A DNA stretch of 64,000 nt from Trichoplax sp. H2 (Eukaryota), in NCBI GenBank assembly GCA_003344405.1, contig NOWV01000104.1, positions 1-64,000 of the forward strand, in the 5' to 3' direction. The translations under genes and the position numbers were made by a program. Below, piece after piece: positions 1-64,000 of this stretch (positions within the stretch are counted from its first letter, which is position 1; each line of letters begins with the position of its first letter). The notes under the pieces are model-generated. The model made no database searches. It worked only from the letters and a program-made list of their open reading frames with translations, and had not been told where the DNA came from.

Positions 1-197
1 TTGATAAAGATTATACGATTTTTGATCAATTTGGAATTTCGTGATTGGTATATATCACAACAACTAATCGGTAACTAATCAGTAATACAGCACTTACAAC
101 AATTGCACATCTTTAATATAAACGAACGCTATTATAATAAGTTCGCAATATTAAGAATCAAGAGAAATACATTCCGACTTGACACTTAATATTTTAC

Positions 198-3100
198 CTT
201 CCTCACAATCCATTCCAATATATCCTGAGAAGCAGCTGCAATTGTAGATGTAATTTGTCACATACTTGCAGATTCCTTGATTGTTACAGGGGTTACTTGT
301 ACGACATGGATTGGTATCTATAAATTTAGCGCAGATTAAATGAGCGAGATTTTTATTAAATAATCCACAGTAAGATTTGTTGTAAGCTTTACATAACATT
401 ATCCCATTTCATAGATAAATTATGTCGCTATCATCGATTATAACCGAGCTCGCAATTTCGGCCTGTCCATTCTGAAGGACATACGCAGGTGTAATTATTA
501 AGGCTATTAAGGCAAGTAGCGTTAACGTGTTTACAAGGAGTAGATGCACAATTTTTGATATCTTAAGGTGAAAAACAAATAGCAGTAGGATGTTAGTTTG
601 ATAAAGATTATACGATTTTTGATCCATGAATGAAGTACTGACTTACTTTGAGAGCAATTTTGCCCTGTATAGCCTGACACACATATGCAAGAATAGTCAT
701 AAGCTGCGTTATCTTGGCATGTACCACCATTTTGGCAAGGTGAGCTTGAACGACATAGATAAGTATCTTATTGTCAAAACAGACACTTTTATTAGTTATG
801 ATAGAAAATGCATTAAGTGAATATTATATATTCGGCTGTCTTCTTCTTGAATGCAAGAAAGCACTAACCATTAGAGCAATTTTTTCCTACGTAGCCAGGT
901 AGGCAACTGCAGTTGTAGTTGTAATCTCCAGTGTAACGGCAAACACTATGATTTTCGCAAGGATTACTTCTACGGCAAATATTGGTATCTAAATAGTACA
1001 ATGCGCCCATGCATTAGGCGTTTGAATATAGCAGGATCAATAGTATTAATCGTGACATATGCTAATTAATACTTTATTACGTGACAAAGGTTTCTAAACG
1101 TTACAATATAAACTAATTCCAAAATCTCGGATACCAACGAACCGGAAATGAATAATATATTTTGTGAAAAACGATAAATCGATATCATTTCAAGCACGAT
1201 TACAAATTATAATGAAAAATTTTCTGCGGATATGATGTAGCCAAGATTTTGCTATTAAATTTATTTACCATTTTGACAATATTTTCCGCCCCACCCCTCG
1301 GTACATTGACAAGAATAACCATTAACACCATCGTTACATGTTCCTTCATTAAGGCAGGGGTTGGATATACATTCATCAATATCTGGAAAAATTTAAACAA
1401 TTAGTGAAGTGATGCCGTAGCTTGTTCTAATATGTAATCGCTAAATAATTTATCAGGTGAAAGTAATTGAAATCATCCTAACTATGTTCACAATGGCTGC
1501 CATTCCATCCATCCTCACACCAGCAAGAGTAAGTGTTGTTAGCGTCAATACAGATAGCATCATTCAGGCAATTGTTTATAGCACACTCGTTAACATCTAA
1601 ATCATTAAGTTGAACTAAGCTTAGCACGGATTTTTGAACCCAAATTTTATCTTTTTATTTAATAACTATAACGCGAACTAAAGTTATGATATCAAAATTA
1701 GTTGTACTTATACTCACTATATTCACAGCGACTGCCGTTCCATCCATGGGCACATTCACAAGTGTAGCTGTTAATACCATGCGAGCAGTTTGCTCCATGT
1801 AAGCATGGATTAGAAGCACACTCATTAATATCTAAATATTAAAGTTTAAACAATATTAAAATATATCTTCATACTGAGAGCGGAGTAGTATCAGCGCCTT
1901 AATTGACTGCAGCTTAGAATTGTAAAACAGTGATTTACCTAGCTCACACATATTCCCATTCCATCCAAACTGACATTGACAGGTAAAGTTACTGATGCCA
2001 TTAATGCAGGTAGCCCCATTTAAGCATGGATTAGAGGTGCATTCATTAATTTCTACAAAATAATCGATATCTATGATTCATTATCTACTATAGCAAGGAA
2101 AGTGAATTAATTTTCTATGAAAGACTACAGTAAGAATGAGATTTGTCTAACGAACTCCATCAATTATTTTTTCCTTCCGTTACAATTTTAAAAGTGAAAA
2201 GTCATCAGCAACGAAATGCACATTTTAATTCGTCAAAAACAATTTATGACAAAATAATATTATTTAGAGCAGAAGTTCTCTTATTTTAATTTGAAAATTA
2301 GCTGCATTTATCGATGTTTCTTTTGCATGATGTATTAAAGCAAAGATCCGACCTTGTTCGCACAGACTACCATTCCATCCATTTACACAATGACATTTAT
2401 AGCCATTTATCAAATCAACACATGTTGCCTCATTCCAACACGGATTAGAAGAGCATTCATTAATATCTAAGCGAAAACATGGAGGTGCATTGAAATTATA
2501 ATTATTACAAAAGCTAAAATATGTCACTAATTCAAAAATATAGGCAGTTTCTTACAGAATTAATTAATAAATATAATATATATAATTTAATTTCATTTAT
2601 AAAGTTTGAACAGTCTCCCTAACTTTGTTCACAATGATCACCAGTCCATCCAGCTGCGCAGTGGCATGTATAGCTATTATTGCCATCAATACATGACGCT
2701 TCATGGAGGCATGGATTAGAGGAGCATTCATCGGTATCTAAATAATGCATTTCAATTATTCTTTAATATTATCAATTGCTACTTGCTATTAAAATGAATT
2801 TCTATGGCTAAAACTATACGTATTCAAATTGAAAGTAGCTTTATTTAAAGATGGATTGGGATAGAAATTTAATATGTGAAATAAATGAGCGAAATGCATC
2901 AAGGAAAAATCATTTTTTATCAATAAAATTAGATATATCATACTTCGTTCACACCGTGCCCCTTCCCAGCCGGCTAAGCAATGACAGGTATAGTTGTTAA
3001 TCAAGTCAGTACAGTTAGCTTCATTTAAACATGGATTAGAGACGCAGTCATCAATATCTATAGTAAAATATGCAATTGAGAACTTAGAAATAATTGCGGC

Positions 3101-6100
3101 TGCCATATTACCAAAATTTATATATGTCTAACTTCGATCACATTGATCCCCTGTCCAGCCAGTTAAGCATTGACATGTATAATTATTGATGCCATTAGTA
3201 CAGTTAACTCCATTTAAGCATGGATTAGAAGAGCATTCATCAACATCTGCGCCAAATTAGCAAGAAAATTACCGAACTGTATTAAGTATTATTGAGGAAC
3301 TTTTAATTATGTTACTAACTATGTTGGCATTGCTTTCCAGTCCAGTCAACTAGACAATGACAAGTATATTTATTAATGCCATCGGTGCAGTTAGCTTCAT
3401 TTAAGCATGGATTCGAAGAGCATTCATCAATATCTACGTCATTTAAGTAAATAAATTACTTATCAATATTTTATATTACTAAAATTAATTATCTATCTAA
3501 CTTTGTTCGCATCGATTTCCAGTCCAGCCAGTCAGGCAGTGACAAGTATAGTTATTAACACCGTTAATGCAGCTGGCTCCGTTTAAACATGAACTGGAAA
3601 AGCAGTGGCTAATTTCTAAGTCAAATAAGAAATAAGTTATAGGGCAATATTGTACTTTACTAAGATTACTTATAATGTATCTAACTTTGTCCACATTGAT
3701 ATCCAGTCCAGCCGGTTTGACAGTGACAGGTGTAACTATTAATACCATTAGTGCAATTGAGTGCATTTAAACATGGATTAGAAGAGCATTCGTTAAAATC
3801 TAGACGAAACATACAAAGTCGTAAAAGATTACCGTAACTGTTTCAGAAAAGTCAATAGTTAAATAAATGCTGTGAAGTACAGTACATGTTGAAAGTTATA
3901 AAAAATATATACTACCTTGGCCACAACGGCTGCCTGTCCATCCTTTTGAACAGAGACATGTATAACTGTTGACTCCATCAACGCACGTTGCTGAGTTTAA
4001 GCATGGATTGGAAGCACACTCATTGTCACCTGAATTATACAAGTATTATAAATTGAATCATCGATTTCGATATCTAAAAGTAGTTCTAGAGTCAGATAAA
4101 AGTTATACGAACTAAATTAAATTGTTCTATTTATTGATTTATAACTTTAATACGATACTGATTAAGACATATGAAAGGACATCGTTATAATTGAAATCAG
4201 TCACGTGCTTTAGTTTGTTACTAGTATGCAACCCTTGTTTAATTTTAAATGTGTATAAATGACTACTCACCAGCAATACAAGATATACCATAGTACGGAC
4301 TAATGCATGTAACTGTAAATTTTACAGAGAGGGTTAGTACTGTTCTAGGTTTCGCAGCTAGTGTTTTTTGCACTGTTGTGCCAGCATCAATCGCTAGTGG
4401 CTCGTCAATTTGACCGAGAAATTCATACGTATACGGAGGAGTATCACCATCTCGATCGTAAATACCTATTTTGACCTGAAGATTTCTCTGTACAGGTATT
4501 ATTGCAAGGTATATATCCAAATAAAATAGTTGGCGCATTTAATCTCATAGATCTAAAGGCATTATTTATACCCTATCGTATCAATCTATAATTTATTTAT
4601 AAAAAATACTGGTTATCTGTTCAAAATTTTCTCAAATTTATAATCGGATATCAGTGATAGTAGCTACATACTATATATTGCGATCTTTTAAAGCTTACCG
4701 GCCAATCTCCATTAAATGGAATAGTAACAGGCAATTTAACACGCCCATCTTCAGTTAATTTATGTTTGCTTAAATTGTAACCGCTATGGACAAAGTAATT
4801 AAATACCATTGTGGTAAAAGACCAATATTGCGTTGGATTAGAAGTAGTACCCAACTGGAACCGAAATTCGTATTCGCAAGCGTTTAACTTAGTTCCATCA
4901 CAACGTTTACGATCAGTGATTTTATCCCCAGGATTGGTAAAAATTCCTAAATCCATAGTGAGATTGCCTTGTTGATTTCCGAAGCATAATTCGTCTTTTA
5001 ACTAAAAATTAATGTTAAAGACACGAAAGAAAATTAATTAATCATGTTGTTATCTCGTTTGGAGCACTGATGTATATTAAACAGTTATTAATTCAATTAT
5101 GGCTATCTAGCGAAACCCGCTTAAATTTCACGAACAGCACTTTAAGTTAACCTGTAAACACCCTAAAGGTTCACGAGCTTCTACAGAATACCCTTATAAT
5201 TAAATTGAACCCTACCTTATATACAGAATAAAACGATTAAAAATACATGAAAAGATATATGTGAAACACCTTTAATTTTACGAAAAAGTATATGGGATAA
5301 GATTGCAAATAAATAAAAATGAAAGTATAGATGGAAGATTTGATAAATACGTTAAGCACTTTTGATATAGTATCTCAAAAGATACAGACTGTATTCAATA
5401 AAAAATAAGATGCAAATTTCAATTATTTTCTTGAAATACTTATGAGGCCATTGCTCTTTACTGCGTGTAGCTTTTCAGCTAATTATGGTAGTAATTTAAG
5501 TACGGTAGCATTAAGAAGTGGAATAGTCTACTATGCTTATAAGGTAATTTCATGAAACGGTGTACTTATACTGTTTGTACTATGTGTGCATAATGCTGCA
5601 GTAGTCGGCTATATAAGGTAGTGTTTTTGTGTAATGCCTTAATACGCGTATAACTATTAGATAATATGGAAATGTTCTCGTGGGGGCTAAGTCGATTATC
5701 CGGATTATCTTAGCCACTGTCGACTGTTATTATGAGGGAAGAAAAGTGAATTCATCTCCTGTCAAGTGTTCTATTGATAACGATACTTTCAAGGTTAAAC
5801 ACGGTATTTACCCGATCTTATGTCATGCTAGAGATTGTTCGATTTTAATAACTCAGATTTTGAGTTACATGATTGCGAACCTAAGGGGTTGCAAAACCCA
5901 AGCACTAATTAATTTGGCGCTGCGAGTAAACTACGCGTACATTGAAAGTATTGAACTTACAGTTAGGTATATAAAGAGCTACGTTCTTCTATTAATTATT
6001 TATAATTACAGAGAGCTTATACCTATTGATAAACTTTGACGATATGATGCGAGTATAAAGTATGACGTAATCTGCAGCTATAATTACGAATAGATATTGT

Positions 6101-8641
6101 ATCTGTATTACATAACGGCATCAGTTACCACAAGTCTTGATTTTATCTTAGTATTACGTTGAATAATTGCGCAAGATTACTAGTAATTACTTGGTTATTA
6201 ATTTCATATCTCTCTTTGATGTTCTGCCAAACTATTTTCGAACTATTATTATGTTTATACTTAACTACGTTGAATGTGCTTGCTTTACAATAAGGTAAAT
6301 AAAGTGTATCATTCTTCTTCCATAAATAATTAAGAAGAGCTTATACCTATAGATACACTTTGACTATATGTTACGTCTGCACATTATGATGTAATCTACA
6401 ATTACGAATACACAGATTCCTTATTTTATTAGGCTATCAGCTAAACTTGAATTTTATCTCTATAATACATTAACTAATCGTTTGCTTCAAAGAGCTATCC
6501 GAACTGGAAACATAAGCAACAGTTGATATTCAAGCATTCTTATAAGGTTAGACGTGTTGTGGAGTATGAACGAAACAAGATGCTCGGAATTTAGATGATC
6601 CACGTTAGTTCAAGCGAGGCTCATTCTATAAGACTTTTGTGAGTAACTGTAATAATTCGTACTCTCAGGATAAATTATAAGAACGAAATTGAATGATTTG
6701 ATCCAAAGAAAATCATATAGCGGAATAATCTGATAAAAGCTTATGTTCGACAATTACGGATAGTTCATGCAATGAATAGATTAAAGCTTTACTGCATTAA
6801 TTCATTAGGTGCGGTAAACTCCTATCTAAAATACAGCATATAGTATTCCACAGAAAATCTACTGACCACTTCTTTTACAAAATAGCACGGTCAACAGACA
6901 AGAGCATTCCTACGTTTTACTTATTATTAGTAGATCATTTATTACAAATTAAGCTATCACCCGGAAGCTCGTTTACTACTTCGCTGATAGGTCCCTACAG
7001 CGGCTGAATAAGAGCTTTGTTCAGTAATTTATTTTAAAAATTAATTGATTTATTATAAAAAAAGGCGTTGCTAAGCATGACACAATCTATGCAAATATTG
7101 CTAGTGCAAGTTCCAAAGAAGATAGCTCTGATGCGCATATGTAAAATGTTGATCAATTATAGTTTTTACAAATCCACGCATTAATTTGTACCAGTGCTCT
7201 TCATGATTGTAAACAGTATCCTTTTAATAGACTACAACCTTTAGTTAGTAAGTTGAGTGATATTTGAATAATTCTAGTAAATCAAGTGAAACTGAAAAAA
7301 CCTAGCATGTGTATATTATGCAGTCCAGTAGTATATATTTTACATATGAAACTGTATCAATTTACTGCAAGAAGTTTATGTATCCATATTTCATAGCGGG
7401 GAAAAAACACCGATTTAACATCAAATCTAATTAATTAAACTAATAAATCTTAGTTTGCGCTATGTATGCAATTAAAGAGCCACTACGCTACTATGAAGTT
7501 ATGGAGAAGCTCTATTATGTAACAAGATTGATAAATCTTTTACTGCTTCTATACAGCTGTAGATGGGTTTTAATATATTACTTTGCTATGTACTGATAGC
7601 CTTATTTCCGTGCATTTAAAGTAAAATCGATATACTCAATTCATGATAATTTACCCCTTTTAGATATAACAGTCAAGTACTGATAGACTAAAATTTTATC
7701 TAACATTCAAACTAAAATGTTATCTATGGCAAACATACATGACGCTAGAATAGCATTGCCCTTGTAATAGAAATTTTACTATTTGGTTTGCTAAAACAGC
7801 AAAATTAATAAACAAGTATAGCGTTACTGATTATCTATGCAGTAGTTATTTAGGGTAAAGCGGCGCAAGTAAGAAAATAGATGCGAAAAAATTTATAATC
7901 TGAGTGGTAATGTGCTAAATCAAGTTTCAGCTGCATTCTAAAATACGCTATAATGACTAAAAATTTAGAATTCGAAGTGATTCCGCTTTTGCATATTAAA
8001 TCACTTAAATCTCTCTAAAATATGCCTGACAAATTATATATCTTTCTTTTATTCAGGAAATAAAATTTTGTTATGAAGGAAATTTGCCAATGAAATTCAG
8101 AATGTTCAAAATCTGACTAAATCGTAAACTCTAATTGATCCATTGCTATAAAGTATTGCAATAGAAGTTTTGTCTGTTAAAAGCCAAAACTTAAAGCAAT
8201 TAATCAGTGAATAAAAGGTTACATAGCCAAAGACCTGAAAGCCATTTTCGGGAGTAAGTAAGAAAATTGGTGATAAAATGCGATTACATTAAAAATAAAT
8301 TACTGATTGAGTTCAAAGTAAAACTTAGCTTTTGAGATAAGACATTCAATCACGTAAACGTTTTACTTTTCGTGCATTCTAATGATTGCTAGTAAATACA
8401 GAATGCACGAATTTATTCCTTAACCCTAACGTAATTTACTCTTATTATCTAAATAAGTATCTACAGATCTTGCATAAAGTTAATGGAATTAAGCGTGATA
8501 TAAAATTCATTAACAGAGGATAAAAACGTAAAATTGATTTGAAAGCCAAATTAGATTTCCGGACAAAACAAAATTTTTACTCACCAATATGATAATAAAT
8601 GATAGATGGATGTAAAATATGGTAGACTTTATTCCATCCAT
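198..8641 (-). CDS. Gene A (3' end runs off the window): Delta/Notch-ligand-like protein; signal peptide + MNNL/C2 + DSL stub + at least 15 single-exon EGF repeats
   Basis: Putative signal exon 8641-8585 ([19 protein letters not shown]|gtgag, phase 0). MNNL exons 5001-4699 ([13 protein letters not shown]...[10 protein letters not shown]...[11 protein letters not shown]) and 4487-4271 (...[14 protein letters not shown]). Then 15 phase-1 EGF exons of ~114-120 nt between ~4029 and 198 (e.g. [38 protein letters not shown]). Confidence 0.85.
6010..6480. repeat. Degenerate ~150-170 bp direct repeat (period ~325 bp) in intron 1 of gene A
   Basis: AGAGCTTATACCTAT.GATA.ACTTTGAC.ATATG...TATGA.GTAATCT...AATTACGAATA...CTTGA.TTTTATCT at ~6012 and ~6336. 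Confidence 0.7.
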
Positions 8642-11600
8642 GTTTTTAGCCATATCAATATGTTGATTCCTGATTAAAGGTGCTGCTAAAGTAGGTAAAC
8701 AAGTGGTTAATTCAAGGTTGCATACTATTTGTTGCTCCGAATAGTTTCTATATAGAGTGTGTGCAGTACATTGGAACCAATTTATATATATTATTTATGG
8801 CGAAGAAGCCCTCCCACTTCCTTGCGAATTGTTTTGTCTGCGAAAAATACCATTCATTACAACTAAATGTTGACTCTAAAGAAAGTATTAAAAGAATAAG
8901 GCCCCAAAAATTATAGACTATAGATCAATTTAGGATGCTTCCGTATAATAATTGATCCCTCTATATGAAAATAAGGTAAATTATAAATTTTACAGGGCAC
9001 CGCCGGCACTAAAAACGATGCTTCAATCCAGTTATGAGGAATAGCATGATGGGATATAGGAAATACAGAGTTTTACGCGATTTCATGGTAAAAGATAACA
9101 GCTATTCAATTTGGAGAATTATTCAAAGTCTTATAGTTCATATTGTCATGACGTTGTTGATTTATTATATATTGCTCAGTTGGAACGTCTCCAGGAGTTT
9201 TCTACCCAGGAAGTGACAATAGCATATGCCTCCAAGATAGTTTTCGAAACAATCTCAATCGCCGGTACAATGGAAAATACATTGAATTCAATTAGAGGGT
9301 TGACAAAATTGTTTAGTAAATCCGGAGATTTAATTTACATCGCTTAGTAATTTTAGTTCATCATACTTTATCTACAGGGTTGAATAAAAATGAATCAGCT
9401 ACGGTATGCTCTATATAGCCAATGAATAAATGCACAAACAGTAGATATTCTAGCAAAAAAATACAAACATAACTACTATACTTAGGAAAGATAGATGCAC
9501 CCATTTTAGTTCCCTTGGAAAATATATCAATGGCAGAATTCCATTCTTATGCCAAATCGAGTGAGCTAATGCAGGTCATTCAATAGTTTTTGCTTATGAA
9601 ATTGAATGAACAAGGCATGGATTGTCCTTATCCCTAAAATTATATACCGCGATTAGTAGAAAATTCTTAATGGCAACCTGTAATAATCTCAATTTATTCC
9701 GAATTACTGGTGTATCATACTTAAGGAGAACTACAAGAAGCAGGTTTATTTCAGATCTTTTCTCAAAAACTTTACAAAATTTCACTACCAAAAGTAATAG
9801 TCATATTAAAACTGATTATACATGTTCCATTCTTCGTACGTATGTTTATGCTTGTTCAGTAAAATAAGAAAATAATGGATTGCAGAACAATAATGAATAC
9901 TTTTTCGCTACTGTTTTATACTCTAATTTAAATACTTTCGATCCAAGCGTAAAAACGAGTCGTAAGTTCCTATTGTCCTATATTAACCTCAGGGCTTTGA
10001 GTCAATCGTAGATTGTCGCTTTGAACATTGTAGATATTTTTTTACGGTTTTATCAGTTACATACACCGAAACTGTAGCCTAAATTAAGTCATTTAAGATA
10101 GTACACAGTATATGTGTACATGGGACTGATTACTATTAAGGTTACATTACAGTTTAGGAAAGTTGCGGTATCATCGAAAAAATTATCTTAGGAATTGCCT
10201 AATCAACGAAATTTCCGAATAGCGCTCAAAACAGTTAATTGTAAGCAGTACTACTATAAATTTCAAACGTCGTGTTCCGTAATGTAAAATGATTTAAACT
10301 ATCGAACTACCAAGTCAAAAAGCGCCACAATAACACTCTAACTTTCGATATATTATTTAAGCAAGTATTTAATCAGAAGGTAAGCATGTGCTGGAATGCA
10401 CCGATATAATGTTATCTGCACATTTACGTAAACAGTTAATGATCGGCATAATGGAATTTGTTGTGCCATGCATTGAGTTTTGGACTTCCTACGATCTACG
10501 GCTACGTATATAATCATCATTTGCAGCAATAAGGATTTTCAATGCATGTCTGATAGTCATCTATTTATTTACAATAATTTCTTGATATCAAAATGAAGCT
10601 ATAAATTTCATATACACGTCTGATAATTAAACCTAGATATCTGCTATAATATCGACAAAAGTTAACCTTATCTGGCATAAATATGGCGAAAATTATTGTA
10701 AGCCATGTGTTGTTACTTTTACCTAGAATTAGCAAAAGATGGTTTCAATTTGACTTTATATCTGTAAGTCCTATTCAATAAAAGGGTAAAAGTGCAAATA
10801 TCGGCAATCTGCAGGGTTTCACAATGGAAAGATAGCATTATGTTTGAACATTGCTAATTAATCAGGCATGATAGAATGCTTTACAATGATTTAATTGAAA
10901 TATGTCTCGGGAAGGTTGCCTATATTACAAAGTTACGACTACGTGATTTCTGTTATGGCAGGATGCATATTTTAATCTTCGCTATCCGAAATACTTTGAG
11001 AAATTTTGTGCGATATCACCGCTGTAAAAATAAAGATAGTAGTTAAGATAGAAAAATTTACTTTAATATTATGTATTCTATCGTTGTGACATTAACTATA
11101 CCTGCATTATAAAAATTGATTATAATATTGTATATATATCAGTAACGAAAATTACTAGCAGCTTTCTAGCTAATAGTATCATCTTACAATATTATCAAAT
11201 ACCAAATCACTGCACTAACAAGACAATAACAATGTATTCGTATCACAGCCAGACTAGCGATCAAAATTTTTTCTCGAAATTGATACAGAAATCGAAATAA
11301 CAGCTTGACGAACACTTAACTACTGGTATTTGATAGTCAAATTTAGATTTAAGGACTAATCAATAGTTACGTTAGCGCTTATATAGTCATAGATACTGTA
11401 GAGTATGGCATTGATAATTTCCATACTTTTTTAATCGGATTTCACATTCTAATTTACGAGTAGAATTTTGATCTAACGATCATACGTAATATCGGAATTG
11501 GTATTGCTATTATTAATTGATTGTAAATGGACAATTTCCTGCATTTCAGCTAAACTAGATAGATCTTGAACGTAGTTTTCAACAGTATTTTCAGAATCCA

Positions 11601-14104
11601 TTCCCTGTCAACAAATCAGTTTTAGGATATAACAATTATTATTAGCTGCTGATAAGGAAATGAAACTGCACGTCGTGAACAGGTACAAGATGTAAATCAA
11701 ATGAATCAGCTATTAGGCATTTACCTGGGCAGCATTTTGAAAGATCAAACGTTGATAATTTTTTCTAGTTTCTGGCACTATAAATGGAGTAATCAGTAAA
11801 CACTTTTAGTAGCTATTAATTAATTTTATTACCAAATGCATTTATAATGCAACGTACAGTATGTATAGGTTTCATTTCTCTGATTATGGTTGTTTTCTTG
11901 TTTATGCTGCTGTTCATTGACAAGGTTAGGACGCTCACTTGTGCTTGTTACTAGGTTATGGGAATTATTTTTAAAATCTAACCCTTGGTATATAGAATCT
12001 AAATGCATGTGAAATTAATTAGGCAGTATTGAGATTGCTATAATCTTCATAAGAGGGCGCAGCATACTTTTATAATTATATAAATTATTTCATATATATC
12101 TCAGTTACTTTACAGCAATAGTCATTTATTAATTAGTGGACAGATTCCTCTTTAATTTTGTTAACTTACCTTGCTGTGATAGGCTTACAAATACTTCAGA
12201 GTCATGACGATCAATACCTTGATTATGAAATCCACCCTGAATAGAGTTGCCAGCACTGTTTTGAGGAGCTGTTGTTCCATGGACAGGGGGCTCCTCAGTC
12301 TGGTATAGAAGATTCGCTGATTCTTGCGTATCATTACAATTTACTGCATTTGCCGATTCCTCATGGTTTTCTTGACTTGTCGTATACTGTGAACAAGATT
12401 ATTATACAAGAATGGAAATATTAAAATATATGATAGCTCGGGTTAAAATTATAAACAAACTCTAGCTTACATTCCCATGATCTTCCTCTGAGTTAACTAA
12501 ATATAGATTAGAGATTGTTAAATATACTGCTTAAATAACCATTTTACTTTGGGATAGCGAAGCCAGATATAATTCATCATAAACACATTTTATAGATATA
12601 TTAACTGCAAGAATCGATGATTTACCGATGATATTCATCTCTGTTTCTGAAAGGACCTTTAGAGGGTTTCGAGAGAAGCATCTTAAGAAATGTATATAAA
12701 GAAGCGTTTATTTTAGTTCGATAAACAAACGAGACCAAGATTGTAACTGTTACATTCTTGATGAATCATTCTTATAGACTTACAGTTTCTTTCTTCTCTT
12801 GTAGATTAATACAGCAGCCAATACCAAAATTATAAATGTAGCTAATACAGCAGCTCCTACAATCGCTAAAACCTGCTCCTGATGATTTATGCATTCTGAT
12901 TCTAAATAATGTATTATTATCAGTTTTTTTGATAATGATTAATTCAAGTTCTTAATATATAAATTATAATGAATCGGAAAATAAGATTGTTTCTATGTCT
13001 CTTAATATTTTGTATCTTAATGCTATAAAGTATTAATTCGTCTTGTATAGCAATCATTTTAAAGATTGCCATCTAATCTTATTTACATCAAGTTATTGGT
13101 AATAGAACTTACCTATTGCATGATTTATAGTCTTATTATATAGTATAAATACACCAGGATTCGTTGTAACATTTAATACCACCGAAAACATATAAACTAC
13201 TCTTCTTTTAAGATCCGTTATATTTATTCTATTCATATTAGACTTTGGCAATGATTTAAGGGGCATCATTTGTTTTGGTAATATGCTGTATTCTACGTGA
13301 AAAACACTGACATTATTCTTGTATAAATCATTGATCCACCAGCGCACCTGAACCGCGGAACAATTTAAATCAATAACCGCTAGATTTGTCAGTAGCGTTA
13401 GTAGATTATTGTTCCCTACAGATGATAAAAGGCATTTCCAGTTAGGGTGTTGAACCAATCTCGAACCGTATATGAAGTTAATATAGAAGTCAAACGCGCA
13501 TAAGGAATATTACACTTTACCATTTTTATCATGTTTAATGTTATGTGATATATACCGATCACGAAACTCCAAATTTTAGAAAAATAAGGGCTTTATTGAA
13601 TCTTATATAAAGATTAACTACACACAGCTCTACTCTAGCCGAATACTACTACTAAAGACTTCTACAACGAATTAACAGAATAATCTAAAGTTGCATGCTT
13701 TTATACTTTACGTAACATTCGCAGCTACAATCCGCATGGCAACCTTTTACCTTATTTTACACATAGTAAAATTATTCTTAATAACACTATTCTACTGCGG
13801 ACCATCATTAATCCGATATGGATACGACTACAGTATTTACGTAGACATTATTCACACCAGCCAAAGTGCAATGAATTAACCATATCCTAATATATGATTG
13901 ACAGTTCTATTTTTACCTATAGCCTTAGTAGTAACTCAACACCTTACTATATATAGTCATCTGTACTCTAGCATAGGGTCTAAACCACTACAGTCTATAG
14001 CTATGGCTACCAAACATCTCTTAGGATAAATATAGAAGTTACGCTACCGTGCATTATACTAAACATGGCTAACAGTCTACAATCACAATACTAAGTTACA
14101 TTAC

Positions 14105-14562
14105 ATGTTATATAGTAATTTGTTAAATTAAACAACAGTTATATTCAAAGTTTTAATTCTAACTAGTAAAAATATTCAAGTAATACTGGTTTCTCCTTAT
14201 ATTTATCATTAAAAAGAGCAGTAAATTAATGGAACTCCTAATTTCAGAGTACTTCATTGCAGTAAAACTGTTTTTCGAGCAGTAAGTTTTCTCTTTAATT
14301 CATTCAATGCATGAAAATAGTAATCCTACGACAAATTTGACGGCTACTTAATATTATAAATGAGTATTTTAGTACCGCTGTTATGCATAGTGAGCTTTAA
14401 GGCCAGGTTCAATTAAAATGATTCATCATGTCTGATTCTAGTCATATATCAACTTAGTAACCTTCTGATACAACAAATTAAGCAGTATACAGTAAAGTAT
14501 AAAATCTAAATATCTAGCTTGCGCAGTGCTAATTCATAATTAAGAAAAATGTTGCAGCTACA
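14105..14562. repeat. 458-bp direct duplicate of 15592-16049 next to a 20-N gap; probable empty-site haplotype
   Basis: Near-identical to 15592-16049 (at least 4 substitutions seen) and ends exactly at the N run 14563-14582. This copy has no LTR upstream. Confidence 0.85.
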
Positions 14563-14707
14563 NNNNNNNNNNNNNNNNNNNNTTATTAACTTCTAGCTAC
14601 ACTAAGGCCTTCTCCTTTACACTAGTCTCAGGAGAACTTAAATACCCTTTCTTATTTACAGTCACTATACTTGTCGCCAATAATATTAGTTACTCCAGTT
14701 AGCAAGT

Positions 14708-14854
14708 CTAATTATCACACACAACAATGACTATACCATATCTTCTAGCCAAATCTTTTACCTGCTCTTCAGGCAAAGTCAGGAGTTGCTCCGTTCTTTG
14801 GCTTTCACCTTCGTCTGTTAACATATTCACTTGTGCCATCGAGTGAGTCATCAT
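14708..14854 (-). pseudogene. Truncated gag-like N-terminus
   Basis: MMTHSMAQVNMLTDEGESQRTEQLLTLPEEQVKDLARRYGIV starts ~160 nt after the PBS and is cut at the deletion junction 14728/14727. Position fits gag; identity is not verified. Confidence 0.5.
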
Positions 14855-15014
14855 CACTTTTTCACGTTTCGGTAGTTCTATGTAGCCTTGGATAATCCTT
14901 CGATCTCTTCAGATTGATTGAATTAGGTTCTCTTACCTTTTGCTTGAGATCTGATTATAATGTAGTAGTGGGCCAAGTAGTTCCAATTTTAGGGCAAAGT
15001 AGTTTCTTTTTCAA

Positions 15015-15032
15015 ATCCCACCGCTGCCACCA
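15015..15032 (-). promoter_or_regulatory. Primer-binding site complementary to the 3' end of tRNA-Leu
   Basis: Minus strand TGGTGGCAGCGGTGGGAT is the complement of the ...ATCCCACCGCTGCCA-CCA 3' end typical of eukaryotic tRNA-Leu(AAG/TAG). It lies 1 nt after the LTR end. Confidence 0.88.
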
Positions 15033-15033
15033 G

Positions 15034-15591
15034 TGTCACAAAACAGCTTTCGTGATCGGGCCTAGTCTATTCTATCTACTCTATCCGATCACCGACTAAC
15101 TTCAGGCAATCCTCTATAAGGGAAACTAACTTATTCCAATAGTAAAGAGACTGAGTCAAACGATAGATCTAGGTTAATAACTTTATTAACTTCTAGCTAC
15201 ACTAAGGCCTTCTCCTTTACACTAGTCTCAGGAGAACTTAAATACCCTTTCTTATTTACAGTCACTATACTTGTCGCCAATAATATTAGTTACTCCAGTT
15301 AGCAAGTCTAATTATCACACACAACAACAGAGAACAATATTTATGTCCTATTTGTTAGACCATAATAATACACGATTAATAATCAGTAGCAATAATAATA
15401 TTAAGCGACCAACAATTATTGATTGCTAACTGCCTTAATACTGTAGTCTAATTATCACACACAACAACAGAGAACAATATTTACTTCAATTACATGACAG
15501 CTATTTTCTACTACTAGGTGCTAGTCAGCATGGTCATACACGATTGTAAACAATTATTAATCGTAAACACGGAGCTACTAGCTCCGTAACA
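15034..15591 (-). repeat. 5' LTR (~558 bp)
   Basis: TG...CA termini (TGTTAC/GTGACA), AATAAA at 15187-15182, internal ~39-bp direct repeat (15305-15343 / 15445-15483), hairpin ACGGAGCTA-C-TAGCTCCGT at 15569-15587, PBS immediately downstream. Confidence 0.85.
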
Positions 15592-17409
15592 ATGTTATAT
15601 AGTAATTTGTTAAATTAAACAACAGTTATATTCAAAGTTTTAATTCTAACTAGTAAAAATATTCAAGTAGTACTGGTTTCTCCTTATATTTATCATTAAA
15701 AGGAGCAGTAAATTAATGGAACTCCTAATTTCAGAGTACTTCATTGCAGTAAAACTGTTTTTCGAGCAGTAAGTTTTCTCTTTAATTCATTCAATGCATG
15801 AAAATAGTAATCCTACGACAAATTTGACGGCTACTTAATATTATAAATGAGTATTTTAGTACCGCTGTTATGCATAGTGAGCTTTAAGGCCAGGTTCAAT
15901 TAAAATGATTCATCATGTCTGATTCTAGTCATATATCAACTTAGTAACCTTCTGATACAACAAATTAAGCAGTATACAGTAAAGTATTAAATCTAAATAT
16001 CTAGCTTGCGCAGTACTAATTCATAATTAAGAAAAATGTTGCAGCTACAGCATAGCTGACAACGAATGCAAACTTGTTCAAAACAGGTTTGAGCTCTTTA
16101 CAGTTACCGCTCTCTCTGCATTCACTTATTTCGCCTGTAGTATCCTCATTGATATACAGATTTGCTTTATGTGTTTCTACTTATTTAGATTTACTTTTAA
16201 AATAGTTTAAATGTAGCAGATCAGATTTACTTACCAGTACTTTCGGTATAGGCCGACGTAGTTGCTGAAATTGCTGGCTTTCTAGTCACATTGGTGTTAT
16301 GGCAAGTATTATCTACAAAGCAATATTTAAAGCCTTTAATACTAGCCATTTCTTACTCTAAGTTATCGCTAGATAAATTGCACTATTATGCGTATAAATT
16401 GCTACTGCACAGTTTTTACTTTGCCGTAAATTCATATGTATTTGTAACCAAATTTCAAGATAAAGTTATGATATTACCGAAGGTGTAATTTTGAGCTTTA
16501 GAGCTTATAAATGAGATTTCACCGCTCGTAGCTAAAAGCGCTTTAAGAGTAATAGTATAAACCATGCTTTCATTCACATTATTGATCAATAAATGACCGG
16601 CCAACGGCTTAATTTTTACTTTGCGTACATATCCGTTACTCTGAAACTGATCAAGTATGTGCCAAGCAATATTTAATATTAAACTATAATTATTAGGATT
16701 ATTAATAACCCAAGACACTTCGAGCGTCGAACAGTTGAGTGACCGAAAAGACATGGCATTAATGTCTATATCAACATCTAAACCTATTAAAAGTTGAAAT
16801 TTTACTCACGTTAGATTTTCTAGAATTGTTGCTAAATGATAAGATGAACACATACGGAAAGTGTTAGCTTACTATTATTTTTGCAGACGTAGCTGCCATT
16901 TTCCTCTTTACAGCATATCCCGTTGACACATGAGGATAGACATTGGTATATCAGAGTCTCACAATATGCACCAGTATAGCATTGTCGACATAGACATTTA
17001 TATCCAAAACCGTCATTGTGATTTTTGCAAGTACCTCTATTGAAACACGAGCTAGAGTTACATTGTTCTACACAAGTCTGACATTGGATACCAGTATAAC
17101 CTGGTAAGCATTAGCATTTAAATCCTGATTTAGAATTTGCGCAGGTTGCATTATTATAGCAAGAATTATTAACGCAGAAGTTTAATTTAGAGCCACAATT
17201 TCGACCAGTATATCCTTGAAAGCATGAACACTTGTAACCTTCGACATAATCTTCGCATGTTCCATTTATGCAGGTGCTACTATTGCATTGGTAAATTTTA
17301 TTTTCACAGTAAATTCCACTAAATCCTGATAAACATGAACAATTATAACTGCCCATCCAGTCGTTGCAGGTTCCATTATTTTGACATGAATTGGTATTAC
17401 ATAGCACAA

Positions 17410-19009
17410 CAGCAGCTTCACAGTTTTCAGCAGTATATCCATCAGTACAATTACACTTGTAACTTCCTGATAAATTTATACACAGGCCGTTATTATTGCA
17501 AGTTTTAGAATTACATTCATTAATATCATGTTCACAGTTCGTTCCATTATAGCCAGTTCTGCAGATACATATATAATTGCCTATTCTATCAATACAAATC
17601 CCATTATGTTGGCATGGATCAGATTGGCATTCTGCAATATCAGTTTCACAGTTTTGACCAGTATATCCATCTGTACAGTTACATTGGCAATTGTTAGAGA
17701 AATTTATGAACAGACCGTTATTATAGCAAGTTTTAGAATTACATTCATTAACATCATATTCACAGTCCGTTCCATTATAACCAGAAGAGCAATTACATGT
17801 GTAACTACCTATTTTATCAATGCAAGTCCCATTATGCTGGCATGGGTTAGATTGACACTCGACAATATCAGTTTCACAGTTTTGACCAGTATATCCATCT
17901 GTACATTTACATTTATAACTTCCTAATAAATTTATACATAAGCCATTGTTACTGCAAGTTTCATAATTACACTCATCAATGTCATGTTCACAGTTCGTTC
18001 CGTTATAGCCGCTAGAACAGTTACATATGTAGCTGTTTATTCCATCAATACAAATTCCATTACGTCGACATGGATCAGAATGACATTCTCTAGTATCAGT
18101 TTCACAATTTTGACCAGTATATCCATCTGAACAATTACATTTGTAACTTCCTACTAAATTTATACATAAGCCATTGTTATTGCAAGTTACATAATTACAC
18201 TCATCAATGTCGTGTTCACAGTTTGTTCCGCTATAGCCACTTGTACAGTAACATATGTAACCGTTTATTCTATCAATGCAAGTTCCATCACGTCGGCATG
18301 GATTAGAATGACATTCTGCAATATTACTTTCACAATTTCGGCCAGTATACCCACCTGAACAGTCGCATACATAACTTCCCGATAAATTTATACATAAGCC
18401 GTTATTATTGCAAGTTTCATAATTACACTCATCAATGTCGTGTTCACAGTTTGTTCCGTTATAGCCACTAGTACAATTACATATGTAACTGTATATTCTA
18501 TCGATACAAGTTCCATTATGTCGGCATGGATTAGAATGACATTCTGCAATATTACTTTCACAATTTTGACCAGTATATCCATCTGTACAGTCGCATATAT
18601 AACCTCCCGATAAATTTATACATAAGCCGTTATTATTACAAGTTTCATAATTACACTCATCAATATCGTGTTCACAATTCGTTCCATTGAAACCACTAGT
18701 ACAGTTACATGTGTAACTGTTTATTCTATCGATACAAGTTCCATTATGTCGGCATGGATTAGAATGACATTCTGCAATATTACTTTCACAATTTTGACCA
18801 GTATATCCATCTGTACAGTCGCATATATAACCTCCCGATAAATTTATACATAAGCCGTTATTATTACAAATTTCATAATTACATTCATCAATATCGTGTT
18901 CACAATTCGTTCCATTGAAACCACTAGTACAGTTACATGTGTAACTGTTTATTCTATCGATACATGCTCCATTGTGTTGGCATAGATTAGATTGGCACTT
19001 AGAAATATC
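17410..19009 (-). repeat. Seven tandem 228-nt (two-EGF, 76-aa) coding repeats in the large exon of gene B
   Basis: Unit ~[76 protein letters not shown] occurs 7 times, and adjacent copies are nearly identical in DNA. Confidence 0.9.
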
Positions 19010-22000
19010 TGTATATAAACAAAAAAAGGCAAGCAGCATAGTATATTTAGTTTACTCACTCACTAAAATGGTATGAAAACTAATACATTGTTTCTTTCTT
19101 ACAGCAGTTTAACTATAATTAGTTATGTATGTAACAATGCTGCCCTAATTCCATTTATTTATACATTTAAATACCGTGATAGCCTCAGTAATCAATTTTC
19201 AATTTTTTAAATGAACATTTATATTTTGATACCTGATTACGTATTGCGTAATCAGTCAACTTAAATAGCAATTTCAAAATATAACATATTTAAATCACCA
19301 TTATCGCATCTCGTTCCCGTAAAACTGTGTAAGCAGGAGCAATTATATCCATTAGCGATATTGTAACAAGTACCATTTACACAAGGATTTGATTTGCATG
19401 CATCTATTTCTGCGAAAGTAATATTCGTAAGAGAAAGCCTTAGTTTAGAGTGGGCCTTTTATAAAACAATCGGCTAGAGCCTAATAAATGTAATATCTAA
19501 AACAGAAAAGTGGTGGTACTAGTTCTACATCAGGTTTTACGTATGGGTAGTTTAACTATCGTACGTATCTAGTTTACTTCGCGAGTGATCAACAATATAG
19601 TATTCTTGTTTGCAACTTTTATATCTGCACAACAAATAAAAGAATGCAAACCAACAACTTAAGCTGATATGAAGACTCATTCGTGTGAATACCGATGATA
19701 TGCCCGATAATTATAATTAGTTAATGAATTGGTAAACCTGTACAATATCCTCAAATCTCGGTGAATTATGAGGATGAAATAGATGAAAACATTTTCAAAA
19801 TCTAATAAATAAATCCTCGAACCTGTTTCACAAAGTTTACCAGTTCGTTGCGGAGGACACATACAATTGAAACTATACGTTCCATTAACGCAAGTTGTAT
19901 TAGAATGACATGGATTAGACAAACAAGGATTATTTCCTACAATACGCAGAATTAAATAAATTTATAATCAACTTCAAATCGCCTCAGTTTTAAGATATTC
20001 TATTATCTAATGATGTTGGTTTGAAGTAAGCGAAGTAGGGACAATGCAAGTAACGAAATTTATGGCGATGGCAGTCATCAATTTAATGGATATCATATCA
20101 ATAATATTATTTAGAAAGTCTTGTACGTATTTACTTTTTTCGCAACGGCTACCACTAAATACGTTAACACACGACACCAGAAAGTTTACGCGGAGGTTAG
20201 ATTTTTTCCGATATATCCCATTTATTGTTATGTTATGGTTAGTACCAGCATTGATAGAAAATAGGTGTAAAAAATCGTTCATCAGCCTATACGAGAAATT
20301 AGGCGATGTGCCGTCTTGATCCCAAACGGAAACATTTACACGCAAATTGCCCTTTAGAAAATTAAATACACGTTTAAAACTTCAATTAATGGAGCTAGCG
20401 TTGTTTCTTTTTCTATGTGGCCGAACTGTAATGTCGTTGCCAGCAAAGAAATTCATTCTATAGCTTATTAAGGAAAGTCACTCACTGCTTTAAATTAATT
20501 ACATGAACCACTTGGTCAGGTAGTAAGTAATAAAGGTGCTTATTCTTAGATATCCTAAAGAAGCCAGCACCCAATTATTATCGATAATGCTGTAAATCAT
20601 TTTCTTTAACATGCAAAATTGCAAGCATCAACTCTTCATGGATACTGACTATTCCCTTTGCCGGTAAGTAAAATATATTATACGTCGCAAAAACAGTTCA
20701 ATTAGTTTATTATGTTAAACTATTTCTAGTTTAACTAATTATATTGATCTACCAATACACCGTTTTTCTGCATCACAAATACATACTATCTACTCTTGAT
20801 CATCAATCATAAAAGATCATAGATTATAGTCTCAGTTTTACAGTAATTACTATACTTACCGACCACTCATCAATAAAAGGGATTACAATAGGATTTCTGA
20901 TTGTACCGGCATTATTGAGGGCTTCATTAGGCAGAAATTTATATGCTAAATAAGTATTACGAAGTATTTTTGAAGTAAAGCTCCAGTATCTGGTGAAATT
21001 AGACGGAGTTCCGAGGGAGAATCTGAGCTGTTTATCACAGATCTCAGAACTAGGATTAAAAGTGTTTTGTTTGTCACATTTTATACCCTCATGATCTTTT
21101 TGTCCATTAGTATCCAGCCAATATAACGTCATCGTAATAGTCCCACGCTGCACTGTGTCAGTTCTTCCAGTCTTTATTAAAAAAAATTCAATTTATTAAT
21201 AATTTCACATTTCCGACTACACTAGCTAATCTTAATGATTAAGAATGATTTAAAATTAGTTCAGCAGCATTTTATAGCAATAAGTCTTAAAATGGCAAAA
21301 AATCAAAGGATTTACATATGATGAAACGAAACTATTAGGGCCTATAACTGGCCTTGAGTTAGAAAAGTGAGATGTAATACTTGTTTGCGCAATCTATTAC
21401 ATCTAATAAATAAGTAAATGATTATATATTATATAGCACATTCGCTACATATTTTATACTTATAATTGAAATTTTATTGACTTAAGGATTAATTCATTAC
21501 TATATTGCATTTTGCTAGATTGAAATTTAATATTTCGTTTCGAATACATTTATTGCCTTATATGTTATAAGCTGAATTAAATGTTAATCTTAGCCTTTAA
21601 ATTGAATTTCAGGCTAGTTTAGAATTATTTCATCTACAATTTTAGCTGATAGTGTTATAGGAGGTATGGTTATGTTTAATTATTTTAATTAACAAAAATA
21701 GACCGAAAGATGCACCTCGTAATTACCCAGAAACTGGTTAGAAATGGGTAAACTCCTAATCATTCTATAACCTCTATAAATGCCTCAAGAACGGTGCAGA
21801 TCTGTTTGCATTATTCTCAGCTCAATTTATGAGTAGACACGTAACAAGATTTTCGAAACTATTAATTCATCAATATTACTTTTATGAAAATTAAAAGTGC
21901 ACAATTTCATTGTCATTTTTAATGTAAAAAATTCGGTCTTGTTAAATTCATATTTCAATAGATGGAATGTTGGTTGATAAATTAAAAATTTGCATTTACG

Positions 22001-23756
22001 AAAAATTTATCAGTTCCTATCAAAGCATTGTCTAAACTGATTTATACTTGTTGCTAAAATATCTAACGGCTAACTTATATTACTAATAGTAAATTTGAAT
22101 CAATCTAGTTTGACTTTAGCATACCTGTGATGTTGCAAGAAGGAAGTAAAGCATCAACATTCCTCGATAGAAGACAATTGCCATGCTTAACTTTAGCTAC
22201 AGACTATCATGTATTAACGTAAAAGATCAGCTTGTCAATTCTGCTCTACCAATCCTACTGTCCGAAATTTCTGATAAGTTATAGCTTGTAAAACTTCGGA
22301 ACGGCATTATTATTCGCTACGGAAGCGATGTAACATTCAAGGAAGTTAGCATAAGTAGGCTGCATAGTTTCTATTCCAATGTTTAACTAAGGATGACGTA
22401 ATGAGCCAAAAGCATTTACTTTCGAAAGCGGTAGGACATGAATGGCGATACGTAGTCTCTAGTTATAAAAATAAGTAATTACCTTGACTTATCTTGCTTT
22501 ATTAAATTGTCGCATGCGTATTTCTGTCGTGAGATGGTAGATGGAAGAGCTAACTATAAGATCATAGAATATCTATTTCCAAAATTTGGAGCTGATTTTT
22601 CGTCCTATTTCCGAGAATGAAATCAGCAAGATCCATAAATGATTAATTCTTATATAACATAGGTATGTACAAAGATTACGAACTATAATAGCATAGTTCC
22701 CGTAAATTATTTAAAGCAGTACGGTAGATGATTTCATCGCTCTAAAATATGTAAAATAGCTTTAATAACAACTACTTTCCTGCCTACTTATAATGGAAGA
22801 ACAGACAGTTGAAGCAAGCTGCTTTAATCTAAAGTAATTCATAAGTTCTTATCATCACAATTAATCAGAACTAGGACGATAACTTCTACTATAAAGGTAC
22901 CATCATTGTGTAGCCGTAGTAAGTCCTAATTACGTAATGGTTCCTTTAATTATTCATATTCAGCTACTTTAACAAATCTAATCCTAACATATTCTATGAG
23001 ATATGGCCATATTGTTCGTCTATATTATAAAATTCAATTCATTAACTTCCATGAGCTTATAAAGTAGACTCGACAGAAGAGATAGACAAAATCCTCAATT
23101 ATTCGTTAGCAATGTTTTACTGCAAGACGTAATATTACTTTCTGGCTCATAGTAAATGAATTATAAGTTCTGTTATGAATACAGTACTATTTGCTATAGA
23201 ATAAATTATCTGAATGAGCTCTATTCCCTAAATTAATACATAATTATAGTCTTTAATAAGCAAAAATTAATCAGTTAGGGCCTCTATAGAAAGAAACCTA
23301 CCCCAAAAAACAGTTAATTACTTAAGATATAATTCTCAGGAATTCTTCTACAGTAATTGAGACCTTTCAAACAAACTAAGTAATCTAGTTGAAAGTGCAG
23401 TTGGTAAATTAAGTTTTTAATAAATAGCAGTATAAATACAGAACTGATTAAAGTTGATTTTCGTTAGTTTCTACTTTAATTATTTTAAATAGTACGGTAA
23501 TCAATTACGACACATGAATTTGGGGATGAATTTTCATTTTATCGGTTCCGTCATAGGGGAAAAACAATGCAGTTATGTTTCAATTAGTTACTTCGATAAA
23601 TAAGTGCTTACGCCCAGAATTTTAGCATATGATTTACATAAAAGTCATATTTACACATTACGGCTAGATAAGACAGTAACGTTCATGAAATTGATCACTA
23701 GAAGCGACCAGTGGAATAATCAATTCTTCTAGTAATGGTAAAGCTACAGCGGTTTT

Positions 23757-23794
23757 GTCATTTTGCAAAGTGCCCGGGCAGTTTGCAAAATGAC
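23757..23794. repeat. 38-bp near-perfect palindrome
   Basis: GTCATTTTGCAAA-G-TGCCC|GGGCA-G-TTTGCAAAATGAC: 18 of 19 pairs, no loop. Confidence 0.85.
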
Positions 23795-26472
23795 CGACTT
23801 CGCATACGGTCACGTTCAGATATACATTAAATGAACTGATGTCGTTTTATTTGCGCACAAATTTCCAGTTATTACCGTATTCATATTAACTAGTCCACGA
23901 AGAGCCTACATTAATTTTATGTTTTAGTAAAGTACTGTAAGAGATTTCAAGGTTTGCCACTTATCTATGCGTTCAAAGGCAAATGTTGAAAGTAATTGAT
24001 AGAAATTAATAGAATATAAAGTTTAGAAGAAAGCAGTCTCAATTGGTCTTCTTCATCATTTCGTACTGCTAAATAGAGAACATAATATTGTTAATCATTA
24101 AATTAATATCTCAAGGTATTCATATAATTGTCAATAGAATGCATGTTATTAGTGAAATTATTTTCTGCATTTCCAAAGATAAACTAATTTGTAACCTACA
24201 GAATTTCATATTACCTGGTTAAAATATAAAATTATTGACTCTCATAAAATGAAATAAACAAAATATGCCAATGTATGATTATTGCATGGTCACCAGTTTT
24301 ATTCGTTACTTGTTGACACAGATGTAGCTTCATTTACCACCATACTAAGTGATTCCATTCTTAATCAAGTCAGATATGTTTCTCTGAAAAGAATAACTCT
24401 CTATCTCTCGTGGAAAATCGTACAATTATTGGTGGCTGTTAATAATAGCTATTATTGTTTAATTCTAAGAAAAGTCAGCATTTAAGTAATTACTTTATTC
24501 TTTATGGCGATTGCAACAAGTTTTTCGTTATACACGTAAAGTAAAAGAAATGATCTATGAAATCAAGCGTAAATATCCCTTATTAATTAAAAGTCAAATG
24601 AGTTTACTTCGACAATTCATAGTGATGAAAGTCTGGATTCACTAAAGCATAAACGACTACCATTATGCATGCCCATAAGGATAGAATTAATAAGCTAACG
24701 AACTGTATTAGTACAAGATTTCTTATGAATGTTAGAGACTTTATTATTGACCAGAATTGTTGCAATTTTCAATTTTCTATTACTTACTACTGGATTTATT
24801 ATTTAAAATCTAAAAAATTGCCTTATATGTGATTATTTCAGTCTATGATGAACAAAGTTTGCAGTGATATTAACCTTTTCTGAATGAATACTATTAAAGC
24901 GCTGAAGTACATAGTAACAAATAATATTAAAGGAAAATGACTTTCTGTAAGCGTTAAATGGATTACAGCATAAAGCTGCTTAAAAGTATGATGACATAGA
25001 CACTAATATCATAAACAATACGATCAACATTTATCTGCTTTCAAACCTCGACCAGCTATTTCGTAAAAGCTAGGGCTTACAACCTTAATTTATAAAATTA
25101 GAGCTGTCTGAATACTTTTACATTATATATGGCTACCTGTAACTACAATATGAACAATCAGAATTTATAACTTGCATGAAATATAATTTACATCATGCTG
25201 CAATAATGTTTTATGTTCTTTTAATAAACTGTAATCATGCTCAATTGCGATTGTTAACAATACGGATAAATTACTTAATGTACACAGTTATAATAGACCA
25301 TCACTCCTGTCAATTCAATTTACACCTAACGAATTTCGTCTCTGAGTGCTATACAATTTCCTAAACATTATCAAATCAAATTTTCACCTGGGCTTGGAAG
25401 ATTAAGGCTCCTTCTTTACGACTAATTTCATTGCAGCCTATTGCTTTCTGCTATTTATACATGAGATGTGACTGAAATTGCACGAACATCTTATGGAATA
25501 AAATGAAAACATTTTACTTATAGTATTTAAAAAGGAGATCATGTTTAATATTAATAGCAGAAAATCAGGCCTGTAGCTCTTTTTCACTTTTTCCTATACC
25601 ATACTATAGCTTAGCGAGCACTTTTAGGATATTATAAATTTATCCATGTAATTTAGTTAATTAAAGCTTTGTACGATGCATGACGAGTTAAGCCCAGTAA
25701 AAGGCATATCTTAGGTTTACACTTTACACTAATCTTTTATTCTGCCTGTAATAGTTTGTATTTTTACTACAAAATAAAGGGTTAATAGAAATCGACAAGT
25801 ATCATCCATAGCTGATAATAAGCAAGCCAAGGTAACAATTATAATTTAAGCTTATGTGGAGTTTTGACAACACAAGCGTTCTTAGTTAAAGAAAATAATT
25901 CGATAGATTAGTTTTCATTTAAATAAGATACTGTCTAACTAAGCGCGACATTAGGCTTTCACAACCCTACGTGATTATTCAATGTACTTTTCTAATTAGC
26001 GTTGTCTTCTGTAGAATTTAACGCTATATAATACATAAATTGTTCTTCAATTCTTCAAAAGGCTGTGACACATAATTTTAGTATGAACAAGTTATACTAT
26101 CTGTCGTATACTAGTAACGTCCAGATGTTAATAAAGGTATAAGATTGGAAGGAAATCACATTCTTATTGACATTAGTTATTGTTAAAATTTAAGATTTAA
26201 AAACCTTTAGGGCAGTAGATATAATAATAATGAGCAAATGTAAACGAAAATCTAATGTTAATTAATAACAAAATATCCTTTCATAGAGTCTTATCTTATT
26301 CTAGCAAGAAGCGTAGATGGCACTTTGCTTTCCTCGCTCATAATTTTTTAACGTCGTTACAAATTGGCCCCCATTCGAAGGTTTACTTTGCAAACTATTC
26401 TACTTTAGATTCCAAGCTAGAAATAGTTAAAAGCGAATTAATCCTGTAATTTACACTACGGTGTTAAATATA

Positions 26473-29400
26473 TTATTCGTTGCTGCTAATCATGCGACTA
26501 ATAAGTTCATCGTGATGATCGGAACCGGAGTCAGATTCATCAGAGCTACTGCTATCATCACTATGATCGATTTCAATTCTCTTAGCTGCAGGTAAACGTC
26601 TGGAAATAATCGCATCAATTCGATCTCTTGCATTACTTTTATCTGCTTCAGGTGCATCAGATTCATCTGATGATTTTGATGAATCAGAAGAAGATGCAGA
26701 AGAATTTGAACTATCATGATTTTCTTGATTATTCTCTTGCTCTTCCTTTGATATCGGAACTTCAGCGAGCCCCTCTAAACTACTATCGGTTTGTTTAATA
26801 TCTTGTTCTACATTGGGATGCTGTTTTTGATTTATCTCTGGGACATCCTTAGATTCACCTACAGCAATATTAGAATTCTCACTACTTTTTCCATAACCAT
26901 GCTCCTTTTCATTTATTTTTAGAACTTCTTTAGGTTCATCTACATTATTATTCGCCTGCTCACTACCTCTTCCATTACCTTGCTCATCTGTCGACTGCTC
27001 CATATTCTCAGGGCTTTGAATACTGGCTCCCTTTTTGGACAATTGCTGATAGACATCATCTACAATTTCTGGTTCACTTTTAATTTGTTTCGCAGGTTTT
27101 TCATTTAGCTCTTCCTTCAAAAGTTGTGGCGGAGAGTGACTTATCGAAGATGTAGTTAGCGTAGGTTGTTCTTGAGCCTCTTCTTCGTTGCTGCTGCTAT
27201 TTTGTTCGTCATCGCTATCATCATCGGACGATTTGTCTGAGCTATCGTTATTGTTATCAGGTTTATCCTCACTTGATGATTCATCTGAACTATCACTACT
27301 GTTATCAGGTTTATCCTCACTTGATGATTCATCTGAACTATCACTACTTCTTTCATCTAGTTCCTCTTCCTTTGGTGGTGGTGCTTTAACTACTATATAG
27401 TATCAAAAAATCACAGCACTATCATTAATATCCTATAAATTACCGTTTATACTCTTCTTTTTCCTACTATAACAAACCTTTCGCCTCAAAATCTTTGACA
27501 GAATCCCCGCAATTATCGTCGCTATGCGATTGTTCTGTAGATTTAGATTCATTAGAACTACTATCATTATTCACTTGATCGCTACTGACTTGTTTTGATG
27601 TTGTTCCTACACCAGCTGGATCGATATTAGGATTAGATATAGCACTATTGTTGTCCTGCTGAAATATTGGAATGAATTACAAAGAGTTATAATGAAATTA
27701 ACCCGTACACTCAAATTTCTTCTTAGCAACTAAATTAACGATATCTTCAAATCTTTCTTCAAAATTTTAGCTTCCAGAAAGAGATTTAAGTATTACCATA
27801 GCTGCAAAATTTAATCGCATACGTAATTTTATGATATCCAGGACTGGAAGTATCTCTGTATCAATCTCTGATACAACGAGCACAGTAAAATTTAAAGTAT
27901 GCTGCTCTACTCCTGAATTTTTGATAGTTATACTAATATATAATTTAATGGTAATACCAATGGTAACCCATCCTCTAATTACATTTATGCAATATTTCTA
28001 ACCTCGTCCATATCAACTTCAGTTGTACGAGTTTGGTCAATTTCAACATATTCTTGCTCACTTAGATCATTCAGTGTCGGAGTAGAATAGAGTTCTAGAT
28101 AATTTCCATCAACGGCGTCTTCATCGTCACTACTGGCGTTGTCTTCTATAATAGTGCTCTGTTTCAATGTAAAGATAAACAGTTTTGTAGACATTCTAAA
28201 ATTTGTATGATTTTTTTTGTTACTGAGTAAACGGACATGGTTTTGAGTTAGCTTAATGATTTACTGCGGTATCTAGCTGCTATAACTGCAAAATAGCAAA
28301 GGAAATTAAAAAATATAGATCGCTTAGCGGTGCAGTAGACAAACCGTAATTGAGAATGCTGTAAACGTAAACTGGATATCTACTGGTATAACACAATATA
28401 TTAGTTTACTGTTCTTAGAAATTATAAATGAAAACGCAATTTGAACAGCATATTTAGGCAGTAACGAAACCGAGTATTAAATACATTCTTTCATTGTTAT
28501 TTGCAAAAATAATAGTCGCATCTAGAAGAAAGAAACTCGTTCTACAATAGATATAAATGCGTATTACCAATATATAGCAAAATGAGCAAAAATTTTATTT
28601 TATAACTGCAAATAACGGAATATAAGAAAATTTAAAGAGATAATCAAATTTCGTTTATGTTTAACTCACTATAGACCAAGCTTAAAAATACTGTAGATTT
28701 GGTAGACGGACTTAAATTTATATCACCTTGGATTTTTTTCCAATAAAATATTTACAAATTTAATTAAAAAGTTTAGCATTAAATTTTATTGAGTTAATTT
28801 AGCTATGTTACCTCAATAACTTCCGTGTCTGTCACTGCCGTATCATTATTTGTTGAACTTAGCTGATGATTTCCTCTCTGTAGATGATTTTAATAATATA
28901 TTTAAGCACAGTATAATTTAAATTCTGTCAGTTTTACTACCTCTATATTCTCCTCTAATAACTATCTGATATAGGTATTCATACACGATTTAATATAAAT
29001 TTAATGCAATCAACATTTCTACAAGTTAAATTATGTTATCTCATACGTAGCTTGTTATAGAAGGGCTGTCTAAGCTAATGCATATAAGGTATAAGTTAAC
29101 GTTACATATAATAATTACTATCCCGTATTTTGTGCGCAACGTATGTTACGAGATCAATAACCGATTGCATTACCTCAGCATTTCCTTGTTTTATTGTTAC
29201 TAAACTGTGGCTACTTTCTCGGCCACTATTGACTTGCTGGCTATCCGATGTCGTTGTACCTTCACTAAGACTGTCATCTTGCATAGCTGCTGGATTAAAA
29301 TGAGCCAATGGCGCATCAGCTTCTTCATCCCTGTCAGCTTCATGAAGCATGGTAGTACTCTATATAAAGAAATTGTCTCAGAGAATTGTGAAGAAATTTA

Positions 29401-32400
29401 CACAAGTAATAGAGCAATAAGCAATTTATGCTGCGACTAAAGGTGTAAGTTATTTTATTTACCGTATAATTGAGGTTTTCGATAGCTAATGAATAATGAT
29501 GATTGTCTAAATAAGATTTGATATCAATAAGGTGTTGGTATGTTGAAAAGACAAAGTACATTAAGTAAATCAGGATATTATAGCAATTAATGGATAGGAT
29601 GAAGAAATATTGCATATACTTGTACTTAATGATTTTATACCATACCTTCTGGATCATCTATAGGCTTGGCTTGCTTTAATGTTGGCATCATGTAATCTTG
29701 AGTCTTACTATTATTCATTTGATGTTTCTTGGTACATGGTAAACGAAGACCGCTACCAATGATTAAATTATAGCCAGTTTAATTATTTAGTTAAGTAAAA
29801 TGAGTCCCTTTTCGTAAAATACATTAAGTTCTTTTGTAATAAAAGTAAAATACTTACTTTCGACGACGACGGTAGAGATAAACTGCAAACAATATTACTA
29901 AAAACACAGTAATAGTAGTAAAAACCGAGACAACAGCAGATACAGTAGGAGATGCAGCATTTGCAACTTGTCCTGGACAACTATCTGTTATTTATATTAA
30001 ACAGTATTATTAAAATGCTCGCAATTTGCAAAAAACGTTTAATAGCAGTAGTTAAGTACAAAAATTAAGAAGTCTATATTTGTCTAAGATTACTCCATAT
30101 ACATATTACTATCCACATACTTAATGTGTAATTTTTAGTTACGTCGAACTGATATTCAGCCTTGATAGCATTTGCTGCAATTGCTGTAATACCAAAAGTG
30201 TAACTAAACCCTGCCCTGAGCTGTGGAATTACAGCATTCCTAGCTGTTGACAACAACCTTCTGCTAGACCACACAATGTGTGAAGTGATTTTCCAGCGAA
30301 GAATGATAGCTGTTACAGGGTCGTTATTGATATTAGTTAACTGCCAAACAGCTGTAACTGTCGTGCAGTTGTGAGGCTCGATGGTTATGCTACTGATAAC
30401 CGGAATTTGTTCTATTACATAAGACAGATGGAAGAAAGTTGTGTTATAAAAATTAATGCTACAAATATTTCAAATGTTTACAACTGTAAAGAATACAAGA
30501 ACAGAAGTTATTATATAAAAATAATCTTCCGTTCACAGTTATGTACTACTATACGCACTTGGTTGGCATGTGTATCCATTAACTCCATCAATACAGTTTT
30601 CATTTCGCAAGCAAGGATATGATGCACATTCGTTGATATCCGACTGGCAATATATCCCAGTATAGCCAGAAGAACAACTACAACGATAACTATTGATTAA
30701 ATCCAAGCAAATTCCAAAGCTGCAGGGTGAGCTAGCGCATTCATTAATGTTGATTTGGCAGAAGGTACCGCTGTAACCTGCACTACAACTACAGTTATAC
30801 TTGTTGACTAAATCTATGCAATAAGCATTGTTAAGGCAAGGATTAGATGCGCATTCATTGATATTAATAGTACACTGGGCGCCAGTGTAACCGTTTTTGC
30901 AATTACATGAGTAGCCATTTGCTAAATCGATACACGTTCCACCACTAGCGCAAGGCTGGCTCTGACATTCGTTGATATTGGTTTGGCAACTTGCACCAGT
31001 AAATCCAGTTCTGCATGCACAACTATACGAGTTTATTAAATCACTACATGTACCTAAATTCATACAGGGTTCTGACTGGCATTCATTAATGTTACTTTGG
31101 CAGCGATCACCATCAAAGCCAGGATAGCATGAACAATTATAGCGATTAGGTAGATCAACGCATATAGCAAGGTTCTGACATGGACCACTTGCACATTCGT
31201 TAATGTCAGTTTGACAAATACCTCCTGTATAACCAGATCGACACGAACAGGTATAACCATTAACAATATCGCTACATATTCCAGAATTTTGGCAAGGATT
31301 ACTTTGACACTCGTTAATATCAGTCTGGCATGTAATTCCAGCATAGCCCAATGCACAAGAACAATTGAATCCATTTACAAGATCCATACAGTTTCCAGAA
31401 TTTAGGCAAGGAGAACTTGCACATTCGTTAACATTGGTCTGACAGATTACTCCAGTATATCCTGCTACGCACTTGCATCTGTAACCATTGACAGAATCTG
31501 TGCAGGTTCCCCCATTCATACATGGTAGGCTTACACATTCATCAATATTACTCTGACAATAGATGCCGGTAAAACCGCTACGACAGGTACAACTATAGCC
31601 ATTAACAAGATCATTACAGGAACTACCATTGATACACGGACTAGATCCACATTCATTAACATTGATTTCACAATGTGTGCCAATAAATCCAGCTTCGCAA
31701 GTACAGTTATAACTGTTAATTAAATCTAAGCAAGTACCGCCATTAATACAAGGACTACTACCGCATTCATGAATGTTAGTTTCGCAGTTTTTACCAGTAA
31801 AGCCAAACATGCAGGCACATTTATATTGATTAGGATAATCATAACAAATTCCACTATTAAGACATGGATTGCTATCGCACTCCATTAACTCTGTTTCGCA
31901 GCGATCGCCAGCATAGCCAGGCAAGCATGTGCAATTGTATGCGCTAACCTGATCGACACATGTAGCATTATTGAGGCACGGAGTAATACTGCATTCGTCG
32001 ATGTTGATTTCACAATCATATCCAGTAAAACCTGCAGCACAGCTGCAGTTATAGTTATTGATTAAGTCGAAGCATGTGCCTTCGTTGATGCACGGCATGC
32101 TATCACATTCGTTGATATCAATTTTGCAAAGTGAGCCAGTATATCCAGGCATACATGAGCAATTGTAGCTATTAATGTCATCAATACATATACCTTCATT
32201 CATGCAAGGATTAGACTGGCATTCATCAATATTCGTTTGGCATAAAGTGCCCATATATCCATTTAAGCATGTGCAGTTATATCCAGCCACTAAATCAGTG
32301 CAACTAGCATCATTTTGACAAGGATTACTGAAACACTCATCAATATTGACTTCGCATATGGAACCGGTATAGCCAGAAATACATGTACAATTATATCCGT

Positions 32401-35400
32401 TAACAAAATCATGACATATACCACTGTTAAGACAAGGATTACTGTCGCATTCATTAACATTTAGTTCACAATCAGTCCCCGTATAACCAGCTAAACAAGA
32501 GCAATTATAGCCATCAATACCATCGATACAGGTGCCTGTAATCTCACAAGGATTACTAGCACATTCGTTCATATTCGTTTCACAATGATCTCCAGTAAAG
32601 CCAGGCATACAACTACACTGATATTCATTGATAAGATCCATGCACTGGCCGTTATTAATACAAGGTTGGGAAGCACATTCGTTAATATTTGTTGAGCATA
32701 TATTACCACTGAAACCAGCTTGACAAGTACAGGTATAGTTATTAATCCTATCAGTACAAGTTGCATTATTCAAACATGGACGGGAATTACACTCGTCGAT
32801 ATCTACAAATAAAAACATTCCGGAAAATTCATTAATTTACCCGAACATTAGCTGCCCTAGACTTGCCTTATAAATTACACAATCATTATCTACAAAGCTG
32901 GCTAACTGACTTGTATTAGCTGATGAGACTTATATTAATGTTCGACAATACGATACATGATATAACTGTGAATGTTGCATAGGTGCGCCATAACTCAAAA
33001 GAACTAGCTGGTCAACATCTGCCTTACTACAGTAATTTAATTCGTAACAATAACTGGCACCAAGTTTATCAATCCTGCCATAAATAATGTAAGGTTTTAA
33101 TTGATGAATTAAACTACATCAGCCGATATGCAACTCTTTGCAAAATCAAAAATATCTGAATTTGTAAACAATCATTAGAATTCTATATTCACTAGCGAAT
33201 GTTTAAACCTGTCTTCTTACTTATTTCACATTGATCCCCTCTAAAGCCAGCAGCACAGGAGCAATTATAATGATTTGGTGCTGAATTTATACAGGTGGCT
33301 TCATTTAAGCAGGGGGAAAATCTACAACGATTAATATCTATATCGTATAAAACAGACGAAGTATGCTAGATTTAGTATAATTAAAAATAATAAACAACAC
33401 CATATCTTCAGTTAAGAAAAAATCAAACAAGATTCAAAGTTTTAAATACTCTCTGTTACCGTCTTGACAAGTAAATCCAGACCAATTATCCGTACAATTG
33501 CACTGAAACGCATTCAACAAATTGATGCACTGGCCGCCATTTTGGCAGGGCTGATGGTGGCATTCATTGACGTCTATCCGTAGAATAGCATTAGTTAGTA
33601 AAGATGCTTAAAAAAATCCACTTTTCCACAAAATACTAATAACCGGCACTATAAATAATTTATTTAGCATAATAGCAGACTGACCGTATTCACAATCAGT
33701 CCCGTTATATCCAGGTATGCAATCACATCGATATTGATTGGCTCCGACATTAACACATGTTCCACCATTTTGACATGGGGTGATTCTGCACCTGTTATGA
33801 TCTAATGAAAAAGTGTATGAAATAAATTTATCTTTGATCAGGTCTAAATAAATATTTTTCGGCCTTAGTGTGTTGTAGAAACATCTTAGATTCCTAATTA
33901 AACCATGAATTCATCTTAGAGGGGTACACTAATATAAATTTTAGTCGGTTAGCATAGCTAATGATAGAACTACTGTTAACAGCAATTGTAATATTGTCAT
34001 TGAATTTTATTCTCCATTTTATTGGGACTAGTAAATTATAATTCATTTCGTATTACTGTTATTAAATTATTCAGCTGGATTCTAGGCAGTATTCTAAAGT
34101 TACTGGGCTATTGGATCGTAATGTATAAGTCTGATAAAAAAAAAATAATTGCCCACCAGATCAACATTTAAGTACCAGTGCTGCTTAATTTATTCTGTAT
34201 TTACAAGCTGTAATATTCAACGTGATATAGGGCTTGATTAATCCAGGCAAACGTTGATCTGGTGTTAATATTTTTGCTATGAAAATTATCCGCATTAGTA
34301 GTCAAAGTACTGAACTTGTATAGTTTCCTACTTCAGGCGCTATAAACAATATCCTGTTCGGACCACGAAGTTTATAGAACTACATCATGCAGAAGCTGCC
34401 AATTCTAGAAATACACACTCATACAATATAAATGATGGCCTAACAAAAGCGTAAGCCAGAAAATTTTTCTGGCTAATTCTATAAACTACATATCTTAGCC
34501 TCATTTTTCCATTATCGCAAATAAGTTCAGTTTCTTATCACTTACCGTGTTCGCACTCAGTTCCATTAAAGTTATCAAGGCATACGCAGACATAACCATT
34601 AATACTATCCGAACAAGTTGCATTATTAGAGCATGGATTAGAAATACACTCGTCAATATCTATAAGATGGCAATAGTTATAGATATGTTAGGATATAAAT
34701 AATTGAAGTCATAGGCTTGCATAGTAGCTATCGATAACATAATATTGAATTCAGTCAAATAAGTCTAAAATTACTCGTTTCGCAGAGTGATCCCGTAAAT
34801 CCGGCTTGGCAAGAGCAGTTATAACTGTCTGGGAAAATATTACTACAAACGCCTTGGTTCAAGCATGGCCTTAAACGACATCGGTTATTATCTGCAAAAA
34901 GTGCCGTAATCAGATAAACAGCGTTACTATTGCTTCAGAAATATATAGATGCTGTGCAATCCGTAATTTCCTGACTTAAAATTATACAAATTTAACTGAA
35001 CATGGTCTCATAAAAAATACTGCTTATGAATAAATTATCCAGAAAGTAGGAGTAATACCCTTCTAAGAGTAGATATATAGCACTTATATCGCTATATGCC
35101 TAGAAAATGATCTCATAATTAATCGTTGATTGTTACAAATTAAAGCCTAAAGAAAGTATTTTTGGAGACAATTCTTAAACCTCAATACAGCAGTTGTTAT
35201 AAAATTCTACAAACTCAAAGTCTTTTTGTTTTGATATGGAAATAAACGTTATATAATTAATACCCACTAATTAAAGAAAATCGGTTCAGATTCGAGAAAC
35301 TCGAGCACAAAGGACAAGTGTTTTATGAATAATTGCTTACTACAGCGATAACATCCTTACCATATTGGCAGTTTCCGCCGCTATAATTTGTACGACAAAC

Positions 35401-38400
35401 GCAATCATTGCCATTAGCACAGTAACCATTTCCTAAATAGAAATAATTTGATATTTAATTGAATTTTAAAATACTATACTGTATAGCAGCATAAATTTGT
35501 GTAGAATATTACCAGTACATCCATCTTTTAACACACAGCTGGAGCACGTATTTCCGGACCATCCGCTGTTACAACTGCAATTTAGTTTAAATAAGAAATA
35601 GATACCAGTATAACCATTAGCCAACCAAAAATGTTTTATTCGAAATGTTATTAATGAAATACATCGTTTTTTTTAACGTTTTGAAACATACTAGCATTGG
35701 CCAGGTGAATTTGTGCAGTTAGCATGAGATAAATCACAGCCTGTTCTACAAATTGCTTTAAAAATATCAAAATAGCTCTTATTATACAAGTTATAAATAA
35801 ACATTTTTAGCCAATACACAAGAAGATAAAATTTGATTCATAAATAGCAAATGCTAACATAACGCCTTTATTGCTTATATTCTGTACCTGTTTGACAGCT
35901 TGAACCTGTCCATCCTGGTACACAAGAGCAATTGTAGTAATCAATAAAATTATTACATGTAGCCCCATTAAAGCAAGGCGTCGATGAGCATTCATCAATA
36001 TCTAGAGCAATCAACATTATACAAAGGCTTTAGATAAAATTATACTGTGAATACTTTTTTACTATTTCCTTAGATTTTAATATACCGTGCTATTTCCATT
36101 AATACTACCCTATTTTATACGTGACTTAAACCAAGAGTTTACAGCTTAACAAGATTAAGTTTGCATTCTGTTTGTCATACGCTGGTACAGAAACTTACCT
36201 GTCTCGCAAATTTTTCCAGTATATCCTTCTACACATTTACATTGATATGTATTAATTGCTTCATTTATGCACGCGCCATCATTTTTACAGGGATTACTAC
36301 GGCATGGATTTAAATCTAATGTAGTTGAATTAACATATGCTTAGTTCACATCTATAAATGATAATTCAACTAATCAGTGCATTTTTACAGGCAATACCGA
36401 TTGATCAGCTCTCAAAATTGATCTTAAAATTTAATAGTAAGCGCAAACGAGATGCTGATTCTAAAATAGAAAATCTTAACAAATCATATTTACCATTTTC
36501 GCAATTAGCACTTGTATAATTTGATAGGCAATCACAAGTATAATTAAATGGCCCTTCATAGGAACATATTCCTCCATTAAGACATGGTCGACTTACCCTA
36601 CAGAGATTCATATCTGCAGTAAAACAAGACGAATTATTTATCGCGACTGATGTTTTAGAATTACTGATTATGGTGATCACTGGATAAAAAATAACCTACC
36701 AGTTGCACAATGAATGCCAGTATATTGCGGTAAGCATTGACAAGTGTAGTAATCAATAAGATTATTACATGTTGCGCCGTTTATACAGGGACTTGATGAA
36801 CATTCATTAACGTCTGTAATTTAATTAGAGTAACAGCATGACGTTAAGTTAACTTTTAGCATCTCAGAAATTAATCAATGAACTATTTAACTAAATTTTA
36901 TTTAAATTTCTAAGCTATGACTGGTGGGTAGTTTTCAAATTAGTTACGATAAAGTAGAAGCAATCGAAAGCTAAAAATAGCGATAACGATTATTATCATT
37001 TGTAAATTTATTAGAGTAACGTAGGACATTAGCTTAACTTTGCTCTTGAAGAAATTAATCATTAAACTAATAAACTATATTTTACTTCATTTGCAAATCT
37101 ATGGTGGACAGGTAATTTCAAAGGAGTTACTGTACAGCAGAAAAAATCTAAGCATAAGATAATAATAATATTAACTATTGTCGCCTATCTGATAACATCT
37201 GTACTATAACTAAATTCATGTGGAATGTGTTTTTAATTTAATTCACAATAAAATCGTATAAATTTTACATAGAATATTTAATTTCGATAGAGCTATTCTC
37301 ACCTGTTTCACAGTTAGTGCCCGTATAACCTGGGAGGCATGAGCATCTATAGTGATAATTGCCGAGGTAATTGCAACTGCCTCGATTTTGACAGGGCGAC
37401 ATGGTTCGGCAAAGATTGGAATCTTTAACATCACATATATAGAAAGCAAATAGTTTACATCAATTATATTATAAGCTAAATGAATGGCGAAAATTACATT
37501 TTATTCAAAATATCGACTAAATAATGCTTAGCATTAATTCAATAACTATATACATATATGTTACGGTGTAGGTATGTGGCGATGGCATCGTATACGCTAT
37601 CAACCAGATTAAATTGTTATTATTCCAAAATTACTTCAAGTTAATTACATCAATATCCAAAATGGAAGTATAACATCACACGCATTATTTATATATTTAT
37701 TTTTTCTATCATCCGAATCTAAAAGTTAACTTATAAAGCGCGCATACCATTTTCGCAGTGAGCTCCTGTAAACTGTTCTGGACAAAGGCATGTATAACCG
37801 TTAATATTATCCATACAAGAAGCATTAGTATGTTGACAAGGATTTGAGGAACATTCGTTGATATCTATGAGATTTAAAAATTAAATGAGACTTTTTACTT
37901 TAAGCATACTAATTTCGAAGAGTTAAATTTCATAGTAAATGTAAAACATGTAGTACGTATAATGTGCTCCAATAGCATTAATTATATCTTGATATTATAA
38001 ATTTCTTTGAATTAAACTAATCAAACTCATTATATGAAAGTTATCTCTTCGCTGCATCGTGCCAAAAGCTATATCACACCAGAATTTTAATGCATTAAAA
38101 ACTTCATTGACAAAATATCATCTTTTGAGTATAATTATCAAAATTATGATTTGTGAGAAATTTTATAGATAAATTCTAAAGATGCATATGTCACTAAAAC
38201 AACATTTAGACAAATTAGCAAATTTGTAAATGAGGTCAATAATCATAATGAAAATCGACTAATCTAGATACATAAATTCACAATACTAGTTTAACTCAGT
38301 TTAATTTCGAACTCTATGAGACTGTCTCGTTAAAATAATATTTCAATCAAGAGCTGTCTTCATTTAAACAAATATCCACTAGGAATGGTTATTTTATATA

Positions 38401-41400
38401 TCTATCAATATATCTTCAACAAGTGACTACCTATACCAAACCAGACTTAAATTTTAATGGAAGTTATTCAACGTGAAATCTAATTAGTCAATTGCTATGA
38501 TCACAAGTGAATTTTCTTAATAAATTATCAAATTTTACTGCAGAAATTTAATTAACCTAGCATAAAATACATAAAATATATATTTAAAGGAGCTTCTAAT
38601 CTAAGAAAGAGCATTATATCTAAATTGACGGCGAATAACTCAAATTGAATAATAATACGGTGCAATTCCATGAAATACGCATTTTATTGACATTTAATAA
38701 GTAGATTAATTACCTGTACCGCAATGCAGCCCAATATACCCAGGGACACATGAACAGTTATAACCATTCAATTGATCGTTACAAGTTGCGCCATTTAGAC
38801 AAGGGTTAGAGTCACACTCATCGATATCTGTCCAATTATTACAATAGAAACAATAAAATTAACAAATATACTATAATAAAGCTGAAGACGTGCTTACATA
38901 ATGGCTAACTTAAAGTTTTAATTGTCTATTATTTGGTATAAATCCAATATGCTTTGACTCTATGAATTGAAGATAGCACTTACTTTGTTGGCAGTTCTTG
39001 CCAGTATATCCAGTAATACATGTACATTGATAATTAAAAGGGCCTGTAGAAATACACGTTGAGCCGTTTTGACAAGGATTGGCTTTTCGACATTGATCAG
39101 TATCTGATACGGCGATAATTTAGGGAGATATTAACAAATTTCATTGATGCATTAGGTTAACAGAGCTTTAACAAGAAATTTTAAAAATACAGACAGTCAA
39201 GGAAGTGCAGCATAGTCAAAGATTATCACTAAGGTATCTTGATATTAAGATGAAAAATAATATTTCCACAATAATACCATTATCACAATGGATTCCTGTC
39301 CAGTTTGCGGGACAATTACAGTTATATCCATTTATTTTATCTACACATGTAGCATTCTCATGTCGGCAAGGATTTGAAACACATTCATTAATATCTATAT
39401 CAAATAAGCATGAAAAATGATCACTATTTTAAAGGCACAGTTCTCTAATGTAATTAATTTATAAAATTTTGTGATCAGAAGACCTATCAATTACTATAAA
39501 TAAATGAAACTATCGATTATAAGTAGGCAGAAAACTAACATAGTTTTCAGTATCTTAAGATAATCTAAATGGAGCACATTTATGTCTGGTAATTGATACA
39601 TCTAGTTAGAACTAAAATCGCCAAATAGATCTATGATGACGTTAGAACTTCTGTCTTAATGTGATAGCTACTACATATTAATTATTCTTATTCTACCAAT
39701 TTTTTTAATTTAACCCAACATTATTGATAGTATTATAAAATTATATAAAATACTTAATATAACTATAGTGTAGTTCTTATCTTAAACTCAGACAATTGCA
39801 TAACAACTGGCAGTAATTGGAAAGTCTAGCTGGCAGAAAGGTAAAATCGGCAAATTTTATCAAATATTTTCACTCTTTAACTATTTATTGATAATTACAT
39901 ATTGTAGTGAATAGGCTTTTATAGGTATAGCGGATTGTTCTACTCTCTAATGCTACCATAATTTATGTAACTACTGTAATTAGCTGAAATCACTACTCTT
40001 ACGAGAGGAAAAAGTTAATTTAAATAAAATATGTTCTACATAATCTAACGAAAAGTATTAAATTTGAAATCTTTGGTCCGCATTCATTTATACTATTGCC
40101 ATATCTATCAGACAGACAAATTACACTTACTCGATTCGCAATGAATGCCACTATACCCAGGTTGGCATGAACAGGTATATCGTAAAGGGAAATTATTGCA
40201 TGTTGCATTATTCTGGCAAGGATTGGAGTTGCATTCATTAACATCTGCGTATTAGAGTAGAAATTGTTATGACAATTTCGCAGAAAATCAGAATGAAATG
40301 GTAATATTACTTAAGAGTAAATACGAATAACCTTCTTCTCAAGATATTTTAACAAGTTATAATAGCAAAATTCTGTGTACATTGCATGCTTTACCTTGTT
40401 CACAATTTATTCCTGTGTATTCTACTGGACAATTGCAATAGTAAGTATAGGCTCCAGTTACTGTGCAAACACCACCATTTTTACAAGGTGAAGTAAGTCG
40501 ACATTGATTCGCATCTAAATTTTATTTTGGATTATGATTAGTAATGGATAAACCAAAATTAAATGCCTTCATAATTCTTAGCCATTGCTTGGCTGTTTTC
40601 AAAGCTCAGCCAATTTTTTCATAAGATACCTGTTTCGCAAAGAGTTCCTGTCCAATCGAGAGGGCACTTACATAAATATCCATCAACTTGATCTATGCAA
40701 GTTGCATACGGATGTTGACAAGGATTGGAAGTGCATTCATTAATATCTAATCACAAATAAATTAATTGCATTAGGTTGTAATGTAATTACTATTTTATGA
40801 CTACATTTAATCTGGAGTATTAGAGTTTTTCAGTTTAAAACATAAAAACATGGTGAATTCATATTTCAGCAAAATTGTACTTGTCTGGCAAGCAGAACCC
40901 GTAAAACCATTTTTACAAGAACAAGTATACGAATTAAGTCCGTCTTTACAAGTTCCACCATTGGAACACGGAGTTCCAACGCAGTCATTGATATCTATAA
41001 CAAAAGTAAACATAACCATAAGGTAAGAAGTATATTATTAACGCAAACTTTAAAAGTAGTAGCCAGATTTTATCGTTATCTTATGGTTATGTGAAATGTG
41101 AGCGATGGTTTGTATTCCTTTCATTTATCCAGCACTGCCAGTCAGAAATAAGAAGTTTATATCATAACTCACTTTGACTACAATTTTGACCAGTATATCC
41201 TGTAGCACAAGTACAATTATAGGAAGCGAGGCCAAGATATTTACAGGTAGCGCCATTTTGACATGGCGAATATGCGCGGCAATAATCGCCATCTGTTAAA
41301 ATAAGGAAAATATGTATTCATCTATTTTTTGATGGCAAGATATTGTATCTACTTGCATCAGTTTACAGTAAATTGAATATACCAGATATTTTTTTATATA

Positions 41401-44400
41401 CAGTTACGTTAGCTTTACTAATAAAATCAAATTATGGCACTTAGAGTTTATTGTAGCATGCTGAGTTTTAAAATTTTAAAGTATTTCTAGAATCACAGAT
41501 CTTACCAACTTCACAACGTGCACCAGTCCATTGTGCAGGACAGGCACAAGTGTAGCTATTTACTCCATCATGGCAAGTGGAATAAGGGTGGACACAAGGA
41601 TTCGATGCGCATTCGTTTATATCTGCAACAGAAATATTAAAATGATGATTATGTTCAGTATTATAGGATAACACGATTTCCTGCAATCATGATTCGATAA
41701 TCAAGTCAGCGAGCGAAAGTGACTGGTTAGAAAACAGAAAAACAATCTTACTTGTTTGACATGTACTACCAGTGAAGCCAGTCGATGTACAATTGCACGT
41801 GTAACTGTTAGATCCAAGAATACACTGCCCGCTATTAAGGCATGGAGTTGATGAGCAAACGGTAACCTCTGAGAAATTAATAAAATTTACCTTTAAGAAA
41901 ATCTTTATCTATATTTCATGTTATCTATCAGTTTATCTGTCACCTAATTCAATACAGATCCGCTACATACTTTCTGTAAAGACGATGAACTACATGTTAT
42001 TAATTAACAAAATTTACCATTAAGAAAATCTACCCCTACAGTATATTTTACGTTATGTATATGTTTCATCTGTTATTGAATTGAATACTGATCGACTAAA
42101 TAACTGCCATAAAGAGAACAAACTACAAGTTAGATCTAAAGGTTTAATGAAATACTCGCTACTTACGGTCTTGACAATTTATTCCTGTGAATCCAGCTGG
42201 ACAATTGCAGTTGTATGTTAAATCTCCAGTCGATATACATGTCCCACCATTTACGCATGGCGAATCTTTAACGCAAACATCTTTAACTTTTATAAACCAA
42301 CAGTATATAAAAACTTATTACTTACTAATTCTTTAAAACATAATGGCTTCCTTTGCTCATAAAATAAAATTTATATCAAGGAAATTCTCACGTTTTTCGC
42401 ATCGGGTGCCAGTCCAGTCGCTAGGGCAACTGCATGTGTAGGAATTAACATGATTATGACATGTCGCGTATACATGCTGGCATGGATTAGATGCACATTC
42501 ATCAACATCTGAAATTGCATTCATGAAATTTGTTACAATGATACATCATTACATTCCAGCAATTGTATTTACTTGGATTATAATTTTACTTAATAACGAC
42601 GAATTTTGACCAATGGTTTATGTATCTCCCAATCAAAAACGGTACTAAAATCTCTGCAATGCGTAGTTTTACAACAGCAGACCCTGTAGACTTAGTTGTA
42701 TGATCTATAATATTTGCATCATTTAACTGAGTTATACCATGACTTATCATAGACCAATAAAAGGCTAGATTGCAACTATCGAGGTTCATAGCTATTTGAA
42801 AATCAAATTTTAACCCATAAATTTACAGTATTCGATATTATCAGCTTGTAATTCCACTATGAACTGTAGTAGAACTATACAATTTGTAAAGATGCTATAA
42901 AATACCGGGTGTGATCTAAAAATTTAACAATTTTTTTAGAAAATGCCTAAAGCAAACTAAAAATTGCAAATGATTTAATTTACTACCCTATCACTTACTC
43001 TGTTGCGTGCTTACACAATAGCAATCTCAATCAATTTAGTTCGGTATCATATTTATCTATAGCCTAATTATTATGAATCACGTTATGTATTTTTAACTAA
43101 CGTAGTTGTTATTTAAGAAAACATTGAATGTAGCTCTTGATTAGAACGTGCATCGTATTGTAAGAGGGTATAATTATCGCAATTTACCATCTTGGCAATT
43201 TCTGCCACTGTACCCAGAAGGGCAAACGCAAGTATAATTGAGAGGAGATGGCACGCATGTACCTCCATTGGTGCACAAAGTAAATACACGACAAGCATTG
43301 ATATCTAGAAAATAATAAATGTTTATAAATATAACTTAAGTGCTTTATCAGTACCTTAGTATTTCAATATAGACTTCTTGATTTGTAAATTAGATCAAGC
43401 AATTTATATAGCATTAGCTATTTATTTTCTATTAAGTGATTAATGTTACTTCCTAGTTGTTACTGTAGGATACTGTATACTTTAGGATAATAAGGCTCGG
43501 AGAATATTAATCTCATAGTAACTTACCAACTTGACACTGGGCTCCTGAATAGTATGTTGTACAAGAGCAAGTATAACTATTAATTCCATCGGTACAGTTA
43601 CCGTTGTTTTGGCAAGGATTAGATGCACATTCATCAATATCTAATAAATTCCATTAAGTAACGTAAATTACATAAAATTTGAGAAATTAGAACTAAAGTG
43701 AAATACTCGTGTAAATAAGATAGATAATAACATTACTGACAGACTTTAATCATTAAATTATTTTTATTACTTGTCTCGCAGTGTAAACCAGTAAAACCAC
43801 CAACACAAGAACAATTATAGCGAAATGGCATATTAACGCATGTTGCACCGTTCACGCAAGGGTTAGAATTACACTCATCAAAATCTGCAAAATATGCGTT
43901 CGATAACTGAATCATGAGTCTAAACAAGCCAAGTTGATAACAACTGACTATGTGCTTCTTACCTTGTGAACAATTTTGGCCTGTGTAGCCTGTAGGACAC
44001 AAGCAACTATACGTATAGATGCCAGTGTAAGTGCAGACGCCGCCATTAACACATGGAGAGCTAACTCGACATAGATTACCATCTAAGTGAAATTATAGAA
44101 TATTACGAATAAAGCTCTTTAGAAATCAATTATATTAGTTAAAGATATCAGAGTAACAGAATAATCGGACATTAATACTTTTCGTACCATTTTCACAGCT
44201 GGTTCCAGTCCATTCTGCGGGACAATTGCAAGTATATGAATTTATTCCATCAACGCACGTAGAAGATTGCTGACATGGATTAGATGCGCACTCGTCGATA
44301 TCTATTCGTATATCAATTTAATGCCATTTTAGCAAAATCAAACTCAATGCATGCCGAATAAGTAAGGCAATAATCGTAACAGCTGAAATATCCCACGCGT

Positions 44401-47400
44401 GTAGATTACTTAAGGATAAATATTATAAGTATCTTTGCTTTGTTAACGAAGAATATTCAATTTCAGATAATCGGATTTTGCTTACTTATTTCACAATTTG
44501 TACCATTAAATCCAGTAGCACATACACATGAATATGCATTAGGGCCGGTGTTATTACACGTGGCACCATTCAAACAGGGCGAACTCCGGCACGTATTTAA
44601 ATCTATAAAAATGGCATTACTTTTAGAATGTAGCTGATATTAATTGTCTTTGTGCAGCAACTTTTGTCGATAATAAGAAAAAGTATCATTCCTAAAATCT
44701 AAAAATAAACTTTATATATGATCTTAAGGAAAGCAGTAATCTTAAAATTACACTGTAGTATTGTAGTTATATAAAATTATTAATAGATGAAGAACTCCAT
44801 GTAAGAAGGCACTTTCAAGTCCCGGATGTAGATAGCTTGTTCTTATCGTACCTGTATTACAGTCTATCCCAGTCCAAGTACTTTCACAATCTACACTAAC
44901 TTTTATTCTAAATTGCGATTTATCGGAAATTGGCCTTGTCCCTATCATAGTAGCTGTTTCAGAAGCTCCTGGTACAGTATTAAAGCGTTGGGTAAATCGA
45001 TCAATAAGACTGTCTGTACTACCTACGTAGTTTTTGTCCATTGCAGTCAAATGAACATTGACAAAACCCTGACATTCAAGAACAAGAAACAGATATCAGA
45101 TAAATACTACTATATTAATTCAAAGATCATATTTCAACTTTAGAATGTAATTTCTTTATATTTACTCTATATTTTTCATTGATGGATCCACGGTACGGAT
45201 TGGTAATATTGTCAGCAGTTAGAGCTTGACCAACTGTAAATTGTATCGAAGATGATGCATTCCAAACATTCGTAGTTAGTGAACCGTAGGTGCAAGGGCT
45301 GCTTACAGTTAAATTATTGCCACATAAAGTGAAATAATATCCACAAGAACCACCATTGCAGAGTGTAGTATTCCAGTGACTTTGATTATTATTTATATAG
45401 CTTTGAAATTCGTAACTGATGTAGGCATGCACATCAGCTTCTACATAACACTATAAAGTGAAGATGTAAAGTTACATATTTCAAAAGGCATGCATTTCCT
45501 CATAAATATAAATATTAAAAACAAAAGGCCTACGGATAAAATTAGAATTACGAACAATTTCCACTATGTCAATTAGACTTAAAAGTATACATTTGATATG
45601 ATAAATATTAATCATTGCACTACTTTAGTTATCATAAACTGATCAAGGTAAATTAAAGAGGCTAATTGAAAAAATGATATTGACCATGATCCTTCAAACA
45701 TCGATCTAAGCCTAAAAACACCTTTTTATCCTTAGCTGAATATTATTTCAAATACAAAGGTAAAATGATTTGTATCTTAGACGGAATCATGAAACGTAAC
45801 CTAAATCTAAAAATCGAATTTACTATCTAATTGCAATAAAATTTAAATCGAAAGAAAACGTTAGTGGATAGTAATTGCTTTTATTACAATTCATTTTGAT
45901 TCTAATGTTAACGAAAGATAAGAACTACCTATTAACAGGAAGACTTCACTTCATATACAACTGGCAAATATCATCAGCCATCTTACAAGTTACTATAACT
46001 TCCTAAGCAATACAGTAGGAGCTTCTGCTAACACCGTAGTGATTTATATTATCGTCTATTTCCAAATGCAGCATAGATAACAACTGACTACATTATTCAG
46101 ATACTTTCAGTCTACATAACTATTAAAATCATCATGAAAGCTAAGATATCTCTACTAATATAGGATCTCTTATATTAACGTCAACAGCTGTTAAAGCTAG
46201 TTAATCTCACTAACGTTATGCTAATTGTTATCGAAAAAATTATTCGGCCAGCACGAAAACTCTGATTAATTAAATTGGAATATCGCATTTGTCTATGATG
46301 ATAAATTAATATCACTAGCATCGCTAATAACTAACGTAACATTTAATCTTGTCGTCTAAAAAAGTGTACTTAGAAACGTAATAGCTTCAAATTATCGACT
46401 GCAAAGCATTAATGACCAACATTTTAGACTAGAGGATTCACAAAATGCAAGTAATAACATCAAAGATTGGCTTATTGCATTTAAAAAGACTTTTGCTTAT
46501 TAGAAATTTAGCATTCTGTTACAATCACAAGAGCACAAAATTGATGGATTCATTTTCTGAAGCACTTATTAATTTAAGCCTTACTGTTTTAGCTATTATT
46601 TCTAGGCAATTCTAATAATTAATTATAAGCACCTAATACTAAATCTATAACTTTATAATCATTTTTAGGTCATCTCCTGACTGGAATGCTGATGGAGAAA
46701 TTAGTATTCGGCAATCCAATGTTTAGAATCCTTACAATCATCTACTAAATTGTAAAAATCAAAACATCTGTTCACTGCTGAACTGCACAGCCGATAATTA
46801 TAATTAAAGATTAACTTCCAGGACTCTTTCTAGCTACGTCTATAGTACATAATTTAAGAATTAACTTGATAAATAGTTAGGATATATCAGTGAGATTAAA
46901 GCATTTGTATTAAACTAAAGTTAAATTGCTTAAAGCAATTATCTTACTTATCTTAAAATTACATATCAATAGAAAAATTAACTTTTATAGATAATTCGGG
47001 GTTAAATTAAAATGCTCAGAAAGGGTAAGTTATCAGCTCGGGACTTATATCTAACTGTAGTTGTTATTCAGAGACATTATAGCTGTCGGAATATAATTTA
47101 TTATTCATAGACCCTCGGATCTTGCCCAATCATAGTCAATTATAACATAATTAATAGTCAAGCAATGCATGAACTGTTATTTTTCTAGCTAATAAATTAA
47201 TCGATGGCGTTTTTATCAGTTTCTTTCTTCATATTCATCAACAATTGAGAACCGACCCGTGCATCTATCAAATATTAAATACTCAATGACATAACTGATT
47301 TTAAGAACTACATTAAAATTTACAGTAATATCCAGGTGGTCAATAAGTTTATAGCCACGATAATACTAGCTTACAAATTCATTTTATCTTAGATTAAGGT

Positions 47401-47780
47401 AATCTGTATTACTAATTTCCTGTAATGGGCTATATTTAAGCTTGCTTGAGAAAAACATGTAGAAATTACTACATGTAAAAAGTATACGATAATGAAGAGA
47501 AATTCTTATCACTTTGTTGGTAATCTATGTAGTAGCTACAATCATGAACAGTTTCTAGTAGAATTATACGTAAATTTTCAGGAAAGCTTTTGGAGATCGA
47601 ATGTGTGATTCATGATTTTAATAGATTATTAAGGATTAGAAGATGCGATTTAAACGAAGAAAAGAAGATAGTAGGAACCTAACTGTAATAGTTTAAATTG
47701 AAACTGAACTTTATTCTATGACTTACCAAAGTTGCGATAGTTAAGAATAAGTAAAGGGCGACAAACAAAATTTTCCTCAT
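26473..47780 (-). CDS. Gene C: giant Notch-ligand-like type I membrane protein (SP-MNNL-DSL stub-24 EGF-DOS-5 EGF-~20 cbEGF-FN3-TM-long acidic tail)
   Basis: Signal exon 47780-47727 ([18 protein letters not shown]). MNNL exons 45450-45166 (CGYYFTLC...[12 protein letters not shown]...ITNPY, cf. Delta PCTYGSAVTPVL) and 45068-~44852. 24 single-EGF exons ~44582-35888; DOS exons 35755-35361; 5 EGF exons ~34891-33221; ~2.2-kb EGF exon ~32802-30560; FN3-like exon ~30411-30121; TM exon ~29984-29858 ([26 protein letters not shown]). Tail exons run to the S/D/E-rich exon ~27394-26473; linkage of the last tail exons is less certain. Confidence 0.85.
27253..27348 (-). repeat. Perfect 48-nt tandem duplication encoding ([16 protein letters not shown])x2
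   Basis: 27253-27300 is identical to 27301-27348, inside the acidic low-complexity exon. Confidence 0.9.
35361..35755 (-). other. DOS (Delta and OSM-11) motif, i.e. ligand-type EGF1-2 pair, encoded by three small exons
   Basis: Exons 35755-35692, 35574-35513 and 35432-35361 splice in frame to [66 protein letters not shown], matching the Delta pattern ICLPGC...HGFCDKPGECKCRVGWQG..C..C....GC. Confidence 0.8.
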
Positions 47781-50700
47781 ATTTCGTCTTATTAAAGCTC
47801 GTCAGTGCAGCTACGAAACGATATTTAGCAACTATAATCGTTGTTCGTCTTCTTTAATGTAAAGTGATTCGGATGAACCTAAATTTAACCAATTGTTGAT
47901 TTTACAGCAATTAGTTTCTAATCGTTTTACCTCGGAATTTGTTATTAAAGAATAAACCACACCTATAATCACCTATTAAAAATTGATTAAAATTAAAATT
48001 AAAATTTAAGAGTTAATAACGTATCATAATAAAGCCCAAAGTGGACGCATTGCAATCTAATTTTACTGCACCTAGTGGCGAGCAAATTATTCAGATCTTT
48101 ATGAAATCAACAGGTGAAGCTCATATGTTTACTAATTAAAAAAATCAACGGTAAAGAAACAGCTGCTATTTTATATGATAGTTTGCGATAAATGTTATTC
48201 ATTCCATCCTTTATTCCAATTCTAGATGTTATTTATTGTTTAGAAGATTTAAATAGGCTAATATCTAATATTTTCAAGTAAACACATATCCGCAGATTCT
48301 TATATTACATTATCGGTACAATAATGAACACAACAGCTTACACATAATTCGGTTGTAGTTTTATAGTTTTATCTACCTCTTACATTTGTGATTTCGTGGA
48401 TTTTCAAATCAAATTTGTCGTACTTACTAGATTAATAAGGTAGACATGGCTATCATGTTATCTTAAACGGAATTTTATCGCCGGATAACTTCCAGATTGA
48501 TGTTTAGTTAAAAACCGAGAACAACAAAAATAAAGTGGTAGTGCATGGAACGATCATAGAAACAGTACATTATAAAATCAGGTAACGCTAACGGCGACCT
48601 TACTAATAGTAATGATTGGTTGGATATTATAAAATAGAATAAAGGAAAATTATGTGTATTATTAATGATATAATTCACGATTATCAGTCTCTATCAATCA
48701 ACGAGACTTAACTAGTAGTGTCAAATGTCATTCAGGTTTGCTAATTGTTTTTAATGAACATAATAACCATTATGACTACTATCTGCATAGTTAATTTTTT
48801 ATGGAAATCGATTCTAAAGTCGTACTATATTGGAACAATCTACAAATTATAGTTGCTATAAACGATGGCTTCAATGGTACCAGACTTTACAGCTCAAAAA
48901 TCTAAGACAACATTCCCTTTAACGACATAGAGTCATAAAACAAACAGCTTATAAAGTGGTTTTTAGTGAAAGTTTATAGAATGTACAGAGACATTCATTA
49001 AACAACAATGTTAGATTTAATCTGTTATGGCTATAAGGTGATCATGTTTTAAATACATATCTCGAATATAATCGTAATTATGCTAACTAAAATAATACCG
49101 AGAATGAGCTATATCTATTTCGTGAGATAACTTAGGTTAAAACTGCAGTTTAATTAACTGCATTATTTTTTATCAAATATTTGGAAATGATAAGGAGCTA
49201 AGTTAATTATTAAATATTATGCATTATTCATTTTGTCTACCAGAGAAGAAATAATCAAACATATCACTGATCACCGGAAAGTACTCACTTGGATAGGTTT
49301 CAGCATGATATCAAAATCACCTTGATCCCTAATTATATAATTATGAATCAATTAATCATAGTCAACATAAAATAAAACATAAAATCAATGAACAAGTAAT
49401 GATCATCTGATTAACTATAATTACACTATAAACTAGTCATTAATTCGTAATCAACAGTTACTAGAAAGAGTGCACCTTAATGAAGCACTTTGTACTGTGC
49501 ACAAACTTTTGTTATTACATCAAGTGTGACAGAATTAAAATATAACAATAATTAGCATACGTATAAGTGAGGTGTGTCATAAACAATAGCCTTACCTACG
49601 GGTGTGCCCAAAGTTTAGTGAATAGACAAAATATAGTTACGTTATCACGACATAACATATTTTATTATTACGCCTATGAAGCTATAGTATTGTACCTACT
49701 TCACGGGTAAACTCAACTTCTAGTTAACTTAAAAACTTTTATCCAATACCGCTTCATATAGTTTAGGTAGGCACGCCTACTATGAATAATAATGTTGCTA
49801 AATTGCTTCCCAAGGTAGTCTTATAATGCCGTAATTTATTAGTGCTATACTGCTACTACAAGCACAACTATATATATTATAGTATAGTTATTAGTATTTC
49901 AGAATAAAGTATCAGTGATAGGCATGTCGCTCATATTCTCATTACTAATTTTGAATCTAAATGCGATAGTATTTAATTTTCATTGTCTGAAGCAGTATAC
50001 TAAAAATGTAATTCTTCTTTTGACTTTATAATTCCGATAATGATTTAATTATACTTATAGGAATCTAAAATTATCAGCTTCCGTTTACATTTTTCAAAAA
50101 TAATGAAACAATTGATTTTAATACCGCACAACTAGCTACTACAGTTATAGCTCCGTCTTTAATTAAGGTGAGATCATTTTTACGCAATAAATCATTTTTA
50201 CCATCAGCCAAGTTGAAAATGAAGTATATTCTACTCTACTGACGGTGAATTTCGTGTTAGCAGTTTACTATAATGCTCATATTGTAAACAAATACTATCC
50301 TAATCCACTATACTAAAAGAATAAGAAGAAACTTTAGACAGTTTAGAAGAAATGCGTTTATATGCAAGTACCTAGATATCGCATCTAGTTACATCTAATG
50401 TTATTATTTGGGATTTAGGAAGTGGCAGGAACAGGAACATAGTTCGTGTTGTATTATAAAATTTAAGACTCCAGTCGAAAGATTGAATAATTTTAATTTT
50501 CTTCATGATACTGCATAAAACAGTTTTAGTTAGTGATAATCAAAATAAACCAGCAGTTTGATTCTATAGTCAACATCGCTAAATCGTGCAATATGCAAAC
50601 TCAAATTGTAAATTTTGCAAATTGCGGCATATGCCACTTGAAATAGTTCATTTTATTAAATGTCATAATTACTCTAAATTTAAGTAGTTAATTTGAAATT

Positions 50701-53019
50701 TGATGTTGACATTAATCGAGATTACCATATGTGATGGAAAGAATTAAAAAATGGATTACAATCTCCAAAATCTTTCTAAATATTCTAATAACATATTCTA
50801 CACTATAATCTACGCAGTGCATCCATATTACATCTATTTTAAACAAATTTTAAGCAAATAATTAAAAACTGCCTCAATTAGAGAATTTATGATGCTTATA
50901 CAGTATCTCACTATTACTTATAGAAATAAGTGAAATAAAGTTATCCTATTGTATCCTAATTTCACTTGAGAAATCATTTAGTGCTACGCTCAGAAACGGA
51001 ATAGAGGAGAACAAGCGACACTCTGCGCTCTATCGTACAGTAATCCAACTTTAAAAGGAATATGGAGCATTTAGTTCAGCTACAGTTATGCTCATGGAGT
51101 AAAATATTAACACTGAGAAAATACAACTATTTTTCTCTTCAATTGTAGTGTAAAAAACGCAGACGCTCATTGTTCTGTTCTCTTGATATGTTCATCATGT
51201 AGTAATACTGTATATGCATGAAAGGTGCTGAACTATTGACAATTTAACGAGTTTGTTTAAACTTTACTCATGATCCGATATCATTGAAGACGAACTGTTA
51301 TAAACCTCTCTAAGACAGCTAAGCTATCTACTCTCAAGATTCCTAACTCCACTACTCGTCTAGTTTGACTTCATACAGTTACTGCTTTACCAGCTTTCTA
51401 TTTCTATGAGTAGTTTCGCCGGATAACAAGAACTTACTACCACTTTTACAGTACATTAGTATAGAAATTGTCAATGACACAACTGAGAGCAACATCTTTC
51501 CACATAAATTGCCCCAACATAATCATTTATTCAGTTAAATACTACGTAATCATTAAACAGTTTAGATCTAGTTGTCCAATCAGAAGTTGGCAATTCATGC
51601 AGAAATATCGTTAACCGAACTTTTCATTGCTGTATTAAATTTATTTCTATAAAATACTTGATAGCTATTACGATCTCCTTATAATTGAATATCATTTCAT
51701 ACATTGCTTAGATTAAACATACATTTTTATGGAGCAATTCTGATATGATAACACCGTACATATAGTAGTATAAAATATCACATAATGTTTGGACATAATA
51801 CGAGTTAAGAAAAATTTGCCTTTATACAAAGTTACTGGTTAGTAACAGACTAAGTGCAGCACCCGAACAGTATTGATAGAATCGTCGATAATATTCACAA
51901 CGTGCATGATTAGATTCATTTCAATGATATAGCATCCTCATTAATAATCATAATGTCATACAGAAGTCAGTTATTTATTTTCTGATAACAATATAGTATT
52001 ACAGAATACTGCCGACATATCGTTTAAGAAATTAAATTATAAATTACTAGCACGTTCGCTATGCTTCGCGTACCGTATGTACCTGCACTTTTTACTTTAC
52101 AATTATCATAATGGCAAGCTAGTGAGATTTCATAATTAGCTCATATACGTTTTTCATTATATTTTGTTCAATCTCCGCATTCCTTGCTTTTGCTTATTGT
52201 AATCAAATATAAATAACAGATAATAAAAAACTTGCAGAACATTAGACTTGAATCCGAACACTAAAAATATTTATCGTTTTATTACGATACTATTAGAAGA
52301 ATACCTAACTGTAGTAGTCAGAGTAAAATAACCAGTCGAAACTGCATTAATTAGTGTTAGCATTCCTTATATATCGCAAACAAAGCAATTATGAAACCGC
52401 TTGAGCCAGATGTACAGATAATCACTATTTAAAGCAATAATTGTAATGTATTGCCCGATTTCATTAAATTTATGATCACAAGCTCACCTGCGAAGCAATA
52501 TTATTGGAATGCATAGGTTAATGTAAGATAGTAGTAATGGTAACTGTAATTACAACGAAGCCTATATTGCTATGAATTGGAATCGGATGAGTCGCGGAAT
52601 TAAATACCTAACCTACATAGAATTTCGTGTAAATAACAATCAACAAACACCGAAAACCGTAACACTGTTTTAAAAGCAAATAATTAAGTAGCCACATACC
52701 TAACCTCATTCCACTATACCTTTGACATAAAAGCTATCATCTTTTTTCAACACCATTATTCCAATACAGTTATAATCTTTCCCTTGCATTACGCTTTAAC
52801 ATAATAAAAATACGTAATCCAATCCGAAAGAAGAAATGAATGGTAACTCATAGCTTCTGATGCTATTTGCTGTTAATTTAAACTCATTATTTTCGGCTTT
52901 ATCAAGTACATATGCAATAGTAAAACATTATTTCTTGTAAATCGGCAAAGTGACGATGAATTTCTTTATGTACGGTATGAAAGGAAAAATTTTACAAGTC
53001 TAACAATTTTGTCCCTCAG

Positions 53020-55403
53020 ATGAAGGTAGCATCATAGAACGAAAAAGAGTAGTTGAAACGGAGGATGAGTTGCAAGGCATCGGTACTTACATGAATTGCA
53101 GATCTAAAACCTGATTTACTAATAATACACTTTCTTTTATCCTATAAACATGCTATATAGCCAACTTAAATATCACTTGTAAAATTTCAAATTCCATGTA
53201 TGTTTCGATGCAGTTGATCAGTTTAACGACGATGAAGATGAATCAGATTGGATTGAAACCGGAGGTATGCCGCTTGAGAAACAAAAATTTATGTGATGTA
53301 CGAATTAAAACAATTGAAATTTATTTGCCCCTATAGACGAGTTACTTATTGCAGAACAAAATATCAAAGGTTAGACCTACTAGAAGTAAATTTATATTAT
53401 CAGATATACTATTAAAAGTTATTTTGAGCATTCTGTGCTCCATGCGTTCTCTTTAAGTTACAGACATACCTTACAATCATTTCGTATTTCTGTCTTTTTT
53501 GTCTTGCACCATGGATTTATTGAACTATATATTATATATATATATATACATATATTTAAAATTTTAATGCTTGATCGACCATATTGGCACTTGAACGATA
53601 GATGGGAAGCAATATACGAATTTTGATGATTTTAAAGAAGGTAAATACCATTTATCATCGATTCACATTAATTAATGTGGTAGTACTCGTAATTTTGGGT
53701 TTAGAAATTTTGAATTATGAAAGGAATGCATCTAAATATCAAACCCTAACTTACGTGTATTTAATTTAATGAAGTGATCGGTAAATTTGAAGACAATATC
53801 GACACGACTACATTCGAAAAGTGTTTTAAAACTAAAGGTAGGGCTACAATACATTACAATAATATCAATTTCGTAATATTACACATAATATAACATCCAA
53901 CTGCACAGTTTGATAAAGAAATACAGGTAAGTAACATCTATATATCAAAGCTAGTAACTCTTTATGATTAATAACATTAGTCTAGATCAACGATAAATAA
54001 AGCAATATCAACAATTTAATTTTCTTATAGAACTATGCGATACGTATTCCTGCGATGAAAGTGATCTTATGTCAATCATTGATCCAAATGATCCTAAATC
54101 GGAACTTTCAAGAAAATTAGATGAAGATATAGATGGCGAATGCAAGAAATGGATCGAAACCCTGCGTAGTAGAGAAAAAGTTTCTGCAATTCCTGAATTG
54201 ACCTCAGTTGTAGGCAAAACTAGATGGCTCTTAAAAGAATACGGCTATATGAAGCATTTTGATAGAGGAAAATTTAAAGAAGTAGAAGGATACTATCACG
54301 ATTTAGGCAAGCCTGATAGCGGATGTAATCAGCTAGCCATCTACGTTAATCGTTATTTATATTGGTGCTCATCGGGAACAGCTCTAAACTGGGAATATTT
54401 AAACGATTCTCATCTGATAAAAGACTACATTAAGGAAATGCATGAGAAAACAAATTGTTCAGCTTCTTTCCTATGTAACATTATTATTGCAATATTGCGT
54501 GGAAGAAGATTTGCTGTGGCACAAGGAATGATTTCTGAAGCAACAGAATCTCAAAAGATACTGCTTGAAGATGTATTGAAGAAATATCGTACACTTATGA
54601 AGCAAAGATCTCGCGATATCTCTCGAAACTTACGTAAAAGAGGTTCAGTTTTAGAACCTAAAATGTTTTTCAAAGCGGTTAACAAACCAGCATTAATGAA
54701 AAAGTATAATGATCTAGTGACATATTCCAAAATGATCAAGAAGAAAAATGGAAAACTGCCAGATAGAATGTATATCTTCGGTTTAAGATTTACATTAGCA
54801 CATATGTTGTTAAGCTGTGCTTCTAGGCCTGGTCCATTATACAATTTAACGTTAAACGATATGCGCTGCTCTCGAGGCAACTGGGATGACGAGAAAAGTG
54901 AAGTTATTATTACTGTTTTAGATCATAAAACAGGCAAATGCGATGATGCTCGCTTTATTTTAAGTCATTATTCTAAAGTTGTGGTAAGAGAATTTTGGCA
55001 CTATATTCGACCTTTGGTACCTCAGATAGAGGATGGAAATGATGCATACTTTTATCTAAATTCGTCAGGAAAACGTTTATGCTCATCACAGGTAAACTCT
55101 CATGTTCGAGTCATATTTAAAGTAGCAGGTATTGAAGGATTTACAACTACATTGCTCAGAAAAGCCATTGAAAGCGCTTCGGCTAATCGATTCTCGATGA
55201 AGGATCAAGAAAACGTTGCTACACTACTAAACCATGACACACAAACGGCTGATAGGTACTATAAAGTTTACATTAATAATGAAGAAAAGGCATACAAGGG
55301 TTGGGAAGCTATTAATTTGCTTTACAGCGGTAAGTCACCGGAACACGACGAGGATGACTACGAAGATATTCGTGATTTTCCAAAGCATGAAATTAAAGAA
55401 TAG
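53020..55403 (+). CDS. Tyrosine recombinase (phage-integrase fold, Crypton-like or other eukaryotic YR), spliced; 5' end uncertain
   Basis: ORF 54069-55403 has YR catalytic motifs in order: SR253PG..NLT, HK287TG, TLLR364K, LLNH389-x8-Y398 (numbered from the ORF Met). Upstream AG..GT phase-1 micro-exons 53020-53082, 53214-53264, 53337-53369, 53602-53640 and 53775-53837 splice in frame to the acceptor at 54031. Confidence 0.85.
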
Positions 55404-55814
55404 TAATAATTAATTTCCTAAATTATATTATACTTTATCAGAACTAATACACATCATATCATAAACATTCTTTCATTAACTTTTACGTCATTCATTCTGA
55501 ATCTTGTAATCACTAATTCTGTATTACCATCAGTTTTGTATACTGTCGAATCTTCAGTATTGACTCTATGACCTCATTCGATCACGCAATCTATAACAGA
55601 TTTCTCGTCTGAATTTATTATTACCTACTTATGATAAATAATGAGTATCATCTAGATCAAAAAATTGATAAAAAGTAATAAGATGTTTGATTTGATTGTA
55701 TTGCTTCCAGTTTCGGCGAAATAAATAAAAGTAAGCATAAAAATTAGTAATGTGATTAGCATTCAAAGTATATAGTGATAACTCTTCCACTCCTTGAATG
55801 ATAGAAAGAACTTA

Positions 55815-56370
55815 AAACCATGAGTTCATAGTAGCTTTTCATGTAAGAATAAAAGACACAGGAATGATTTCGCTCAAAATAACCAAGTATATATTTACTA
55901 ACTCAATATCTACGGTATATGAGGACAAAACCACTACGAAAAATGGGCTTTGAATTTAACCTAAGCGGCTAAACCATTATATAGTCATTACAGTCATTGC
56001 TTCATTTATCCTGTTCTAGAAATATCTTGCTAACCATGAGTTCTATGTAGTTAATAGGTTCAATAATGAGTTAATTTTGATCTATGTAAAATTTTGCACA
56101 GATATTTTCGCTTAAAATAATTAAGAAGTAGATTTACTAACTCAATAAAATCATTAGCACAGAAACCACTACGAAACAAATGAACATTGAACTTTCCTAA
56201 GTGGCTAAGCCATTAGATAATCATCATAATCATTATTGCATTTTTCATCCTTTTCAAGAAAAGCCTTACTAACCATAAATTCCAAAAATTTGTTTGGAAC
56301 AATCATATACTAATTTAATCTAAGTAAAATTTTGAACAGGCATTTTTCGAAAGACATTTAAAATTTCCTT
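55815..56370. repeat. Degenerate tandem repeat, ~2.5 units of ~215-240 bp, downstream of the recombinase
   Basis: AACCATGAGTTC at ~55817 and ~56032, AACCATAAATTC at ~56271. Blocks TTTCGCT.AAAATAA, ATTTACTAACTCAATA, AAACCACTACGAAA and CCTAAG.GGCTAA.CCATTA recur in order. Confidence 0.75.
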
Positions 56371-59062
56371 TACTAGAACAATTCTAGTAATGCTGTCAGG
56401 AGAAAGAAACCTAATGGATATAGCATAAATGCTAGATAGATTCAAGCTATATCTTTCTGTTGCAATTAATACTGTAATTATTTTAATGTCTAATCAATAT
56501 AATATTGAAAGAAAATATTATGACTAACTTTGAATAATCGCTTTATCTTCGGTAGTGAGTTATTGTAAGGCTAGATCATCTTATAATAGCCTGGTTAATT
56601 AATAAGGTGGTTACTATTCTATCGAAAGTAGTAAAATGGAAGCTCCTTAGAAAACAGTATCTAGCACTATCGGTTGCCGCTAATTCTTTAATTTGTTTAT
56701 GGCTTTGAATTGATGTTGAAAGCGAAGAGATCTCATCTAATATAATAGTTTTACTAGGTGGAATGTCGAATATGAACAAGTATTCATAAAACATCACTGC
56801 TTGTCCAGTAAAGGCTTCTTACAGATGAATTAAACAGATTTTACTACAATAAATAAAATATCTCATTAATACAGGACTGGATAAAATTTTGAATCCCTTC
56901 ATGACTTATTATGGCCGGTACTTATTTACATTTAGTAGTAGACCCCTCGCTCGTTATACTTTACTGCACATGAACAATTTCCCTGAATCGCCCGTAATTT
57001 ATAACTTCATAAATAAATTAAATTAAATTAACTTTTTAAGCTTGCTTTCATGTAGTCTAAGTTAACGGACAAAGCACTGTAACTTCTCAGTTAAATATAA
57101 TATTATTTTACGATTTTCGTTCGGTATATAATTATACTATAATAATGTAATGTGCACTTGTGCAGTAAGAAACGCGTAATGCGCACTCTTCTCTCTCTCG
57201 TAGTAATGATGACCTCTAACTGATTACTGTAGCCTATACTGTAGTAGATGATCTGGCATACTATATATACATATGGGAGATGAGCCAGTAGCCTAGTGTA
57301 CGATGTATATTTATTTTAATATAGTTCAATATTATCAGTATTACGATTATACTGTACTTGGAAATTAATCATGAGCTAGAGCATAAACTATTAAATTCGC
57401 CAGAAATTTAGTCCGTGGCTAGAGGCATAGCGCAGCGTAGATTCTTCAGCAGCTGAGCCAGAGGCATGAAGTAGTTTATTTTATGGTCTCTACCGTACAG
57501 TAGCAGAGCCAGTAGCTTAGTTATTTTCAGCACTAAGCATGTTGAACACACGAGCTGTTTCTAATACACTTTCTTCACAAAACTGTACAATTCTGATTAT
57601 AATTATTACAGTAAATGATAGCTTAATGCAGGTGTATAGGCTTGACACTTTCAGTATAGTCACGATTCTTTATCTTTTACTTTCAGTCTTTAGGTTGAAT
57701 TTAAAGTAATTAACAAATTTTGAGCTATAACTTGACTATGTGAGCATTAATGCTATAGTACATCAAAATTCGTAAAAGTTTCGTCTAGCATGGCACAGTA
57801 GTACAACGCTTGTTGAAAGGAATCTATTAGAATTTTCATCCATAAATAGGTGTATCAATACATGGCTAATAAACAAACCTTAACTAGAATACACAAAGGA
57901 ACTAGAAAATTAATCAAGCCTTTACTGCTCTAGTAAGTGACACACTAATCTCCTAGCTCCGATCTAAGACTAGAGTTTGCTATAAACCCCATGGTCAGTA
58001 TTTATTCTAGAGCGGGGCTCGTGTAAGATTATTTATTTTAAGTATTGTACTGTAAATGTGATTAAGTAACAGCAAGAAGAAAAGAAATCGAATTGATAAA
58101 GATTTCTTGGGCTTAGGTGCAGTGCTGTGTTGTAATGTCTATAGCTCGCCGTACAACTAACTCTACGAGGAAAAATTCGAGTAATTTTGGCTTTCTAGCC
58201 CTGTACTACGAGTAGCACTGCTCTGTCAACGATAGTAAATGTGACCTATAGCATTTTGAATCGAGTTCTGTTACACTTATATACCTAGACACTTTATTTA
58301 TCGTACTGCTTAATCAGACCCATACGCTTAAAATTTACGAGCACTACCACAATTCGAAAATTTGCATATTTGCGTCCTGAAACGTGTGTTACGTTAAGTG
58401 GAGAATACACTACTAAGCTTAAAAATTAATTATATAACATCCGAACCCTGTCGCATAATAAATTACAGAAATAAAACAGGACATGGAATATTTCATAGCG
58501 CTTTTAGCTCCCGATTACCATTACTTAGCTTGATAATAGCAGTTCTAAAGCACATCCACAATTCTCTAGCTCAGTGCAAGCAACGCAAACTGAATACGGA
58601 ATAACATGACACATTGTAATAACTACCGTATATAGTTGGCCAAGTTATTAGTCAATAAAGGCTTATTAAAATTAATTTATATTTACTATTTGATAAATTA
58701 GATCTTTCAGCTATTCACCTATTTTCACTGATATTATGAATACCATACGTTATATTATTACAGCAGAATGTATTACAAGAAAATGCAGTTCTAGATATCT
58801 GATAATGGAGAAAATCTACTAAATAACGTGAGAATGGGTATCTGTAATCTATGGTAATAATAAATAGCTTATATTACGGACATCGAATACTGCGCATAAC
58901 AGCTAAACTTTAAATATCTGCATTGTAATATTTGCAACGCGAACTTAGAATATATTTCAACTGTTATTCTCGAATCTGCTTTCTTTATTGAGTAATTATA
59001 TTTACTACCCATACATTACATTTTAGAAGTTGACTTGATCACATTGGCAGTTAGTAACTTTA

Positions 59063-63926
<4,864 letters not shown>

Positions 63927-64000
63927 CTTTGACAATTACCAATAGATTTTATTATCACCAAACAGTTTAAATGATATTCAGCTATCATCGCAATAACAGA

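Follow-up and report, generated by a model that had tools for sequence, protein, structure and literature searches.

How did a pair of Notch-ligand EGF repeats come to lie in the middle of gene C of Trichoplax sp. H2, and does it still act there as a ligand module? In Notch ligands and DOS proteins, as described in passages of PMC2504490, the EGF pair adjoins the DSL domain or sits at the N-terminus; here it is expressed mid-protein and conserved in five paralogs. The window, i.e. the whole stretch of DNA analysed, comprises 64,000 nt of contig NOWV01000104.1, with gene C on the minus strand. The gene model has 45 exons and, translated in the spliced frame, 2,818 open residues with the sole stop at the end. 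Its features are the following.

47727..47780, minus strand: exon 1, signal peptide (residues 1-18), an ATG with a hydrophobic stretch and a GT donor
45166..45450, minus strand: exon 2, first part of the Notch-ligand C2 (MNNL) domain, by Pfam and family profile
44852..45068, minus strand: exon 3, remaining C2 and a single C-x8-C loop (DSL stub), with a phase-1 intron after it
35888..44602, minus strand: spacer of 24 single-EGF phase 1-1 exons (residues 186-1120), largely a repeated three-exon unit
35692..35755, minus strand: exon 28 (64 nt, phase 1 to 2), the first four cysteines of an EGF1 of ligand type
35513..35574, minus strand: exon 29, EGF1 end, two-residue linker and EGF2 start (62 nt, phase 2 to 1)
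35361..35432, minus strand: exon 30 (72 nt, phase 1 to 1), remainder of EGF2
33221..34891, minus strand: five EGF exons following the pair, the first EGF3-like (34891-34775), with RNA joints
30559..32802, minus strand: single exon of 2,244 nt, holding 19 complete C-terminal loops of EGFs
30121..30411, minus strand: FN3 domain exon (Pfam fn3 E 0.00059, under the cut-off), with RNA joints
29858..29984, minus strand: transmembrane exon with basic stop-transfer, with RNA joints
26473..29752, minus strand: seven-exon cytoplasmic tail of 556 residues, rich in Ser, Asp and Glu, with 8 tyrosines

The displacement by 24 EGF repeats proposed in an earlier note on this DNA was confirmed, as exactly 24 single-EGF phase 1-1 exons separate the C2/stub exon (45068-44852) from exon 28. 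The pair, at residues 1122-1184 (the region matched by an HMM of ligand EGF1-2), thus stands mid-rod as EGF repeats 25 and 26 of about 50, with 935 residues between it and C2. A genome-wide search with a first-exon pattern, which misses some true copies, had its sole match on this contig at 35715-35750; as previously claimed, neither gene B nor the portion of gene A that lies within the window yielded a pair.

Exons 28, 29 and 30 possess AG/GT splice sites throughout. In the bin 35310-35950 (641 bases) the model predicts 261 exonic bases, and the quotient of depth and contig depth points to 261, 261 and 262 such bases in X4, X8 and X13, of which X13 is RNA by record and X4 and X8 are taken as RNA by guess; the contigs come from three studies, and the fourth run, X10, does not reach the pair. 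This fits splicing of the three small exons into mRNA, which is inferred from contig-depth arithmetic and not from junction rows, and agrees with the expectation that they are transcribed. Elsewhere, RNA covers exon 1 (bin 47489-48100), the joint 44602/44852 between stub exon and spacer is present in three of four runs, and tail exons 1-3 are backed by RNA joints or contig pieces. Tail exon 4 is implied by a loose end, and the last three tail exons are predicted from splice sites only.

The pair itself was identified with an HMM built from the EGF1-2 of four canonical ligands, which scored it at 38.2 bits; the runner-up among 37 domain hits reached 14.4. Given this gap, and the recurrence of the exon sizes 64/62/72 nt in four other genes of the genome, the pair is not a product of chance, and the reading of the three exons as a ligand EGF1-2 followed by an EGF3-like repeat was correct. 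The two-residue linker between EGF1 and EGF2 is present in 14/14 modules. In JAG1 and DLL1 the first half of DOS lies on an exon of about 61 nt. The genome's one canonical Delta, with EGF1-2 exons of 64 + 131 nt, shares the flanking and phase-2 intron positions of the gene C pair and lacks the intron ahead of exon 30, and JAG1 exon 6 is likewise flanked by phase 2 and phase 1 (PMC2725086). The comparison of intron positions with the ligands, including the phase 1-2 first-exon junction, therefore came out as anticipated.

The designation "DOS motif" was not supported as it stood. When compared with the published Komatsu consensus, the pair shows 3/7 of the tested elements: the cysteine spacings x3, x3-8 and x10-12 are present, whereas between Cys 4 and 5 there are six residues and a tyrosine instead of x2-5 and [KVER], and both the proline after the first EGF2 cysteine and the EGF2 tryptophan are absent. 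Among the DSL-less modules this proline occurs in 1/10 and the tryptophan in 0/10. The canonical placozoan Delta (5/7, proline kept, tryptophan not) and a moth Serrate (6/7) also fail the strict form, which limits how far function can be read from the consensus. Judged on its residues, the gene C pair can be called a DOS region only in terms of descent. According to parts of PMC6986876, the proline is of importance to the activity of Dll1, and the DSL is essential.

At its N-terminus gene C possesses the C2/MNNL domain of canonical DSL Notch ligands. Pfam MNNL matches it at E 0.0019, under the cut-off, and matches five out of ten family members. With the family C2 profile, Delta C2 structures come first (E 6.9e-7), and the top three PDB matches are Delta and Delta-like chains. 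Instead of a complete six-cysteine DSL there is one C-x8-C loop, and PF01414 (DSL) had no match at E<=1 on the gene C contig (C47), nor in the stub exon. A hidden DSL exon was rejected, since the contig has no DSL match and the RNA bins fit the model. Genome-wide, the DSL search gave one clear match (C352, E 1e-17) and four others under the cut-off. Compared with 15 clean DSL rows, the stub of 12/14 genes resembles the last DSL loop more than the first, with controls at 15/15 and 15/15. C2 and DSL are described as the two Notch-binding sites of ligands in portions of PMC5538765.

Similar to canonical Delta, Serrate and Jagged proteins (DLL1, JAG1 and the Delta G000:C352), gene C encodes a signal peptide, a ligand C2, a single transmembrane segment, and an EGF1-2 whose linker has two residues and whose EGF1 holds a phase-2 intron, before an EGF3-type repeat. 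Unlike them, it has no DSL core directly ahead of EGF1-2, 24 EGFs from C2 to the pair, about 50 EGFs in total, FN3 before the membrane, an acidic tail of 556 residues and an extra EGF2 intron. DLK1, DLK2/EGFL9 and OSM-11 of C. elegans also have a ligand EGF1-2 region without DSL, and DLK1 and EGFL9 carry the motif in their first two EGFs and match the consensus (passages of PMC2504490), whereas gene C keeps C2, has the pair mid-protein and shows 3/7 DOS elements. The earlier analogy with DLK1 and OSM-11 as co-ligands thus stands for the ligand EGF1-2 without DSL, and is weaker than implied because of the unmatched consensus. DLL3 and DLL4 are compact, with EGF1-2 adjoining the N-terminal module; neither has a spacer, in contrast to gene C. 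As in gene C, the EGF1-2 in DLL4 is without the DOS motif (parts of PMC6986876), and DLL3 keeps MNNL and is scored DSL-less (PMC12166595); sections of PMC5538765 report no Notch binding by DLL3 in a plate assay. The nearest non-placozoan matches to the family profile are the C2 of invertebrate "Delta-like/DSL-like" proteins (PMC5356439) and of C2-stub proteins such as planarian EGF-8 (P0137), most of which keep DSL and lack the EGF1-2 pair. Among the longer C2 matches inspected, a complete pair without DSL was present only in placozoan ones.

Fifteen DSL-less C2 genes were examined in the genome. In five of them a spacer of about 7-25 EGFs precedes the pair (12 repeats in C313_32k), in four the stub is immediately followed by the pair or its first half, and in four not cut by a contig end the pair was not seen, one of these genes being decayed. 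Two C386 genes possess tandem pairs, and the C102 gene has four EGF1-only repeats. The zero-spacer, tandem-pair and pair-less relatives form a natural series that allows the roles of C2, pair and EGF3 without DSL, and the origin of DSL, to be asked. That the layout is common to five genes, and that DSL loss is older than the spacer, had been overlooked in the earlier note. We found no description of this placozoan family in the literature searched, and the main text of PMC6321704 mentions neither EGF nor Delta. A search for longer proteins (<=2,000 residues) homologous to the C2 exon returned nothing among 41 candidates.

In the module tree the DSL-less modules separate from the canonical ones (95/94), and the five spacer genes form one branch at 85/88, which is below the tool's strong-support mark. 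All ten DSL-less modules have the extra intron splitting EGF2. An EGF2 tryptophan is absent in all five spacer genes and kept by five adjacent modules and four canonical ligands. Between the pair and its counterparts in four paralogs pN is 0.17-0.34 and pS 0.82-0.89, where pS above 0.75 is saturated and no corrected dN/dS is given; this substitution pattern indicates that the pair is under purifying selection.

Taken as a whole, the reading that we favour, with modest confidence, is that gene C belongs to a placozoan family derived from a Delta-type ligand and encodes a non-activating, long surface tether or recognition protein whose spacer grew between stub and pair. In a first step, deletion of the DSL core would have left C2 joined to a single disulfide loop, with the old phase-1 intron retained. 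The extra intron then divided EGF2, probably before phase 1-1 EGF exons, many of them EGF3 copies, multiplied between stub and pair in one branch. The spacer, in which 13/24 EGFs carry the O-fucose consensus, has a lag-3 similarity of 119.4 compared to 95.9 +/- 5.0, a value reached by 0/5000 shuffles; this period of three supports duplication of an exon unit, as had been proposed, and paralogs without a spacer exist. Growth in three-exon units accounts for the periodicity, the direction of growth being presumed. The product would be a rod-like type I membrane protein, built of about 50 EGF repeats, whose C2 tip may touch the apposed membrane; the pair and the next repeats would be kept as a rigid kink or to bind a putative partner that is not the canonical Notch site. 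With DSL missing and C2 lying 935 residues from EGF1-3, the protein probably does not switch Notch on.

The same protein could have arisen by another history, one not raised in the earlier note, which we regard as a possible but less probable course: a block of pair plus EGF was duplicated and the N-terminal pair lost, or a phase 1-1 three-exon cassette was shuffled into an EGF array without a pair. The tandem pairs and EGF1-only repeats of the C386 and C102 genes are in line with it. Of the 29 single-exon repeats in gene C, the first EGF after the stub scores best with the EGF3 HMM (53.8 bits), which reads as if a pair had been excised before it. Moreover, in the C2 tree, which has many long branches and 14/30 inner forks under 80, the spacer genes are not one clade but are intermixed with pair-less genes (3 changes), pointing to loss or shuffling among paralogs. 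This tree includes four pattern-false-positive "DSL" rows, of which P0151, a family member, falls inside the family, and it cannot date the DSL loss because its outside rows were picked by similarity to the family. Nevertheless, the five displaced modules lie on one branch with one derived residue, so that at most one such event is needed, and most of the spacer length would still come from the period-3 duplication.

Regarding function, the pair and EGF3 may still bind Notch, which would make gene C a DSL-less co-ligand or competitive inhibitor like DLK1 and OSM-11, tuning the single canonical Delta; we consider this rather unlikely. Compared to the closest paralog, the pair and the five following EGFs, a stretch conserved as a block among paralogs, are the best-kept part (non-Cys identity 0.70 and 0.52-0.78, with 0.54 for C2 and 0.56 for the best spacer matches), and the purifying selection on the pair is just as compatible with a role in Notch binding. 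LNR-domain loci are present in the genome, passages of PMC10580291 report Notch-Delta signalling in placozoans, and portions of PMC2504490 describe two-hybrid binding of Notch EGFs by DLK1 EGF1-2 and OSM-11. However, gene C lacks 4/7 tested DOS elements, proline and tryptophan included, and its pair stands mid-rod, whereas DOS occupies the first two EGFs in DLK1, EGFL9 and C901 according to the same source; the absence of the pair from the four uncut family genes also speaks against such a role.

A DSL precursor has been predicted, with DSL arising from a duplicated EGF1b-EGF2 unit (PMC2725086). That the family survives from such a pre-DSL stage and is no decayed offshoot, with the C386 tandem pairs as an intermediate and the gene C pair as a movable Notch-binding module, seems improbable; in that case the one true Delta would be accompanied by numerous modulators lacking DSL. 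In the alignment of P0151 with DLL1, the first pair falls on the DSL region and the second on EGF1-2.

It is very improbable that the pair's likeness to ligand EGF1-2 arose by convergence in a short doublet of generic EGFs, be they of tenascin, teneurin, WIF1 or laminin type. Pfam gave no match for exons 28 and 29 taken singly, and exon 30 alone weakly matches generic EGFs (tenascin E 0.02, teneurin E 0.043). The paralog P0151, filed as Teneurin-a by its source, matches EGF_TEN at 3.9e-24, a label also borne by canonical ligands, and the family HMM gives non-ligand repeats, bacterial ones included, 33-43 bits and true ligands 43-50. Against this stand the intron positions shared with the canonical Delta, the two-residue linker, the EGF3-type exon that follows and the ligand C2 in the same gene. 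The EGF1 stretch of a paralog matches Jagged-1 at 1.4e-8 and WIF1 at 0.014, with zero tenascin, teneurin or laminin chains among 32 matches, and the PDB ranking of a paralog's module favours ligands. An extended tandem array of short or 8-Cys EGFs, accompanied by the other domains of those families, is absent from gene C, which holds one pair amid ordinary EGFs and whose exon inventory consists of C2, EGF, FN3 and TM. Laminin-type EGFs have an 8-Cys pattern, and a laminin-type identity was rejected, the 12 cysteines of the pair forming two 6-Cys units. When placozoan Notch ligands are counted by DSL, no fewer than 15 genes related to ligands are omitted, including one filed as a teneurin.

Finally, although the listed junctions include no joints of exons 28-30 and RNA contigs drop rare isoforms, an artefact of the gene model, through fusion of two genes or inclusion of three small exons that go unused, is scarcely credible, since the X8 contig depth of 71.4 recurs at the C2 joint, at positions along the spacer and in the bin that holds the pair, a single depth flanks the pair on both sides in X4 and X13, the intron preceding exon 28 is only 132 nt and leaves no room for a new 5' end, and the layout is repeated in four paralogs. 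Gene C as two genes was therefore rejected.

The layout of gene C is real, expressed and conserved, and gives the Notch-ligand architecture a new form that is common to five paralogs. The window, animal DNA from the start of contig C47 (G000), has a GC content of 29-38% and numerous minus-strand EGF exons. Proteins that match paralogs of gene C bear the name Trichoplax in their source records, which makes the organism a placozoan. The gene C model joins 45 exons into 2,818 residues, with a terminal stop only. The protein begins with a signal peptide, a C2 domain (two exons) and a single C-x8-C loop, hereafter the stub, followed by 24 single-EGF exons (the spacer), three small exons and five EGF exons. 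The distal part comprises a 19-EGF exon, FN3, a transmembrane segment and an acidic tail of 556 residues. The small exons, of 64, 62 and 72 nt (phases 1-2, 2-1 and 1-1), encode a ligand-type EGF1-2 pair. Their sizes and coordinates (35361..35755) and the count of 24 EGFs, as given in an earlier note, were correct according to this model.

Window 26473-28158, minus strand: predicted gene C tail, with tyrosines amid acidic residues (possible phosphorylation or docking sites); exons beyond the RNA-compared stretch.

Four RNA runs, from four studies, were compared over 28900-48100. All 15 joints listed, of 56, agree with the gene C model, including the joint between C2 and the first EGF. The model has 261 exonic bases in the bin 35310-35950, and RNA depth implies 261 (run X4), 261 (X8) and 262 (X13). 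In each of these runs, which provide the RNA support at the pair, a single contig depth flanks the pair on both sides; in X8 the depth is equal also at the C2 joint. X10 had no coverage at the pair. Therefore, spacer and pair both belong to the main transcript of gene C, the small-exon splicing being read from contig depth in contigs blind to rare isoforms. Transcription of the three small exons fits the depth in all three runs.

Compared with four paralogs, the gene C pair shows pN of 0.17-0.34 and a saturated pS of 0.82-0.89. Against the closest paralog, the pair and the following EGFs are more conserved than C2 or spacer. By these comparisons, the displaced block is being maintained.

The genome harbours one clear DSL match, in the canonical Delta gene on contig C352; there, a phase 1-2 exon of 64 nt is accompanied by one of 131 nt and by an exon for EGF3. 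The pair of gene C shares these introns and has one extra within EGF2. JAG1 exon 6 is bordered by phase 2 and phase 1 introns as well, according to the available text of PMC2725086, so the ligand-like junction noted before in gene C was borne out. An EGF1-2 HMM of four canonical ligands detected residues 1122-1184 of gene C at 38.2 bits (next match, 14.4). The EGF1-EGF2 linker has two residues in 14 out of 14 modules compared, a feature remarked as unusual in PMC2725086. The module of a gene C paralog matches Jagged-1, Serrate and Delta-like chains before WIF1, and with the whole paralog protein seven ligand chains rank above WIF1 and teneurins. Exon 30 by itself gave weak tenascin and teneurin matches. 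Non-ligand short EGF repeats score nearly as high on the family HMM; what assigns the pair to ligand rather than tenascin/laminin type is where its introns lie, together with the C2 and EGF3 in the same gene.

Seven elements of the DOS consensus were scored as worded in the accessible part of PMC2504490. The gene C pair has three; it departs from the x2-5 spacing and contains neither the [KVER] residue nor the proline or tryptophan. No full match to the pattern occurred among ten DSL-less modules; controls reached 7/7 in two ligands, 6/7 in a Serrate and 5/7 in the placozoan Delta. The proline is described in the text available from PMC6986876 as required for Dll1 activity and missing in Dll4. 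The "DOS motif" first reported in gene C is thus DOS by ancestry, through descent from ligand EGF1-2, and not by consensus.

Searches with each of the two C2 exons returned 10 places apiece and were supplemented by fetched regions; 15 DSL-less C2 genes were examined, a minimum for the family. Five possess the pair behind a spacer, with 24 EGFs in gene C, 25 in C353_550k, about 21 in C353_586k, 12 in C313_32k and 7 in C313_65k (named by contig). In three genes on contig C386 the pair directly follows the stub, and two of these carry a tandem double pair, the first of which aligns to the DSL region of DLL1, as expected of a DSL precursor. The pair was not found in six family genes: A and C313_8k, each truncated by a contig end, as well as B, C305, C313_18k and C353_565k, a decayed gene. 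Its absence from gene B and the visible part of gene A agrees with the earlier note.

G000:C386:5138-8980 (L070) and 22462-25538 (L072): C2, stub, two tandem EGF1-2 pairs, EGF3, FN3; protein P0151, whose source name Teneurin-a looks like a misannotation.
G000:C102:200319-203802 (L093): C2, stub, four EGF1-only repeats, each encoded by two exons of 61 and 38 nt; neither EGF2 nor a transmembrane exon was seen at the locus, so the product may be secreted.
Window 4266-5001, minus strand: start of gene A, divergent C2 and stub exons; the gene extends beyond the contig start.
Window 20010-21192, minus strand: start of gene B, divergent C2 and stub exons; the gene also has one large exon of EGFs and exons resembling FN3.
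G000:C353:558182-565185 (L012, L013): family member with cysteines missing from EGF exons, probably a decaying copy.
G000:C353:568807-574032 (L013, L014): single 1,742-residue open frame that starts with a domain other than EGF, continues with many EGFs and probably ends at the membrane; it lies immediately downstream of the C353_586k exons and may be the 3' part of that gene.

By score, the stub is nearer to the last than to the first DSL loop in 12 out of 14 genes, and its intron coincides in position with the one between DSL and EGF1 in the canonical gene. Together, these features suggest that an internal deletion removed the DSL core in this family.

Similarity among the 24 spacer repeats of gene C was maximal at lag 3 (0/5000 shuffles) and lag 6 (37/5000), which supports the proposed exon duplication between C2 and pair. 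With a ligand EGF3 HMM, one repeat class scored 42.6 +/- 6.8 bits (80 repeats family-wide) and the two other main classes 25.8 and 22.1. The tree of 14 modules separates DSL-less from canonical ones (95/94) and places the five displaced modules, all of which lost an EGF2 tryptophan, on one branch (85/88). The C2 tree unites the family (93/88) with spacer and pair-less genes intermixed; therefore, duplication is not the whole history, and loss or shuffling among paralogs occurred too. Alternatively, a block bearing the pair may have been duplicated and its first pair then lost.

The architecture, expression, homology and constraint of gene C are established, and its function we infer. We lean towards a long protein for tethering or recognition; the pair would then form either a rigid kink or a binding site for some other partner. 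A Notch modulator in the manner of DLK1/OSM-11 is the less likely rival. Notch-Delta signalling operates in placozoans (PMC10580291, in the text available), and LNR loci are present in the genome. Notch activation is unlikely, since gene C lacks DSL and its C2 lies 935 residues from EGF1-3. In the accessible portions of the sources, the Notch contact sites are C2, which also binds lipid, and DSL (PMC5538765), and DSL deletion abolishes binding (PMC2725086).

No description of the DSL-less family or the displaced pair was found in the literature searched, mainly open main texts, including the surveys PMC12166595, PMC2770060, PMC5356439, PMC3482393, PMC6321704 and PMC4914847, which in their available text use DSL as the criterion for ligands. 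A C2 profile gave 150 matches, most of them short fragments, and those of at least 185 residues were inspected. These included many invertebrate C2-DSL proteins and a few C2-stub proteins; a complete pair without DSL was not seen among them outside placozoans, which is weak evidence given the fragments. One C2-stub protein is planarian EGF-8 (P0137), classed as an EGFR ligand in the accessible text of PMC4914847, in which an N-terminal match to the C2 profile of Notch-ligand type (E 4.8e-4) precedes a one-loop stub. Proteins P0152 and P0153 possess about a dozen short, ligand-EGF1-like EGF repeats each; the name of one refers to a metagenome bin of a planctomycete.

No C2 exon was seen upstream of the gene D array in G000:C47:64001-79000, so gene D may stand outside the C2 family. 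Two further features were observed around this gene.

G000:C47:64001-79000 (L020, L021): C-type-lectin-like and CUB-like exons (by eye), upstream of the array of EGF exons that occupies the right end of the window.
Window 53997-55400, plus strand: open frame of 468 residues between genes C and D.
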